Below, one piece after another: positions 1 through 57,968 of a DNA stretch of 57,968 bases (the stretch's first letter is position 1; each line of letters opens with the position of its first letter). The position numbers and the translations under genes are program-made. The DNA comes from Fidelibacterota bacterium (GTDB lineage: Bacteria; Fidelibacterota; Marinisomatia; Marinisomatales; TCS55): NCBI GenBank assembly GCA_046861385.1, contig JBHHTW010000013.1, positions 1-57,968 of the forward strand, read 5' to 3'. The notes beneath the pieces are model-generated. The model saw only the letters and a list, made by a program, of their open reading frames with translations, was not told the origin of the DNA and searched no databases.

Positions 1-417
1 GATAAAGCTGAAACAAGTATTTACGAATCTATTCGATGGGCCGAGATCATTATGGGGTCTGTGGGAATATTGTTTTTTCTATTTCCGAAAGTCTTTCTCT
101 CAATTTTTACTGATGATCCAAACGTTATTCATTATGGAACCTTTGGTTTGCGCGTATTGGGGCTTATTCAGTTTGTTGATGCCGTTGCAATGACGCTATG
201 GTTTACACTGTCGGGGGCTGGAAACACCTTTTTTCCGGCGGTAGTCGAATCTTCTCTTATCTGGTTCTTTTTATTACCATCCAGTTATTTGTTTGGTATC
301 ATTTTAAGCGTTGGTTTTTATGGTCCATGGCTGATGTTTCCTCTTTATCTGATTTTCTTTTCAATTATACTGTGGCGGAAACTGAAAAAAGGTGACTGGA
401 AACATATTGAATTATAA
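1..417 (+). CDS. MATE-family efflux transporter, C-terminal fragment (5' truncated by window)
   Basis: Frame 1 is open from base 1 to TAA at 417. Hydrophobic helices, 'LSIFTDDPNVI' and 'LSGAGNT..P' motifs and a 'W..LKKGDWK' tail are typical of MATE C-terminal halves. Confidence 0.75.
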   Translation, partial: DKAETSIYESIRWAEIIMGSVGILFFLFPKVFLSIFTDDPNVIHYGTFGLRVLGLIQFVDAVAMTLWFTLSGAGNTFFPAVVESSLIWFFLLPSSYLFGIILSVGFYGPWLMFPLYLIFFSIILWRKLKKGDWKHIEL

Positions 418-440
418 ATTGATCAAAGTAATTATTAGCA

Positions 441-959
441 ATGGTGATTAAGTATAAAAATATTTTCCGCGACTTAAGGCGAATTTTTTGCATCGGCCCC
501 GTTGGGTTTCTGTTCACAATATTATTTTGGATTAGTGTGTATAAATTAGAAAATCAGGTTTCATTTCCAAAAATGAACATTAATCCAATGTTTAGAATTC
601 TTTTGGCGGTCATGTTTACAATCGATGGTGTTTATTTATTAATCGGTAGTTTATACTATTTAAACCCTCTACAAAGAGGAGAAACCATGGTAACAACAGG
701 GCCTTATAAATATATCCGGCACCCTTTATATAGTTCCCTTATCTATTCTTTTACAGCATTAATAGCCCTATGGTTTAAATCATGGTTTTTATTGTTTTCG
801 GTCGTTCCTGTTTCATTAATTTGGTCGCGTCTGGTCCAAAAAGAAGAAAAATACATGCTGAATAAATTTGGAAAAAAATATAGAGATTACATGGATAAAA
901 CGGGCCAATTTCTTCCTTCGTGGAGAACGTTAAAGGAAGAAGCAGAATCAAAGTCATAA
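441..959 (+). CDS. Isoprenylcysteine carboxyl methyltransferase / PEMT family membrane protein
   Basis: 'TTGPYKYIRHPLY' and 'EEKYM..KFG..Y..Y...TG.F.P' motifs; several TM helices. Confidence 0.85.
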   Translation: MVIKYKNIFRDLRRIFCIGPVGFLFTILFWISVYKLENQVSFPKMNINPMFRILLAVMFTIDGVYLLIGSLYYLNPLQRGETMVTTGPYKYIRHPLYSSLIYSFTALIALWFKSWFLLFSVVPVSLIWSRLVQKEEKYMLNKFGKKYRDYMDKTGQFLPSWRTLKEEAESKS

Positions 960-1089
960 TCAGAAAAACTTAAGTCACCTACGTAACCTTCATCTTGAAA
1001 ACTACAGATTTATTAGTGAGTTGACATCTCTATCAATAATAAATATTTACAATAATTAGTAATAATCATAATTAGTATAGGAATTACTT

Positions 1090-3807
1090 ATGGCAAAAAA
1101 CCAAGTTAATGGGTTTGAATATGTGCAGTCTTCAGGTGGAATTGAAGAATATAAAATGGGATCAAATGGCCTCACTGTTTTACTAATGGAAGACCATTCC
1201 GCACCCGTTGCAACATTTATGGTGACATATCATGTAGGGTCCAGGAATGAGGCTGTTGGATATACCGGATCCACACATTTACTAGAGCATCTCATGTTTA
1301 AAGGGTCTCACAAATTTAATAAGAAAAAAGGGACAGCTATTTGGACGGTCTTACAAGACGTTGGCGCCCGAATTAACGCAACAACCTGGATGGACAGGAC
1401 CAATTATTTTGAACTGTTGCCAAGCGAGCATTTAGAAACAGCAATTGCTATCGAGGCAGATAGAATGCGCCATGCCTTTATAAACGACGAAGACAGACAG
1501 CCGGAAATGACAGTGGTGCGGAATGAATTTGAAAGGGGGGAAAATGATCCGTTCGATGTTTTGGATAAAAACATTTGGGCCACAGCGTATCAAGCGCATC
1601 CGTATCATCATTCTACCATCGGCTGGAGATCGGATATTGAAAATGTATCCACTGAAAGGCTGAAGGAGTTTTATAATACATACTATTGGCCAAACAACTC
1701 CACGGTCACTATTATTGGCGATTTTGAAACAGATAAAGCACTAAGGCTCGTTAAAGATTATTTTGGCAAGCATAAAATGAGTCCAGCAAAAATTCCAAAA
1801 ATGTATACAACAGAACCTAAACAAGAGGGCCCCCGCAGGTTGTCGATTAGACGAGCTGGAGAAACAGGGATCGTAGGTATCGCCCACAAATCTCCAACGG
1901 GATTAGAGGAAGATACGTATTCCATACAAGTTTTATCTAAAATACTTGGCGGAGGTAAGTCCAGTCGTTTATATAGAAAAATTGTAGATAAAGGATTGGC
2001 AACAGGAATGTTTATGTGGGATTTCCCATTTAAAGATAATGGTTTGTTTGTCACATATGTTTTTATGACGCCCGGCACAGATCACGCTGAAGTGGAAAAA
2101 ATTGTACTGGATGAATATGAAATAATTAAAGAAAAAGGCGTAGCCAAAAACGAGATAAAAAGAGCAAAAGCACAAATAAATTCGGAAATGGCTTTTTCTC
2201 GAGACGGTTCCTATTCCATTGCATCTGCATTAAATGAAGCTATCGCTATTGGGAATTGGAAATTTTATACTACCTATAAAGAAAAAATAATGGCGGTTAC
2301 GGTTAAAGACATTAAACGCGTAGCAAACAAATATTTAAACGAAACCCAAAGCACTACTGGATATTTTATTCCTGAAAACCAAGGAGCCTCTAAAGGAGAT
2401 AAGCCGGGGTCAGCTAAAATTAACAAACCACTTAACGTGCGCCCTGAAAACATGGGCATACCAGAAAGAAACCAAAAGAACCGAAGGAAGCAATCACAAA
2501 AAAGGAATGAATTGGGAAAACCCAAATCTCTTTCTACAGAGATCATAACGTCAACGCAAATAAACGGACTACAGCTAAAAACAATGAAAACGCCCATCAA
2601 GGACGTTGTTACATTGACGGGGAGCATACTTGGCAGCGGTCAATTCAGCGGGACAGAAAACAGAGTCGTAGCTGATTTAACAGCAGATATGTTAGACGAA
2701 GGAACAACAAAACATACAAAATTTGAAATCAGCGAATTGCTTGAATCAGTCGGCGCGAACATAAGTTTCTCTAGTGATAAATATCGTGTACGATTTAATG
2801 CTCATTGTTTAACAAAAGACCTTCCTCTTGTTATTGATCTGCTGGGAGAACAATTAATGTTCCCGGCTTTCCAGGAAGCTGATCTCAAAAACTTGAAAAA
2901 GAGGAGAATAGGAAGCTTAAAAAAAGCAAACGAAAATACACAAACCAGAGCGGCGGGGACGTTCAAGCGATTATTATACCCAAAGGGACATCCTAATTAT
3001 TCTGTCCCAATCAAAGATGAAATTTCAGATATTGAAAAAACCACCGTTGATGATTTAAAGAAATTTCACAAAAACTATGGAATGGGAAATATGAACCTTG
3101 TGGCAGTAGGCGATGTTGATAAGAAGACGTTAGAATTATCGCTGATAAAAGCCTTTGGAAAGTGGAAACAATCCAATCTGTTTATACCAGCGAAAACACC
3201 CAAAGCAAACCAGGTTAATAAAGTGACAAAATATGTAACGATTGAAGATAAAACAAGCGCAGATATGTTTCTTGGTATTCCTATTGGAATTGACAGAGAC
3301 CACCCTGATTACTATACGCTAATGGTTGGAAACTATATTTTGGGCGGAAACTTTTCCGCCAGACTGATGCAGTCGGTTCGGGATGAAAAAGGCTTAACAT
3401 ATGGTATATATTCAAGTATTCAAGGTGTAAATGATGGCGCGGATGGTTATTGGAGCGTATGGGGTACATTTTCTCCTGATTTGCTAAAAGAGGGAAAAAA
3501 AGCCGCTATTGAACAAATAAAAATGTGGGTTAAAAATATAACTGAAAAAGAGCTCAAAGCAAAAAAAGAAACCATCATCGGTTCATATAAGGTTGGACTT
3601 GCTACGACCGGAGGTCTGGCAAGTCAAATATTAACAAATGCTGAACGTGGCGATCCAGATTCTATGTTGGATCAATATCCGACTATTATTAGAAATGTAT
3701 CATTAGACCAAGTCAACAAAACCATAAAAAAATATATTTCACCGGATAAACTGGTCATGGTTGTTGCGGGATCAATCGATAAAAACGGTAAACCGCTTTC
3801 AAAGTAA
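1090..3807 (+). CDS. M16 family zinc metallopeptidase (pitrilysin/PqqL-like, two fused halves)
   Basis: Inverted zincin motif HLLEH, 'NATTWMDRTNYFE', and second-half 'RDEKGLTYG' R/Y pair; 905 aa. Confidence 0.93.
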   Translation: MAKNQVNGFEYVQSSGGIEEYKMGSNGLTVLLMEDHSAPVATFMVTYHVGSRNEAVGYTGSTHLLEHLMFKGSHKFNKKKGTAIWTVLQDVGARINATTWMDRTNYFELLPSEHLETAIAIEADRMRHAFINDEDRQPEMTVVRNEFERGENDPFDVLDKNIWATAYQAHPYHHSTIGWRSDIENVSTERLKEFYNTYYWPNNSTVTIIGDFETDKALRLVKDYFGKHKMSPAKIPKMYTTEPKQEGPRRLSIRRAGETGIVGIAHKSPTGLEEDTYSIQVLSKILGGGKSSRLYRKIVDKGLATGMFMWDFPFKDNGLFVTYVFMTPGTDHAEVEKIVLDEYEIIKEKGVAKNEIKRAKAQINSEMAFSRDGSYSIASALNEAIAIGNWKFYTTYKEKIMAVTVKDIKRVANKYLNETQSTTGYFIPENQGASKGDKPGSAKINKPLNVRPENMGIPERNQKNRRKQSQKRNELGKPKSLSTEIITSTQINGLQLKTMKTPIKDVVTLTGSILGSGQFSGTENRVVADLTADMLDEGTTKHTKFEISELLESVGANISFSSDKYRVRFNAHCLTKDLPLVIDLLGEQLMFPAFQEADLKNLKKRRIGSLKKANENTQTRAAGTFKRLLYPKGHPNYSVPIKDEISDIEKTTVDDLKKFHKNYGMGNMNLVAVGDVDKKTLELSLIKAFGKWKQSNLFIPAKTPKANQVNKVTKYVTIEDKTSADMFLGIPIGIDRDHPDYYTLMVGNYILGGNFSARLMQSVRDEKGLTYGIYSSIQGVNDGADGYWSVWGTFSPDLLKEGKKAAIEQIKMWVKNITEKELKAKKETIIGSYKVGLATTGGLASQILTNAERGDPDSMLDQYPTIIRNVSLDQVNKTIKKYISPDKLVMVVAGSIDKNGKPLSK

Positions 3808-3866
3808 AATCAATCAATTTAAATAATAGAAAACAGAGTTTGATTATTTACAATCAACGTATTTAA

Positions 3867-4307
3867 ATGGAAGTTATATTAATTGCTGCTGTAACAGCGG
3901 ACGGCTTTATTGCGAGACATAGCCACGAAACGATTGATTGGTCAGAGGACCTGAATGTTTTTAAAAAACAGACAATGGGTTTTCCTGTAATTGTAGGTTC
4001 AAACACCTTTAAAAATATGCCAAATAGCCTGGTGGGAAGAAAAACAATTGTAGTTCACAGAAACGACGTTCCCGATCAAATAATAAGCAAACTAAAATCA
4101 GCGAAATGTTTTATTGCAGGAGGAGGAATAACGAATACCCGCTTTGCACCCTTTTTAACCCATCTTTATTTAACATTTCATCCATACATTTTTGGGAAGG
4201 GGGTTCCCCTATTTGTCGGATTAAAATCTGAATTCAAGCTATCGCTGGAATTAACAATCCCGATTAAAAACGGAATTACCCAATTCCAATACCGAATTAT
4301 TCATTGA
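3867..4307 (+). CDS. Dihydrofolate reductase / RibD C-terminal family protein
   Basis: 'AAVTADGFIAR', 'DL..FK..TMG..VIVG..TF', 'IAGGG' and 'FGKGVPLF' motifs. Confidence 0.85.
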   Translation: MEVILIAAVTADGFIARHSHETIDWSEDLNVFKKQTMGFPVIVGSNTFKNMPNSLVGRKTIVVHRNDVPDQIISKLKSAKCFIAGGGITNTRFAPFLTHLYLTFHPYIFGKGVPLFVGLKSEFKLSLELTIPIKNGITQFQYRIIH

Positions 4308-4357
4308 AAAAAGGTGTGATTTGGTAATAATTAACTAAGGGATAAAAAAATAAGAAA

Positions 4358-5338
4358 TCATGCTTTTTTTCGCTTCTCCCGAACGATAGCAGCTTTAATC
4401 TTTCCCCGAACAGCTTTATTCTCCAATGCGTTAATTTCGTCCATATTTCCTTCTAATCCGGCAACCACCAGTCTATTAACCATCTCTTCTTCAGTTTCAG
4501 TCCCGCTGTTTGACGTGAGCTCGGCCTCCGAAGAATTTGGGCTTGCATTTAGGGCAGCGGTTAAGCGGTCAGGCATTTTGCCTAATCGCTTCGCTTTAAC
4601 CAACGCCGCTTTAGCCGTCCCGCGCGTGGGTTTGTCCTGAATGGCGTTAATGAGATCCATATTTCCATCCAGCCCCTTTTGGACAGCTTGAGCAATAATA
4701 GTTTCTTTATTTAATTGAGGCGCAGACTTTTGATCTGGTTCGCCACCGTAATTATTCTCTATTTCCTCTTGGTTGTCTTGAAGTAAAAAAGAGAGGTTAT
4801 GCAGTATTAACGATCCTTTATCTGCGAAGCCCCAAGTGGTTAAAAAAGAAAACAAGCCGCGGCTGGAACGCTGGCAAATCACCTCTGAAGTACCACGAGG
4901 GGTCTGGTTTATTTCAAATGTAACCCGCTCTAGACTGACCGGGTTGAATCGCATCTCCAAATCCAGTCTTTTATTCGGCTCCATATCAATGATGCGCCCC
5001 TTATACCAAGGTAAAAAAGATTTTGGTCTTATCTTAAAAAAAGCCCCAGGCTCAAAAGAAAACATGTCAAAGGAAAATTGGTGAACATATCTTTGTTGAT
5101 CTACGACCGGTAAAACCCTGTTTATTCCGGGAAACCAAAGACAATAATCTTCAAAACGGATTAACATCTTCCAGACAGTATCCGGTTTGGAAACATATTC
5201 GTGTTGAACAACTGTTTCAGCTTGAAACGGGAAGTAAAAAGATTTGAACCGACTGTTGATTACTTGCTGAGAGCCTGCATCGCGGATGAAACAATAAACA
5301 GTTATTAAAACGACAATGGTTGCAAAGGTTAAAATCAT
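4358..5338 (-). CDS. Membrane-anchored hypothetical protein with SRPBCC/START-like domain and two C-terminal ~38-aa repeats
   Basis: N-terminal hydrophobic anchor; 'PDTVWKML..FEDY..WFPGI' resembles SRPBCC; repeated 'GL(D/E)GNMD.INA...K..RG..KAA.V..KR'. Confidence 0.6.
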   Translation of the reverse strand: MILTFATIVVLITVYCFIRDAGSQQVINSRFKSFYFPFQAETVVQHEYVSKPDTVWKMLIRFEDYCLWFPGINRVLPVVDQQRYVHQFSFDMFSFEPGAFFKIRPKSFLPWYKGRIIDMEPNKRLDLEMRFNPVSLERVTFEINQTPRGTSEVICQRSSRGLFSFLTTWGFADKGSLILHNLSFLLQDNQEEIENNYGGEPDQKSAPQLNKETIIAQAVQKGLDGNMDLINAIQDKPTRGTAKAALVKAKRLGKMPDRLTAALNASPNSSEAELTSNSGTETEEEMVNRLVVAGLEGNMDEINALENKAVRGKIKAAIVREKRKKA

Positions 5339-5410
5339 AATTTGTATTAAATATTTGGTGGAGATTTTACAGATGATTTTGTGTTTGAACCAACGACCGT
5401 AAAAGACTTG

Positions 5411-6067
5411 TTAATTTCTTACAAGATTATTTTCAATAGCGAAACGCGTAAGGCCTGCGATCTCTCGGACACCTGTTTTTTTCATAATATTCTGTCGATG
5501 TTTATAAACTGTAGATTTACTGATAAAAAGCATTTCAGAAATACTATTTGAAGTTCCTCCTTCTGCGATTAATTGCAGTATTTGTTTTTCACGTTTTGTT
5601 AAACAATCAAAACGCGACGAACCAAGTTTTTTATCAAATCTGTTTGTTGCTGCCTTAAGAACAGTTTTGGATATGGAGGGGGTAAAATAAGCTTCTCCAG
5701 CCATAACGGATCGTATTGCTTTGATGACGGTGGGTGCGGCTGATTGTTTATCAAGATAGCCCGAAACGCCACACCGTATTGCCTTTAATATATATTCTTC
5801 GTCTGTGTACATAGATAACAAAACGACCTTAGTTTTTTGCGTTCGTAAAATTTCTTCAGCCGCTTCCAAACCATTTAAAACCGGCATTGAAATATCCATT
5901 AATATTACATCCGGGCAGTGTTCTCTCGCCATTTGGATTGCCATATCCCCGTTTTCTGCTTCAGCGATAACTTTGATGTCTTTTTCTTCTGAAAGTAACA
6001 TTTTGATGCCATCGCGAACGATCGCATGGTCATCGGCCAATAATACTCGAATACGCTTATTTTTCAT
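5411..6067 (-). CDS. NarL/LuxR-family DNA-binding response regulator
   Basis: REC domain (ADDH, 'DVILMDISMP', phospho-acceptor Asp) plus LuxR HTH 'LTKREKQILQLIAEG'; ATGA overlap with the kinase stop. Confidence 0.95.
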   Translation of the reverse strand: MKNKRIRVLLADDHAIVRDGIKMLLSEEKDIKVIAEAENGDMAIQMAREHCPDVILMDISMPVLNGLEAAEEILRTQKTKVVLLSMYTDEEYILKAIRCGVSGYLDKQSAAPTVIKAIRSVMAGEAYFTPSISKTVLKAATNRFDKKLGSSRFDCLTKREKQILQLIAEGGTSNSISEMLFISKSTVYKHRQNIMKKTGVREIAGLTRFAIENNLVRN

Positions 6068-9000
6068 AAAATATCCATGTTTTTTATCGGTATAATTATG
6101 TTTAACCGAGTGCCTTTCCCCGGTTCGCTCTCAATATTAAAATCCCCGCCCAATGCTTTAACGCGTTCTCCAACGCCGACCAAACCAAGAGTTTTGATTA
6201 TATTTTTTTCCATTTCAATGGTATCAAACCCCTTTCCATTGTCCATAATATCAAAAATTAGTGAGCTATTTTCTTTAATAAAATTAATATTTATTTCAGA
6301 TGCTTCAGCATGTTTTGCCACGTTATTTAACCCCTCTTGAAAGATACGATAAAATGCAATTTTAATATTTGGATCCAGTTGCTCAACAATAATATCGCCA
6401 TTGATATTGACACGAATACCAGAGCGATCAGAAAACTTTCTTGAATGAGATTTAATAGCAGATAATAAACCCAGATCATCCAATTCAGGCGGCCTGAGCT
6501 CCATTGAATACCGGTGAATTTTTTTTGCAGTTTCTATGGCAAGTTCTTGACAGTTTCTCACTTTTTTCTCGAGCTTTATTTCATTTGAAACATCAGTCCG
6601 GATGCTTTCAAGCGTCATATTGATGGCCGTCATTGCCTGACCAATGTCATCGTGGAGCTCTAAACTGATTTTTTTTCGCTCACCTTCTTGAACATGAACC
6701 ATCTCGTTTGTGAGACGCTGAAGCTGTTTTCTTTGCTGTCTCAATTTATTAATACTTTCATTTAAATCGATTTCATATTGGATTCTCTCTGTTGTATCTC
6801 GTCCAATACATAGAATAGAAAACAATGATTTACTTTCATCTGGTTGAGGAATAAATGAGAATTCAAACCAAAGCGGAAATTGTTCAAAATCTATTTGAAC
6901 ATCGATTTTTTCTCCTTGCCCAGAATCAATAATACGGTCAAGAGTCTCTTCAATTACCGGTGTTCCCTTCTCCTTTAATATATCCGAGAATTGTTGTCCA
7001 ACAATTTCACGAGAGCCTTTACCGAGATACGTTAACATAGAATAATTTGCAAAAAGGACTGTGTGATCAGGATCTATTATAAATACGATATCCTCCATAT
7101 TTTCAACCAGTGTCCTGTACTGTTCTTCACTGATCCGAAGGTCCTGTTCTACGCTCTTTCTATCGGTAATATCTCGCACTCCGGAAATGGCTTCATTTTC
7201 ATGAAAAGGTAATATTGCCGCTTCAAAAACCTTTTGTTTACCACGAATTTCCAAATCATACTCGATCGTCACACGCCGCTTTTCGTTGATAACGGTGTTC
7301 AGTGCCTTCATTATCTTTTTAGATGTCTCTTTCGGGAGACTCTCAACCACAGTTGTGCCAATCAATACTTCTTTTGGTTTATAAAGCAAATTTTCAGGTC
7401 CGTAGTAGTCCAGGTAAGTTCCCACACTGTCTAATCGGAAATATAGATCGGGTATTGCGGTAAAAATTGCCTCAAGATTTTCTTTCGCCTCTAATATTTT
7501 CTTTTCCGCCATTACCTCACCAGTAATATTTTTCATATTGATTACAATCGCAGTGGGATCTCCACTGCTATTGTTTATGGTTGCGCCGGTTATTGTCAAA
7601 TAAATATACCGACCATTTTTATGCTTTGCTTTTATACGGAAAGAAGCATAGCCCTTTTCTAAAACCAAAGCACGATTTTCCAATACAATATTGAGGTCCT
7701 CCGTGTCGTAATATGTTTGAATTTCTAAATTTTCCACCTCTTTCCGCGTGTAACCAAAAAGATTGCAAAACGAATCGTTAAAACGCTGGAGCTTCAAATC
7801 TAATGAAAATTTTGCGATCCCATCTCCTGATGTTGAAAAAATAGTATTAATGTCCTCATTGAGTTTATTTAGCTCACCGGTTCGTTGTAAGACCTCCCTT
7901 TCAAGAGTTTCATTCCATTGTTCAACTTTATTACTGGCATTTATATATCGATTGAGAAAAACTCCGGACATTCCAAACGTCCATATTAAAAAACCGTAAC
8001 GATTTACAACTAATCCGTGTTTCCATAGAAGAGAATCCATTGCTTCAAACATAACGGTCAGGAGTAAAATCGTAATAAACACACTAACAACAGCGATTTC
8101 CTTTACGGGAATTTTTTTCCAATGATCAGGCAAGTCAGAATCATTATTGTAGGGCTTCATATTTATCCGCAAGCCCTTAATGGACAAATATGTTAAATAT
8201 CCCGAGATAAGAGGGAGGGAAAATTGCCAGGTTCTTAAGAGATCAAACAAGAAACTGGGTGGCGCTACAGTAGATAATACCATAAAAGAAAAACAGACGC
8301 TACAATACGTTTTAATAATTATTGTAATCTTATTTTTTAGATATATATTTACAACCAATGCAAACATAAGAGCAATGAAGAAAACAAAAATATATTCCAA
8401 TCTAAACGAAATAAAACCAAACGCACCGCCATTAAGATCATAATATGCTTTTATGGCATTATAAGCAGCAAAAGAGAAAGCAAGTATCGCAAAGAAAAGG
8501 TCAAGACGGTAATGTATTGGCTGGCGGATAAATAAATAAATCCACATAGCCGCGATCACAAGATAGATTGCAAAATGAGAGATAGAAAAAAATCGTAGCG
8601 TTAAGGATAATAAATCTTTTGTTGGACCAACGGTATAAGGCTCGCCATAATAAAACCCAGCCCCATAAATCGAAGGATCAGCAATAATATGGAACCCCAA
8701 GATATTTTGACCTTTTTGTATTAGATTTGAAGGGATTAAAACATGAAGCCCCTTTCCGCGCTTTGGTATAATTTCCCCTTCTTTATTATAGTGAAGTTCT
8801 TTTTCAATGGAAATACCATTCAAGAAAATCTCCCAATTTGATGCAATGCTTTTTAGGAAAAGGGACATGGGTTGTAATTCGGATGAATTTGTTTCAATCG
8901 TGAAAGAGGTTACAAAAGTAAACGATTCTGAAGGGCAGGTTTTAAACGATAAGTAGCGATGTGCGGAAGTGTTTTTTAACCCGAGCTTTCTGATAACAAG

Positions 9001-9189
9001 AGAACGGGGGCCATCCTTGCCTGGAATATGCAGCCAACTGCTGGTTTCGGTGGGTATATTTTCAATCCATGCGTGGTCGAACCCTTTCCGGACATAAATA
9101 TCCTGTTGGTTCAGGTTTATTGTTTGAGCACGAACAACAAAGGTTAAACCAAAGAACAAATGGCACAAAACTAAAATATGTTTTTTCAT
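6064..9189 (-). CDS. Sensor histidine kinase (signal peptide, extracytoplasmic beta domain, ~7 TM, three PAS, HisKA_3, HATPase)
   Basis: 'ERKKISLELHDDIGQ' H-box, 'QEGLNNVAKHA', 'DNGKGF', 'GKGT'; three PAS/PAC ends ('KNIT','RDITDRK','RDTTER'). Start placed at ATG 9189 (MKKHIL). Confidence 0.92.
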   Translation of the reverse strand: MKKHILVLCHLFFGLTFVVRAQTINLNQQDIYVRKGFDHAWIENIPTETSSWLHIPGKDGPRSLVIRKLGLKNTSAHRYLSFKTCPSESFTFVTSFTIETNSSELQPMSLFLKSIASNWEIFLNGISIEKELHYNKEGEIIPKRGKGLHVLIPSNLIQKGQNILGFHIIADPSIYGAGFYYGEPYTVGPTKDLLSLTLRFFSISHFAIYLVIAAMWIYLFIRQPIHYRLDLFFAILAFSFAAYNAIKAYYDLNGGAFGFISFRLEYIFVFFIALMFALVVNIYLKNKITIIIKTYCSVCFSFMVLSTVAPPSFLFDLLRTWQFSLPLISGYLTYLSIKGLRINMKPYNNDSDLPDHWKKIPVKEIAVVSVFITILLLTVMFEAMDSLLWKHGLVVNRYGFLIWTFGMSGVFLNRYINASNKVEQWNETLEREVLQRTGELNKLNEDINTIFSTSGDGIAKFSLDLKLQRFNDSFCNLFGYTRKEVENLEIQTYYDTEDLNIVLENRALVLEKGYASFRIKAKHKNGRYIYLTITGATINNSSGDPTAIVINMKNITGEVMAEKKILEAKENLEAIFTAIPDLYFRLDSVGTYLDYYGPENLLYKPKEVLIGTTVVESLPKETSKKIMKALNTVINEKRRVTIEYDLEIRGKQKVFEAAILPFHENEAISGVRDITDRKSVEQDLRISEEQYRTLVENMEDIVFIIDPDHTVLFANYSMLTYLGKGSREIVGQQFSDILKEKGTPVIEETLDRIIDSGQGEKIDVQIDFEQFPLWFEFSFIPQPDESKSLFSILCIGRDTTERIQYEIDLNESINKLRQQRKQLQRLTNEMVHVQEGERKKISLELHDDIGQAMTAINMTLESIRTDVSNEIKLEKKVRNCQELAIETAKKIHRYSMELRPPELDDLGLLSAIKSHSRKFSDRSGIRVNINGDIIVEQLDPNIKIAFYRIFQEGLNNVAKHAEASEININFIKENSSLIFDIMDNGKGFDTIEMEKNIIKTLGLVGVGERVKALGGDFNIESEPGKGTRLNIIIPIKNMDIL

Positions 9190-9246
9190 ACCTACGGGCA
9201 AAAATTACCTGTAAAAAGCTATTAAGTAGTGGAAAACTACCACAAT

Positions 9247-9305
9247 ACCATAAAAATACCAGTAATTACACCATAAAAATACCAGTGATTACACCATAAA
9301 AATAC
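9247..9305. repeat. Tandem repeat, 23-nt unit ACCATAAAAATACCAGT(A/G)ATTAC x ~2.6
   Basis: Units start at 9247, 9270 and 9293 (partial); one mismatch between the full copies. Confidence 0.9.
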
Positions 9306-9318
9306 TTAATAGTGATAA

Positions 9319-9347
9319 TTGACGCCGGAAGCATATTATAGTAAAAT
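9319..9347 (+). promoter_or_regulatory. Sigma70-type promoter TTGACG-17 nt-TAAAAT
   Basis: Near-consensus -35 (9319-9324) and -10 (9342-9347) with 17-nt spacer, just downstream of the tandem repeat. Confidence 0.65.
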
Positions 9348-9353
9348 CCATAT

Positions 9354-9453
9354 ATGAAATATAAGTAACTATATCTTGCTGCATCTGTTTGAAATATAAA
9401 GCTTTAGTGATTTATAATGAAAACCCTCCGTGCACCTGGAGGGTTTTCTTTTT
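9354..9453 (+). ncRNA. Candidate ~100-nt small RNA or attenuated leader
   Basis: Bounded by the promoter above and a strong intrinsic terminator; only trivially short ORFs inside; no family recognised. Confidence 0.35.
9419..9453 (+). terminator. Intrinsic terminator
   Basis: Perfect 11-bp stem GAAAACCCTCC/GGAGGGTTTTC, 8-nt loop, followed by TTTTT. Confidence 0.75.
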
Positions 9454-9505
9454 ATCTTATGGATATGGACGTATTAACTTTGCAGATGATAACAAGGAAT
9501 TATAA

Positions 9506-11914
9506 ATGAAAGCCAAAACAACCCGGGTAACGCTACTTATACTAATTGCACTCTATCTTTTCTTCCGATGGACGTTTTTCCCGCCATTGCCTGGTTATAG
9601 CGGTCATGAAAAATTACCCGGACTCACAGAAGAAGTGGATGTTTTTACTGATGATTATGGTGTGCCTCACATTTTTGCACAGAATGAAAAAGATTTGTTT
9701 TTTGCTTCAGGGTATATTATTGCTCGCGAACGATTATTTCAATTAAGCACCATCGCGTCGGCAGTGCGTGGAGAGTTGGCTGACTTTTTCGGCGACGGAT
9801 CTCTCGAGGATGACATTTATCTCAGAACCTGGGGAATTCCAACCATTTCAAAGAAAATCATTCAAAACTACGATAAAGAAGCCATGATGGTCTCTCAGGC
9901 GTTTTGTGACGGAATCAATGCATATATTGACGAAATTGGAAACCGGGTACCCCCCGAATTTAAAATACTGGGTAAAAAACCCATTAAGTGGCTGCCCTCT
10001 GATCTCGCCGGCCATGGCCGGATGATGGCCCACGACCTGCAACAGTCCTGGAAATCGGAAATCATGTTCGGGCTGGTGGAACAATACTACGGGCCGGATA
10101 AAACAGCAGAATTAATGCCTGCCTATGAAAAAAATCTTCCCACCATTGCCTCAATGGATATGAGAAAATTCTGGGAAACATTTTCAGAAGCGGTGTGGGA
10201 CAGGGAAGAAAGCGTCAGGGAAATCCTCGGAACCAACGGTGTATCCATCGGGTCAAACAATGCCGTCATTTCCGGCAAACGGACCGAAAGCGGAAAACCC
10301 TTATTAATGAACGATCCCCATTTGAAATTCCGCCAGCCCGGCGTTTGGTATGAAATGCATATAAAAGGTGGCCGGTTCGATGTCAGCGGTGTCTGTTTGG
10401 TTGGCCTTCCTGTGCCAGTCATCGGACAAAATGAAAATTGTGCCTGGGGATTTACCAACGTCATGGCCGATGATATGGATTTTTTCGTTGAGAAAATTCA
10501 TCCCAACAATCCAAACCTGTACTTGTATGGTGACGAATGGAAAGAAATGGAAATGGAAGAGCAAACTATTCCCCTTCACGACGGCAGGGATACGACCATT
10601 GTCATCCGGTCAACAATCCATGGCCCTATTATCAGCGATATACACCCCTTTTTAAAAAACAGCGATGTGGCTGTCTCCATGTCTTGGGCGGGGGCGTGGG
10701 AGACGCTGGAATTATCTGCTTTAATTCAATTAAATACCATGAAGAACTGGGAAGATTTTACCAATGCTGTACGAGACTTTTCCATCCCGGGACAAAACAT
10801 GGTTTATGCCGACAAAGAAGGAAATATAGGCTGGAGACCGGCAGTCAAATTGCCCATCAGAAAAGATGGAAACAGTTTATTGCCCCGGCCGGGGCATTTA
10901 CCTGAATATGACTGGAAAGGGACCGTTCCTTTCGATGAAATGCCTTTTTTACTGAATCCGGTGAAAGGATACATCGTGACGGCTAATCAGAAAACGGTGG
11001 ATGATTCATATCCCTATTATATTTCCAACATGTGGGCAGACCCCAGCCGGGCCATGCGGATTGAAGACCTGGTAAAGGAAAAAAATAAAATTTCTCTGGA
11101 AGATATGAAAAATATTCAACGGGATATTCTATCACCGTTTGCCCGGGAATTGACACCCTATATCCTACGAACAGAAAAGGGAAATGAAACGGGAAACCTG
11201 AAAACAGCATTCAACCTGTTAAAAAACTGGGATTTCAGGGAAGAAGCAGAATCTCCCGAAGCGCTCGTTTTTCATGTAACCCTGAACCGGATGTTTTACA
11301 ATATTTATCAGGATGAATTTTCAGCGATCAATCCAAAACTCATGGAAGGATTAACCAACCTGACCCTTTTTGCATCCCGGAACTTGATCTCTACGATCAA
11401 AAACAATACCAGCAGTTGGTTTGATAATGTTGAAACGGGTAGCGTGGTGGAATCAAGAGACGATGTGGTTTATCAATCCATTGTGGAAGCAGTAGATGAA
11501 ATTGAAAAGAAGGTTGGAAAAAATCCTGCCACCTGGTCCTGGGGAAAAATTCATCATTTGACCTACCCTCACAACATGGGAAAAATAAAAGCGCTGGATT
11601 GGATCTTCGGTTTAAATGTCGGCCCCTTTGAATCGGGAGGATCGGCCATGACGGTTAATAATGGTGAATATGATATTTCGAAACCTTATAATCAAATTGT
11701 GGGGCCGTCCATGAGGCGGATAGTGGATTTTTCTGATTTGAACGCCACCCAAATGATCCTTCCGGCGGGAGAATCAGGAAGACCAAACAGTCCTCACTAT
11801 GACGATCAGGCCGATATGTTTATTTCAGGGAAATACAGAACCACAGCCTTTGATGAAAACTTTATTCGGGAAAGCGATTCGTTTAAACATTTAGTGTTAA
11901 TACCGTCTGAATGA
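9506..11914 (+). CDS. Penicillin acylase family (peptidase S45) Ntn-hydrolase
   Basis: 'D.YGVPHIFA', catalytic 'GSNN', 'NDPHL', 'GESG.P.SPHY.DQ'; N-terminal anchor; AAGGA RBS. Confidence 0.93.
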   Translation: MKAKTTRVTLLILIALYLFFRWTFFPPLPGYSGHEKLPGLTEEVDVFTDDYGVPHIFAQNEKDLFFASGYIIARERLFQLSTIASAVRGELADFFGDGSLEDDIYLRTWGIPTISKKIIQNYDKEAMMVSQAFCDGINAYIDEIGNRVPPEFKILGKKPIKWLPSDLAGHGRMMAHDLQQSWKSEIMFGLVEQYYGPDKTAELMPAYEKNLPTIASMDMRKFWETFSEAVWDREESVREILGTNGVSIGSNNAVISGKRTESGKPLLMNDPHLKFRQPGVWYEMHIKGGRFDVSGVCLVGLPVPVIGQNENCAWGFTNVMADDMDFFVEKIHPNNPNLYLYGDEWKEMEMEEQTIPLHDGRDTTIVIRSTIHGPIISDIHPFLKNSDVAVSMSWAGAWETLELSALIQLNTMKNWEDFTNAVRDFSIPGQNMVYADKEGNIGWRPAVKLPIRKDGNSLLPRPGHLPEYDWKGTVPFDEMPFLLNPVKGYIVTANQKTVDDSYPYYISNMWADPSRAMRIEDLVKEKNKISLEDMKNIQRDILSPFARELTPYILRTEKGNETGNLKTAFNLLKNWDFREEAESPEALVFHVTLNRMFYNIYQDEFSAINPKLMEGLTNLTLFASRNLISTIKNNTSSWFDNVETGSVVESRDDVVYQSIVEAVDEIEKKVGKNPATWSWGKIHHLTYPHNMGKIKALDWIFGLNVGPFESGGSAMTVNNGEYDISKPYNQIVGPSMRRIVDFSDLNATQMILPAGESGRPNSPHYDDQADMFISGKYRTTAFDENFIRESDSFKHLVLIPSE

Positions 11915-12711
11915 TTTTATCCATCACGGTTGCGGGCATTATTTGCCTGTTGATTGTTCAATATTTTACCTGGCATCCGGATAAAGGAGAAGATTATTAT
12001 ATTCGAAATCCATTGTGGTTTGCTCATCGCGGTTCTCTCCTAACTTCGCCTGAAAATACGATTGCTTCCTATCTCGACGCCTGGAAGAAAGGATTGCCGG
12101 CCATAGAACTGGACGTTGTCTCCACCAAAGACGGCGTGGTGGTCTGTTCTCATAATTTTGATTTGGAGAGAAAAACAAAGGGTCGTGGATACATTCACCA
12201 AATGAATTATCGGGATTTAGTGGAAAATTTAAAAAACGACAGGAGTAAAACTCCTACTCTGGAAGAAGGGCTGGACAGCATTAAAAAACCGGTGAGGGTC
12301 AATATTGAAATTAAAACATCCACTATTTTTGATTTTAAAACAGCAAGACGGGTAGCAAACATAATTGAAAAAAAACAGCTGACGAACCGGGTAATGATTT
12401 CGAGCTTTAATCCTTTTTCACTTTGGATTATCAAATGGCTTCACCCATCCATATTGACGGGGTTTATCGTAGAACAAAAATTCATGATTCCCTTTGTTCA
12501 TTGTTCTAGGGCAGATTTTCTTCACCCGGACAGCCGGCTGGTGACAGAAAGGTTGATGGATTTTGCCAGAAAAAGAAAAATGAAAATCAATGTATGGACA
12601 GTCAATACAAAGCCGGGAATCGACTGGTTAATAAAACAGGGAGTTGATGGCATTATTACAGACAGGTTGGAATTTTATATCGATGGAAAACAGGTAGAAT
12701 CCTCAGGGTAA
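11911..12711 (+). CDS. Glycerophosphodiester phosphodiesterase
   Basis: 'AHRG', 'PENT', 'IELDV..TKDG', 'NIEIK', 'VWTVN', 'GVDGIITD'; ATGA-coupled to the acylase. Confidence 0.92.
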   Translation: MILSITVAGIICLLIVQYFTWHPDKGEDYYIRNPLWFAHRGSLLTSPENTIASYLDAWKKGLPAIELDVVSTKDGVVVCSHNFDLERKTKGRGYIHQMNYRDLVENLKNDRSKTPTLEEGLDSIKKPVRVNIEIKTSTIFDFKTARRVANIIEKKQLTNRVMISSFNPFSLWIIKWLHPSILTGFIVEQKFMIPFVHCSRADFLHPDSRLVTERLMDFARKRKMKINVWTVNTKPGIDWLIKQGVDGIITDRLEFYIDGKQVESSG

Positions 12712-12748
12712 AACAAAGAACGGATAAAATCACATATCATAAACCACA

Positions 12749-13063
12749 ATGCAAAATATTACAGTTACAGAATTAAAAAAGAAATGGGACAATCGGGAAC
12801 CATTCATTCTTCTGGATGTGAGGGAAACATTCGAGGTGCATTATGCCAGGATTGAACCATTTATACATATTCCCATGGGGTTTTTGCCCGCCAGGATAAC
12901 AGAATTAAAAAAGGAAATGCCAGTGGTCGTTATTTGCCACACAGGTGTTCGATCGGTTCAGGTTTGTCATTTTCTGGAGAGATCCGGTTTTGATGCGATC
13001 AATGTTCTTGGGGGAATAGATGGCTGGTCAATAGAAATAGACCCGTCTGTCCCCAGGTATTAA
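12749..13063 (+). CDS. Rhodanese-like sulfurtransferase
   Basis: 'LLDVRE', 'ICHTGVRS', 'GGIDGWS..IDP.VPRY'. Confidence 0.9.
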   Translation: MQNITVTELKKKWDNREPFILLDVRETFEVHYARIEPFIHIPMGFLPARITELKKEMPVVVICHTGVRSVQVCHFLERSGFDAINVLGGIDGWSIEIDPSVPRY

Positions 13064-13117
13064 CAATTAGATGAACAAAGGATAATAATCGTTATGACAG
13101 GCAGCCATGGTTTGATT

Positions 13118-14674
13118 CTAGTGTTTAAAACACCTTTCGCCAGTAAAGACCATGGCGATTCCGTGTTCGTTACAGGCGTCGATGACTTCCTTGTCCCGGA
13201 TGGAACCGCCGGGCTGAATGACTGATTTGATACCGGTACCGGCAATTTTATCAATGCTGTCTCTGAAAGGAAAAAAAGCATCTGAACAAAGAATAGATCC
13301 CTCAATATTTTCACCGGATTTTCGGAGGGCAATTTCCACCGAGTCCACCCGGCTTACCTGACCTGCCCCGACCCCAACGGTTGTATTATTTTTGACGATC
13401 AAAATACCGTTTGATTTAATGTGTTTTAATACTTTCCAGCCGAAAATCATGGTATTTAAATCATCATCGGTCGGGGTTGCCTCAGTGACCATTTTTAGTT
13501 GATCCGGCGTTAGCATATTCCGATTGGTTTCCTGTACAAGAAGACCTCCGTCGATATTTCTGACTTCCCGTTTTTCGGTGCCGGGGGTAATCTCTCCTAT
13601 TTCCAATACACGGAGATTTTTCTTTTTTGAAAAAACAGCCAGCGCCCCCGGTTCAAAAGAAGGGGCCAGTACAATTTCAACAAAAACACCTGAAATGGCC
13701 TGGGCCACCTCCGAAGTACACTCCCGGTTGAAAGCAATAACGCCGCCAAAAGCAGACAGACTGTCTGCGTTAAATGCCCGGGTATAAACATCCAGTAAAT
13801 GGTGGCCCACAGCCACACCGCATGGGTTGGAATGCTTCACAACTACGCAAGCCGTATCACTGAATTCCCTCAGACAAGCCAGGGCGCCGTCAGCATCCAT
13901 GATATTATTGTAAGAGAGTTTTTTCCCCTGGTGAATTTTTGCATTCAGAATATTATTTTCCCTGCTCCCCGGTATTTTATAAACAGCTGCTTCCTGGTGG
14001 GGATTTTCTCCATATCGCAGTGTTGAGCGTTTGTCAAATGTCGGTGTTAATTTGATTGGAAAGGGCTCCTCGTTCAGAAATGTATGAATAATACTATCGT
14101 ATTGAGCCGTAGCGGCGAATGCTTTGGTTGTCAGGTATTTTCGCGTTTCAAAGGAAAGGTGACGTGTCGAAGCCATCTCATCTGTAATAAGCTGGTAATC
14201 AGCCGGATCTGTTATAACACCGCACCACCCCATATTTTTTGCGGCGCTTCGAATCATGGTGGGGCCACCAATATCGACATTTTCTAAAGCAAAAGCGAAA
14301 TCGACATCTTCCCGGGAAATGGTTTCGGAAAATGGATAAAGATTACAGACTACCAAATCGATCCACTGGATATTGTTTTCATCTGCATCGGATGAATGTT
14401 GATCTCTCAATCCCAGAATACCCCCGGCCACCAAAGGGTTGAGTGTCTTGACCCGTCCGTCCATGATTTCTGGGAAACTGGTATAATCGCTCACATCAAT
14501 GACCGGGATTCCCTCCTTCTCTAGGACGTTGGCTGTTCCGCCGGTTGAGATGATTTTGACACCGAATTTATTTAAATTTCGAGCGAATTCAGTAATACCG
14601 GTTTTATTGAATACGGATATCAGGGCATATTTAATTTTTATGGGTTCTTGGTGGAGCGTTGGATTTTCTAACAT
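13118..14674 (-). CDS. purH: Bifunctional AICAR transformylase/IMP cyclohydrolase
   Basis: 'STGGT', 'GRVKTL', 'DIGGPTMIRSAAKN', 'LRYGENPHQ', 'SDAFFPF', 'IQPGGS'. Confidence 0.97.
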   Translation of the reverse strand: MLENPTLHQEPIKIKYALISVFNKTGITEFARNLNKFGVKIISTGGTANVLEKEGIPVIDVSDYTSFPEIMDGRVKTLNPLVAGGILGLRDQHSSDADENNIQWIDLVVCNLYPFSETISREDVDFAFALENVDIGGPTMIRSAAKNMGWCGVITDPADYQLITDEMASTRHLSFETRKYLTTKAFAATAQYDSIIHTFLNEEPFPIKLTPTFDKRSTLRYGENPHQEAAVYKIPGSRENNILNAKIHQGKKLSYNNIMDADGALACLREFSDTACVVVKHSNPCGVAVGHHLLDVYTRAFNADSLSAFGGVIAFNRECTSEVAQAISGVFVEIVLAPSFEPGALAVFSKKKNLRVLEIGEITPGTEKREVRNIDGGLLVQETNRNMLTPDQLKMVTEATPTDDDLNTMIFGWKVLKHIKSNGILIVKNNTTVGVGAGQVSRVDSVEIALRKSGENIEGSILCSDAFFPFRDSIDKIAGTGIKSVIQPGGSIRDKEVIDACNEHGIAMVFTGERCFKH

Positions 14675-14724
14675 AGTATTAAAGTGTTAATATTTTTGGT
14701 GTTAAAGAAAAAAGGCAAAAGCCG

Positions 14725-15312
14725 TTAACCATTTCTAATTTCACTCCCTTGAATTATATTTATTGCTTCTATAAATGCCATGCTTTCAAGCTTTTGTACT
14801 TTTGCTTTCAGACTCTCCACCGTATCCTTGGGATCTACAGCACATTTCTTCTGAACAAGGATAGGGCCGCCATCAACCTCTTCCGTAACAAAATGAATGG
14901 AACACCCTGTTTCACGGTCTCCGTTTTTCAACACTTCTTCGTGAACATGGGTATCCATACCGCCGGCATATTTCGGTAAAAGAGACGGGTGGACATTTAA
15001 AATTTTATCCTGCCATTCCCGGCAGAATTCGGCAGATAATATGCGCATAAATCCAATCAGTAAAATGAGATCAACATGATATTTTCTCATAACGGTAGTG
15101 ATTTCACTATCGAATTCTTCCCGGCTTTTCCCTTTATGGGAAATACAAACAGCCGGTACGTCGAAGCTCCGTGCCCGTTCCAATATATAGGCATTATTCC
15201 GGTTGGAAATTACCACGGAAACGTAAGCATCCAGAGAACCATCGTCAACAGCTTCCAGAATAGCCTGAAGATCTGTTCCTCTGGTTGAACCGAGAATTCC
15301 TAATCGAATCAA
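14725..15312 (-). CDS. purN: Phosphoribosylglycinamide formyltransferase
   Basis: 'GFMRIL', 'NVHPSLLP', 'TGCSIHFV...VDGGPI'; TTG start. Confidence 0.95.
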   Translation of the reverse strand: MIRLGILGSTRGTDLQAILEAVDDGSLDAYVSVVISNRNNAYILERARSFDVPAVCISHKGKSREEFDSEITTVMRKYHVDLILLIGFMRILSAEFCREWQDKILNVHPSLLPKYAGGMDTHVHEEVLKNGDRETGCSIHFVTEEVDGGPILVQKKCAVDPKDTVESLKAKVQKLESMAFIEAINIIQGSEIRNG

Positions 15313-15316
15313 TGGT

Positions 15317-16633
15317 TTATGTCCGGATCATTTTCATGTGATTCACACGTTCGCTCACTAGATTGTCTTTTCCGATATCTGTCCGGTGAAATAACGGCCC
15401 TTTAATGGCAGATATTTCTTTTTCGGCGATTTTTTCTGCTTCTGTAATATTATCGGCAATGCCCACCGCTGCGACAGTTCGGCTGCCGCACTCAACCAGA
15501 TGGCCATTTTGAATATCCACAGAAGCATAAAACAAATGATGGGTATTTTCTACACCGGATACATCAATCGGTTTTCCCTTCACCGGATCTTCCGGGTAAC
15601 CTTCCGGCACTGCGTATTTGCACACGGTGGCTTGATGTCGGAATTGAATGTCAATTGTATCAAGAGTTCCGTCGGAAATTCCCCAGAAAATATCAATCAA
15701 ATCAGATTCCAAAATGGATAAAACATTCATGGCTTCCGGATCGCCAAACCGGGCGTTATATTCAATCAATTTTACACCATCAGCGGTGGCCATGAAACCG
15801 CCATACAGAATTCCTTTATACCCTTCTCCAAATTTATTATGTAAAGCCTGTGCCGTAAGAGTATTCATTTGCCGGGCCTGGGCAATATCTTCATTGTTCA
15901 AAAAGGGCAGGCTGTGATTGGCGTCTGAATATGTCCCCATTCCGCCGGTGTTCGGACCGGTGTCGCCGTCGTAGGCTCGTTTATGATCCTGAACCGCTGG
16001 CATATGTTGTAGATGGATACCATCACAAAAACTCATTAGGGAAAATTCCTGCCCGACCAGTTTCTCTTCAATAACGAACCCACCTCCTGAATGAACCAGC
16101 GTTTCACAATAAGCCAGCCCGTCTGCGTGGGAAAAAAGATGGTCCCCCGACACCTTCACACCTTTTCCACCGGCAAGACCATCGTATTTCACGACATAGT
16201 CTTCACCCAAATATTCCAAATATTCCGATACGCCATCCATGGAATTAAATCGCTTGTATTCAGGACTTCCGGGGATCTTGTATTCTTTCATCAGGTCCCG
16301 GGTAAATCCTTTGGATGTTTCAATGGCCGCCAAATCTTTTTTAGGTCCAACCACCCCGATTCCTTCTGTCCAGAGGGCGTCGGCCACACCCTGTGCCAGC
16401 GGGTTTTCCGGCCCGATAACGGCTAAGAAAACGCCCGACTCCCTAGCATAGTCTCTAACGAAACTATCGTCGTCAATCCTTCCCGTGAAAATCTCGTCAC
16501 ACAATTCTGCAATACCTGGATTCAAATTCGAAGCCAGACAATAAATTTCTTTTTCCTGATGAGACTGAACCAGGGAGCGAATAATCGCATGTTCCCTGGC
16601 ACCGGAACCAACAACCAATATTCTATTTTTCAT
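15317..16633 (-). CDS. purD: Phosphoribosylamine--glycine ligase
   Basis: 'GSGAREHA', 'GPE.PL', 'GLAGGKGV', 'QDHKR', 'GPNTGGMG', 'EYNARFGDPE'. Confidence 0.97.
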   Translation of the reverse strand: MKNRILVVGSGAREHAIIRSLVQSHQEKEIYCLASNLNPGIAELCDEIFTGRIDDDSFVRDYARESGVFLAVIGPENPLAQGVADALWTEGIGVVGPKKDLAAIETSKGFTRDLMKEYKIPGSPEYKRFNSMDGVSEYLEYLGEDYVVKYDGLAGGKGVKVSGDHLFSHADGLAYCETLVHSGGGFVIEEKLVGQEFSLMSFCDGIHLQHMPAVQDHKRAYDGDTGPNTGGMGTYSDANHSLPFLNNEDIAQARQMNTLTAQALHNKFGEGYKGILYGGFMATADGVKLIEYNARFGDPEAMNVLSILESDLIDIFWGISDGTLDTIDIQFRHQATVCKYAVPEGYPEDPVKGKPIDVSGVENTHHLFYASVDIQNGHLVECGSRTVAAVGIADNITEAEKIAEKEISAIKGPLFHRTDIGKDNLVSERVNHMKMIRT

Positions 16634-16704
16634 TCGCCTGACAAATTCTTTTGAATCTTTTTTTCAGTTTGTACGATGGCAAAAACACTGAATGTCATAA
16701 GGAG

Positions 16705-16929
16705 TTAATTTGATTGTACATCATTATCCTTTTTTTTCTTTAGATCAGCCATCATTGCATAGGTCATTCCAACGGAAGGTCCAATGGCAACCCCAATGGC
16801 GATCCAAAAAGAGGCATCTCCGGTTACGGCGCCGATCACGGCGCCAATCAAGACACCAAAAGAAGCACCAAAAACCAAGCCGAGACCCACCGGGTTTTGA
16901 GGTTTCTTTTTATCGCAGTTATTTCCCAT
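16705..16929 (-). CDS. Small two-helix glycine-zipper membrane protein
   Basis: GxxxG-rich hydrophobic pair 'GLGLVFGASFGVLIGAVIG..FWIAIGVAIG' with basic flanks; fills the purF-purD gap and overlaps the purF stop. Confidence 0.65.
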   Translation of the reverse strand: MGNNCDKKKPQNPVGLGLVFGASFGVLIGAVIGAVTGDASFWIAIGVAIGPSVGMTYAMMADLKKKKDNDVQSN

Positions 16930-18394
16930 TCCGATCATAATTCCTCATCGTTTCCATTTCAGAAATTTTTGCATCATCAATATCATTGGCCACATAATAC
17001 CCGTCCATACAGGCCATGCAGGGTTGATCAATATGGTGGTTTCCTTTTCGAGTGACGGCTTCAACCAGGCCCTCGATTTGTTGATAGAGCAATGCATCAA
17101 CATTTAAGTATTTTCCAATGTCTTTTTCGCTCATATTTCCGGCAATTAATTCACTTTTTGTGGGCATGTCTACTCCATAAAAACAAGGGAATTTTACCGG
17201 TGGGCACGCCACAGAAAAATAGACCTCCCTGGCGCCAAAATCTTTTAGCATTCGTACAATTTCTCGACTGGTATTTCCCCGGACGATGCTGTCGTCCATA
17301 ATCATCACCTTTTTATCCCGGATTTCTGTTTCCTGGGGAACCAGTTTGTGCTTAACCGATTTTTTTCGCTCCGCCTGTCCCGGCATAATAAACGTACGAC
17401 CGATAAACGTATTTTTATATAATCCTTCCGAATACCGAACCCCCAATTCATGGGCGAAAGAAAGAGCCGCCGTATTGGCCGTGCTCGGAGCCGGAATAAC
17501 AATATCCGGTATTTTATCCGGGTATTTTTTTTGCCATGCCACGGCGAGGTTTTGCCCCATCCGCAAGCGGGACCGATATACGCTGACATCATTCAGGGTG
17601 GCGTCTGGTCGGGCAAAATATACGTATTCGAAAATGCATGGATTGAATTCTTTTTTGACCAACCGTTTATTGAACACCTTGCCGTCATTGTCCACGTAAA
17701 TAAGTTCTCCGGGAAGGACCGTTCCTTTTGGTTCAAAACCCAAGGCATAAAACATGGTGTTTTCTGATGCAAAAATATAATCTTTCCCCCCATTTCCATT
17801 AGATCGCTCTCCTTTGACCAAGGGTCGAATTCCCTGGGGATCGCGAAAGACAACCAGGCCTTTTCCAATCACCAGGCTTACCACAGAATAAGCACCCCGG
17901 ACCCGTTTAAATATTTTGGTTACTGCATTACAAAGGAGGTAGAAAAATTCTTCACTATCCTCAGGAGGATTGTTGGTGTGAAGGAGATCGGCGAAATAGT
18001 GTAAAAGCACTTCCGAATCAGATGTGGTATTCAAATATCGACTATCTTTTTGAGTGATTTCTTCGGCGAGGTCTTTATAATTGGTCAGGTTCCCGTTATG
18101 AGCCAGCGCGATGCCATAGGGAACAGAGGTCCAGAAAGGTTGAATTTCACCATGCCCAAATCCGCCATGGGTCGGATATCGGTTGTGAGAGATACCTACA
18201 TTACCCGTCAGAAGTTCTATATTGACCTCATTGAACACTTCCTTTGCCAGGCCCATCCCTTTTTCCTTATGCATCCGGTCATTGTATGTCATGATACCGG
18301 CGGCGTCCTGTCCCCGATGCTGCAAGTTAATGATGCAGTCATAGAGTTCTGCCGCTACAGGTTTATGGGAATATATTCCGGCAATACCGCACAT
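16919..18394 (-). CDS. purF: Amidophosphoribosyltransferase (Fe-S type, no propeptide)
   Basis: N-terminal 'MCGI', 'QHRGQDAAG', 'DDSIVRGNT', cluster cysteines 'CIFE', 'CFYG', 'CMAC'. Confidence 0.97.
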   Translation of the reverse strand: MCGIAGIYSHKPVAAELYDCIINLQHRGQDAAGIMTYNDRMHKEKGMGLAKEVFNEVNIELLTGNVGISHNRYPTHGGFGHGEIQPFWTSVPYGIALAHNGNLTNYKDLAEEITQKDSRYLNTTSDSEVLLHYFADLLHTNNPPEDSEEFFYLLCNAVTKIFKRVRGAYSVVSLVIGKGLVVFRDPQGIRPLVKGERSNGNGGKDYIFASENTMFYALGFEPKGTVLPGELIYVDNDGKVFNKRLVKKEFNPCIFEYVYFARPDATLNDVSVYRSRLRMGQNLAVAWQKKYPDKIPDIVIPAPSTANTAALSFAHELGVRYSEGLYKNTFIGRTFIMPGQAERKKSVKHKLVPQETEIRDKKVMIMDDSIVRGNTSREIVRMLKDFGAREVYFSVACPPVKFPCFYGVDMPTKSELIAGNMSEKDIGKYLNVDALLYQQIEGLVEAVTRKGNHHIDQPCMACMDGYYVANDIDDAKISEMETMRNYDRNGK

Positions 18395-18502
18395 TAGATT
18401 AATCCGGGGATCAAGGGAGTTGGAATGGAGGAAAACCCAAACGATTTCATCATGATTAATCCAGTATAAAATGTATTTTTGTCCATTGTTACATCACAGT
18501 CT

Positions 18503-19852
18503 TTAAACTAAATTAGCCAGTTTTGACGCCAGGCCAATATAATTTTCCGGACTTAGAGCCATCAACGTTGTTTTATCATCTTCGGAAATGGCCAGTCCGG
18601 AAACAAATTCGAGATAAATTTTTTGATCCATTTTCTGGCCCCGGGTCAGCGCTTTCAATTGTTCGTATGCTCCAGATTGTCCGGCCTTCCGTAACATTGT
18701 TTGGATTGCCTCAGCCAACACTTCCCAGTGATCGTTCAGTTCAGCAGAGATTTTTTCTTGATTAATCGTGATTCGATCTAATCCTTTTAAAATATTCTCC
18801 AACGCTAAAAAAGAATGACCCATGGCGACTCCCTGGTTTCGGATAGTCGTGGAATCGGTTAAATCCCTCTGCATTCTGGACACTGGGAGTTTGGTGGTAA
18901 AATGAATCAGAAGTGCATTTGAAATTCCTAAATTCCCCTCGGCATTTTCAAATTGAATGGGATTAATTTTATGGGGCATGGTGGAGGAACCTGTTTCTCC
19001 GGATATTTTTTTCTGACCAAGCACTCCACGGCTGATATAGGTCCAGATATCCCGGCAAAAGTCAATGAGAATGGCGTTAACCCGAATCATTTGATGGTAA
19101 CTTTCAATCAAAGAATCGTGAGGTTCAATTTGCGTCGTAATGGGGTTGAGTTTCATGCCCATTTTTTGAATAAATTTTTTCGAAAAATCTATCCAGTTTA
19201 CTTCGGGGTAAGCCACAGCCTGGGCAGACCATGTACCGGTGGCTCCACCAAATTTCCCCAAGAATTCGTGGGTAGTCATTTGATCGATTTGCCTGCCTAA
19301 TCGATTGGAAAACACTGCGACTTCTTTTCCAAAGGTTGTCGGTGTTGCCGGTTGTCCATGGGTCATTGATAACATAGAAATCGATTGATATTTTTTCACC
19401 AGCCGTTTGAGTTTACCGTTGATCTGATTCAGGGCAGGGAGATAGATGTTTTCCAGGCTCTCTTTCCACATGAGGGTATAGGCGAGATTATTGACATCTT
19501 CAGACGTGAGGGCAAAATGTATCCACGGGTGAAGCGATTGTTTCACATTTCTTTGAATAAAATATTCAATGGCTTTAACATCGTGATTAATGGATTTTTC
19601 AATTTCTTTAATCTTTTCACCATCTTCCGGGTTGAATAATCCATATATTTTTCTGATACGCTTTTGTTCAGAATCCGAAAAAGGTTTCAAATCGGATATT
19701 TTCCGCTCATTCCCCAGTGCAATTAAATATTCAATTTCCACTTTCATCCGGTATTTCATTAGAGAAAATTCTGAAAAAGATGAAGACAAATCTGTCAGGG
19801 TATCCGCGTAACGGCCATCTAATGGAGAAATATTGTGTATAGAATGAGACAC
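18503..19852 (-). CDS. purB: Adenylosuccinate lyase
   Basis: 'SPLDGRY', 'NHDVKA.EY', 'THGQPATPTT', 'GSSTMPHKINP', 'SRMQRDL'. Confidence 0.96.
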   Translation of the reverse strand: MSHSIHNISPLDGRYADTLTDLSSSFSEFSLMKYRMKVEIEYLIALGNERKISDLKPFSDSEQKRIRKIYGLFNPEDGEKIKEIEKSINHDVKAIEYFIQRNVKQSLHPWIHFALTSEDVNNLAYTLMWKESLENIYLPALNQINGKLKRLVKKYQSISMLSMTHGQPATPTTFGKEVAVFSNRLGRQIDQMTTHEFLGKFGGATGTWSAQAVAYPEVNWIDFSKKFIQKMGMKLNPITTQIEPHDSLIESYHQMIRVNAILIDFCRDIWTYISRGVLGQKKISGETGSSTMPHKINPIQFENAEGNLGISNALLIHFTTKLPVSRMQRDLTDSTTIRNQGVAMGHSFLALENILKGLDRITINQEKISAELNDHWEVLAEAIQTMLRKAGQSGAYEQLKALTRGQKMDQKIYLEFVSGLAISEDDKTTLMALSPENYIGLASKLANLV

Positions 19853-19912
19853 AGGTTTACGGTGTCCGAAAATGAATAATTAACATTTTTATTTTTCTAT
19901 TTATTACCATTT

Positions 19913-19938
19913 TTCTGTGTTCTCTGTGACTCAGTGGC
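19913..19938. repeat. Intergenic repeat, half copy (CTGTGTTCTCTGTGACTCAGTGGC) at purE stop
   Basis: Similar to copies at 22677-22702, 23993-24018 and 26416-26442. Confidence 0.65.
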
Positions 19939-20324
19939 TATAAATTGAATATCCGCTTCACAGCCAGCGCACAATTTCCAGGATCAAGGATTGTCAAAAC
20001 AGGTGTATTGCTTGGCATTTGTAACGTGGAATGTATATTGACCATCATATCCATTTTGTCAGAAAAAGGCGGACAGGCAATGGTGGGAAAAGATGAATTG
20101 GCAGCTACAAATCCAGAGAGTGCATTGGAACGACCGGCGATCGTTATATACAAGAGATTGCTTTCGTTTTGGTTAGATTCCAGTATTTCCAGCACCTTCA
20201 ACGGCTGCTTATGAGCCGATGCAACATATTGTACCCATTGAATATTATATTTATCCAATTGACTCGTTATTTTTTGTGCATGGGGTTTGTCTGAAGATGA
20301 ACCCATAATAATAACAACTTTCAT
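19938..20324 (-). CDS. purE: AIR carboxylase, class II-like PurE
   Basis: 'IMGSSSD', 'SAHK', 'AGRSNAL', 'P.I.CPP', 'STLQMPS'. Confidence 0.93.
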   Translation of the reverse strand: MKVVIIMGSSSDKPHAQKITSQLDKYNIQWVQYVASAHKQPLKVLEILESNQNESNLLYITIAGRSNALSGFVAANSSFPTIACPPFSDKMDMMVNIHSTLQMPSNTPVLTILDPGNCALAVKRIFNL

Positions 20325-20407
20325 ATTATGTCCTTTTTCTTGCCGAAGAGACGTCAGGATCGGAAAGAATAATATTATTAGAAAAGGTATTTCCCGTGAA
20401 TCTGCCG

Positions 20408-21394
20408 CTAAAAATAACCATTCAAATTTTCCAGAATTCTTTCCTGGACCGGTTTGATGGAATCCGGAAAAGGAAATCGATTACCTGTAATGGTTTCATA
20501 TAAATAAATATATCGGCCGGAGAGTTCAACCACCAGTTCTTCCGGCGCTTCCGGTAGAGTCTTATCGCTGTATGGGTCACAGTGATCAACAAACCAAAGT
20601 CGCAAAAATTCTTTATCAATACTCTGGGGTTCTAATCCGGACGCCATTCTTTCTTCATATGTTTCCCGTATCCAGTAGCGGCTGCTATCTGGTGTATGAA
20701 TTTCATCAATTAATACAATTTTTCCATCAGCGTTTCTGCCCATTTCATATTTGGTATCTACCAGAATTAAACCATGTTCAGCGGCTTTTTGTTGACCAAA
20801 GTCGAACAATTCCAACGCTTTTTCGCTGCAATAATTCCATTCTTCCTGTGTCAACCAGCCTTCGCTGATAATTTCTTCCGGGGAAATGGGGCGGTCATGG
20901 TGTTCTTCTTTGGTGGTTGGGGTGAGCATATTTGAATCCAGCTTCTGGTTTTTCACCAACCCGCCGGGAAGCACATTTCCGCAGTATTCCCGATCGCCGT
21001 GATTATAGACGGTCCAAAGGGATGTATTGGTACTGCCGGTGATATAGCCCCTGACCACAAACTCGATGGGAAAAACATCGCATTTTTCGGCGATAGTGAC
21101 ATTTGGATCGGGAATTTCCAATACATGGTTTGGTATAATGTGTTTTGTTTCTTCAAACCACCAAGAGCTGGTGAGGTTAAGGACCTGTCCTTTAAAAGGA
21201 ATGGATGCCAATACCCTGTCGAAAGCGCTTTGACGGTCGGTGGTAATTAACACAACTTTTTCGCCCATATCATACTGGTCCCGGACTTTACCCGACCGTT
21301 TGACCCCTGCTGCCAAACGGGTTTCAACCAGCGTATTCTTTCGCTCTGATTGAATCCGGTTTTTATAGCGATCTATCAATTTGATAACATTCAT
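20408..21394 (-). CDS. purC: SAICAR synthetase (long ADE1/plant-like form)
   Basis: 'GKVRD', 'TDRQSAFD', 'EFVVRGYITGS', 'LVDTKYEMG', 'DEIHTPDSSRYW', 'DKEFLR.W'. Confidence 0.96.
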   Translation of the reverse strand: MNVIKLIDRYKNRIQSERKNTLVETRLAAGVKRSGKVRDQYDMGEKVVLITTDRQSAFDRVLASIPFKGQVLNLTSSWWFEETKHIIPNHVLEIPDPNVTIAEKCDVFPIEFVVRGYITGSTNTSLWTVYNHGDREYCGNVLPGGLVKNQKLDSNMLTPTTKEEHHDRPISPEEIISEGWLTQEEWNYCSEKALELFDFGQQKAAEHGLILVDTKYEMGRNADGKIVLIDEIHTPDSSRYWIRETYEERMASGLEPQSIDKEFLRLWFVDHCDPYSDKTLPEAPEELVVELSGRYIYLYETITGNRFPFPDSIKPVQERILENLNGYF

Positions 21395-22655
21395 GTGATA
21401 TGGGATTGAACATAATATGTGTATCCAAAATGTCCTTTAAAACAACCTTAATATTACCGCCGTTCACCGTTATATTCCAGAGAACTCCATGTTGAATAGA
21501 AGAAATACCTTCAATTTCAAATCGTCTGGTTAAAAATTCCAGTTTAGCCCGTCCCACTATATCTTCTTTTTGTCTTACCAGATAAGATGTCGTTTTATCG
21601 TTGCGAATCGTTTCGGAGACAAATTCTTTGTTGGAATTAAACAGTTCTCCCGATGCTTTAATCTTATCTAAAATGACATCTTTTTTTCCATTTACAACTA
21701 TTTCCCAGTGGGTTTGACGGGTAATCTCCACATGAAAACCCAATCGGTTTAATGCACTCTGAACGGAAGAGGCTTCATTGTCTGTTATAATCAAATCTAT
21801 CACCCATTCAGTCGAATCTTTCTGTGGATCATATTTTTTTATGTCATAATGGGGATGGTCAAAGCGGAGGGTGTGGTTTGTGGGGAGACATCCTTGTTCG
21901 ATATATTCTCTCATGGAAGAAAAAATGCCGTCTCCTTTTTCGGATCGTTCCGGATGGGGCATGATGGCCATCACATTGCCTGCCGGATTACAAACAGCAG
22001 CCAGGTTTGCAACGGATCCATTCGGATTGGTGGGAAATTCATTCATAATATTTCCATCGTCGTCACAATATTTGAAGACCATTTGATTCAGACGGTTCAT
22101 TTCGGAAAGCAACTCCTTTGGAACCATAAAACGTCCTTCTCCGTGGGCCAGAGGAATATACATTTGATCACCTGTTTTTAAGCACCGGGTAAATGCACAT
22201 CTGGTTGGTGTTACACCCATTTTCAGGTTTGCCCAGGCATTGTAATACCCCACCCCCAGCAAATGTCCACCTTTAATCCGCATATTATCTGTCAAGGCAA
22301 TACCCAGCCGGTATTCGGGAAGGCCGGGGACCAGGCCGCTTTCCACCAGAATTTGAGCCCCGTTACAAATACCCAAAACCGGTTTCCCTTTTTCCGATTC
22401 CAGTTTAATGTATTGCATAATGGGCTCTAATGAAGCAATTACGCCGGACCGGGAGCGGTCTTCGTAGGAAAAACCGCCGACAATAATAAAGCCGCCATAT
22501 TCAGATAAATTTTCACCCGAATCATTCCACAAAAACTCCACCGGATTTAATCCCGCCCGCCGGCAGGCCATGAATGTTTCCCGTTCCGTATTTGAACCGG
22601 GGAACTGGATGATGGCAATATTAATTATGTCGGCCACAGAAATCACAGAAAACAC
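21363..22655 (-). CDS. purQ: FGAM synthase glutaminase PurQ with C-terminal extension of two probable PurS-like domains
   Basis: 'FPGSN', 'GGFSY', 'GICNG', 'AHGEG', 'NPNGS', 'MPHPER', then ~175 extra aa ending 'IMFNPISHECYQI'. Start uncertain (GTG at 22637 also plausible). Confidence 0.92.
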   Translation of the reverse strand: MFSVISVADIINIAIIQFPGSNTERETFMACRRAGLNPVEFLWNDSGENLSEYGGFIIVGGFSYEDRSRSGVIASLEPIMQYIKLESEKGKPVLGICNGAQILVESGLVPGLPEYRLGIALTDNMRIKGGHLLGVGYYNAWANLKMGVTPTRCAFTRCLKTGDQMYIPLAHGEGRFMVPKELLSEMNRLNQMVFKYCDDDGNIMNEFPTNPNGSVANLAAVCNPAGNVMAIMPHPERSEKGDGIFSSMREYIEQGCLPTNHTLRFDHPHYDIKKYDPQKDSTEWVIDLIITDNEASSVQSALNRLGFHVEITRQTHWEIVVNGKKDVILDKIKASGELFNSNKEFVSETIRNDKTTSYLVRQKEDIVGRAKLEFLTRRFEIEGISSIQHGVLWNITVNGGNIKVVLKDILDTHIMFNPISHECYQIDRSL

Positions 22656-22702
22656 AAAGGTTTAAAACATTTATTATTCTGTGTTCTCTGATACTCCGTG
22701 GC
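22633..22702. repeat. Imperfect inverted repeat element between purM and purQ
   Basis: Left GCCACAGAAATCACAGAAAACACA versus reverse complement of right GCCACGGAGTATCAGAGAACACA. Confidence 0.7.
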
Positions 22703-22706
22703 TAAT

Positions 22707-23744
22707 TTATTTAATTGTAACATCTTTCTTTCCATTCACCACGAAACCAAGTTCGTAAACTTTCGTCAAGTTTAACAATTCATCTTTTATTATATTGATA
22801 TTGATGGGCTTAACGATAAAGACCATCCCGATTCCCATATTAAACACGCGGTACATTTCATTATCATCCACATCCCCGAGGGACTGCATGACATCAAAAA
22901 CGGGCAAAACTGGCCAGGTATCTTTTTGAATTTCAACGCCACAATGGTCCGGGAGAATCCGCGGAAGATTTTCAACCAACCCGCCACCGGTAATATGGGC
23001 AATACCTTTAATATCAATATTGTTATTCAAGACCGAAAAAACATGATTGGTATAATTAATGTGTGGTTCAAGTAATGTCAGCCCGAGAGATTTTTCAAGT
23101 TCAGGAATTGTATCATTTACATCAAAACCCCCAATGTCGAAAAAGAGCTTTCTGGCAAAAGAATAACCATTGGTATGCAATCCGCTGGAAGGAAGACCCA
23201 GCACGATATCGCCGGGTGAAATTGAATTGCCTGTAATAATCTGTTCTTTCTCAACTACACCGGTGATAATACCAACGAGATCATGTTCCCCCGGAAGGTA
23301 GGTGTCCGGCATTTCGGCTGTTTCTCCTCCCACGAGAGAAACACCTGTTTCCTGACAGGCTTTCACCATTCCGCTGACGATTTCTTCAACGATTTCCGGC
23401 TTCAGTTTATCATTAGCGATATAGTCCAGGAAAGTGAGCGGCCGGGCCCCCATAACCAGAATGTCGTTAGCAGCGGCGCTCAAAAGATCAATGCCGATGG
23501 TATCATATTTACCCATTTTTTTTGCGATGATGGTTTTGGTACCAACGCCATCAATGCTTTGAACCAGAACCGGATGTTTATAAGATTCCATCAGCGGTTT
23601 TAAATCATAAAGAGAACCAAAGCTTCCGAGCCCGGTTAGGACATTAGAGGAAAAGGTTGACTTTACATTCTCCCGGACGCGCTCCACGACTTCGTTTCCG
23701 GCATCAATATCCACACCGGATGATTTGTAGTCCAATTTACTCAT
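22707..23744 (-). CDS. purM: Phosphoribosylformylglycinamidine cyclo-ligase (AIR synthetase)
   Basis: 'Y..SGVDI.AG', 'DGVGTK', 'GGETAEMP', 'SSGLHTNGYS', 'AHITGGG', 'FNMGIGM'; start at ATG 23744. Confidence 0.97.
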   Translation of the reverse strand: MSKLDYKSSGVDIDAGNEVVERVRENVKSTFSSNVLTGLGSFGSLYDLKPLMESYKHPVLVQSIDGVGTKTIIAKKMGKYDTIGIDLLSAAANDILVMGARPLTFLDYIANDKLKPEIVEEIVSGMVKACQETGVSLVGGETAEMPDTYLPGEHDLVGIITGVVEKEQIITGNSISPGDIVLGLPSSGLHTNGYSFARKLFFDIGGFDVNDTIPELEKSLGLTLLEPHINYTNHVFSVLNNNIDIKGIAHITGGGLVENLPRILPDHCGVEIQKDTWPVLPVFDVMQSLGDVDDNEMYRVFNMGIGMVFIVKPININIIKDELLNLTKVYELGFVVNGKKDVTIK

Positions 23745-23986
23745 TTTATTTTTAGCCACAGGGTCGCCCGCCCGCCACATTTGAAAGAAGTAAAAAGGGA
23801 CGGGCAGGAACAGAACACAGCGTATTGGAAAATGTTGTTTTTACAATCTGTTTTTGAATAATAATATAATCCCGTAGGTTTTTGATTCATTCTAACGGGC
23901 TCTAGGAAGTCCTGGGAATCGTGTTTTATTGTATTTTGACCTGGTATTAATGAAATTAAAATAAATAGTGTTATTAAAACCTTCAT
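23741..23986 (-). CDS. Small secreted cysteine-containing hypothetical protein
   Basis: 81 aa, signal-peptide-like N-terminus, four Cys; its TGA overlaps the purM ATG (ATGA coupling). Confidence 0.45.
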   Translation of the reverse strand: MKVLITLFILISLIPGQNTIKHDSQDFLEPVRMNQKPTGLYYYSKTDCKNNIFQYAVFCSCPSLFTSFKCGGRATLWLKIK

Positions 23987-23992
23987 ATTTTT

Positions 23993-24018
23993 CTCTACGG
24001 TCTTTGTGTCTCTCTGGC
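23993..24018. repeat. Intergenic repeat, half copy behind purL stop
   Basis: CTCTACGGTCTTTGTGTCTCTCTGGC, a degenerate match to the other pur-cluster copies. Confidence 0.5.
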
Positions 24019-24019
24019 T

Positions 24020-26356
24020 TTATAGTTTGTCACGTAATCCATTGGCCCAGGCTTCCTTCGCTTTACGAACAGATATATTGATTGCATCATTGATCACCAA
24101 AGAAGAACTTAAAACCGTTTTTCCAATTTCCATTGCCTCCAAATGGTGTCTTGAAAAGATTGTTTGAACACCGGCTACATCCCCCGGGCTGACTTCTAAC
24201 ACAAATCCACCTGTTTCCGAAAAGAGCCATTGATCGATCAAAAAATGTCCGGGAACAATCACATTACATCCAATTTCATTTTCAAAGGTCATTTCAGCAA
24301 TTGCCGTGGCGATTCCCCCATCAGAAATATCATGACAAGACAGAATCAACCCGTCATCAATACAATCGGTAATGGCATATATCTGCTTTTTTACTTCTTC
24401 AAAATCCGGTCTGGGTACATTGGCTCCCAATTCTTCAAAAAGGCCATAATAAATACTTCCACCCAGCTCATTTTTTCTTTCACCGACCATCAGTAGAATG
24501 GAATCTGTTTTTTTGAAGGACATGGTAATTGTTTTACTCACATCTTTGATCCGCCCCAGGCAACTGATGATGGGGCTGGGGGGAATGGACCCTGTTTTGG
24601 ATTCATTATAGAAACTGACATTTCCCGCTATAACAGGAGTTGGATGATCGGGATGACCTTTAAGTGGAATACCATGACACGCATCTGCCACGCCGCGCGA
24701 CGCTTCCACGAATTCCCACATTTGGTGACGTTTTTCCGGATTGCCAAAACACAGGCAATCGGAAATGGCGTGGGGCGTTGCTCCTACAGCGGCCACATTC
24801 CTCATGGACTCAACCACAGCGTTGACGCCTCCCCAGTATGGATCGATTAAACCATAACGTGGATTATGATCGGTAGAAAGGGCAATTCCGACATTCCGAA
24901 TTTCTTTGGGATATCTTTCAGAATTAAAAGGAGCCATGATCCCAGCATCAGCCGCCCCCGCTTCCACAACAGTACGGCCCTGAACCTGTTTATCGTATGT
25001 TTCAAAAACGACCTCCCTGCTGGCAATATTTTCATGGGAAAGAATTGTCAGTAATATATCACTAAAGTCCGATTTTTTTGGCAAATCAGGTTCGGTAAAT
25101 AATGTTTTCCGTGGTTCGTAAGGGCGGTGGTACAAAAATCCACGAGTCACCTCAGATGCCGGTGCGTCGATGATTTTTTCCGAACCATGATGAACAATAT
25201 ATTGGCCATTACAACGAATTTTTCCTATGACAGATGCTCTGGCCCCCTCGCTTACTTCGGGAAAATCAAAAGTCGTATTATAATGTTCAACAATCATTGG
25301 TGTTATTTCGGGGGGGGAGACCCACATAAAACGTTCCTGAGTTTCACTGCAAAGATAAACGGAAGGATGGAGATTATCCATCCCGGTGTGAATTTGATCC
25401 ATCCATATTTCGGCCCCATACCCGGCAGTGTCCGCCAATTCAACGCTGGCGCAGGCGACGCCTCCCGCGCCCAGGTCTTTAAATCCAACTTGTAAAATCA
25501 GTCCGTTATCTTTTAATTTATCAAACAATGCATATGTGGCCTTAATAATATGTCTTTCCAGAAAAGCATTTGGTTCTTGTACAGCTCCTTTGTTCTGGTC
25601 TTTTTTACTTTCTTCCAACTCAAGGGAAGCGAAACTGGCACCGCCAAAACCACTGTTATCTGTGGGTTTTCCAACGAGGACGAGATCATAACCGTCGGCA
25701 CTTTTAGGGGCGTAGGAATGAATAATATCCTGTTCTCTGACAATGCCTAAGGTAACCAGCGTGACCAGACAATTTTCGTTATACCCTTTATGGTAGTAAA
25801 TATCGCCTCCGATATTGGGAATCCCCAAAGGGTTTCCATAGCCCCCGATACCCGCTACGACGCCATCGTGAATCCATTTGGTTTTATTGTTTTTTATTTC
25901 ACCAAAACGAAATGAATCAGTACAGGCAATGACTTCTGCTCCCATACAGAGGACATCCCGGACATTGCCTCCGACGCCGGTTGCTGCCCCTTCGTAGGGG
26001 ACGATCTGAGACGGATGGTTGTGGGATTCGTGGCTCATCACCATACACCAGCGATGTCCGTCGTTATCGGTGGTAACAGCGACAACGCCCGCGTCTTCCT
26101 TTGCCCCAAGAACGACATCGGGTCCGGCGGTGGTAAAGCGCTTTAAATGGGAACGGCTACTTTTATAACTACAGTGTTCAGAGCCCTGAATTGAAAATAA
26201 AATAAGCTCTGCCAACGACGGCGCCCTCCCGAGCATCTCATGTTGAACTTTAAGGGCTTCTTCGACCGTCAGGGGTATATTCAGCTCAGCCAGATTAGAT
26301 TGAATCTCGGTATCGGCAAGTCCGGTAAAGTCGATTATTTCTTTTGTGAAGGTCAT
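24020..26356 (-). CDS. purL: FGAM synthase synthetase subunit (small PurL)
   Basis: 'SEHCSYKSS', 'EDAGVV', 'ESHNHPS', 'GAATGVGG', 'DLGAGG', 'SETQER', 'GNVSFYN', 'HDISDGG'; 778 aa. Confidence 0.97.
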   Translation of the reverse strand: MTFTKEIIDFTGLADTEIQSNLAELNIPLTVEEALKVQHEMLGRAPSLAELILFSIQGSEHCSYKSSRSHLKRFTTAGPDVVLGAKEDAGVVAVTTDNDGHRWCMVMSHESHNHPSQIVPYEGAATGVGGNVRDVLCMGAEVIACTDSFRFGEIKNNKTKWIHDGVVAGIGGYGNPLGIPNIGGDIYYHKGYNENCLVTLVTLGIVREQDIIHSYAPKSADGYDLVLVGKPTDNSGFGGASFASLELEESKKDQNKGAVQEPNAFLERHIIKATYALFDKLKDNGLILQVGFKDLGAGGVACASVELADTAGYGAEIWMDQIHTGMDNLHPSVYLCSETQERFMWVSPPEITPMIVEHYNTTFDFPEVSEGARASVIGKIRCNGQYIVHHGSEKIIDAPASEVTRGFLYHRPYEPRKTLFTEPDLPKKSDFSDILLTILSHENIASREVVFETYDKQVQGRTVVEAGAADAGIMAPFNSERYPKEIRNVGIALSTDHNPRYGLIDPYWGGVNAVVESMRNVAAVGATPHAISDCLCFGNPEKRHQMWEFVEASRGVADACHGIPLKGHPDHPTPVIAGNVSFYNESKTGSIPPSPIISCLGRIKDVSKTITMSFKKTDSILLMVGERKNELGGSIYYGLFEELGANVPRPDFEEVKKQIYAITDCIDDGLILSCHDISDGGIATAIAEMTFENEIGCNVIVPGHFLIDQWLFSETGGFVLEVSPGDVAGVQTIFSRHHLEAMEIGKTVLSSSLVINDAINISVRKAKEAWANGLRDKL

Positions 26357-26362
26357 TTTATT

Positions 26363-26443
26363 TGCCGCAAAGGCACAGGGGGCACAGGAAATTATCTATG
26401 GTTATTCCATATAATCCTTTGGGTTCTCTGTGTCTCCGCGGCA
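26363..26443. repeat. Imperfect 33-bp inverted repeat element between purA and purL
   Basis: TGCCGCAAAGGCACAGGGGGCACAGGAAATTAT versus reverse complement of right arm TGCCGCGGAGACACAGAGAACCCAAAGGATTAT; mismatches almost all A/G transitions. Confidence 0.75.
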
Positions 26444-26444
26444 T

Positions 26445-27776
<1,332 letters not shown>

Positions 27777-27857
27777 TCACGAAAACAGATCAAATTTGAA
27801 AGGTAAGATTACAGAAAAATGAACTGAACTGAAAGTGTGAATCCAAATATATTCAAC

Positions 27858-29321
27858 TTATCTTTCTTTTTGATTGAATTGAACCTGCATTAAAACAGTA
27901 ACATTGAGTAATAAACCCCAGATTCCTGCATGGATATTCCAGGGCTTTACCGGGAAAGAGGGTATAAAAAAATTGAGCAGCATAATACCCAAAGCCAGAG
28001 TCGTTCCGGCAATCGCTCCGAAAAAGACCGCATTTCCTTTTAATGATTTAAAATGAAGACCAAGAAAAATGGCCGGTGCAATCTGGCACAGAAGTTCCAG
28101 TTTTATTTCCATGATCCGCCAAATGGTCTGAGGCACAACAATCGCAAGATATACAGCCACTGCCATGATGCCCCAAGATGCGATTTTACCGATTTTTGTT
28201 AAAGTCCTTTGCGGTGTGTCCGGCTTAAGGCGTGCATATAAATCGTTTGTGACCAAAGATGAAATCGCTAATAAAGCTGAGTCAACAGTGCTCATAATGG
28301 CTGCAATGGCCGCTGAAAGAAATAAAACAATTAATGCATTCATCATGGGCATTTTTTGACTAATATCTTTTAACATCATCATGGTAATCTGCTCGCTGCC
28401 GCTTCGACTTAAACCAGGAAAATGAGCCAATCCTACCCAGCCAACAACCACCATAAATAATGTAGTAAAAAGAGGCATAAATACCATAATTTGAAACGAA
28501 CGAATCAATGTGGATTCGTTTTTAGCTGCATAAATTCTCTGAATAGCATGGGGATACACAGAAATTCCAAAAAATGCCAAAAGAATGGTGCTGAACCATA
28601 GTCGTTTTTCGTGCCAGGCGGGTGGAGAAAACGCTCCAGGTTGACGATTTTGAATGATATGGCCAGCTTCAGCGAAACCGCCATACTGAACCTGAATGGC
28701 AAAGAAAATAAAAACAACACCTGCTAATAATAAAACGCCTTGAATGACATCTGTCCAAGCAACACTACGCATTCCTCCAAGCGTTTCATAAAAGACCATA
28801 ATAAACGAAAGAAGTATTATTCCTTGGGAAAAGCCGATTTTTCCCCCGGTAGCAGCCTGGACAATGTAACCAATGGCTTTCAGGTTGGTGAGGATATAAT
28901 TCCCCAAAGCAATCATAGCGATAATAATAATTAAATAAGTTAACAATGAATGATTAAACCGATAATGGATATAATCCCCAATGGTTATAAACTTATTTTT
29001 CCTGGACATTCTAAAGAGTTTTGGAGCAAAAATTAAGTAGGCTCCCACAACAGAACTCATGAAAACAACCATAACAATAGATTCATAGCCACCCCTGTAC
29101 GCTTTTCCTGCAAAACCAATTAACGTGTTGCCACTGTACTGCGTAGCGTACAGTGTTAAAAACAATACAGAAAGGCCCATTCCTCGTCCGGCTAAATAAA
29201 AATCAGATAAGGAATTTTCTTTTTGAGCCTTCTTCCCCGCCATACCAACACCAATCAAGGATAATAGATACAGCCCCACAAACCACAGCCCTCCCTGTCC
29301 GATAAGCGGTTCAGGATTCAT
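27858..29321 (-). CDS. Sodium:solute symporter (SSS, PanF/PutP-like)
   Basis: 'DFYLAGRGMG', 'GGMRSVAWTDVIQG', 'AAIMSTVDS'; ~13 TM helices. Confidence 0.92.
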   Translation of the reverse strand: MNPEPLIGQGGLWFVGLYLLSLIGVGMAGKKAQKENSLSDFYLAGRGMGLSVLFLTLYATQYSGNTLIGFAGKAYRGGYESIVMVVFMSSVVGAYLIFAPKLFRMSRKNKFITIGDYIHYRFNHSLLTYLIIIIAMIALGNYILTNLKAIGYIVQAATGGKIGFSQGIILLSFIMVFYETLGGMRSVAWTDVIQGVLLLAGVVFIFFAIQVQYGGFAEAGHIIQNRQPGAFSPPAWHEKRLWFSTILLAFFGISVYPHAIQRIYAAKNESTLIRSFQIMVFMPLFTTLFMVVVGWVGLAHFPGLSRSGSEQITMMMLKDISQKMPMMNALIVLFLSAAIAAIMSTVDSALLAISSLVTNDLYARLKPDTPQRTLTKIGKIASWGIMAVAVYLAIVVPQTIWRIMEIKLELLCQIAPAIFLGLHFKSLKGNAVFFGAIAGTTLALGIMLLNFFIPSFPVKPWNIHAGIWGLLLNVTVLMQVQFNQKER

Positions 29322-29515
29322 TTTGATTTTTTAGATTTATGAAAGTGAGTAGTTTGAAATAAATAAGCAATCAATAATGAATATAAAACGGTTGCTAAAA
29401 AAGAATAAAAAGCCCAGGCCGGAAATCCAAAAATTATTTCGGAAGATGAAATCATCCAAGGGACAGTTAAAAACAACATGAGCAATGATAAAATCCCAGC
29501 TTTTTTTGTAGTCAC
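29318..29515 (-). CDS. Small two-TM membrane partner of SSS transporter (YhdT/DUF997/DUF3311-like)
   Basis: 65 aa, 'PW......IFGFP.W' pattern; coupled to the symporter start. Confidence 0.7.
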   Translation of the reverse strand: MTTKKAGILSLLMLFLTVPWMISSSEIIFGFPAWAFYSFLATVLYSLLIAYLFQTTHFHKSKKSK

Positions 29516-29771
29516 AATATTATTCCGGCAGATAGAATTTGTATGAAACCAAAAGTATACTTATAGACCTCCTTTTGTTTAACATTCCCATGGGTCCTTC
29601 GGGAGCCTGCCCCGCAATTAGGGAAGAAAAACAAGAAGAGGGTAAAGGGTTGAAGCAAATCGGATTTCCTTTAAGCTGCTTGTTTTATTTTTTAAAGTGC
29701 CCTATAGTTATATTGATTGCTTTCCAATGGCTATCCATTGATGGTTTGCTATTCAAAACAAAACCAAATTT

Positions 29772-29809
29772 AAAAGACCTCCCATCGCCTCTGCCAGAGG
29801 AAATGAGGT
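29772..29809 (-). terminator. Possible intrinsic terminator after aldehyde dehydrogenase
   Basis: Bulged stem ACCTC..CCTCT-GGC-AGAGG..GAGGT followed by CTTTT on the minus strand. Confidence 0.4.
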
Positions 29810-31287
29810 TAACCATAAAACAATTTTGTAAAACCCCGGAATACAGATTGGATAGTTTTATTCAAGGGGTACCACCAGGGTTCTTTTTTCATCCCGAACC
29901 GATCCAACAATACCGACTGTACCTGACTAAAGGTTTTCAATCCTTCCGGGCCGTGAACCCGGCCAATACCGCTGATGCCCATACCGCCAAAGGGTAAATC
30001 AGGTATAATATAATTGGTAATTACATCATTCACACACACCGAACCGGCACGAATCTTTTTGGCAATAATTTGACCTCGTTTTTTCTTTTTTGTAAAAATG
30101 GATGCACTCAATCCATATCCGGTTGAATTCGCTTTTTCAATAGCTTCCGCCTCATTTTTTACTCGCATGATGCAGATTTCGGGCCCGAAGGTTTCTTTTG
30201 TCATAATGCCGGATCGATCATCATGAACTTCCAACACAGCTGGTTTAATAAAATAACCACCCAGGGCAGATAAATCTTCACCACCGGAAAAAACCTCTGC
30301 ACCACTTGCCACAGCTTTTTTGATCTGTCCCAATACTTTTTCCTGTTGCCGGTTATTTACTAGCGCGCCAATGTCATCAATATCTTTGTCTGGTCCGGTG
30401 GCAAGAGATTCCGTTTTGGTTTTTACCAACTGAATAAATTCATCGGCCACTTTGTCTACTACATAGATTCTTTCGACAGAAATACAAGTTTGTCCGCAAT
30501 TGCTAAATCCACCCCACACGGCCGCACCGGCAGCCCGCTCAAGGTTGGCGTCTTCCAAAACAATCATGGGATCTTTTCCGCCCAATTCCAGCACAACAGG
30601 TTTAAGGTGTTTGCTACAGGCAACCGCAATTTTTTTCCCAATATCCACGCTTCCTGTAAAACAGATCATGTCTGTTTTCGGGCTATTCACTAATTCAGCG
30701 CCGATGTCTCCCAATCCATATACGGTCTGCAAAACATTTTCAGGAATCCCTGCATCCAGGAAAAGATTGGTCATCAATTCACAGGTAAGGGGAGTGAATT
30801 CAGACGGTTTCAATACGACGGCATTCCCGGCCATCAATGCTTCAACCACTGGCGCGGCAGTCAAAATGAGAGGATAGTTCCAGGGGCTAATAACACCCAC
30901 TACGCCGTGGGGAACATAATTCACGTAGCATTTTTTATTGATTAGAAGACCGGAAGAACGCATTTCTGTTCTCAAATATTCCGGACCATGGCGACCCACA
31001 TGACGCATATGTTCTACGGTGGTAAAGACTTCCAGAAAACCATCCCAATGGGTCTTCCCTGTCTCGGCGGCAACAAGTTTTGACAATTCGTCCATATGTG
31101 CCACCAGCATTTTCCTCACCAAACGGATTTTCCTGGCACGTTGGGTTAAGCGTAAACTTGCCCACTCCAAAGCACCTTCTTTTGCCCGGTCAAACGCGGT
31201 TTCTAGATTCTCGCGAGACGTTATTTGAACAGAACCGATGGGCTCTTTGGTGGCAGGGTTGATAGATATAATTTTTCGGTCTTTCAT
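29809..31287 (-). CDS. Aldehyde dehydrogenase family protein
   Basis: 'ISPWNYP', 'KPSE', 'FTGS', 'LELGGKDP', catalytic 'GQTCIS', 'ETFGP'. Confidence 0.95.
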   Translation of the reverse strand: MKDRKIISINPATKEPIGSVQITSRENLETAFDRAKEGALEWASLRLTQRARKIRLVRKMLVAHMDELSKLVAAETGKTHWDGFLEVFTTVEHMRHVGRHGPEYLRTEMRSSGLLINKKCYVNYVPHGVVGVISPWNYPLILTAAPVVEALMAGNAVVLKPSEFTPLTCELMTNLFLDAGIPENVLQTVYGLGDIGAELVNSPKTDMICFTGSVDIGKKIAVACSKHLKPVVLELGGKDPMIVLEDANLERAAGAAVWGGFSNCGQTCISVERIYVVDKVADEFIQLVKTKTESLATGPDKDIDDIGALVNNRQQEKVLGQIKKAVASGAEVFSGGEDLSALGGYFIKPAVLEVHDDRSGIMTKETFGPEICIMRVKNEAEAIEKANSTGYGLSASIFTKKKKRGQIIAKKIRAGSVCVNDVITNYIIPDLPFGGMGISGIGRVHGPEGLKTFSQVQSVLLDRFGMKKEPWWYPLNKTIQSVFRGFTKLFYG

Positions 31288-31288
31288 C

Positions 31289-32251
31289 TTAATGAATGTA
31301 TAAGTTTTTTACAAATGTTACATCTTCTTTCTCTAATGGACCACCAAGAGATAGAGCTGTATCCACCTGTTGAACATTGCGTTGACCCAGTAAAACACAG
31401 CTATTTTCTGAATCTGAAATAAGCGCATCAATAACGCCATGCATCACCGGAAAAGGGTGTTCTGAAAACCGGTTTTTGAGCAGGTCGGTATTTTTTTTGA
31501 TTCTGTCAATAATAGTCTGATCTTTAAAAGCGTTAATATTTTCCCGAAAGTCACCTGGTTCAAAAGTCTTGGGTGAGGCATATTTCCCTGTTAATAAACC
31601 GTGCATCAGGGGAGAAAAGAAACAGACGCCCAAATTATTCTTTTCTATATATTCTTTTAAACCGCTGGATTTGTATGTATCATCCCAAACATTTCGGTAA
31701 GGCTGCACAACTTCAGGATTTACGCGATCAATGAATTTCATAATTTTGAATAAATCCCAATCGGATAGTCCAATAAAGCGTGTTTTCCCTTCTTCTTGAA
31801 AACGCCGGATAACGTCCATAGCGTCGTCAAAATATTCGTCATTTCCCCCAAAATTACAATGATGGAGGTAAAGTAAATCCACAGTTTCCGTTTGTAGAAA
31901 ATTGAGAGATCTTTCCATATTGCGCCGCATATGATTTGGATCGTACCAGCGATTATCTCCAGCGCGATCCCAACCGACTTTAGTGGCTAAAAATATATCA
32001 TTCCGGGGAACGGCATTCCAAATAGAGCCAATTATTTCTTCAGAACGACCATTCCCATAGACGTCTGCCGTGTCCCAGTGATTAATTCCCCTTTCCCAGC
32101 ATTTGATTAAAACCGCTTTGGAATCATCATCAGATTGTCCAGCCCATCCGACAGCCTGTTTGCCGCTGGTATTTGCACCTCCAAAAGACCAGGTACCCAA
32201 ACTAATAACAGATACTTTTGCGTTGGTTTTTCCTAAGGTTATCTTGCGCAT
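31289..32251 (-). CDS. Aldo/keto reductase
   Basis: 'LGTW', 'DTADVYG.G.SE', 'ATK', 'VDLLYLH', 'GLLTGKY'. Confidence 0.93.
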   Translation of the reverse strand: MRKITLGKTNAKVSVISLGTWSFGGANTSGKQAVGWAGQSDDDSKAVLIKCWERGINHWDTADVYGNGRSEEIIGSIWNAVPRNDIFLATKVGWDRAGDNRWYDPNHMRRNMERSLNFLQTETVDLLYLHHCNFGGNDEYFDDAMDVIRRFQEEGKTRFIGLSDWDLFKIMKFIDRVNPEVVQPYRNVWDDTYKSSGLKEYIEKNNLGVCFFSPLMHGLLTGKYASPKTFEPGDFRENINAFKDQTIIDRIKKNTDLLKNRFSEHPFPVMHGVIDALISDSENSCVLLGQRNVQQVDTALSLGGPLEKEDVTFVKNLYIH

Positions 32252-32474
32252 TTAGCCTCTTTTATTTAAAGACAAGTTAGGCAAACAAGCGGTAATTTTT
32301 AGTAGAATTATTCATAGATATAAGGTAATTGTGATAGATGATTGATGGAAAATGGGAAAAGAACACTGGAGCCAAACCAGAGAAAGACAGGCTAACAAGT
32401 TGGTTTGGCAGGGAATCCAAATCCATATACCTCACAAAAAATTTAGTTTTTTCTGACACAAATAATATTTGAAC

Positions 32475-32798
32475 ATGTTGAAAACCATAGATATTGGACA
32501 TAAAAACTATCATTTAGATCGTGCATTGTCTGTATTAGAAACAGAGGTGAGCACAGCAATGTTTGAAGGAGAAATTCGCGCATTAAAAATCATCCATGGC
32601 CACGGAGAAGGCGCTTTGAGGAAAGCAGTTCGGGATTGGTGCGCAGATCAGGAAGGAAGATTCAGAGGTGTCATTTATGGAGAGAATTATGATATGTTTC
32701 ATCGTGAAAGCGTTGATATGCGATCAGCCTGTGGAAACCCCCGGGACTATCACCTTGGAATGAAGAACCGATCGGTTACATATATATGGCTCTGGTGA
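32475..32798 (+). CDS. Stand-alone Smr/MutS2-like domain protein
   Basis: 'IIHGHGEGALRKAVR' Smr signature. Confidence 0.8.
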   Translation: MLKTIDIGHKNYHLDRALSVLETEVSTAMFEGEIRALKIIHGHGEGALRKAVRDWCADQEGRFRGVIYGENYDMFHRESVDMRSACGNPRDYHLGMKNRSVTYIWLW

Positions 32799-33032
32799 AT
32801 TGAACTATTTATGATGACTATAAAAATAATAAGTAAGAATACAAATACATGAATAATTTAGTTACCAACTTGGACCCTTTATGAGAAAACATATTTATAA
32901 GTACTGGTGCCGTAATAATATTGGACTGGGGTATTATAACGCTGTAAAATTGGTTAAACGAAAATATGTAATTGATGAATATTACATTTTACAGACTTAA
33001 ACTTTATCGTGGTTAGCAATCCAAATATAAAT

Positions 33033-33650
33033 ATGATTCGTACAATAAAATACAAAGCCGGTGAAATAATCCGACAAAAAAACGCTCATGTATATATACT
33101 ACATTTCATTTTTTGTTTATTGATTAGTTGCGCACCGTCAATTAAGGAGCTTTCAGAAACAGATCCTGAAGCTGTTATCAACAGGAAAAACGAATTACTT
33201 GCCGGCAGCTCTGTATCGAAAGAAGTAAAAACGGCGGTGATTAATGCCCATAATAAAATAGGCAATGAGGCATTAAGGCGGGAGGACTTAGAGGAAGCTG
33301 AAAAACAGTTCAATGAATCGTTGTTGTTAGATAATAAAAATAAACAAGCACATTACGGTTTAGCAATGATTAAAGGACTTCGCCGATTCAAGAAAGGAAG
33401 TAAGTCGGCACTATGGGAAGCCATGGAGAATTTTGGAAAAGCGGCCTTTTTTGACCCGGCAAAGGGAGACCCGCACTACTGGATGGGACGCACATATGAG
33501 AAAAAAGATGATGGAGATTTTGACCTTATAATTGAAGCATATGAAAAAGCATTAGGATTGCCTCTTCCAGACCCCTTGAAACAAGATGCTCAAAATAGAT
33601 TAGAATTAGTAAAAAAACACCAAAAAACCTTAGAGGATTTTTGGAACTAG
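33033..33650 (+). CDS. TPR-repeat lipoprotein
   Basis: Lipobox-like 'LLISC'; TPR-like helices ('AHYGLA', 'HYWMGRTYE', 'AYEKAL'); start uncertain (33009 or 33033). Confidence 0.7.
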   Translation: MIRTIKYKAGEIIRQKNAHVYILHFIFCLLISCAPSIKELSETDPEAVINRKNELLAGSSVSKEVKTAVINAHNKIGNEALRREDLEEAEKQFNESLLLDNKNKQAHYGLAMIKGLRRFKKGSKSALWEAMENFGKAAFFDPAKGDPHYWMGRTYEKKDDGDFDLIIEAYEKALGLPLPDPLKQDAQNRLELVKKHQKTLEDFWN

Positions 33651-33836
33651 TCACAAGAGGAACTTACTTTAGTAGAGAAATTTCTAATAGTATAAATTTT
33701 ATGACGAAACCATTCAATCCTTACATAAGTAATAAAACCAATAAAATTAATCGAATATATAATTCACCAGCATATAGAATTAAATTCAGGGTTTTATTCT
33801 CGGAACTCCCCCCTAAAGTTCATTGAATATTTCTGC

Positions 33837-33866
33837 TTGACACTTGATAAAAGATGGAAGTAAACT
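33837..33866 (+). promoter_or_regulatory. Candidate sigma70 promoter of the motor-like operon (TTGACA-18-TAAACT)
   Basis: Consensus -35 at 33837-33842, -10-like at 33861-33866, GAGG RBS before ATG 33919. Confidence 0.5.
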
Positions 33867-33918
33867 TGTCTGTCCAAGGTAGACATTAGCCTTTGATATT
33901 CTTAACCGAGGTAAGTAA

Positions 33919-35079
33919 ATGAATAAAAAATCGCTAATAAGATATGCTATTCTTAGCCTATTTCTTATTTTATGTAATACAATTCTTTTTGCGAAAGATT
34001 ATAAAGTAAGCGGAACTTTAGTCGATGCTAATGAAAATAAAATTGGCGGTGCAACCGTTCTGCTTCTCACGCCAGACGGCGTTGAATCTCAGCGAACCAA
34101 CACGTCAAAACCGCGTATGGGCATGGGGGGCGGAAGTTTCAAATTTAAAGATGTTCTTCCTGGGGACTACGCCCTGGAAGTAGATGCCGGAGCCAAAGGA
34201 TCTATAAATACACCCATAACAGTCACGGATACCGATGTTGAAGATATCGCACTGGTGTTATCCGTCAGCGATTCAAATACTGAAGAAGAATCCCCCACTA
34301 ATATCACCAGCGTTGTAACGGTACCGGAAGAGGCGGTTGAATCCGGAAGTTCCCCTGAATATGTGGCGACTGAGATCAGTTTTGAATTGAAAAAGTTAGG
34401 CGCTGAAATCAAACACTTAAACTCTGAATTGGAGGATCTCAAAGCGTTAAGTAAAATGTGGGTAAATCCTCTATCCATTTATTCCAAAGAAATTATCCTG
34501 CAAAATGGAAGCACCGTTTTCGGAAAAATTGTCTATCAGGACGAAGAAACACTTAAAGTAGAAACATTAGTAGGCTATTTAATCATTGAGAGAAAAAAGG
34601 TGGTTAGAGTAATCGATAATATTGTGTCAGAAGAAACTCAGGAATACGTTCCAGAGCAAATCAGAGACAGTTACTCTCCTCCTCCGATGCCAAAACTGGC
34701 AGAACCCAAGTATACTTCTGCAGATCCGCTTAATCGCAAAGCGGGAAAAAAATATTCTGCAAATTGTGTATTAGTTGGAAACATCAGTGAAAGCAAAGAC
34801 AATCAGGGCGCCATCATTTTCACGGGAGAGGTTAAAAATATCGGTGGACGCCGGGCAGATTTTGTAAAGGTTGATTTTGTTTTCCGTAAAAACTGGAGCG
34901 GTGAGACCAAAACACTTACCACGTTTGTCCGAGGAACTTACCACACTTTTGATTCTGGAATTACAACTGACGCGACGCTTCTTCCGGGCTCAAACGGGGC
35001 ATTCGAACTTTTTATCCCCAACGATTTTGGTTCATTTATAGGCTATTCTTATGTCATAGATTGGGAGGAATACCAGTAG
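33919..35079 (+). CDS. Secreted multidomain protein: carboxypeptidase-regulatory-like beta domain, coiled coil, small beta domain, FxLYD-like C-terminal domain
   Basis: Signal peptide; 'VSGTLVD..GATV.L..G.FKF.DV.PGDY.LEV'; heptads 'LKKLGAEIKHLNSELEDLKAL'; 'ILQNGSTVFGKIV'; 'GEVKNIG'. Confidence 0.65.
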   Translation: MNKKSLIRYAILSLFLILCNTILFAKDYKVSGTLVDANENKIGGATVLLLTPDGVESQRTNTSKPRMGMGGGSFKFKDVLPGDYALEVDAGAKGSINTPITVTDTDVEDIALVLSVSDSNTEEESPTNITSVVTVPEEAVESGSSPEYVATEISFELKKLGAEIKHLNSELEDLKALSKMWVNPLSIYSKEIILQNGSTVFGKIVYQDEETLKVETLVGYLIIERKKVVRVIDNIVSEETQEYVPEQIRDSYSPPPMPKLAEPKYTSADPLNRKAGKKYSANCVLVGNISESKDNQGAIIFTGEVKNIGGRRADFVKVDFVFRKNWSGETKTLTTFVRGTYHTFDSGITTDATLLPGSNGAFELFIPNDFGSFIGYSYVIDWEEYQ

Positions 35080-35969
35080 TGAAGGCACTGCAAAGTTCAC
35101 GTTGGCTTTTATATTATATAAGTGCTGGAATTATTTTTTCCACCCCTTTAATTGCTCAACGGCAGACATCATCACTCTCCGAAATATTTTTATTGGATCT
35201 AGGAATAGTTATTGAGCCTGAAACAGGTTCAGAAACATATTCCCGCCTTATAGAGACCCCGTCTCGAGAAGTAAATTTTAGGATTAAAAAGGTTCATAGC
35301 GGGTCTGTTTATATGGCAGCATCCGATGAATTATTAAGTGCAATTGAACGGATTAATGTTCGTATTTCTGATATGGAGACATCTTTTAAAAATGAACTGA
35401 TGGCGCTAAGGGCTGAAAACAAAGAGTTAAAAACTGTATTAACGAACTATCAATCAATCAATAACGAACCTAAAAAACCCATTATAGTGGCAGCGCCCGC
35501 CCCCCCTTCTCCAGAAAATGACATATTAATTGATCCATTACCCGAAGTGGCCAGTATACATATCGAACCCCTTTCTCCCGATAAATCTTTTAATCAGCGG
35601 ACATACATGGCAGGCGTTTTTGCATATCAGAGGGAAGACTTTGCGTCTGCTTTGAAATATTTTGCGAAGTTACATTTGGAATTAGCATCATTGGAAACAA
35701 TTGATAATGTAATGTACTGGACAGCGGATGCGTATCAACAAATCCATAATGATCAAAAAGCGCTTGAAATATTAGACAAATTAATAGAAAATCAAAATTC
35801 TTATCGTCTTGATGATGCGTTGGTAAAAAAAGGATTGCTGTATAAAAAAATCGGGCAATTAGATTTAGCAATGCAAGCATTCAGCCGGGTGGTAAAAGAG
35901 TATCCCAACAGTGAATATACTCGCTTGGCAAGTCTGGAACTAAAACGAGTGGAGATGGCTTTACAGTGA
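35079..35969 (+). CDS. Secreted coiled-coil + TPR protein (CpoB/YbgF-like layout)
   Basis: GTG at 35079 overlaps upstream TAG with GGGAGG RBS; signal peptide; coiled coil; Pro linker; 'MYWTADAY', 'DDALVKKG', 'F.RVV.EYP.S'. Confidence 0.75.
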   Translation: MKALQSSRWLLYYISAGIIFSTPLIAQRQTSSLSEIFLLDLGIVIEPETGSETYSRLIETPSREVNFRIKKVHSGSVYMAASDELLSAIERINVRISDMETSFKNELMALRAENKELKTVLTNYQSINNEPKKPIIVAAPAPPSPENDILIDPLPEVASIHIEPLSPDKSFNQRTYMAGVFAYQREDFASALKYFAKLHLELASLETIDNVMYWTADAYQQIHNDQKALEILDKLIENQNSYRLDDALVKKGLLYKKIGQLDLAMQAFSRVVKEYPNSEYTRLASLELKRVEMALQ

Positions 35970-37369
35970 GAAAAGTTAATTATAGTTTTATATCAATATT
36001 ATTGCTAATTACATCCTTATTGTTTGGAGCTACACGCGTGGCATATACACGCCCGGGTTTTATGATGAAAATTCCATCATCAAGCGTTCAGAAAGCGCCC
36101 TATTTATTCCGTACTGGTTTTGGGACAGAATTGCACAATTTTAATCCGTTTAATTCCGCCCAGGGTATTTATTTTGATATGGAACTTGGGAAAAACTTCA
36201 CATTTGGTTTTTCATCTGTACAAACAGCCGATACAACGGCGCTTGCTTTGCTGGGAACAACCGGATACACTCCTCCTGTAGAATTTGGATTTCACATACA
36301 GCAACGAGTCTACACTTATAATAATATTTCTCTTTCAATTGGTCTCCAAGACATCGTATTTCAAAACGCTGAAAGCGGCGGGTTAAGCCTTAACCCCGAG
36401 GAACTTTCCTTTTTTGCTGTCGTCAGCAGCGAGAAAAATCTCGGGAAATATCATTTAAGTACCTTTATGGGTTTTGGCTCTGGAGGTTTTTCTCCAGCGG
36501 ACACACTTGTTGATACAACAACCGCGATCACTAGTACAGCATCGAACAATACGACAACCCAGGCAGGTGTTTTTATGGGGTTAATAATGAACACGCCATA
36601 CTTGGAAAAATGGGGTGGTATTGATATTGTGGGTGAATTTGATGGTACAGGCATCAATGTGGGACTCCGCATCCCCCTTACCTCGGATTATCGCCTGAAC
36701 CTTGGGTTCACCCACATAGAAAAACTTCCAGATTTCAAAACCCGTTATTGGGAAGGGCATCCAGGGGTCACCCTCGGCTTTGATATGGCAGTTCCAAAAA
36801 CAGGACGCACTCCATCGTCAGAGGGCTTTGGAGGACCGTCGCCCCTTCCCGGCTCACAATTAAAACTTCCGGGAACCGGTCAATATGAATCACTCTCTTC
36901 GTCAGCGGATTCAACATTAGCGCTTGCAGATTATGCGGTTCATACTGTCCGAGACTCCATGACGATGTTGAAAAACGAAATGCGCAACCTGATGGTTAAC
37001 TTGGCTTCTATCCAACAGCAATCTCAATTTTTAGAGGATTCATTATTGGCAATGAAACTGAATCGTAATGTAGATGAAAAAAACATGAACGAAGCCATGC
37101 GGCATTTGTCTCGGTCGTTAAGATATTTTTATTCCGGGGATTACAGAGCAGCCTTACAAGAGGTGGAATCTGCTTTGGACTTAAACCCGAATCTGGCTTT
37201 AGCCTATGCCCGTCGAGGATCTATATACTATAAACTTGGAGATATTCAACGAGCAACCATCAACTGGAATCTAGCATTGCGCATGGATCCCGAATATGAT
37301 GATGTCAGAAACATTTTAAAAGCCCTACACGAAAACCGTTTAAAATCGACGAGTGTAGTAGAGGAGTAA
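35966..37369 (+). CDS. Probable outer-membrane beta-barrel (YjbH/GfcD-like) fused to coiled coil and C-terminal TPR
   Basis: Signal peptide; alternating beta-strands, 'SLSIGLQDI', 'GEFDGTGINVGLR'; C-terminal TPRs 'ALDLNPNLALAYARRGSIYYKLGD...ALRMDP'. Confidence 0.65.
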   Translation: MRKVNYSFISILLLITSLLFGATRVAYTRPGFMMKIPSSSVQKAPYLFRTGFGTELHNFNPFNSAQGIYFDMELGKNFTFGFSSVQTADTTALALLGTTGYTPPVEFGFHIQQRVYTYNNISLSIGLQDIVFQNAESGGLSLNPEELSFFAVVSSEKNLGKYHLSTFMGFGSGGFSPADTLVDTTTAITSTASNNTTTQAGVFMGLIMNTPYLEKWGGIDIVGEFDGTGINVGLRIPLTSDYRLNLGFTHIEKLPDFKTRYWEGHPGVTLGFDMAVPKTGRTPSSEGFGGPSPLPGSQLKLPGTGQYESLSSSADSTLALADYAVHTVRDSMTMLKNEMRNLMVNLASIQQQSQFLEDSLLAMKLNRNVDEKNMNEAMRHLSRSLRYFYSGDYRAALQEVESALDLNPNLALAYARRGSIYYKLGDIQRATINWNLALRMDPEYDDVRNILKALHENRLKSTSVVEE

Positions 37370-37373
37370 ATAG

Positions 37374-38156
37374 ATGGATATTGCAACACTAATAGGAATA
37401 ATACTTGGTTTAGGCTCTATTTTCAGCGGAATATTTCTTGCTGCATCGTCTGCAAATGCCGGTATGGGAGGTTTCGTATCACCTTCAAGCTTTGCGATTG
37501 TTGTGGGAGGAATGATTGCCTCCGTTTCTGTCGCTTTCCCCTTATCCGATGTTTTACAGCTGGGAGCGGCAATGGGTGCGGTGCTGAAAGGTGGAAAACT
37601 GAAACTGGGCACTGTTGTCGATGATGCAGTAGTGACAGCTGAAGTGGGAAGAAAAGGAGCGGCTGAATTAGAAAAAGCATTAGATGGAGTAAAAAATCCA
37701 TTTTTTAAAGATGGCGTACAAATGGTAGTGGACGGTTATTCGTTGGATGAATTGACCGAGATTCTGGAAACCCGCATTGAGTATAGGGAGATTCGCGAAA
37801 AAACACAAGCCGGGTTATTTAAATCGATGGGTACCATGGCGCCCGCCTGGGGGATGATAGGAACACTGATTGGGTTGGTAATTATGTTATCTGGTTTTGG
37901 CGGTGAAGGCGGAGCAGATGCGCTTGGTCCCGGTATGTCAGCAGCATTGATTACTACATTCTATGGCGCTGTTTTAGCGAATTTGTTTTTTCTACCCATG
38001 AGTGAAAAATTAAATACAAGAATTAGTTTTACCAGCACAATGCAAGCGATGCTTGTTGAAGCAGCGCGATTAATCCATCAGAAGAAGCACCCGTTAATTG
38101 TTCGGGAAAAATTAAATTCCTTTATTCCTCCTAAGGAGTGGAAAAAAGAAGATTAA
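37374..38156 (+). CDS. motA: Flagellar-type stator A subunit (MotA/PomA/MotP)
   Basis: 'MDIATLIG', 'IVVGG', 'RKG..ELE', 'F.K.G.QMVVDG', 'APAWGMIGTLIGL', 'ALITTFYG..LAN'. Confidence 0.92.
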   Translation: MDIATLIGIILGLGSIFSGIFLAASSANAGMGGFVSPSSFAIVVGGMIASVSVAFPLSDVLQLGAAMGAVLKGGKLKLGTVVDDAVVTAEVGRKGAAELEKALDGVKNPFFKDGVQMVVDGYSLDELTEILETRIEYREIREKTQAGLFKSMGTMAPAWGMIGTLIGLVIMLSGFGGEGGADALGPGMSAALITTFYGAVLANLFFLPMSEKLNTRISFTSTMQAMLVEAARLIHQKKHPLIVREKLNSFIPPKEWKKED

Positions 38157-38160
38157 TTAA

Positions 38161-38952
38161 ATGCCAAAAACAGCTAAAGAACAAAAAGCCTATAAAGCAG
38201 GCATCGCACAAGGAAAAACCCTTGTAGACGAAGGTCTACCCGGGTGGTTTGGAACTTTTGCTGATATGATGACGCTCTTGTTTGCGTTCTTCGTTCTGTT
38301 GGCGGCTATATCAACAATTGATCCTGTAAAGTTGCAGGAAATGGCTGATGCCATGGGTAAGTCTGTGGGTAGTAAGATAAAAAAGGAAAGCCAGGCTATG
38401 AACTTAGCGGACATTAAGAAAGCAGTTCAGGAAATGGTAAAAGAAATGCAAGAAGACTCTGAAACTGGAGAAACACCGGTTGAAGTTACTACCGGGCCAA
38501 AAGGAGTAACCATTGGAATTTCATCTGATATAAGCTTTGCCTCCGGATCAGCAAAAACAAAACCGCAGATTGTTGATATATTGACAAAAATTGTACCCAC
38601 CATAGAGAAGTCTTATTTCCAGATAGCTGTGGAGGGACATACAGACAATGAAAAACTACCTGAAGCATTACAAGTCAAATATCCCACAAATTGGGAGCTG
38701 TCGTCTGCCAGAGCATCGGCGGTTGTAAGAGAATTAATTAGACTGGGGGTGAACCCCACTCGATTGGAAGCAGTGGGTTATGGCGAATATGTTCCGCGGG
38801 ATCGCGCGTCACATGAGTTAATTACGGCTGAGGTGATAATGAAATATAATAACACACAGGACCAAAAATCCAGAAACAGGCGTGTGGAAATTACATTCCT
38901 GGCTCCAAGTTACAGCAGGGCCGGTGGAGATGAAAGCGAGAGCAATTCATAG
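38161..38952 (+). CDS. motB: Flagellar-type stator B subunit (MotB/PomB/MotS) with OmpA-like peptidoglycan-binding domain
   Basis: 'WFGTFADMMTLLFAFFVLL' with the ion-binding Asp; 'VEGHTDN', 'NWELSSARA', 'NRRVEI'. Confidence 0.92.
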   Translation: MPKTAKEQKAYKAGIAQGKTLVDEGLPGWFGTFADMMTLLFAFFVLLAAISTIDPVKLQEMADAMGKSVGSKIKKESQAMNLADIKKAVQEMVKEMQEDSETGETPVEVTTGPKGVTIGISSDISFASGSAKTKPQIVDILTKIVPTIEKSYFQIAVEGHTDNEKLPEALQVKYPTNWELSSARASAVVRELIRLGVNPTRLEAVGYGEYVPRDRASHELITAEVIMKYNNTQDQKSRNRRVEITFLAPSYSRAGGDESESNS

Positions 38953-38996
38953 CCAAATGAATTATGAGAAAAATTTCGATAAGCAAAGGAGCTATC

Positions 38997-40535
38997 ATGA
39001 GAAAAGTTAATATTTACTGTAGATCATTTATACTGGCAATATTTTGCCTCAGTGTGAGCTGGGGACAGAATAATAATTATTTAGCCCAGAAATTGATGGT
39101 TGAAAATGATTTGCGCCAGCGTATAACTGATGCTTTATCTAAAATTATTGATGACAGAAAATATGTTATCGATGTTAAAGCCGATATTGAAATCAGTGAT
39201 GGTACGGAAGAACAAATCACCATCATGGGAGAAGGAAAACAACCACCGTCAGGTCAAGTATTAGAAGATGTATCATCGGATTTACAACAATCATTAGAAA
39301 AGCCTTCTTCTGACAGATCTTCCGGTATATCAAGCGGCTTGCCTATCCCCGGATTCGAGTTTGAATCAGATGGTGGAGACGCTTACGCGGCAGAAACCGG
39401 AACCGAACCTGAAATGTTAACTCAAAGCACCCCTTCTTTAAGCTCCAGTCAAAAGAGTAATATATTATCAAGAACTGTAACGAGTCGCCGCCCATCGAAA
39501 GCAATAATTACAAAATTGGATATCAGTATTATTTTACAGGAAGGAGCCGCTCCGGAATTGATTGAAAATATACGTCAAGTCGTTATGGTTTCTTCCGGTT
39601 TTAATAGAGCCCGGGGCGATGCCTTAAGTATTATGACAGCTACGTTTAAAGAACGACGAGACGAAAAAACAGCGGAACAGATTTTATTAAAAAATATTGC
39701 TGAAAAACTTGAATCTCTGGAACAGCAGCAATCAGGCGACGGTTCTGTTCACTGGAAAGATGAACTGGATAGCTATAAAGCTCAGGAAGAAGAAAGGCGC
39801 GAGCAAGATAAATTGTATTTCCAGCAGCAACTCACTAATCTGGAATCAGAAGCAAGAAATCGTGCGTATCAAACAGAAAAAAGAGAGATGTTAAGACGTG
39901 ATTCCTTAAAACTTATAGAGTTAAACAAAGAAATCAATGACTTAAAATCAATGATGGCTTCTTCTGATGTTTCGGTGGATGAAGTTGGACAGGCCCAAAA
40001 TGCCATCGGTGAAAAAATCAGCGAGAAAGAATCGCTGGATGTAAAAATTGCTGAAAAACTGGCCATGCTTGATGCGGTTCAATCCGATCTTGATCGCAGT
40101 ATGGGCGGTGGGCCTTCTACAATGATGGTTGTTTTCGTTTCCCTTTTGGGTGCGTTGGTAATCGTCTTGGTTGTGGCGCTGATAATCATAATGATGGGAA
40201 ATAAACAAAAACAGCAACTTCCACCCCCGTGGATGTACCCACCTCGGCCTCGGAAAAAAAAAAGTAAAAATAAACCAGTGACACCCATTACCCAACCGGC
40301 GCCATCTGCACCTGCACCCCGACCTGTTGAAGATACTGCCGTTCTGCAAAGCGAAGTTTCTGATATGAAACAAGCCGTTGTCTCCATGAGCGTTGGGCAA
40401 CCGGGTACTGCCACAAGAATTGTAAAAGAATGGATGGAAGACGATGTGCCGCCGCCAGAACCGGAACCGGCTGCTCCTGTGGAAGCTGAAGAAGAAGATA
40501 GCGGTAAAAAGAAAAAGAAAAAAAAGAAAAAGTAA
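38997..40535 (+). CDS. Truncated FliF-like ring protein (signal peptide, RBM3/beta-collar, coiled coil, single TM, FliG-binding-type tail)
   Basis: 'VENDLRQRITDALSKII....VIDVKADI' and 'ITKLDISIIL...IRQVV..SSGFNRARGD.LSI...F' match the FliF C-terminal periplasmic domain; 'PGTATRIVKEWM' matches FliF tails; AAGGAG RBS before ATG 38997. Confidence 0.72.
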   Translation: MRKVNIYCRSFILAIFCLSVSWGQNNNYLAQKLMVENDLRQRITDALSKIIDDRKYVIDVKADIEISDGTEEQITIMGEGKQPPSGQVLEDVSSDLQQSLEKPSSDRSSGISSGLPIPGFEFESDGGDAYAAETGTEPEMLTQSTPSLSSSQKSNILSRTVTSRRPSKAIITKLDISIILQEGAAPELIENIRQVVMVSSGFNRARGDALSIMTATFKERRDEKTAEQILLKNIAEKLESLEQQQSGDGSVHWKDELDSYKAQEEERREQDKLYFQQQLTNLESEARNRAYQTEKREMLRRDSLKLIELNKEINDLKSMMASSDVSVDEVGQAQNAIGEKISEKESLDVKIAEKLAMLDAVQSDLDRSMGGGPSTMMVVFVSLLGALVIVLVVALIIIMMGNKQKQQLPPPWMYPPRPRKKKSKNKPVTPITQPAPSAPAPRPVEDTAVLQSEVSDMKQAVVSMSVGQPGTATRIVKEWMEDDVPPPEPEPAAPVEAEEEDSGKKKKKKKKK

Positions 40536-40544
40536 GGTAACAAT

Positions 40545-41477
40545 ATGATTACAGATTACAATAGACTTTCCGGTCTGCAAAAAGCAGCCGTTCTTTTCTC
40601 CGTTTTAGGTGAGGGGTTAGCTCTCTCTCTTGTTAAAGATCTTTCAAAGACTGAAATTCGAAAAGTACGAGCAGCGATGCGCGATTTGGATAATGTCTCA
40701 TTTTTAATAAAAAAACGAGTTATGGAAGAATTTTACTTCAGTTTTGTCAGTGAAAAATTTTATGATGAAAATTCTGACGAACCCAAAAAACCGTTCTCAT
40801 TTTTAGACGATATTACAGATGAACAATTATTTGCGCTCATTAAACCAGAATCTGCATCAGTGGCCGCCATTGTTTTGGCACAGATTCCGGGAGAAAGACG
40901 AATGAAAATTGTGGAGCGGTTCGATGCTATGTCAAAAGGTGAAATCATTATGGAAATGGGAAATCTAAAGGATATTCCACTTGAAGCGGTCGTAAGCGTT
41001 GCAACCGACCTAATGAAAAAATCCAAATTATTACCCAAAACAGTTGCTTTCTCCCGGGGCGGAGGAAAAGATATTGCTGACATTCTTGGCGGATTATCAT
41101 CGGAGGAAGAAAAATTATTTCTTGAAAATATTTCTCGAGAAAACCCGGAATTAGCAGATGATATTAAAAAATATCATTTGACCTGGGAGATCATATTCGA
41201 AGTATTACCCGACAGCACGTTACGCGATTTAATGAATTCTGTCGAACTGGATTCCATTGCCATGGCGCTGAAAGGAATGCCGGAAGACGTTGTGAATCGG
41301 GTGATCGAAAATCTACCGCAAAAGAAACAGGCTATGTATGAACCGGTTGAAGGGGCTGTTTCCAAGCGGGAAGTTGATAATGCAAGAAAACAAATTGTAT
41401 CCTCCGCGAAAAAAATGGAAAAAGACGGAGCTTTCAATCTGTCGGACTTAGTCGGCGGTGGAGACATGGTAGAATAA
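40545..41477 (+). CDS. fliG: FliG-like rotor protein (divergent)
   Basis: 'LSGLQKAAVL...LG', 'PFSFL', Gly-Gly linker 'RGGGKDIADIL', 'PELA..IK', 'A.ALKG', 'V...EV..A...I'. Confidence 0.88.
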   Translation: MITDYNRLSGLQKAAVLFSVLGEGLALSLVKDLSKTEIRKVRAAMRDLDNVSFLIKKRVMEEFYFSFVSEKFYDENSDEPKKPFSFLDDITDEQLFALIKPESASVAAIVLAQIPGERRMKIVERFDAMSKGEIIMEMGNLKDIPLEAVVSVATDLMKKSKLLPKTVAFSRGGGKDIADILGGLSSEEEKLFLENISRENPELADDIKKYHLTWEIIFEVLPDSTLRDLMNSVELDSIAMALKGMPEDVVNRVIENLPQKKQAMYEPVEGAVSKREVDNARKQIVSSAKKMEKDGAFNLSDLVGGGDMVE

Positions 41478-41502
41478 GATCTTTGTAGGATAAATTTATT
41501 AC

Positions 41503-41539
41503 AAACAGCCTTCGCTAATTGAGAGGGCTGTTTTATTTT
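41503..41539 (+). terminator. Intrinsic terminator closing the motor-like operon
   Basis: Stem AAACAGCCTTC/GAGGGCTGTTT (one G-U) followed by a T-rich tail. Confidence 0.7.
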
Positions 41540-41651
41540 CAGCCCGATGTTAAACGACATAAAAATTCTAACATAAACTTATATAAAGAAAGAGATGTAA
41601 GAACTTTCTTGGGACAGCGAAGAAATAGATACCTAATGCAAGGCGGGTAAA

Positions 41652-42959
41652 TTGAATAATTTGATTGAAAAAATAGAAGAATATATTTTATCAGGATGTA
41701 CCCATAAAGAAAACAGGGCAATTGGTGTAGAAGTAGAATCTATTATCTATAACAAACGCGGTGAACGAATTCCGGTAGATTCCAAAGAAGAATTTTCAGC
41801 ATTAGATTTTATCGATAGGATTACATCTGAATGCGAGGATCATCATTCATTTGTAACCTGCTCTCTGGAGCCGGGCGGCCAGGTGGAATGGGCATCCAAA
41901 CCGGCCGTTACGATTCATGAATTAAACGATGAATTAAACACAATTAAAAATGCAGTTAAAATAGTGTGTTCGGAAAATGATTTAACGGTAGTAGATTTAA
42001 GCCTTGATCCTGTTTATGGGCCAAATGAGATTAAACTAATTAATCAGAAAAAATACCAGTTGATGCACAAACGATTTACGTCATCGGGAACACTCGGCCC
42101 ATGGATGATGCGTAATACGGCGAGTGTTCAAATAAATATTGATTTGCTTGATAAACAAGATGCAGAAGAATGTGGATTTATTGCCGATTGTATCAGCCCT
42201 TTTGCCGCCATGATGTTTTCCAATGCGCCATTCATGAAAAGCCAACCCGTCGGATATGAAAATATTCGGTATAAAATCTGGGCGGATACAGATTCTCCGC
42301 GTTGCGGTTATTTTATGGATCATGGAATGAATGATAGCGACGGTCTAATATCACAATTCGCTGAATATATTCTGGATGTTCCTGTTATTTTTACAACTCC
42401 GGATCAACAAAATGAAGTGGGATATTTTAACGGCACCATTGGTGAATGGCTGACGGCAATAGAAGAAAAAAAACAGATAAAGTATGACGATATTAAAACA
42501 GCGCTCCACCAAATATTTACCCATAATCGTTTCAAAAGCGTTTTGGAAATTCGTTCACCGGATAGACCACCACATGGATATGAATTAGCTCCGGCAGCTT
42601 ATTGGACAGGGTTGATGGAAAAAGGAAAAATCAGAGAATCATTATTAGAAACACTTTCAAGCTGGACGATAAAAGAACGGACGGCAATGAATCTAAAAGC
42701 CCTTTCGATTGATATAAAACAAGACGGTCCAAAACAAAAGTCTATTTTGCAATGGTTGGAATGGTTTGCGGAATTAGCGCTCGAAGGTCTTGAGAACAGG
42801 GCGAGCCGCCTGAATATTCCATCAGAAAAAAGGTATATTGAACCATTCACAAACGATATTTTTTCAAAGGGAATTTTCTCCCTTCAGGTTCAGGAAGATT
42901 TTGCTAAACAGAGTAAGTCCGTAAAAGACTTCATATTAAGGAAACGAGAGAATGATTAA
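41652..42959 (+). CDS. Glutamate--cysteine ligase (GCS2; GshA/EgtA-like)
   Basis: 'IGVEVE', 'SLEPGGQVE', 'MMRNTASVQIN.D', 'F.N.PF', 'R..IW..TD..R', 'LEIRS.D'. Confidence 0.88.
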   Translation: MNNLIEKIEEYILSGCTHKENRAIGVEVESIIYNKRGERIPVDSKEEFSALDFIDRITSECEDHHSFVTCSLEPGGQVEWASKPAVTIHELNDELNTIKNAVKIVCSENDLTVVDLSLDPVYGPNEIKLINQKKYQLMHKRFTSSGTLGPWMMRNTASVQINIDLLDKQDAEECGFIADCISPFAAMMFSNAPFMKSQPVGYENIRYKIWADTDSPRCGYFMDHGMNDSDGLISQFAEYILDVPVIFTTPDQQNEVGYFNGTIGEWLTAIEEKKQIKYDDIKTALHQIFTHNRFKSVLEIRSPDRPPHGYELAPAAYWTGLMEKGKIRESLLETLSSWTIKERTAMNLKALSIDIKQDGPKQKSILQWLEWFAELALEGLENRASRLNIPSEKRYIEPFTNDIFSKGIFSLQVQEDFAKQSKSVKDFILRKREND

Positions 42960-43362
42960 TATCGAACATTTTCACAGGCAAATGATTCATTTCCCTATGG
43001 CATTGTTAACTATGAGTATCGTATTCGATTTGGCTGGCATATATTTCAAAAAAGAACAGTTTTTTTCAACAAGCTGGTACATATTAATAACAGGAGTTTT
43101 AGGGTCGGTTGCGGCTATCTTGTCCGGGGTGATTGCAGACACGGTGTACGGACACATGTCAAATCCATTCCCAATATATAAGACACATGGAATGGTCCAA
43201 ATAATAGCCAGCGCCATATTTATCAGTTTATGGTTCTGGCGATATTTTCAAGGCTCACCAAAAAATAAACCACCCATGTGGTATTTAATCGTCGGTTTGA
43301 TTGCTGTCATTACATTATTGTATGGCGGTCATTTAGGCGGAACATTGGCCGGACATGGTTAA
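42952..43362 (+). CDS. DUF2231-like membrane protein
   Basis: 'H...IHFPMALL', four TM helices, 'GGHLGG.L'. Confidence 0.75.
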   Translation: MINIEHFHRQMIHFPMALLTMSIVFDLAGIYFKKEQFFSTSWYILITGVLGSVAAILSGVIADTVYGHMSNPFPIYKTHGMVQIIASAIFISLWFWRYFQGSPKNKPPMWYLIVGLIAVITLLYGGHLGGTLAGHG

Positions 43363-43480
43363 TACCCGACCTATATCATAGTTAATGGCTTGAGGAAATT
43401 TTAATTATTAAGTTATTCAGAATAAAGAGAGAAGTTTTTAATTTAATCCTTAATATTTATTATGATTCGCGACAATTAAC

Positions 43481-44149
43481 ATGACCCATTTCAAATCTGT
43501 ATTTAGTTCCTCAATTGGTAAAAAAATTCTTATGGCAGCGACGGGGTTATTATTATGCCTGTATTTGATTGTTCATATTATTGGAAACTTATTTCTTTTT
43601 GCAGGTCCCGACGCATTTAATCTTTATGTGAAAACACTATCAAGCGTTAAACCTGTAGTTAGAACCATCGAAGTCATTCTTGCGCTGATATTTCTTAACC
43701 ACATTTTTTTTGGGGCAAAGTTGACATTGGAAAACAGAAAAGCGATTACTCAAAAATATACAGTTAACTCAGCGAATGAAAATTCAAGTTTTTTTTCAAG
43801 AAATATGTTTTTAAGCGGAAGCATCCTCTTCATTTTTTTAATAACCCATCTATCCACTTTTTGGTATCTGTTTCAAGCACAGCATGATGAAGGAAATTTT
43901 TATAATATTGTTATGGGCAAGACTGTCGGATTCGGTAATCCGCTTATCGCAGCTTTGTACTCAGTGGCTATGATCTTGCTGGGATTCCATCTTCGTCATG
44001 GATTTCAATCTGCATTTCAAACCTTCGGTATCCGTTACAATAAATATAGCAGACTAATTGAAACAGCGGCGATGGTCTTTTGGCTAATTATACCTATGGG
44101 GTTTTTTGCAATTGCGGTGTGGTTTGGATTCTTGGGAGGAGGGCATTAA
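43481..44149 (+). CDS. sdhC: Succinate dehydrogenase/fumarate reductase cytochrome b subunit
   Basis: 'SSIGKK.LMA.TG', heme His residues, '[12 protein letters not shown]'; five TM. Confidence 0.92.
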
Positions 44150-44150
44150 T

Positions 44151-46061
44151 ATGCTGAATAGTAAAATTCCGGCCGGACCCCTGGCAGAAAAATGGACCAA
44201 GCAAAAATTTGATTTGAAGCTTGTAAATCCAGCCAATAAACGGAAATATAACATTATAGTTGTGGGAACCGGATTGGCCGGAGCTTCAGCTGCGGCTTCA
44301 TTAGCTGAGTTGGGTTATAATGTACAGGCGTTTTCTTACCACGAATCGCCCCGCAGAGCCCATAGTATCGCAGCCCAGGGAGGTATTAATGCAGCGAAGA
44401 ATTACCCCAACGACGGTGATAGTATTTTTCGGCTTTTCTATGATACAATAAAGGGAGGAGATTATCGCTCCAGAGAGGCCAATGTTTATCGTTTGGCTGA
44501 GGTTAGTAATAATATTATTGATCAATGCGTTGCCCAGGGAGTGCCCTTTGCCCGGGAATACGGCGGACTTTTGGATAATCGTTCGTTTGGGGGTGCACAG
44601 GTTTCCAGAACGTTTTATGCTAGAGGGCAAACAGGTCAGCAATTATTATTAGGTTGTTATTCCGCTTTGGTGCGTCAAATGCATACTGGAAAAGTAACGT
44701 TTCACCCAAGACATGAAATGTTGGATTTGGTAATGATAGATGGTGAAGCAAAAGGAATTATTACACGGAATCTTATCACCGGAGAAATTAAACCTCACGC
44801 CGCTCATGCGGTGGTTCTGGCAACAGGTGGATACGGCAATCTGTTTTTTCTGTCTACGAATGCCATGGCAAGCAACGCAACGGCTGCCTGGAGAGCCCAT
44901 AAAAAAGGAGCCTTTTTTGCAAACCCAAGTTTCGTACAAATCCATCCAACATGCATTCCAGTTGCCAGCGAACATCAATCTAAACTAACGTTAATGAGCG
45001 AAAGCTTGAGGAATGACGGCAGAGTTTGGGTGCCAAAAAAGAAAGGCGATAAACGTCATCCAACCGAAATCCCCGAAGAAGAAAGGGATTATTATCTGGA
45101 ACGCCTGTATCCATCTTTTGGCAATCTGGTACCGAGAGATGTGGCAAGCCGTAGAGCAAAGGAAATGTGTGATTTAGGGAACGGAGTTGGCGAGACGGGG
45201 CTGGCGGTGTACCTGGATTTTGCAGATGCTATACAACGAATGGGTAAAGAGGTTGTTAAAGAGAAATATGGGAATCTGTTTGATATGTATAAACAAATTA
45301 CCGGTGAAAATCCTTACAAAGTTCCCATGCGAATTTATCCAGCAATACATTATACCATGGGTGGAGTATGGGTGGACTATAACCTCATGAGTACAATCCC
45401 GGGTTTGTATATATTAGGTGAAGCAAATTTTTCTGATCATGGAGCCAACCGCCTGGGCGCCTCTGCCTTGATGCAGGGACTTGCTGATGGTTATTTTATA
45501 TTGCCTTATACGATTGGTGATTACTTAACCGGGAAACTTGGTGAACATATTTCCACCGACCACGAGGCCTTTACTGCAGCTGAAACAAAAGTAAAAAATA
45601 ATATTTCAACGCTTCTTTCTATTAACGGTAAAAGAACCGTGGATGATATTCATAAAGAGCTTGGCTTAATGTTATGGAACAATGTCGGTATGTCTCGAAA
45701 TGCTAAAGGTCTAGAAAAAGCAATTAATGAAATCCCAAAACTTAGAGAAGAATTTTGGAACAATGTTAAAGTTACCGGTACAGCAGATGAGCTAAATCCA
45801 GAACTTGAGAAAGCCGGTCGCGTTGCAGATTTTCTGGAACTGGGAGAACTCATGGCTCGTGATGCTTTAAATCGCGAGGAATCATGCGGTGGACATTTCC
45901 GGGAAGAACACCAAACTGAAGAAAACGAAGCAAAACGCAACGATGAAGAATTTACCTATGTGAGCGCCTGGGAGTATAAAGGCAAGGATAAACCGTCAAA
46001 ATTACACAAGGAAACCCTTGAGTTCGATAATGTTGAATTAACCACCAGGAGCTACAAGTAA
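44151..46061 (+). CDS. sdhA: Succinate dehydrogenase/fumarate reductase flavoprotein
   Basis: 'VVGTGLAG', '[14 protein letters not shown]', 'QIHPT', 'HYTMGG', 'HGANRLG', 'ESCGGHFR'; start at ATG 44151. Confidence 0.96.
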
Positions 46062-46798
46062 TGAGGGTATCGTTAAAAGTTTGGCGGCAGCCAAAAGCGG
46101 CGTCTCGGGGATCCTTTGAAACCTATCCTGTGGAAAATGTATCGGAAGACATGTCATTTTTCGAAATGATGGATATGTTGAACGATCAACTGGTATTGGC
46201 CGGAAAAACGCCCATTGCTTTTGATCACGATTGTCGTGAGGGGATCTGTGGAACGTGTGGTTTATTTATCAACGGCAGAGCCCATGGCCCACTAACGGGT
46301 ATTACTACCTGCCAGCTGCACATGCGCAGTTTTAAAGATGGAGAAACAATCACGGTCGAACCTTGGCGCGCAAAAGCATTTCCGGTGATAAAAGATTTAA
46401 TTGTGAATAGAATTTCCCTGGACAGTATAATGGAAGCGGGCGGCTATATTTCCGTGAATACAGGTGGAGCCCCCGATGCAAATGAAATTCTTATACCAAA
46501 ATTACACGTAGATGAGGCCATGGATGCCGCCGCATGTATCGGTTGTGGTGCTTGTGTGGCTACGTGTAAAAATTCCTCTGCGATGTTATTTGTTTCTGCA
46601 AAAATCTCTCAATTGGCATTACTTCCCCAAGGACAAACTGAATGCAAAACCAGAGTCAATAATATGGTGGCTCAAATGGATGAAGCCGGGTTTGGTAATT
46701 GCACCAATACGGGAGCTTGTGAAGTGGAATGCCCAAAAGAAATATCGATTATACACATTGCGCGGTTAAACAGGGAATTTATTAAATCAAGTTTTTAA
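46061..46798 (+). CDS. sdhB: Succinate dehydrogenase/fumarate reductase iron-sulfur subunit
   Basis: 'CREGICGTC', '[11 protein letters not shown]', '[12 protein letters not shown]'. Confidence 0.96.
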
Positions 46799-46814
46799 GA
46801 TAAGTGAAATAGGT

Positions 46815-46850
46815 AATAAAAAAGCCCCGGAATATCGGGGCTTTTTTATT
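46815..46850. terminator. Bidirectional intrinsic terminator between sdhB and tonB
   Basis: Perfect 15-bp inverted repeat AATAAAAAAGCCCCG-gaatat-CGGGGCTTTTTTATT between convergent genes. Confidence 0.9.
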
Positions 46851-47463
46851 TAAGTCTAAAATTAACCGGGATTGAAATCCAAACCCCTACAGCACGTTCC
46901 CGCTGTTTCGCCGGTCTAAAACGTGTTCTTCGAATCGCTTCAATTGCGGCTTCGTCCAATCCGGTGTTTGGGATACCTTTTAAAATCGATGTTTCTTTTA
47001 CTCGTCCTTTTTTATCAACAAAAACCTGAACAATAACCGTTCCTTCGATGCCGGCTTCCTGGGCGATTTCCGGATATTTCGGGCGAATAGGCGATAACGG
47101 TTTTGGTGGGTCATCATAGGGAATGAATTTTACCTGCGGTCCTTCCGGCGGCGGCGGCGGCGCATCCCAAGCCTCAAAACTTTCTAAATCCGTTTCTTCA
47201 ATGGTTAGGTCATCCGCAAGGTCTTCAGACTCCGACTCAATCGGCACAGAAGGTCTTGCCGGAGGCGGGGGTAAATCAAATTGCTGTGTCTGAGGAATAT
47301 CAATCTGTTCGATGATAATTTGATTCGCATCTTCTAATACAACTGTTGTGAAACTTCGAGGAACAAACAGAAAACCAAATGTAATGATCAATATTCCAAC
47401 AAGCCCTGCAATCCTCACCGTTAAGGAATAGTTAAATTTCAGTTGGGGTGTATAATCGCTCAT
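46846..47463 (-). CDS. tonB: Energy transducer TonB
   Basis: N-terminal TM, Pro-rich linker, 'YPEIA..AGIEGTV.V...VD..G', 'F.PA'. Confidence 0.9.
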   Translation of the reverse strand: MSDYTPQLKFNYSLTVRIAGLVGILIITFGFLFVPRSFTTVVLEDANQIIIEQIDIPQTQQFDLPPPPARPSVPIESESEDLADDLTIEETDLESFEAWDAPPPPPEGPQVKFIPYDDPPKPLSPIRPKYPEIAQEAGIEGTVIVQVFVDKKGRVKETSILKGIPNTGLDEAAIEAIRRTRFRPAKQRERAVGVWISIPVNFRLK

Positions 47464-47466
47464 GAT

Positions 47467-47877
47467 TTAATTAACAGCTGTTTTCGTAGAATAGTTAAGC
47501 TTTAATGCATCAGCTTTCCGCAATTCATTGTGTATATTAGAAATAAGTCCCATTTTTGCAGATTTGTCTGCTTTTAGGGAGACGGTTAATAATGGGTCAG
47601 CTGAACGAATCTCATACATTACATGACGTACAGATTCTATATTATGCAATTTATCTTGAATGGATATCAAGCCTTTTTTATCCACAAAGACATGAGCAGT
47701 ATGACGTTTGGATTTTAATTTTTCAATACGTTTTGCCCGGGGTAATTCGACAGGCAAACCATCATATTCACGAAGAACGGTTGTGACCATAAAAAATATC
47801 AGCAGCATAAATATAATGTCCGGCATCGATGCCGTTGGGATGTCGCTTGAAATTTTCGTCTTACGTTGAACTTTCAT
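47467..47877 (-). CDS. exbD: ExbD/TolR family protein
   Basis: 'SMPDIIFMLLIFFMVTT', 'LKADK'. Confidence 0.9.
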   Translation of the reverse strand: MKVQRKTKISSDIPTASMPDIIFMLLIFFMVTTVLREYDGLPVELPRAKRIEKLKSKRHTAHVFVDKKGLISIQDKLHNIESVRHVMYEIRSADPLLTVSLKADKSAKMGLISNIHNELRKADALKLNYSTKTAVN

Positions 47878-48272
47878 TAGTCGGACTCAGCAATGGATAT
47901 TCGTTTTGCATTGGCCATTTTTAGCTGATCAATCACAGAAATATAGTCGCTATATTTTGTTTTTTCATGAGCCTTCACAGAAATAATCAGCTTATCATTT
48001 TCCGCAATTCTACGACGAATTTCCTTACTAATATCACTTATTCTTACAGGATCACGGCCCAAAAGAACATCGCCCTTTGAATTAATAAGACAATTTAGGA
48101 TATTGTCTTTCTTTATTTCTATCTCTTCACCCTCCGCGGGGAGTACGATACCCAACCCTTTATCCATATCTATCGTAGTTGTCACTAAGAAAAAAATGAG
48201 CAGAAGAAAGGCAATATCTGCCATGGAAGAAGTCGGGATTTCACCCCCTTTGAATCGACGCTTATTTTTCAT
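47877..48272 (-). CDS. exbD: ExbD/TolR family protein
   Basis: 'SMADIAFLLLIFFLVTT'. Confidence 0.9.
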   Translation of the reverse strand: MKNKRRFKGGEIPTSSMADIAFLLLIFFLVTTTIDMDKGLGIVLPAEGEEIEIKKDNILNCLINSKGDVLLGRDPVRISDISKEIRRRIAENDKLIISVKAHEKTKYSDYISVIDQLKMANAKRISIAESD

Positions 48273-48290
48273 TCGCTTTGATTCTCGAAA

Positions 48291-48908
48291 TTATTTATTT
48301 AATTGCATTTCATATAGTTTATCAACCAATTGGATTGAATGCTCCTCCATTTCCAAAACCAGTTTATCAATTCTGGAAACAAATAAGTTTTGAAAAATTT
48401 GGATAATCATTGCGACAATCAGACCAAAAGCAGTGGTTAACAATGCCTGTGAAATACCACCGGCAACAACAGCGGGTGAAATATCATCCGCAGCAGCAAT
48501 AGCATCAAAAGCAGAAATCATCCCGGCGACTGTACCTGTAAAACCAAGCATCGGAGCAATGGTAATAACAGCATTTAGCCAAATCATGTTTTTTTCAAGA
48601 AAAGACATTTCTAAGGAACCGGCGTTTTGAATTGCCTTTTCAACTTCTTCTAAACCTCTGTTAATTCGAGAAAGACCAGCATGAAAAATTTCAGCTACAG
48701 GACCGTTTGTTTTTTCACAAAGCTCCATGCAGGCTTTTTCACCCTCATTCTTCAATGTGTCATTAACATCATCGAAAAACTTTTGTGCATTAATTGATGA
48801 CATGATCAGTGAATAAAAACGCTCACCTGCAAAAGCAAGCCCAAAAATCAATGACAATAATATTGGCCACATAAAGGGACCACCATTTACGAAATATTCG
48901 ACTAGCAT
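48291..48908 (-). CDS. exbB: ExbB/TolQ proton channel protein
   Basis: 'GG.FMWPI', 'APMLGFTGTV.GMI', 'GISQALLTTAFGL'. Confidence 0.9.
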   Translation of the reverse strand: MLVEYFVNGGPFMWPILLSLIFGLAFAGERFYSLIMSSINAQKFFDDVNDTLKNEGEKACMELCEKTNGPVAEIFHAGLSRINRGLEEVEKAIQNAGSLEMSFLEKNMIWLNAVITIAPMLGFTGTVAGMISAFDAIAAADDISPAVVAGGISQALLTTAFGLIVAMIIQIFQNLFVSRIDKLVLEMEEHSIQLVDKLYEMQLNK

Positions 48909-48960
48909 TTAGTCCTCCGTTTGTTCATTTTGTAGTATTAACCTCGGAAAATCGAAGCGA

Positions 48961-48989
48961 AACTTATTAATTACCATCTGGAATGTCAA
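48961..48989 (-). promoter_or_regulatory. Candidate sigma70 promoter for exbB operon (TTGACA-17-TAAGTT)
   Basis: Minus-strand TTGACA at 48989-48984, TAAGTT at 48966-48961; GGAGG RBS before exbB. Confidence 0.5.
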
Positions 48990-49007
48990 TAAATCCAATA
49001 TATTAAT

Positions 49008-50612
49008 TTACTGAGAATAATTTATGAATCCAGCCGCTTCGTTAAAATAATCTAAAGCGTCCATTACTTGGTTATCATAAGTCAGACGGATACTGATTGC
49101 TTCATCTTTACCCCAATAAGCACCTGCAATTTCTGATTTTAGCATTTTTAAAATATATGCTTTATCTATTTCCAGTTCATCCTGATTGATTTCTACTCCT
49201 TCACTTAGAGTATATTCAATAAAATTATAGAAATCATTATCGTTAAGCTCCCAATTATGCTTAAAGTCTTCGAATAGACTAAATTCATCTTTGTGGGAAC
49301 TGGCATAATTAGAACCCCAGTTGAAAAAGGGTCGTTTTGGGCTCGATAATAATTTTTGAGTATTTTTTTGCAAATCAAGTTCCCAGCGAATATAAATATC
49401 GGGAGTGATTCCACCTCCGCCATATACTTCGCGCCCGCCCCTGGTTGCATATTTTGGTCTAAGCTTTTTCAATGAATCCAAAACAGATTCACGATCCTGG
49501 ACATATAATTCTTTATAGTAATCTCTTGCGTCTCCATTCTTAAATGGGCGTTGTATCAACCTTCCACTGGGCGTATAATAGCGGGCGATGGTCACGCGTA
49601 TTGCTGATCCGTCATTGAGAGGTAACTGTCTTTGCACAAGTCCTTTTCCAAAGCTGGTTTCACCCACAACCAGTCCGCGATCTAAGTCCTGAATCGCCCC
49701 GGCCACTATTTCACTTGCGCTCGCCGATCCGCGATTGATGAGTACAATTAAGGGATAATCTTCTCTGCCTTTTTTGGGATCGGAAATAAACACTTGTTCC
49801 ACACGAATACTTTTCCCCTTTGTAAACACTAATGTGTCGCTATGGGCAATAAACAAATTACTGATGGCCGCGGCTTGTTCTAAATATCCTCCACTGTTAT
49901 TTCGCAAATCAAAAATCAGCCGTTTCATGCCTTGTGCCTCTAATTGATTTAAGGCAGTTCGTACTTCTTCATCCGTCGTGGCTGAAAAACGTGTTAACCA
50001 AATATAACCGGTTTCATCATCGATCATCAACACCGCCCGGACACTGTAGATTGGTATATCATCCCGAATAATTGTAACATTGAATTCATCTCCGCCAATT
50101 CTTCGAATGGTTATTTCAACAGAAGACCCCTTTAGCCCCCTGAGCTTTTTAAAGACATCTTTTTTTGTTATTTCAAAAGAGTCTTCGCCATTAATGGCAA
50201 TAATCTGATCCCCTGGCAGAAGCCCCGCCCGCTCAGACGGACTATCTGCCACGGGTGAAATAACTGTTATGTAACCGTTTAAAATGTCAAATTCAATCCC
50301 AATCCCCTGAAACGAACCACGGAAAAGTTCACCAATCTCTTCTTGTTGTTCAGCCGGGATATAAACAGAATGGGGATCCAATTCATCAAATATACCTTCG
50401 AACGCCCCTTCCAAAAGTTTATCCATGTCCACATCTTCATAATATAGCTGATTGATATAATAAAGAATTTGATTGAGAATTTTAAACTTTTCTTCTAGAA
50501 TATTTGCGGGATTTTTTGAATATAGAAATTGGGATAATGGTATAGCAGCTAAAAAGACGACCATGATCACGGTCAGTACAACTGGGAAGCGTTTTATGAA
50601 TCGATTTTTCAT
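49008..50612 (-). CDS. S41 family carboxy-terminal processing protease (CtpA-like)
   Basis: 'LDPHS', PDZ 'GIGI', 'DLRNNSGG', 'SASASEI', 'SFGKGLVQ', 'ARYYTPSG'. Confidence 0.94.
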   Translation of the reverse strand: MKNRFIKRFPVVLTVIMVVFLAAIPLSQFLYSKNPANILEEKFKILNQILYYINQLYYEDVDMDKLLEGAFEGIFDELDPHSVYIPAEQQEEIGELFRGSFQGIGIEFDILNGYITVISPVADSPSERAGLLPGDQIIAINGEDSFEITKKDVFKKLRGLKGSSVEITIRRIGGDEFNVTIIRDDIPIYSVRAVLMIDDETGYIWLTRFSATTDEEVRTALNQLEAQGMKRLIFDLRNNSGGYLEQAAAISNLFIAHSDTLVFTKGKSIRVEQVFISDPKKGREDYPLIVLINRGSASASEIVAGAIQDLDRGLVVGETSFGKGLVQRQLPLNDGSAIRVTIARYYTPSGRLIQRPFKNGDARDYYKELYVQDRESVLDSLKKLRPKYATRGGREVYGGGGITPDIYIRWELDLQKNTQKLLSSPKRPFFNWGSNYASSHKDEFSLFEDFKHNWELNDNDFYNFIEYTLSEGVEINQDELEIDKAYILKMLKSEIAGAYWGKDEAISIRLTYDNQVMDALDYFNEAAGFINYSQ

Positions 50613-50652
50613 TTAATTGAGTTTTGATATAGAAAAAGAAATGAGAATGTAT

Positions 50653-51528
50653 TTATAATCCAAAATAAAACATGGTTCGTATCGCTAATCCTTGTAAAGT
50701 TGATTTTGGAGAATCTGCAATTTGTTTTCGGTCATTTAGTTTCCATTTTCCGGCACCAATGGTTCCCTGATTATAGCCAAGGCTCATACGGAGTCCGACT
50801 CTGTCCATGATTTGCCATTTAACGGCTATATAGGGTTGGAAATTAAAAAAAGTGCCGCTCAAATCAGTCAGCCCTCCGCTTTTATTAACTGGAGTTAACT
50901 TATTGTCATAGTAGTTTGAATTAAAACTGGAATCATTTGGAATTTCATAATAAACGTTACCATCTTGAACGGTACCATACAAATTGGAATAAAAATCATT
51001 CCACTTAGCTTCTCCCGTATATTGGTCAATGCTCACGTTCACCCGGCCGATTCCCAGCATAGCACCGCCGGAAATCTCCAGATCCCGGAAAACAGGTACA
51101 ACATATTCCAATAAAACAGCGCCAAGTGTAAATGAAAATTTGGCTGTTACTGTTGATTGAGAAATCACAGGTCCAACAGTATCGCTTTCAGTCTGAATAC
51201 CAAGAGAATCATTCATTTCCTTATATAAATATGTATCCATAATATTGCTGATACTGGAAGAACCGATACCGGCGTATCCACCCAGACGCCATCTTCCGGA
51301 TATTTGCGTAAATCCCTCTCCGCCATGAATAATGAAGGGGCTGTTAAAATTATTAGTATTTAAGCCCATTTTTGTCATGAGGGAAGAACCCGGAATAGAG
51401 TCCAAAGACAGGTATGTGGGACTGTAACCGATCCCGCCGCCGTAATAATCCTGGATTGGATAAAAATCGCTTTGGGCGAAAAGCAATAGTGGAATTAATT
51501 GGATAATTAGAATTTTAATTTTCTTCAT
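50653..51528 (-). CDS. Putative outer-membrane beta-barrel protein, unknown function
   Basis: Signal peptide (MKKIKIL..LFA), Gly/aromatic amphipathic strands, C-terminal 'IRTMFYFGL'. Confidence 0.6.
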   Translation of the reverse strand: MKKIKILIIQLIPLLLFAQSDFYPIQDYYGGGIGYSPTYLSLDSIPGSSLMTKMGLNTNNFNSPFIIHGGEGFTQISGRWRLGGYAGIGSSSISNIMDTYLYKEMNDSLGIQTESDTVGPVISQSTVTAKFSFTLGAVLLEYVVPVFRDLEISGGAMLGIGRVNVSIDQYTGEAKWNDFYSNLYGTVQDGNVYYEIPNDSSFNSNYYDNKLTPVNKSGGLTDLSGTFFNFQPYIAVKWQIMDRVGLRMSLGYNQGTIGAGKWKLNDRKQIADSPKSTLQGLAIRTMFYFGL

Positions 51529-51790
51529 ACTATACTCGTTATAAGACTGCATCGCATCGTCCAATTTAGTCTTCTACTCTTTAAATTTGGAAAGGAAATA
51601 TTGCGCCGAATTTAGACAATTCTGAATGTAAAATAGGGCCTTTTCCTTGTATTTTTCGAGGGTGAAAGTCTATATTCCCATTCAGTAGATGTAGATGAAT
51701 ATAGCTTATTCTGCGTTTTAGCAGAGCGAGCAATCATCTTTATAAAGTAAAACGACAATCGAGGTAAGGATTAATAGGAAGAAAGACATT

Positions 51791-53833
51791 ATGAAAAGTG
51801 GAATCATTTTTACCATTTTTCTTCATTTTGTACTCTATTCCGAGCATATGTTTGTAAAAGGCACATTTGATTTTGATCAAGATGGCAGGAGCGAAATATT
51901 GCTGTTTAATGAAAGCCGTCTTCGTTTTGTGGAAATAGATGACGAAGGTCAACATCAATTGCTTTGGGGACTGACTCCGGAATATTATTCCATTAAGGAT
52001 GCGTTTATAGTTGATTTACAAAACAATGGAATTAACGATTTAATTGTATTGACAGAATATTCTCCGGATTTCCTTTCGAAAAACACAGAATGGCTAAAAC
52101 TATTTTCCTGGAGCCAATCCCAATTTGAATTAGTTGATGTTGAATTAATCAAAAATAAATTGATGCATCCAAATAATGGTGATTATGAGTCAACCTCCAG
52201 AAGGCTTTCCATTGCCTTTGGGAATCCTTCCAGAACAGTTTTCTTTGTGCAGTTTAATGATGGCGGCACCACCGATACAATCAATGTTCAATTACCTCAA
52301 AGTTTACATAATGGCATTGGACATCTATTTGCGCGTTTTATGAATGTTGACGGCGAATCCCACTTGGCAGTGTTTTCCAACGAAGGTAATTTATTAAATA
52401 CTGGTTTGTTTAAATTGGAAAAGGAACCGGTGATCATCGCAGAAAAATCACTCCCATTGAATAACGCCACCAACTTACCTGGACCAGCCATTTATAAAAC
52501 CGATTTAGATGGAGATCACACAGACGAATTACAACTGCCGTTTATGAACGGAGTAGTACAAACTCTGGCTTTCGTGGACAATAATCTCACGTTGACTTTA
52601 AGTAAATTTAGCAGGAAAGAATTGTTTGTAGTTCCTGAGACCGCCTCCGCGGAAACGATCAATAACGTTTTAATATCCCGGGTAGAATCCGGATTAATGA
52701 GTCAGCGCATTTCCGACGGTGTAGAATTGGAATCTATTGTTATTATTCCCAATGACACCTTATATCTCGGTGATACCTTATTTTATAGGGCGGTTGCGGG
52801 TACCGGAAGCGGTTTTTATAGTTTTCACTGGTTAAGCCCTCCTCCTGTCGGAGCGCGTTTCGATCCTACAACCGGTCTGATAACATGGGCGCCTTCACGA
52901 AGCCAACTCGGAATTCATGAATTTAAATATTTTGCTGAAAAAAGCCTGAAAGATGAATTGATTTCAGATGTTGATCTTTTTGGAGATCGTTACCGCATGG
53001 TCCCCGTTATTGAGGAAAATGAACAAGTATATGCAGTGATCGTAAATGATACTGCAAAAACTCAAATTGTGTATAATCCGCCCAGAGATGAACCATATAT
53101 GATTATGGTTCAGACCACTGAAAAAAAAGAAGGTAAAAAACGATTTATCTTTAACGGGGTACCCTCTTTTCATGTAATAGTAAAAGAATTTCCACATCCA
53201 AATTATTTCCAGATTTCCCACTCAATTTCTGCAAATCTTGGTAGTGTGGAAAAAAATAAATCAGTAAACTTTTCTTATTCATCATCCAATCAAGATAGTA
53301 TCATAAATTTGATGAAGCTCATTATCAATCATGACCTTAATAAAAATACAATTCAAGCCCGAATAGAACCTTCATTGGATACGACAACTATCAGCTTGAA
53401 TCCGGAGAATTGGAAATCTGAATTGCAGACATATCCCGAGTATCATTTTAATGGATTTCCTGAGTCAATGCGCCTTGGAGAGTCTGACAAAGGTATTTCG
53501 TTATACGAAAATGAAAATAATCAAACATCCAATCAATCTTCTTTCATATCAATCCTGACTCCGAATGGAGGACACACACACACGATCTCTATCGAGATGT
53601 CAGAGATGGAATTATGGAATATTAGAGGAGATGTAACGGTAGACAGCTCCGGCGGGAAAAGAATCAGGACCTCAATGACGTTTTCCGGAGAATTTGATCT
53701 TTTGAGTGTAAGCGCAGAAACAAACGTTGAGATGGACTCTCTCAATCAAATAAGAGAAATGAAATTCAAGAGACTGGAATATTTAGGTGTTGAAAGTGTT
53801 GTTGTAGATTCCGGCGGAGCAGAAATGCAATGA
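51791..53833 (+). CDS. Secreted FG-GAP/VCBS-repeat protein with putative Ig (He_PIG/cadherin-like) domain
   Basis: 'DFDQDG..E', 'DL.NNGINDL', 'DLDGD.TDEL'; 'PP.GARFDPTTGLITWAP...QLG.H.F'. Confidence 0.7.
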   Translation: MKSGIIFTIFLHFVLYSEHMFVKGTFDFDQDGRSEILLFNESRLRFVEIDDEGQHQLLWGLTPEYYSIKDAFIVDLQNNGINDLIVLTEYSPDFLSKNTEWLKLFSWSQSQFELVDVELIKNKLMHPNNGDYESTSRRLSIAFGNPSRTVFFVQFNDGGTTDTINVQLPQSLHNGIGHLFARFMNVDGESHLAVFSNEGNLLNTGLFKLEKEPVIIAEKSLPLNNATNLPGPAIYKTDLDGDHTDELQLPFMNGVVQTLAFVDNNLTLTLSKFSRKELFVVPETASAETINNVLISRVESGLMSQRISDGVELESIVIIPNDTLYLGDTLFYRAVAGTGSGFYSFHWLSPPPVGARFDPTTGLITWAPSRSQLGIHEFKYFAEKSLKDELISDVDLFGDRYRMVPVIEENEQVYAVIVNDTAKTQIVYNPPRDEPYMIMVQTTEKKEGKKRFIFNGVPSFHVIVKEFPHPNYFQISHSISANLGSVEKNKSVNFSYSSSNQDSIINLMKLIINHDLNKNTIQARIEPSLDTTTISLNPENWKSELQTYPEYHFNGFPESMRLGESDKGISLYENENNQTSNQSSFISILTPNGGHTHTISIEMSEMELWNIRGDVTVDSSGGKRIRTSMTFSGEFDLLSVSAETNVEMDSLNQIREMKFKRLEYLGVESVVVDSGGAEMQ

Positions 53834-56800
53834 TGAAGATTATCATACGGTTTTTATTGATGTTCAGCCTTCTTTTTGGAGCAGACCTTAAAATTATTCA
53901 CATGGAAGGAACCTTCGATTTGGACCAGGACGGTCTTTTTGAATTTGGGGCGGTTGAGGTCGGCCGGGAAAATGGATATTCTATTTCCATGCTGAGATAT
54001 TATGAAATTGACGGAGACGGATATCAGCAGCTTAACTGGGAATTAGCAGCCCCGGATGGTCTTTTGGGTAATTTTGTTGGAATAAAACTCGGTGATCTAA
54101 ATGGCGACGGTATGCCGGAACTCATAACCGTTATGAATCTGACGGACGGAACAGAAGAGCAAATACTGCATCCAATTGTTTTTTATTATTCCTGGGATGG
54201 CGCCGGCTTCAGTGAAGAGCCTACCGGTTCACTAAATTTATCCGAGCAAAACACCTTTCTTCGCTGCCACAATTTTGTTTTACTGGATAGAGACAATGAC
54301 GATGACCAGGAATTACTGGTTTCCTTAGGCAGTCCCGTACGGGGCTTGGCGATTGTGGATATCAATAGGAATGGTGAATTGGAAATAACCACACGTTTGG
54401 AACCTGAATCGATGCGATTTGGATCGGGCTTTGTTTATGGTGGAGTGATTGACTTTAATCGCGATGGTTATGATGACATTATTAGTTTCAGCCCAGAAGG
54501 GAATGTGATGAAAGCACAGCCATTTTTAAATAAAAAAGGTGTTTTTATTGAATCAAAAGCTGTCGTTAAAACCATTCCAGGGATAAACAGTTTCATCAAT
54601 AATTCTATCACTTTAACCGATTGGGACAGTGATGGTTTTGCGGATGTTATCGTTCCTTTTCAGAGCGGTCATTTGGTTGCTCTCACGTTGTCCGATGCCG
54701 GTTTGGATATTGATGAAATTGACAATGACGCCGGTCCGCTCTCTGATGTGCGCGCGGCGGATTTTAATCATGACGGTTTTAGTGATTTACTATTGGTCTC
54801 TGGTGAGATGAATATGATTACCCTTTCATTCGGAGCAAAAACGCCGGATGAAAAAAGTGAAAAATATTTTACGCTTACGGTAGACTCTGCGGAAGTCCAG
54901 GTGTTTTCTACTCTTCCAATGATAACCAATAGAATATATTCCGGAACGTCAATTGCTTCCGGTTGGGATGGAGAAACCACATCTATCTTTTTGACCGATC
55001 TTGGTTTATCTCCTCCTGTGGAGCCACCTTCTGTGCAAGATACTTTGGTTGAACCTGTGGATCTCTTAGAACTATTTCCTGAAATCGTTGGCATGGATTT
55101 GGGGGGCAAGGGGATCAAACCCATCAAGTCTATAGGACAACCCCTTCCGGCTGGAATTCTTCCCAGGCACGTTTTACCCGTCGATCAGCTGTTTGTCTAT
55201 TCCATTCCGGAAGATGAAGCGGAAAAATTTTATAGTTTCCGTTGGTTGATACCACCGCCAAAAGGCATGTTTTTCCATTACGAAACACGATCTATTCAAT
55301 GGGTTCCGGACGGAGAACAATTAGGCGCGTACAAATTATCCTATCATGTCGAAATGAAAACCAGCGAAAAGGTGGAATTGGAATCTGTGGACGAAGATTC
55401 ATTATTAACTTATAAAGTAGTTCCACAGCTGGAGGGATATGATGAGAGATTGTGGATATACGTCAATGATCCACCGGAATTTATTTCGGAACCCATGGAA
55501 ACGGAATTTGTGGCACAATCTTTATTCACTTATCAACCGGTCATCAACGACAATAATTCCGATGCGAATATTCAGATAAATTTAGAAACAGGTCCTGACG
55601 GAATGGAAATGGATTCCTCCGGCGCCTTGTACTGGCAGACAGACAGCAGTCATGTGAATATTTATCATGTACGTTTAACTGCCACTGATGGCTTTGACAG
55701 AACAGTTCAGGAATTTCAATTATTTGCCCGTGCGGGCGTGAAAATACTTTCGGAACCGGATTCCATCATTCGGGTGAATGAATTGTTTAAATATCAGGTG
55801 GCTGTATGGCGGCCGGAACTGGACCAGGAATTAAAATACATCCTGCTTCATCACCCGGAAGGAATGTCATTATCTAAATCTGGATTGATTGAATGGACAC
55901 CGTCTGAAACACAAATTGATACACAGAATTTCGCTGTCATCGCGAACCACGGCGTTGCAGCTGATACACAGAACGTTGTTTTATATGTAAATCATCCGCC
56001 GATTGTAGAACGGGCGCCCCCATTAATGAATGTAGTAAATTTGGGATATGTATGGGATTTCCAGTTGGAAGTGACGGATCCCAATATGAATAATACGCTC
56101 ACATTCACCGCGATAGAGATGCCCGAAAGTATGCGTATGGACCCATTTACCGGTCGCCTCCGCTGGGAGCCCGCAAGAAACGAAATGGACTTTGGTCATT
56201 TAAAATTAGAGGTGGATGACGGATATGATGTCCGTACGATCGAGTCAGATTTCTTTATTAATTCTCCTATTAAAATTGTTTCCATCCCCTTGATGAAGGC
56301 AACAGTAGGAGAAGAATATAAATACAAAATTATGACAACAGATCTGAATAAAGGGACACTTTTACCCTATGATCATATTGTAAAATTGAACGATATAGAA
56401 AAAGCCAAAATATATTCTGTAAATATTGCTGACGATGTATATAAGGAAAATGTGGATCGATACGTTGGTGAGTGGAATGCCGCAGAGGAGGTTTATCTCA
56501 CTAGCCAGGGAGAAATGGAATCGGAAGAATTCAGCAGGTTAAACCTGAAGCATTATGTCCATTCAATCTTCTGGGAGGATGACCGGCTTGTGATTGTTAT
56601 TGAAGAAAAAGATGATAGGATCGTCAATATTAAGGATGTGTTGTGGGAGTTTTTCCAAGGCTCAAAAGGTAAACCGCCAAAAGTGATTGTTGAGCGCTTG
56701 AGTCCGGTACGATATACATTGGAGGAATTTCCCGATGGGATGGAAGTGGACGAGTTTAACGGCACTCTTCACTGGACTCCGGGAAAAGATCAATACGACA

Positions 56801-57492
56801 ATTTCTCCATCAAATTGGTGATTTCGGATGGTTACACAAAAGATGAACAGTCCTTTGAACTCTATGTAAATCATCCCGCTACCATTGTATCCCAGCCTCC
56901 GAAGCTGGCGCTTGTGGAAGAACTGTATAAATATCAGGTTCAGGTTGAAGACAAGAACCAGGACGCCGATCTCCATTATGAATTAGTTAAGGGACCCCAG
57001 GGCATGCAGATGTCCAACACGGGCAAGGTGGTTTGGATACCTAAATCTTCACAAATTAATAAGCATGAGTTTACAATTTCAATCTCGGATGGATATCATG
57101 ATGACACCCAAACGGGACGCATCAACGTTAATATACCGCCCACTATTATTTCGACCCCAAAACCTGTAGGTTTGACCGGGTACGAATATCGATACCGCGT
57201 GGTGGCTGAGGATTTGAATAATGATAAAATTAAGTTTCGGTCTGTTCGTCTTCCGAAATACGCTTCATTTAATAAAAAGACCGGTTCTTTTAAATGGCGC
57301 CCCCGGAATAACCAGGTGGGTCCTCACGATATTATTATTACCGCCATCGATGAACGGGGAGCCGCAACAACCCATAAATTTCAGGTTCATGTATTTGAAA
57401 ACCCAGACGCCCGCCGTTTTGTAAATACCGGCTGGCCCCTGATGCTCACCTTTGTGGGGGTCATGTTCGCCTGGGGAGTGGCTCAGTTCTGA
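53830..57492 (+). CDS. Large membrane-anchored surface protein: FG-GAP repeats, tandem putative Ig/cadherin-like domains, C-terminal TM
   Basis: 'GDLNGDGMPEL', 'DFNRDGYDD', 'DWDSDGFAD', 'DFNHDGFSD'; repeated 'P.GM....G...W.P' and 'VN.PP' units; terminal hydrophobic helix; ATGA-coupled to upstream paralog. Confidence 0.8.
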   Translation: MMKIIIRFLLMFSLLFGADLKIIHMEGTFDLDQDGLFEFGAVEVGRENGYSISMLRYYEIDGDGYQQLNWELAAPDGLLGNFVGIKLGDLNGDGMPELITVMNLTDGTEEQILHPIVFYYSWDGAGFSEEPTGSLNLSEQNTFLRCHNFVLLDRDNDDDQELLVSLGSPVRGLAIVDINRNGELEITTRLEPESMRFGSGFVYGGVIDFNRDGYDDIISFSPEGNVMKAQPFLNKKGVFIESKAVVKTIPGINSFINNSITLTDWDSDGFADVIVPFQSGHLVALTLSDAGLDIDEIDNDAGPLSDVRAADFNHDGFSDLLLVSGEMNMITLSFGAKTPDEKSEKYFTLTVDSAEVQVFSTLPMITNRIYSGTSIASGWDGETTSIFLTDLGLSPPVEPPSVQDTLVEPVDLLELFPEIVGMDLGGKGIKPIKSIGQPLPAGILPRHVLPVDQLFVYSIPEDEAEKFYSFRWLIPPPKGMFFHYETRSIQWVPDGEQLGAYKLSYHVEMKTSEKVELESVDEDSLLTYKVVPQLEGYDERLWIYVNDPPEFISEPMETEFVAQSLFTYQPVINDNNSDANIQINLETGPDGMEMDSSGALYWQTDSSHVNIYHVRLTATDGFDRTVQEFQLFARAGVKILSEPDSIIRVNELFKYQVAVWRPELDQELKYILLHHPEGMSLSKSGLIEWTPSETQIDTQNFAVIANHGVAADTQNVVLYVNHPPIVERAPPLMNVVNLGYVWDFQLEVTDPNMNNTLTFTAIEMPESMRMDPFTGRLRWEPARNEMDFGHLKLEVDDGYDVRTIESDFFINSPIKIVSIPLMKATVGEEYKYKIMTTDLNKGTLLPYDHIVKLNDIEKAKIYSVNIADDVYKENVDRYVGEWNAAEEVYLTSQGEMESEEFSRLNLKHYVHSIFWEDDRLVIVIEEKDDRIVNIKDVLWEFFQGSKGKPPKVIVERLSPVRYTLEEFPDGMEVDEFNGTLHWTPGKDQYDNFSIKLVISDGYTKDEQSFELYVNHPATIVSQPPKLALVEELYKYQVQVEDKNQDADLHYELVKGPQGMQMSNTGKVVWIPKSSQINKHEFTISISDGYHDDTQTGRINVNIPPTIISTPKPVGLTGYEYRYRVVAEDLNNDKIKFRSVRLPKYASFNKKTGSFKWRPRNNQVGPHDIIITAIDERGAATTHKFQVHVFENPDARRFVNTGWPLMLTFVGVMFAWGVAQF

Positions 57493-57906
57493 TATTGAAT
57501 CTTATTAAAGAATTCAATCTAACAACCGCTTTTCGTCTTCAACATTGAGGGAGGCATTCACCGGTAAGGCAAAGGCAGGCAATGCGCTTAACGATTTGAG
57601 CTTTCCAACGGGAGTAGTAAATAGTTCCTTTATTTTGACTCCGTTAGAAGTCAAATATTTATCATAATACTATAAATATTCCCCGCGGGATTAATAAACC
57701 AAAAACATAAATCAGTCTACTATAAAAATAAAAAATGCGGTCGGAAAAGCGGTGACCCTTTGACCTATTTTACAGAACATTTTTAGACTTGCCCCGGGAA
57801 AATGGTAGCTTCAGGTAGATACATTATTTTATTTAATGGAAATAATAACGGGAAATTGATTTACATTAGTAAAAAAGTAATATATATTAGATAAAATTTT
57901 ATCCTT

Positions 57907-57968
57907 ATGGAAAAGACTAAAGTAATATTTATTTGCACCGGTAATTCATGCCGCTCTCAAATAGCCGA
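57907..57968 (+). CDS. arsC: Arsenate reductase / LMW-PTP family, 5' fragment (truncated by window)
   Basis: ATG at 57907 reads MEKTKVIFICTGNSCRSQIA, the CTGNSCRS P-loop signature; absent from the ORF track because it is truncated. Confidence 0.8.
   Translation, partial: MEKTKVIFICTGNSCRSQIA

Follow-up and report, generated by a model that had tools for sequence, protein, structure and literature searches.

A seven-gene stator and rotor operon of Fidelibacterota that points to an undescribed ion-driven envelope machine

Layout of the operon

ORF calling on the window, a 57,968-nucleotide stretch of DNA from a Fidelibacterota genome, identified seven tightly packed genes, g1 to g7, on the + strand between 33919 and 41477. 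Their predicted products are, in order, a secreted protein, a CpoB-like TPR protein, an outer-membrane barrel joined to a TPR domain, MotA, MotB, a FliF-like protein and FliG. Intergenic distances range from -19 to +11 nt, with a gap of +44 nt if g6 starts at 38997; the g6 start is ambiguous between 38964 and 38997, the latter being the call of other sources. ORF calls and Pfam matches bore out the packed seven-gene operon described in a first-pass annotation of this DNA, and the observation of the operon in the window is confirmed. The features of the region are as follows.

33009..33650, + strand: g0, small TPR protein, 213 aa (Pfam TPR_11 and TPR_8)
33837..33866, + strand: sigma-70-like hexamers TTGACA-18-TAAACT, 10/12 matches, candidate only
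33919-35079, + strand: g1, secreted protein, 386 aa (ORF, Pfam, alignment A4)
35061-35969, + strand: g2, exported coiled-coil and TPR protein with CpoB/YbgF layout; start codon uncertain
35966-37369, + strand: g3, predicted outer-membrane barrel and TPR protein, 467 aa (AF2, Foldseek, alignment A3)
37374-38156, + strand: g4, MotA/PomA-type stator A subunit, 260 aa (Pfam, PDB alignments)
38161-38952, + strand: g5, MotB-type stator B subunit, 263 aa (Pfam, alignment A8)
38964 (or 38997)-40535, + strand: g6, FliF-like rotor anchor, 512-523 aa (Pfam, AF2, Foldseek, alignment A1)
40545-41477, + strand: g7, FliG-like rotor protein with N, M and C domains, 310 aa (Pfam, PDB alignments, tree)
41503..41540, + strand: intrinsic terminator, a hairpin followed by a U-rich run

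The operon had been placed between a candidate sigma70 promoter and an intrinsic terminator. The promoter hexamers are present, but the candidate carries no statistical weight because such sites occur at chance level in the region (27 found versus 25.9 expected). The terminator stood: its hairpin (41503-41533) folds at -16.6 kcal/mol with z = -3.44, and 1 of 200 shuffles was equally good. This hairpin is absent from the list of a simple scan and is supported by folding and shuffling. Upstream of the operon, g0 is possibly a loosely linked eighth gene, with a homologue 5' of the operon in the related genome G030 and at 6 of 12 related loci, in two of which the distance to the operon is 1.7-2.2 kb. 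Existing annotations label operon proteins "flagellar motor switch protein FliG".

Stator, rotor and envelope proteins

The g4 protein matched MotA_ExbB at 96.8 bits (Pfam) and aligned over its whole length with solved chains of MotA and PomA (8ucs/6ysf, E 2.5e-36; 8brd/8bri, 8e-31), an alignment that takes in the cytoplasmic part between TM2 and TM3; against a TolQ model it reached only E 0.0096. Residues R93, K94, E100, P157 and P208 vary hardly or not at all (alignment A7). The g5 protein combines a TM helix whose Asp35 is invariant, a plug, and a peptidoglycan-binding domain of the OmpA type (alignment A8), with Pfam scores of 56.3 bits for MotB_plug and 51.3 bits for OmpA. In sequence and fold, the pair corresponds to a MotA/MotB (PomAB-like) ion channel with channel Asp, plug and peptidoglycan anchor. 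FIT-group stators are defined, in the available part of PMC12505986, by an A subunit with a full cytoplasmic torque-generating domain and a B subunit with a plug. Both traits are seen in the end-to-end alignment of g4 and the MotB_plug match of g5, the interface being read from sequence alignment, while association with a flagellum, also a trait of the group, was not found in flagellar profile and tblastn searches of the host genome.

The FliF-like g6 begins with a cleavable-looking signal peptide and an RBM3-type ring domain, which is split by a disordered insert bearing an invariant GLPIPGF motif (alignment A1, AF2); in the AF2 model this insert occupies the collar position. A coiled coil of ~150 residues then leads to a TM helix, after which a Pro-rich linker connects to two conserved helices of the tail, and the protein ends in poly-lysine. 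Residues 58-228 matched YscJ_FliF_C at 39.1 bits (Pfam, cut-off 23.8), the best 18 Foldseek matches were all FliF RBM3/collar rings (E 3e-7 to 1e-5), and target-normalised TM-scores to these rings reached up to 0.60. Pfam found no match in g6 to YscJ_FliF, the RBM1 and RBM2 part, although both Pfam domains are present in the true FliF of G030. Of the M-ring that had been claimed for this protein, the RBM3 ring domain stands and RBM1 and RBM2 do not.

The three domains of g7 each matched above cut-off in Pfam (FliG_N, 64.8 bits; FliG_M, 35.4 bits; FliG_C, 68.7 bits), and the protein was aligned to PDB 3hjl and 1lkv and within a family alignment (A2). In the PDB alignment it reads 'ESAS' at the position of T. 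maritima 'EHPQ', which we take to be the FliM-docking motif. Its most conserved stretch is the putative stator-facing helix, LPQKKQAMYEPVEG..KREVD.ARK, which is nearly invariant (alignment A2) and carries basic and acidic residues at or beside the equivalent places of the T. maritima C-terminal helix. The charged stator-facing residues of E. coli FliG are K264, R281, D288, D289 and R297, a numbering taken in part from PMC12505986. Sequence and fold suggest that g7 keeps the stator-facing helix; the protein is without the FliM-docking motif.

Against NCBIfam equivalogs, the motor proteins scored far below the cut-offs (MotP, 171.9 versus 394, and MotD, 145.4 versus 283, for the stator; TIGR00206 for FliF, 22.8 versus 129.75; TIGR00207 for FliG, 110.7 versus 226.7), and for this reason the function of all four may have drifted.

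Structure prediction of the FliF-tail:FliG contact, a check proposed in the first-pass annotation, gave a score of 0.44 when the g6 tail was paired with the N-domain of g7, compared to 0.01 for the best control, with partner pLDDT of at least 62 and contact agreement between runs of at least 87%. Of 80 solved complexes, 58 reached the mark that this score passed, as did 2 of 110 mismatched pairs, and scores of 0.60 or below held only 7 of the 80 solved complexes but both passing mismatches. Since solved FliF-tail:FliG complexes exist, the pass may reflect mere likeness to them. The prediction lends weak support to a meeting of the g6 tail with the g7 N-domain.

The products of the three upstream genes are predicted to lie in the envelope. 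In g1, a signal peptide is followed by a variable CarboxypepD_reg-like beta-sandwich (31.5 bits, slightly below the Pfam cut-off of 32.3) and a variable linker; then come a coiled coil, which is conserved, and a small beta domain, with a PPPMPKLAEP linker leading on to a C-terminal beta domain of high conservation. Its atlas look-alikes all come from Fidelibacterota (= Marinimicrobia). g2 matched TPR_6 at 48.8 bits (Pfam), TIGR02795 tol_pal_ybgF at 40.6 bits, below the cut-off of 90.1, and a CpoB model at 17.1 versus a cut-off of 383. g3 runs from a signal peptide through a beta-barrel of ~12 strands, a linker and a long helix to a nearly invariant TPR domain (TPR_2, 36.6 bits, Pfam). Its AF2 model, of low confidence (pLDDT 58.5), has 12 strands in residues 46-277. 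Foldseek matches listed to rank 50 were transmembrane beta-barrels, nearly all of them outer-membrane proteins, with two de novo designs, and they included FapF (3e-5), OmpT, a 6h3i chain (type 9 translocon entry) and OMPLA. Together, sequence and modelled fold show g3 as a predicted outer-membrane barrel carrying a periplasmic TPR domain.

Flagellar genes, conservation and the FliG lineage

The statement that the 58 kb hold no other flagellar or che genes was upheld: Pfam searches of the 46 ORFs of at least 90 aa found no flagellar or Che family in the window beyond g4-g7, and ORFs below 90 aa were covered by whole-genome tblastn instead of Pfam. A complete flagellar set elsewhere, one of two outcomes that would have told against the first-pass reading, did not turn up in the host genome (Marinimicrobia/SAR406, 97.85% complete). 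FHIPEP/FlhA and FliP gave 0 matches there, while the control genomes matched 4/14; Flagellin_N, Flg_bbr_C and CheW also gave 0 matches and were matched in controls. FliG_C occurs in one copy only. When the 49 ORFs of the G030 flagellar contig region were searched against the host genome by tblastn, no flagellar structural match was obtained, and the FliO, FliP, FliQ, FliR, FlhB and FlhA, the rod, hook, FlgK and FlgL, and the FliM and FliN queries were all blank. The FlgD query gave a 66-residue match (E 6e-8, contig C15), which we read as a shared Ig-like domain.

The order of g1, g3, g4, g5, g6 and g7 is kept in 12 of 12 related loci (12 genomes, 11 families) and g2 is present in 10, so linkage with the three upstream genes, on which the first-pass reading had been made to depend, is conserved. 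In locus L024, g1 and g3 overlap by tblastn, leaving no space for g2 between them. A full-length g7 homologue (51-91% identity) was found in 36 of 41 relatives including the host genome, and 31 of these 36 had no FlhA match. In the phylum sample, the g6 profile matched 197 of 301 genomes and FlhA 67 of 301; in the order sample, g6 was found in 97 of 145 genomes, 88 of them without FlhA according to a cross-tabulation combined by hand from two search tables. Conserved synteny in genomes without the export apparatus had been named as support, and it was observed. All seven genes show pN/pS of 0.10-0.50, with synonymous sites saturated. The operon is an independent, selected unit, and it is also dispensable: the g6 profile found it in none of the 30 genomes sampled from family f12, a ~1 Mb lineage, and several other families are likewise blank.

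In a FliG tree of 112 rows, another proposed check, a branch with an SH-aLRT of 98 separates the 44 rows of canonical FliG, among them both flagellar FliG of Marinimicrobia, from all others. The operon FliG form a clade of their own (29 rows, support 99) apart from the canonical rows, and appear in the tree as a separate lineage.

These data bear on whether the operon is the remnant of a lost flagellum, retained by inertia or for a minor role. Some Marinimicrobia are flagellated, as the FlhA count above attests, and the ancestor may have been. However, the frames are intact, the gene order is fixed across the phylum and the pN/pS values speak against decay. G030 carries, besides all seven operon genes on one contig, a complete flagellar cluster on another, with fliF, fliG, motA and motB of its own. 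The separate FliG clade, the loss of RBM1 and RBM2 with gain of a coiled coil in g6, and the linkage to three non-flagellar genes likewise disfavour a remnant, which we consider very improbable. That the operon serves true flagella as a second motor or accessory is, in our estimate, more improbable still: operon and FlhA do coexist in 9 genomes of the order, and all 10 genomes of family f21 have both, yet 88 of the 97 operon-bearing genomes of the order have no FlhA and the host genome has no flagellar structural gene.

The operon might also power the type IX secretion system of the phylum in place of GldL/GldM. The SprA translocon family was found in 21 of 21 relatives and 290 of 301 phylum genomes, while GldM and GldL were above cut-off in 0 of 21 relatives, with one sub-cut-off GldL match, in G030. 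These blanks are not evidence of absence, since the GldL/GldM searches were silent in all control genomes (GldM_1st, TIGR03517 and TIGR03513 gave nothing above cut-off in the host genome, the 21 relatives or the controls; GldM_1st was sub-cut-off in Caulobacter). Moreover, SprA is in 28 of the 30 f12 genomes that are blank for the operon, and f15 and f16 behave likewise. We regard this role as highly unlikely.

Beyond the operon itself, there are many fusion proteins of 570-720 aa, in which a g6-like periplasmic domain, TM helix and tail motif occur in one chain with a full FliG. Of these fused rows, 36 of 38 fall on the operon side of the FliG tree, at a support of 92, which is not strong. 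With the operon proteins they share the periplasmic domain and its LPG and RGD motifs, the TM helix and the tail motif; they differ in combining anchor and FliG in a single polypeptide and in having no long coiled coil. At metagenome locus L049, the fusion gene has as neighbours a TPR gene, motA, motB and a 372-aa gene of unknown kind, and a partner with a g3-like TPR domain is seen at such loci. Three "Deltaproteobacteria/Pseudomonadota" genomes have no motAB adjacent to the fused rotor gene, no g1 homologue was found at fused-protein loci, and profile comparison found the 372-414-aa partner unrelated to the g3 barrel (probability 0.5%). Atlas look-alike clusters of the fused proteins occur most often in Balneolota, Bdellovibrionota, Pseudomonadota, Elusimicrobiota and Bacteroidota, which serves as a lead only. 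The fused FliF-like::FliG-like proteins and these small modules in other phyla are undescribed. Because the two are fused in one protein elsewhere, g6 and g7 may be expected to work together, and the tail:N-domain prediction weakly agrees.

A candidate envelope machine compared with known systems

With the flagellar motor core, the operon has in common homologous MotA, MotB, FliG and FliF RBM3 domain, the fliF-fliG gene order, the channel Asp, plug and conserved MotA charged residues, and a cytoplasmic tail of g6 for which contact with the FliG N-domain is weakly predicted. The flagellar motor also has a type III export gate, rod, hook, filament, L/P rings, FliM/FliN switch and chemotaxis, which the operon's genome is without. 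Compared to flagellar FliF, the FliF-like protein has no RBM1/RBM2 and adds a signal peptide, the coiled coil and the poly-lysine end; compared to flagellar FliG, the operon FliG is without the FliM-docking motif. Only the operon has an outer-membrane barrel and TPR protein, a CpoB-like protein and a secreted beta/coiled-coil protein as partners. The parts, the synteny and the absence of flagellar genes support the earlier suggestion of a torque-generating core re-wired to periplasmic and outer-membrane partners, and we think it probable that the operon encodes a stand-alone, switchless, flagellum-independent, ion-driven rotor-stator machine that spans the envelope and has a non-flagellar output.

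For such a machine we infer rotation, ring formation and every contact of g1-g3, as well as gliding, secretion, remodelling or uptake as output. g6 would form a ring whose tails carry a ring of g7, and H+ or Na+ flow through wall-anchored g4/g5 units would turn the g7 ring. Rotation would be in one direction only; FliM, FliN and CheW are absent and the FliM-docking motif is gone. Torque would pass through the ~150-residue coiled-coil stalks to the RBM3 ring and on to g1-g3 at the wall and outer membrane, these parts replacing the rod and hook. The invariant GLPIPGF loop of g6 would likely be the docking site for the g2 and g3 TPR domains. Among outputs, we rank outer-membrane or surface movement or remodelling first, which would cover surface motility or the handling of envelope and particles, followed by envelope tethering and then by secretion or uptake.

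If the ring is tethered to the barrel through the TPR domain of g3, and the stators to the wall through MotB, it is difficult to see how rotation could be free. The stators might instead pull or twist a scaffold tied by g2 and g3, as a Tol-Pal/Ton-like force transducer or tether without continuous rotation, serving outer-membrane tethering, constriction or integrity. Tol-Pal shares with the operon a MotA/TolQ-family ion-driven motor, a wall-binding OmpA-like domain and a coiled-coil and TPR periplasmic protein. The CpoB/YbgF layout of g2 with its weak TIGR02795 match, the barrel and periplasmic TPR domain of g3 and the wall anchor of MotB all fit a tether, as does the failure to detect canonical Tol-Pal: no TolA, TolB or Pal was found in the host genome, with 0 matches to TolB_N. 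This blank is weak, however, since the model matched only the E. coli and Caulobacter controls and was silent in the Bacteroides control. The operon stator also differs from that of Tol-Pal in being a full MotA/PomA type, not TolQ, with a FliG-facing cytoplasmic domain and a FliG partner, and the CpoB/YbgF models scored far below cut-off. Conservation of the g7 sequence peaks at the stator-facing helix, which fits a working rotor-stator interface, and a core envelope system would not be expected to be missing from entire lineages, as the operon is from f12. Taken together, we judge a non-rotating tether unlikely.

The rotary machine also invites comparison with GldLM/PorLM, the motor of type IX secretion and gliding, and with the gliding motor Agl-Glt, which share a MotAB/ExbBD-superfamily motor and periplasmic coupling to the outer membrane (in part after PMC8986121), GldLM/PorLM being found in non-flagellated FCB-group bacteria, as is the operon. 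These systems differ in that they are not known to use a FliG/FliF ring and in using the B-type subunit itself as the periplasmic shaft.

Our literature search found no description of the SAR406 operon, which points to an undescribed ion-driven envelope machine. To our knowledge, FliG and FliF are known solely as flagellar parts. If the rotary reading is true, the flagellar engine is a module able to drive something other than a flagellum, and the question of motor origin, rotor and stator first versus export apparatus first, becomes testable in living organisms. SAR406/Marinimicrobia are among the most abundant groups of the deep ocean and oxygen-minimum zones, and an unseen envelope motor could bear on their encounters with particles.

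A broader reading, which we consider distinctly unlikely, is that the SAR406 operon and the fused FliF::FliG modules are one ancient rotary envelope family, sister to all flagellar motors and not derived from them, in which a coiled-coil/RBM3 cylinder replaces the rod and drives outer-membrane partners. If so, it would be a living rotor-stator core without a type III export apparatus, and abundant "non-motile" deep-ocean SAR406 would gain unseen movement or surface transport.

Motility surveys that score fliG or motA can be misled by the operon. The scoring described in the available part of PMC10359470 counts fliG, fliM and fliN and requires two of the three.

The operon and its proteins

ORF calls, Pfam and genome-wide searches confirmed that the contig carries a seven-gene rotor and stator operon without flagellar genes:

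33919-41477, + strand: g1 (secreted protein), g2 (CpoB-like TPR protein), g3 (barrel and TPR protein), g4 (MotA), g5 (MotB), g6 (FliF-like protein) and g7 (FliG-like protein)

In the ORF calls, neighbouring genes overlap or are separated by no more than 11 nt, except that a g6 start at 38997 would leave a gap of 44 nt. The terminator proposed in the first-pass annotation was borne out at the 3' end of the operon by a hairpin folding at -16.6 kcal/mol (z = -3.44) with a U-rich run after it, while a site for the proposed promoter exists but is indistinguishable from chance. Curated Pfam cut-offs were exceeded in g4 for MotA_ExbB, in g5 for MotB_plug and OmpA, in g6 for YscJ_FliF_C only, and in g7 for FliG_N, FliG_M and FliG_C; g2 and g3 contain TPR repeats, and g1 has a borderline CarboxypepD_reg domain. 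Since none of the four motor proteins reached an NCBIfam equivalog cut-off, g4 to g7 are diverged relatives of flagellar proteins. The best NCBIfam names for the stator were MotP and PomA, both with scores far under their cut-offs, so that these names do not set the choice between H+ and Na+. Outside the operon, Pfam detected no flagellar or chemotaxis families in the window, as the first-pass annotation had stated, and the remaining genes are housekeeping genes for purine synthesis, succinate dehydrogenase, a Ton-type set and peptidases. Two features downstream of the operon were recorded separately:

46846-48908, - strand: exbB, two exbD and tonB (the Ton-type set), 5 kb downstream of the operon; contains the genome's fourth MotA/ExbB-family gene
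53830-57492, + strand: probable large surface protein (1220 aa) carrying FG-GAP, Big_9 and He_PIG Ig-like repeats

The stator proteins retain the features of their solved counterparts. g4 aligned over its full length to solved MotA and PomA chains, and in its family alignment R93 and P157 are invariant and K94 and E100 nearly so, while the g5 alignment retains Asp35 in the transmembrane helix, the plug and the OmpA-like domain. g7 aligned to the FliG proteins of A. aeolicus and T. maritima; its most conserved stretch is the part aligned to the stator-facing helix, and it has ESAS at the position of T. maritima EHPQ, which we take to be the FliM dock.

The AF2 model of g6 (mean pLDDT 67) shows a helix and a pair of strands, then a disordered insert (residues 79-155) with the invariant motif GLPIPGF, and beyond it two more strands, a helix and one strand, followed by a coiled coil of ~150 residues, a transmembrane helix and two short tail helices. 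All 18 best Foldseek matches to g6 were FliF RBM3/collar rings. A PDB sequence search with g6 returned nothing significant (best FliF E-value 0.1), so this RBM3 likeness was visible through the fold search alone. The tail contains a conserved VLQSE..MKQAVVSMSVGQP.TAT.IVKEW stretch before a terminal lysine run. When the g6 tail was predicted in complex with the g7 N-domain, the score was 0.44 versus 0.01 for the best control, with a partner pLDDT of at least 62 and contact agreement of at least 87%. This prediction weakly supports the idea that the g6 tail may hold the g7 ring, although its success may reflect likeness to complexes of this kind that are already solved. The end of g6 (window 40440-40535) encodes an acidic, proline-rich stretch and then 5 to 11 lysines, an arrangement common to 23/23 aligned homologues.

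The g3 model was of low confidence (pLDDT 58.5) and contained 12 strands, and the Foldseek matches listed to rank 50 were transmembrane beta-barrels, nearly all of them outer-membrane proteins. In the alignment, a long helix and then a nearly invariant TPR domain lie C-terminal to the barrel. An atlas search with g1 returned clusters from its own phylum alone.

Flagellar genes in the genome and its relatives

The names attached to the closest proteins place the source in Marinimicrobia, for which SAR406, Neomarinimicrobiota and Fidelibacterota are other names. The source genome (2.43 Mb, 104 contigs, 97.85% complete) gave no matches to FHIPEP, FliP, Flagellin_N, Flg_bbr_C or CheW, for all of which control genomes were positive, and a single match to FliG_C. 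A full flagellar gene set elsewhere in the genome, against which the first-pass annotation had staked its reading, was found neither by these family searches nor by tblastn with 49 ORFs from 40 kb of one contig of a flagellated relative (G030). This query stretch is a complete flagellar cluster comprising fliE, F, G, H, I and J, flgD and E, motA and B, fliL, M, N, O, P, Q and R, flhB, A, F and G, and fliA, together with rod genes, flgA, H and I, flgN, K and L, fliW and csrA. Apart from those of three motor queries, the matches were all to generic paralogues, such as an ATP synthase subunit, an SRP GTPase, a ParA-like ATPase and sigma factors, except for a 66-residue, probably Ig-like piece of FlgD that matched contig C15. 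The motor queries fliG and motB matched g7 (20% identity) and g5 (33%), respectively, and motA matched a second MotA on contig C36 (40%). Because searches for the export, axial and switch components that define a flagellum found none, the operon is not a flagellum. The genome contains two further stator loci, and the G030 flagellar MotA is nearer to the C36 copy than to g4 (34%):

C36:59575-61705 (L038), - strand: motA, motB (plug and OmpA) and an uncharacterised 192-aa gene, with no adjoining rotor gene; the set adjoins a gene for a 687-aa protein that carries a T9SS sorting domain
C95:10145-12363 (L039), - strand: one motA and two motB-like genes (plug and OmpA), with no adjoining rotor gene

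Linkage with the three upstream genes, which the first-pass annotation had predicted, held across the order in 12 loci (12 genomes, 11 families): g1, g3, g4, g5, g6 and g7 occur in the same order in 12/12 loci, and g2 is present in 10/12. g7 was matched in 37/41 relatives, with the source genome counted in; setting aside G039, whose match has just 20% identity and lies within that genome's flagellar cluster, leaves 36/41 with a full-length homologue (51-91% identity). FlhA exceeded its cut-off in 6/41, and from these tallies 31 genomes have the operon FliG without FlhA. Within the order (n = 145), a hand cross-count of two tables placed g6 in 97 genomes, 88 without and 9 with FlhA, and FlhA alone in 6. 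Across the phylum sample (n = 301), the g6 profile matched 197 genomes (130/180 high-quality genomes, 85/104 genera) and FlhA 67; we did not rely on the phylum-wide cross-count of ~154 genomes with g6 and without FlhA, because weak g6 matches in FlhA-positive genomes outside the order could be true FliF. The two systems can also coexist: G030 has the full seven-gene operon on contig C46 and its flagellar cluster on C5, and G011 has the operon (L027) together with FlhA. A role as a flagellar accessory, which would fit such genomes, is highly improbable given the 88 genomes of the order with g6 alone.

Comparison with two relatives gave pN/pS values of 0.10 to 0.50 for g1 to g7, with synonymous sites saturated; all seven genes are under purifying selection, and we consider it very unlikely that the operon is the relic of a flagellum. 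Among RNA sequencing runs searched with the whole operon, none was listed as carrying it. The order's family f12 (30 streamlined genomes of ~0.7-1.1 Mb) has the operon in 0/30, FlhA in 0/30 and SprA, the type IX secretion (T9SS) translocon, in 28/30, and is a natural loss set for genes that accompany the operon.

Taken together, the genomic evidence supports the first-pass interpretation, with the operon probably encoding a variant of the flagellar-type rotor-stator motor that has a non-flagellar output. Full-text searches of openly accessible main texts turned up no account of any FliF/FliG/MotAB operon that is non-flagellar. One paper poses the question of whether rotor parts have another function, giving no system, and another defines flagellar-type stators as flagellum-associated (PMC12505986), a definition to which the SAR406 operon would be an exception; the supplements of both papers may list such genes.

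Fused rotor genes

An exhaustive search with g7 returned 3694 proteins at E <= 0.001. Among the full-length matches that were looked up (~310 aa, 35-58% identity), the named ones belonged to Marinimicrobia or the 'FCB group', apart from one member with the label Woesearchaeota, and two clusters had no names. These were followed by numerous proteins of 570-720 aa, in which a complete FliG makes up the C-terminal half. The N-terminal half consists of a signal peptide, then a g6-like domain bearing LPG and RGD motifs, then a transmembrane helix, after which a G.P...W motif resembles the g6 tail. These proteins are natural fusions of both rotor genes.

In an unrooted maximum-likelihood FliG tree (112 rows, LG+G4, SH-aLRT support only), whose sample is biased because the rows were taken from g7 matches, the 44 canonical FliG rows, including both flagellar FliG proteins of Marinimicrobia, fell on one side of a branch with support 98. 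The operon FliG formed a 29-row clade (support 99), and 36/38 fused forms were on the operon side with support of 92, which is not strong.

The 38-row alignment of the fusions had no stretch conserved enough for searching, so smaller alignments were used. Three loci in genomes that bear the label Deltaproteobacteria or Pseudomonadota encode, in order, a protein with a g3-like TPR, the fusion and a 211-221-aa protein. None has motAB adjoining the fusion; MotA-like genes occur elsewhere in 3/3 of these genomes and FlhA in 1/3. The metagenome locus L049 has in a row the fusion, a 372-aa gene, a TPR protein, MotA and MotB, and atlas look-alikes of its fusion, a lead only, were commonest in Balneolota, Bdellovibrionota, Pseudomonadota, Elusimicrobiota and Bacteroidota. 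Two kinds of gene follow the fusions:

L040:3042-3677, L041:3174-3812 and L042:11863-12528: conserved ORF of 211-221 aa, no Pfam match
L051:2833-4038, L049:2421-3539, L053 and L054: gene of 372-414 aa

No relationship of the 372-414-aa partner to the g3 barrel emerged from profile comparison (probability 0.5%). One of the two members scanned matched FlgO, an outer-membrane-linked flagellar protein of Vibrio, faintly and under the cut-off (E 4e-4).

Proposed working

Beyond the identities and folds of the parts, their conserved linkage, their independence from flagellar genes and the selection on them, all of which are observed, we propose how the motor probably works. The RBM3 domains of g6 would build a ring, and the g6 tails would carry the g7 ring, which wall-anchored g4/g5 units would turn; because FliM, FliN and CheW are missing, rotation would be in one direction only. 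Torque would travel outward to g1-g3 by way of the coiled-coil stalks and the RBM3 ring. Because TPR domains are binders of short peptides, and split and fused forms alike retain the LPG loop and a TPR partner, the GLPIPGF loop of g6 could be the docking site for the TPR partner.

The main rival to a rotating motor is that the same envelope-spanning parts form a static Tol-Pal-like tether, which we regard as unlikely. The idea that the operon replaces Tol-Pal was dropped: TolB_N had no match in the source genome, but the TolB_N model misses the Bacteroides control too.

A further idea is that the operon energises T9SS; in the source genome a SprA copy lies at C30:17527-23454. The T9SS/gliding motor proteins GldL and GldM exceeded their cut-offs in 0/21 relatives, in searches that lacked a positive control and are uninformative. 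The SprA family is found in 290/301 phylum genomes, and because SprA occurs in lineages that lack the operon, we consider a T9SS energiser scarcely probable.

Follow-up and report, generated by a model that had tools for sequence, protein, structure and literature searches.

The operon around the FliF-like gene

The window analysed here, a stretch of 57,968 nucleotides from a Fidelibacterota bacterium (contig JBHHTW010000013.1), carries a tight operon, hereafter the cassette, in which genes for a beta-sandwich protein, a YbgF-like TPR protein, a barrel-helix-TPR protein, MotA, MotB, a FliF-like protein and a FliG-like protein follow one another in this order. The FliF-like gene is the sixth, the FliF-like and FliG-like proteins are encoded by separate genes, and from 33919 to 41477 the spacing between genes is -19 to +44 bases. 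Neither the promoter scan (27 vs 25.9 for shuffles) nor the terminator scan (12 vs 8.8) rose above the shuffled background. The genes are as follows:

33009..33650, + strand: TPR protein A, 213 aa, a loosely attached upstream member (TPR Pfam matches)
33919..35079, + strand: CarboxypepD_reg-like beta-sandwich protein, secreted or lipoprotein, with a conserved C-terminal part of ~240 aa (PF13620)
35061..35969, + strand: TPR protein B, YbgF/CpoB- and BamD-like (TIGR02795, TPR_6)
35966..37369, + strand: predicted outer-membrane 12-strand beta-barrel with a 75-residue helix and a near-invariant TPR tip (AlphaFold2, Foldseek)
37374..38156, + strand: MotA-type stator A subunit (PF01618, E=1e-27)
38161..38952, + strand: MotB-type stator B subunit with plug, transmembrane Asp and OmpA-like peptidoglycan-binding domain (Pfam)
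38997..40535, + strand: FliF-like protein, the central gene, 512 aa, with an alternative ATG at 38964
40545..41477, + strand: FliG-like rotor protein with N, M and C domains, no EHPQ (three Pfam domains)

The MotA of the cassette matched C. sporogenes MotA over its full length (8ucs/6ysf, E=2.5e-36), with PomA also among the PDB matches, and its best NCBIfam matches were MotP, PomA and MotA, whereas TolQ reached only E=0.0096. R93, K94, G95, L99 and E100 were kept in at least 95% of 84 orthologs, R93 and E100 aligning to the R93 and E100 of C. sporogenes MotA. The MotB protein matched MotB_plug (E=2.4e-15) and OmpA (E=1.6e-13), and its FADMMTLL segment, which includes the transmembrane Asp, was conserved in 76 orthologs. 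All NCBIfam equivalog cut-offs were missed by both subunits. With a plug, a transmembrane Asp, an OmpA-like domain and the torque-interface residues, MotAB is, as judged from its sequence, a stator of the flagellar type.

The FliG-like protein carries all three FliG domains at scores over the cut-offs (FliG_N E=1.3e-17, FliG_M E=1.3e-8, FliG_C E=6.3e-19) and matched a PDB FliG (3hjl, E=7.5e-21); its TIGR00207 equivalog score, 110.7 bits, was below the cut-off of 226.7. The EHPQR motif of the FliG middle domain binds FliM. The EHPQ of both PDB FliGs aligned to ESAS here, only E102 being conserved among 69 orthologs, which argues for a machine with no switch. In the C-terminal domain, K260/K261, E266, E269 and K274 were found in at least 80% and R275 in at least 95% of the same 69 orthologs. 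The torque helix has one acidic residue and then Pro where T. maritima FliG has Asp-Glu; its charges are only partly equivalent to those of that protein. For E. coli, a passage of PMC12505986 gives the pairs MotA R90/FliG D288-D289 and MotA E98/FliG R281.

Upstream of the stator genes lie the envelope genes. The barrel protein was modelled by AlphaFold2 (pLDDT 72.7) with 12 strands over residues 46-277, a helix over 316-390 and a TPR over 393-455; Foldseek returned FapF, OMPLA, OmpG and a designed 12-strand barrel at E values of about 1e-5 to 2e-4, the best fold match being FapF, a polypeptide transporter. Among 29 sequences of this protein, 58 columns were invariant. TPR protein B, whose gene overlaps the genes on both sides, matched TPR_6 (E=6.6e-13) and, below cut-off, TIGR02795 tol_pal_ybgF (E=3.4e-10). 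The PF13620 match of the beta-sandwich protein (E=2.3e-7) was also below the curated cut-off; residues ~148-386 were 45-61% identical across six distant loci, its dN/dS was 0.06-0.07, and orthologs were present in 78 of 86 related loci. An ortholog of TPR protein A, scored at the ORF level, lay upstream of the cassette in 58/86.

Domain layout of the FliF-like protein

The original prediction, made from the letters of the same DNA, described the 512-residue product as a FliF-like protein reduced to RBM3 behind a signal peptide. Translation and hydropathy located every one of the features it described at the predicted position:

38997..39065, + strand: signal-peptide-like N-terminus, residues 1-23 (hydrophobicity pattern, conserved Gln after it)
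39069..39224, + strand: RBM3 first half, residues 25-76 (AlphaFold2 pLDDT 90-97; alignment to Vibrio FliF)
39225..39470, + strand: beta-collar loop, acidic, disordered (pLDDT <50; LPIPGF motif at 39339-39356)
39471..39647, + strand: RBM3 second half, residues 159-217 (AlphaFold2, Foldseek, alignment to Vibrio FliF)
39648..40118, + strand: charged helical segment, residues 218-374 (AlphaFold2 pLDDT mostly 80-94)
40119..40199, + strand: single transmembrane helix, residues 375-401 (Kyte-Doolittle peak 3.3)
40335..40442, + strand: cytoplasmic FliF-type tail, helices 447-467 and 469-482 (invariant W479; colinear with Vibrio FliF)

The identity of the protein was consistent across profile and structure searches. 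YscJ_FliF_C (PF08345) matched at E=1.3e-9 with the whole 147-position model covered, whereas YscJ_FliF (PF01514, RBM1/RBM2) had no match in the protein at E<=1, nor in three long variants (P0149, P0153, P0163) at E<=0.01. TIGR00206 fliF aligned residues 29-232 to model positions 238-449 of 555, the score of 22.9 bits lying below the equivalog cut-off of 129.75. A profile of the family found Vibrio FliF in the PDB (E=1.6e-8), and the alignment begins at Vibrio residue 270, in the first half of RBM3. An AlphaFold2 model built from a 49-row alignment had a pLDDT of 73.9 overall and >90 in the RBM3 core; all 18 of its 18 Foldseek matches to the PDB at E<=0.001 were FliF MS-ring or RBM3 chains, with E values from 2.9e-7 to 1.4e-5 and, where the chain comprised RBM3 only, a TM-score on the target of 0.5-0.6; the next match stood at E=0.12. 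The protein is a FliF relative reduced to RBM3, as had been predicted. Among the Foldseek matches listed for the model, its closest structural relative is FliF, and none was SpoIIIAG.

The N-terminus consists of MRK, a hydrophobic core of 13-14 residues and SVSWG-Q, with a basic n-region and small residues at -3/-1 of the putative cleavage site; the Gln that follows (Q24) occurs in at least 90% of 49 sequences. In the AlphaFold2 model the first half of RBM3 comprises a helix (25-47) and two strands (56-66 and 70-76), and the second half comprises strands 159-165 and 169-181, a helix (186-200) and a strand (209-215), ending in GFNRARGD...F. Between them lies a Ser/Gly/Pro-rich, acidic loop of 82 residues (DE 16%, KR 5%, PG 20%). 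Across 115 sequences, in which loop and segment lengths were measured from the alignment, this loop spans 28-152 residues (median 82). P118 and G119 of its LPIPGF motif are present in at least 90% of 49 sequences, and the motif aligns with 'vagIPGalsnqpp' of Vibrio FliF. The region had been read as an acidic low-complexity insert at the beta-collar; it is acidic and does lie at the collar, but it is the normal FliF beta-collar loop and not an insert.

The charged segment that follows (DE 22%, KR 16% over ~157 residues) was modelled as three helices (223-247, 253-321 and 327-370) and has a median length of 158 residues (IQR 151-166, range 42-216) in the same 115 sequences. It had been called a coiled coil of ~150 residues: the length and the helical character stand, but the heptad a/d occupancy reaches 6-7/8 only around residues ~290-330 and is 3-5/8 elsewhere. 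One lineage (L017) has only 42 residues at this position, and thus the system can do without a long stalk.

The single transmembrane helix is preceded by acidic residues and followed by KQKQQ...RPRKKKSKNK, which by the positive-inside rule places the N-terminus outside and the C-terminus in the cytoplasm. As anticipated, the cytoplasmic part is made of a Pro/Lys-rich linker (PPPWMYPPRPRKKK), a tail ending in ...ATRIVKEWM, and a poly-Lys end. W479 of the tail was invariant in 49 sequences. The tail is colinear with the C-terminal 'ANEPELAAQVVKNWMND' of Vibrio FliF at domain i-Evalues of 76-150, which are individually non-significant, and the tail alone had no match in the PDB at E<=10. When the tail was submitted to complex prediction together with residues 1-100 of the FliG-like protein, the score was 0.44 vs 0.01 for the best control, a weak pass of a mark that was reached by 58/80 solved pairs and by 2/110 mismatched pairs. 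This score may partly mirror likeness to solved FliF-FliG complexes. Hence the proposed FliF-type tail agrees with the colinearity and with the complex prediction, but its alignment is weak on its own.

A putative envelope motor and its counterparts

The genome of the host is 97.85% complete. PF01514, FHIPEP (FlhA), FliMN_C and Flg_bb_rod had 0 matches in it, each of these models being matched in 4 control genomes, and PF01514 matched 0/29 genomes of the same order. RBM1/RBM2 were thus found neither in the FliF-like ORF nor elsewhere in the genome. The only FliG_C match and the only YscJ_FliF_C match of the genome are both inside the cassette operon. The one member of the phylum in culture is reported to be non-motile (PMC11652737), a point that weighs against a rotor. 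MotA/ExbB-family matches of the host number four, three of the MotA type and one ExbB in an ExbB-ExbD-ExbD-TonB operon; no TolQ-type gene was among them. Since FlhA, the core of the export gate, had no match, a ring formed by this protein could not contain a type III gate, in agreement with the ring without export gate that had been envisaged from the sequence.

FliF forms a ring of ~33-34 subunits. The FliF-like protein shares with the FliF of Salmonella and Vibrio (PDB 8z5v, 8t8p, 7d84, 6scn, 6sd1) the fold and topology of RBM3, the IPG motif of the beta-collar, a transmembrane helix after RBM3, a C-terminal ...VK.W(L/M) end and a fliG gene directly downstream. Unlike FliF, whose periplasmic part is flanked by two transmembrane helices, it has only one (375-401): TM1, RBM1 and RBM2 are missing and a signal-peptide-like N-terminus stands in their place. 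Unlike FliF too, it has ~157 helical residues between RBM3 and the membrane, the Pro/Lys-rich linker and the poly-Lys end. SpoIIIAG, the ring of a sporulation channel, likewise has an RBM3-type domain without RBM1/RBM2 or a type III gate; however, SpoIIIAG is anchored by an N-terminal transmembrane helix and belongs to a sporulation operon, whereas the anchor of the FliF-like protein is C-terminal, its tail is of the FliG-binding type and its partners are MotAB and FliG. All four proteins of the flagellar torque core (MotA5B2 or PomA5B2 and FliG on FliF) are present, adjacent and conserved in the cassette, with the plug and OmpA-like domain of MotB, the MotA charges and the three FliG domains kept. 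In contrast to the flagellar core, the genome has no FliM/FliN, export apparatus, rod, hook, filament or P/L rings, EHPQ is lost, and the core has as its partners TPR proteins, a beta-sandwich protein and a barrel-TPR protein of the outer membrane.

All together, these results make it probable that the cassette encodes a rotor-stator core that is driven by ions, belongs to no flagellum and connects to the outer membrane, with the FliF-like protein as its membrane-anchored rotor ring subunit. To a narrower version, a free-standing rotary motor of MotAB, FliG and RBM3-only FliF that has no switch, gate or axle and is coupled to the barrel-helix-TPR protein, we would give about an even chance. 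In such a machine, the N-terminal 350 residues would be exported by Sec and RBM3 would, by homology, assemble in the periplasm into a ring resembling the S-ring, tethered to the inner membrane through the helical segment and one transmembrane helix per subunit. The cytoplasmic tail may recruit the FliG-like protein, as homology and the weak prediction suggest. MotA5B2-type stators would be anchored to peptidoglycan through the OmpA-like domain of MotB, and ion flow through them would push the charged helix of the FliG-like protein and turn the ring, as the conserved residues lead us to infer. The machine would lack a switch complex and an export gate as well as rod, hook and filament. Through its IPG loop or its helical segment, the ring might engage the envelope proteins of the operon, the main candidate being the barrel protein of the outer membrane, in which the 75-residue helix and the invariant TPR tip could reach inward; motor work would in this way be passed to the outer membrane or the cell surface. 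The original prediction had proposed a ring lifted off the membrane on a coiled-coil stalk, perhaps a drive shaft or a conduit towards the outer membrane. Because the gene stands between MotAB and a three-domain FliG and lies downstream of a barrel-helix-TPR gene, the drive part is the better half of that guess, and the interpretation as a whole is partly supported.

The same parts might instead form an energised link between inner and outer membrane in the style of Tol-Pal or TonB, and not a free rotor. MotAB would then pull on the FliG-like and FliF-like proteins, the helical segment and the ring would pass force to the barrel-TPR protein and the YbgF-like TPR protein, and the task of the cassette would be to maintain envelope integrity, to constrict the outer membrane or to drive transport through the barrel. 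Tol-Pal is built from the same list of part types: an ion motor, a periplasmic helix, an outer-membrane protein and a peptidoglycan binder. Like Tol-Pal, TonB-ExbBD and GldLM, the cassette combines an ion-driven motor of the 5:2 type with a long periplasmic helical protein and outer-membrane partners. The below-cut-off resemblance of TPR protein B to YbgF/CpoB, the lack of a TolQ-type gene among the four MotA/ExbB-family matches of the host and the FapF-like fold of the barrel are also consistent with such a link. However, the TPR similarity is generic, and the motor is of the MotAB type and not TolQR: MotB has a plug, MotA matches MotA and PomA structures over its full length, and TolQ is far behind MotP, PomA and MotA in the NCBIfam search. 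The motor moreover sits on a ring of the FliG/FliF type and not on TolA, TonB or GldM; no role other than that of a rotor part is known for a three-domain FliG with conserved charges, RBM3 is a module that builds rings, and the periplasm-spanning FliF-like protein has the opposite topology, with a C-terminal transmembrane helix. On balance a Tol-Pal-like link seems unlikely.

Distribution and significance of the cassette

The profile of the FliF-like family, which does not match canonical FliFs, found members in 96/151 Marinimicrobia genomes and in 24/25 families. The full gene order of the cassette was kept in 55/55 species-level loci with enough downstream sequence; the other 25 of the 80 loci examined were too short. 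Values of dN/dS were 0.08-0.11 for the FliF-like gene and 0.03-0.07 for the other five genes. Among the best 80 of 327 relatives in an alignment search with the barrel-TPR protein, nearly all were either titled Marinimicrobia, Neomarinimicrobiota or Fidelibacterota or untitled, and one was on a 1.8-kb contig in a 'Nitrospinales' bin. The ESM Atlas held one cluster of barrel-TPR look-alikes (score 0.97, commonest taxon Margulisiibacteriota), which we regard as a lead only. No protein of 897-2560 aa matched the FliF-like protein at E<=0.001, which is weak evidence against fused FliF-FliG forms. The cassette was not found in 55/151 genomes, including all 7 of a family with ~1-Mb genomes (f3) and all 22 of one genus (g30), and it is thus dispensable for some lifestyles.

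This distribution bears on whether the cassette could be the motor of type IX secretion and gliding in the phylum, in place of GldL/GldM. The host does have SprA (E=4e-177, 2082-aa frame) and 53 frames with a T9SS C-terminal sorting domain, and SAR406 genomes are reported to be rich in Por sorting-domain genes in a passage of PMC5596340. GldM (TIGR03517, PF12081) and GldL (TIGR03513) had no match in the host genome, and PF12081 matched 0/151 genomes of the phylum, but this silence is weak evidence because the models passed the cut-off in no control genome. The spread of SprA is however wider than that of the cassette (149/151 genomes vs 96/151): SprA is present in 7/7 genomes of f3 and in 21/22 of g30, the same two groups without the cassette, which also have no MotA-type match at E<=1e-30. 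A role as type IX secretion motor is thus disfavoured, and we consider it very improbable.

By a hand tally, the FliF-like family is present in 25/38 genomes with a canonical FliF and in 71/113 genomes without one. Its occurrence beside canonical FliF argues for a separate system and not a decayed flagellum. In six loci from genomes that also hold canonical FliF, the full cassette gene order was kept (6/6), and in the six such genomes checked the cassette was either located on another contig or well separated from the flagellar locus. Canonical FliGs of the phylum were 21-28% identical to the FliG-like protein (6/6), vs 39-46% between the cassette FliG-like proteins of the phylum and the copy in the window; BLASTP of the FliF-like protein against six loci with a canonical FliF of the same phylum gave no match at E<=1e-3. 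The co-occurrence in 25/38 genomes could suggest that the cassette assists the true flagellum, for example as an additional motor or as a device for its assembly or anchoring, but the 71 genomes with a cassette and no canonical FliF, the distance from the flagellar locus, and the cassette's own FliG and stator leave this reading hardly credible. That the cassette is what is left of a lost flagellum, decaying and without a function of its own, which the absence from the host genome of all other flagellar parts searched would fit (a section of PMC12199754 discusses such remnants in non-motile species), is most improbable, being already contradicted by the dN/dS values (0.03-0.11 across six genes), the kept gene order, the spread over 24/25 families, the coexistence with a complete canonical FliF in 25 genomes, the conserved functional residues and the non-flagellar partner genes.

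We found no description of this cassette in the literature searched. To our knowledge, FliF and FliG, the flagellar rotor, have been described in flagella only. If our interpretation is true, the cassette would represent a new class of envelope-spanning rotary machine, a FliF/FliG/MotAB rotor-stator without a type III secretion core, and would bear on the origin of the flagellar motor or on the re-use of its parts. The host phylum is among the most abundant of the deep ocean, and the cassette is strongly conserved in it, being kept in streamlined ~2-Mb genomes without flagella and also beside true flagella. Matches to FliF, FliG and MotAB in these genomes do not imply swimming, which is a warning for annotation. 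If the cassette turns, it would offer a minimal rotor-stator for study outside the 40-gene background of the flagellum, and a new bacterial route by which ion-motive energy reaches the outer membrane.

The FliF-like protein and its operon

The gene of the FliF-like protein belongs to a compact group of seven, perhaps eight, genes on the forward strand, which we refer to as the cassette.

Genes of the cassette and the hydrophobic helix of the FliF-like protein (window positions, strand)
33009-33650, +: TPR protein A, a looser member (268-base gap before the next gene)
33919-35079, +: secreted beta-sandwich protein
35061-35969, +: TPR protein B, YbgF/BamD-like
35966-37369, +: barrel-TPR protein (signal peptide, beta-rich domain, TPR)
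37374-38156, +: MotA
38161-38952, +: MotB with plug and OmpA-like domain
38997-40535, +: FliF-like protein, 512 residues (an alternative ATG at 38964 adds 11)
40119-40199, +: its single strongly hydrophobic helix, residues 375-401 (hydropathy)
40545-41477, +: FliG-like protein with N, M and C domains

The features of the FliF-like protein listed in the original prediction were found by translation, hydropathy and composition. The N-terminus reads MRKVNIYCRSFILAIFCLSVSWG-Q and the first conserved block QKLMVENDLRQRITDALSKIIDD..YVIDV; an 82-residue acidic stretch rich in Ser, Gly and Pro separates it from a second block, which ends in GFNRARGDALSIMTATF. About 157 charged residues follow, then the hydrophobic helix, PPPWMYPPRPRKKKSKNK, and a tail, ...SMSVGQPGTATRIVKEWM, which runs into an acidic/Pro stretch and nine Lys. 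As anticipated, Pfam detected YscJ_FliF_C (RBM3) over the entire model (E=1.3e-9) and no YscJ_FliF in this protein. Residues 29-232 aligned with positions 238-449 of the 555-position NCBIfam fliF model, at 22.9 bits, far below its cut-off of 129.75. The acidic insert noted at the beta-collar position is present; however, it is not an addition but the ordinary beta-collar loop of FliF. Indeed, in a profile search that matched Vibrio FliF with a whole-protein E of 1.6e-8, the conserved LPIPGF of this loop lies opposite the Vibrio IPG motif.

An AlphaFold2 model built from an alignment of 49 family members (mean pLDDT 73.9, RBM3 core above 90) predicted a disordered loop at residues 85-155, helices at 223-247, 253-321 and 327-370, the transmembrane helix, and two tail helices (447-467 and 469-482). 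With Foldseek, all 18 PDB matches at E<=0.001 were FliF MS-ring or RBM3 chains, the next match standing at E=0.12, which bears out the predicted structural similarity to RBM3. The helical segment, which may be a hairpin or a straight stalk, had been described as a coiled coil: a good heptad pattern is confined to part of it. Among 115 distinct FliF-like sequences its length has a median of 158 residues (interquartile range 151-166, range 42-216), and it is nearly gone in one family. The segment thus behaves like a tunable spacer rather than a fixed shaft.

Short forms (about 390-405 aa), found in locus L017 (G001:C50) and other genomes of family f15, keep RBM3, the transmembrane helix and the tail, with 42 residues in place of the 157 helical ones. 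Long forms (about 630-690 aa), found in locus L020 (G015:C8) and genomes of genus g32, have a 152-residue loop and an extended helical segment; in these, Pfam detected the second RBM3 half alone and no RBM1/2. One in-frame stop lies within the FliF-like match in several sampled genomes (TGA in G011, G029, G058, G070 and G110; TAG in G045, G105 and G117), which may be read-through of the true C-terminal stop or a real interruption. A search for longer homologs (897-2560 aa, E<=0.001) found none, which is weak evidence against fused forms.

In its model, the barrel-TPR protein has twelve strands long enough to cross a membrane, followed by a disordered linker, a helix of 75 residues and a TPR tip; its fold matched outer-membrane barrels of 12 to 14 strands, FapF and OMPLA among them. 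Downstream of the cassette, a GCS2-type glutamate-cysteine ligase gene (41652-42959), also present in 13 of 80 related loci (same strand in 11, opposite strand in 2), is probably a mere neighbour, unrelated to the cassette. A standard ExbB-ExbD-ExbD-TonB operon (46846-48908, -; PF01618, two ExbD and TonB_C matches) lies 5 kb downstream, and next comes the gene of an S41 tail-specific protease (49008-50612).

Distribution and gene order

We sampled 151 genomes of the phylum (Marinimicrobia, SAR406, Fidelibacterota), to which the window is also assigned by the source names of its homologs. The FliF-like family profile matched 96 of them, including 69 of the 96 high-quality genomes and 24 of the 25 families, and none of the canonical FliFs, the flagellar MS-ring proteins carrying PF01514. 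The latter occur in 38 of the 151 genomes and in none of the 29 from the window's own order. By a hand tally of two tables, the FliF-like protein is present in 25 of the 38 genomes with canonical FliF and in 71 of the 113 without.

Using the barrel-TPR protein, we collected 80 species-level loci (the best 80 of 327 relatives). MotA, MotB, FliF-like and FliG-like genes kept the same order and strand in all 55 loci with 5.6 kb or more of downstream sequence; the other 25 are too short on that side. Upstream, tblastn detected both the beta-sandwich protein and TPR protein B in 52 of the 70 loci reaching far enough; in the remaining 18 at least one was undetected, usually TPR protein B. A 1.8-kb contig with a barrel-TPR gene (L064) carries a Nitrospinales bin title, but was likely misbinned rather than derived from a second phylum.

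The seven-gene order was retained in all six genomes examined among those having both FliF-like and canonical FliF. The FliG-like protein is 21-28% identical to canonical FliG of the same phylum, and the FliF-like protein gave no BLASTP match at E<=1e-3 to any frame of six loci holding canonical FliF. Distribution, gene order and divergence thus argue that the cassette is an old paralogous system; that it is a flagellar remnant or accessory is very improbable.

Conserved residues in a genome without a flagellum

The window's assembly (2.43 Mb, 97.85% complete) gave no match to PF01514 (RBM1/2), FHIPEP (FlhA), FliMN_C (FliM/N) or Flg_bb_rod (rod proteins), models that each matched in four flagellated control genomes. 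The predicted lack of RBM1/RBM2 thus extends to the whole assembly. FliG_C and YscJ_FliF_C matched once each, in the FliG-like and FliF-like genes of the cassette.

Two further MotA/MotB-like sets of the same assembly, a MotA with one MotB-like gene (C36:60161-61705, -) and a MotA with two (C95:10145-12363, -), have neither FliG nor FliF in their vicinity. The C36 pair adjoins a 687-aa frame with a type IX sorting domain (C36:63719-63943), and close orthologs of its MotA occur widely across the phylum.

Against relatives at unsaturated distance, dN/dS was 0.08-0.11 for the FliF-like protein and 0.03-0.07 for the FliG-like, MotA, MotB, barrel-TPR and beta-sandwich proteins. Over its full length, the cassette MotA matches MotA/PomA of known structure (C. 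sporogenes MotA, E=2.5e-36). Its R93 and E100, aligned with R93 and E100 of that protein and retained by 95% or more of 84 orthologs, correspond to E. coli MotA R90 and E98, which, according to excerpts of PMC12505986, pair with FliG D288/D289 and R281. The transmembrane Asp of MotB is likewise conserved among orthologs, and the C-terminal helix of the FliG-like protein has conserved basic and acidic positions (K260/K261, E266, E269, K274, R275). In the alignment with two PDB FliGs, ESAS stands opposite their EHPQ and HLTW opposite their MFVF. Loss of EHPQ, part of the EHPQR that we take to be the FliM-binding site of FliG, is consistent with the absence of FliM/N.

In the alignment with Vibrio FliF, the very end of that protein (VGqpetAtrIvkdWLed) is colinear with the FliF-like tail (ANEPELAAQVVKNWMND), a piece not significant alone. 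Complex prediction of FliG-like residues 1-100 with tail residues 436-495 gave weak support, scoring 0.44 against 0.01 for the best control, with 87% or more of contacts shared between runs and partner pLDDT of at least 62. Of 80 solved complexes, 58 reached the mark that it passed, as did 2 of 110 mismatched pairs; scores of 0.60 or less include only 7 of the passing solved complexes and both passing mismatched pairs. Moreover, because solved FliF-FliG complexes exist, the pass may reflect likeness to them.

A proposed mechanism and its rivals

Starting from the observed identity, linkage and conservation of the parts, and the observed absence of other flagellar parts, we propose that the RBM3 domains would assemble as a periplasmic ring whose tails bear a FliG ring. 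MotAB units would rotate this FliG-carrying ring, giving a motor without direction switching, and the ring or its helical segment may contact the helix-TPR part that the outer-membrane barrel extends inward. A live rival, of rather low probability, is a force link that does not rotate and resembles Tol-Pal.

That the cassette is the type IX secretion motor of the phylum is very improbable. The window's genome has the translocon protein SprA and 53 sorting-domain frames, and SprA without GldL/GldM seemingly leaves a vacancy for a motor; GldL and GldM had no match there, and GldM_1st none in the 151 genomes, although no control genome brought a Gld model above its cut-off, which makes this absence weak evidence. 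However, SprA occurs in 149 of the 151 genomes, including lineages without the cassette: family f3 has SprA in 7/7 genomes and the cassette in 0/7, genus g30 in 21/22 and 0/22, and neither has a MotA-type gene at E<=1e-30. With this distribution the cassette is not the general type IX motor; the motor in use is either very divergent or a different one.

Returning to the rotor-stator reading, the literature searched holds no description of the cassette; supplementary gene tables may list its genes. In the excerpts consulted, PMC12199754 asks in general terms about rotor proteins of species that are not motile, PMC12505986 classifies stators with no mention of the cassette, PMC13277936 and PMC5596340 do not mention it either, and PMC11652737 describes the phylum's single cultured member as non-motile. 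All together, the finding is real: the FliF-like protein is a FliF variant within an undescribed non-flagellar rotor-stator cassette, for which ring formation and rotation are predicted.
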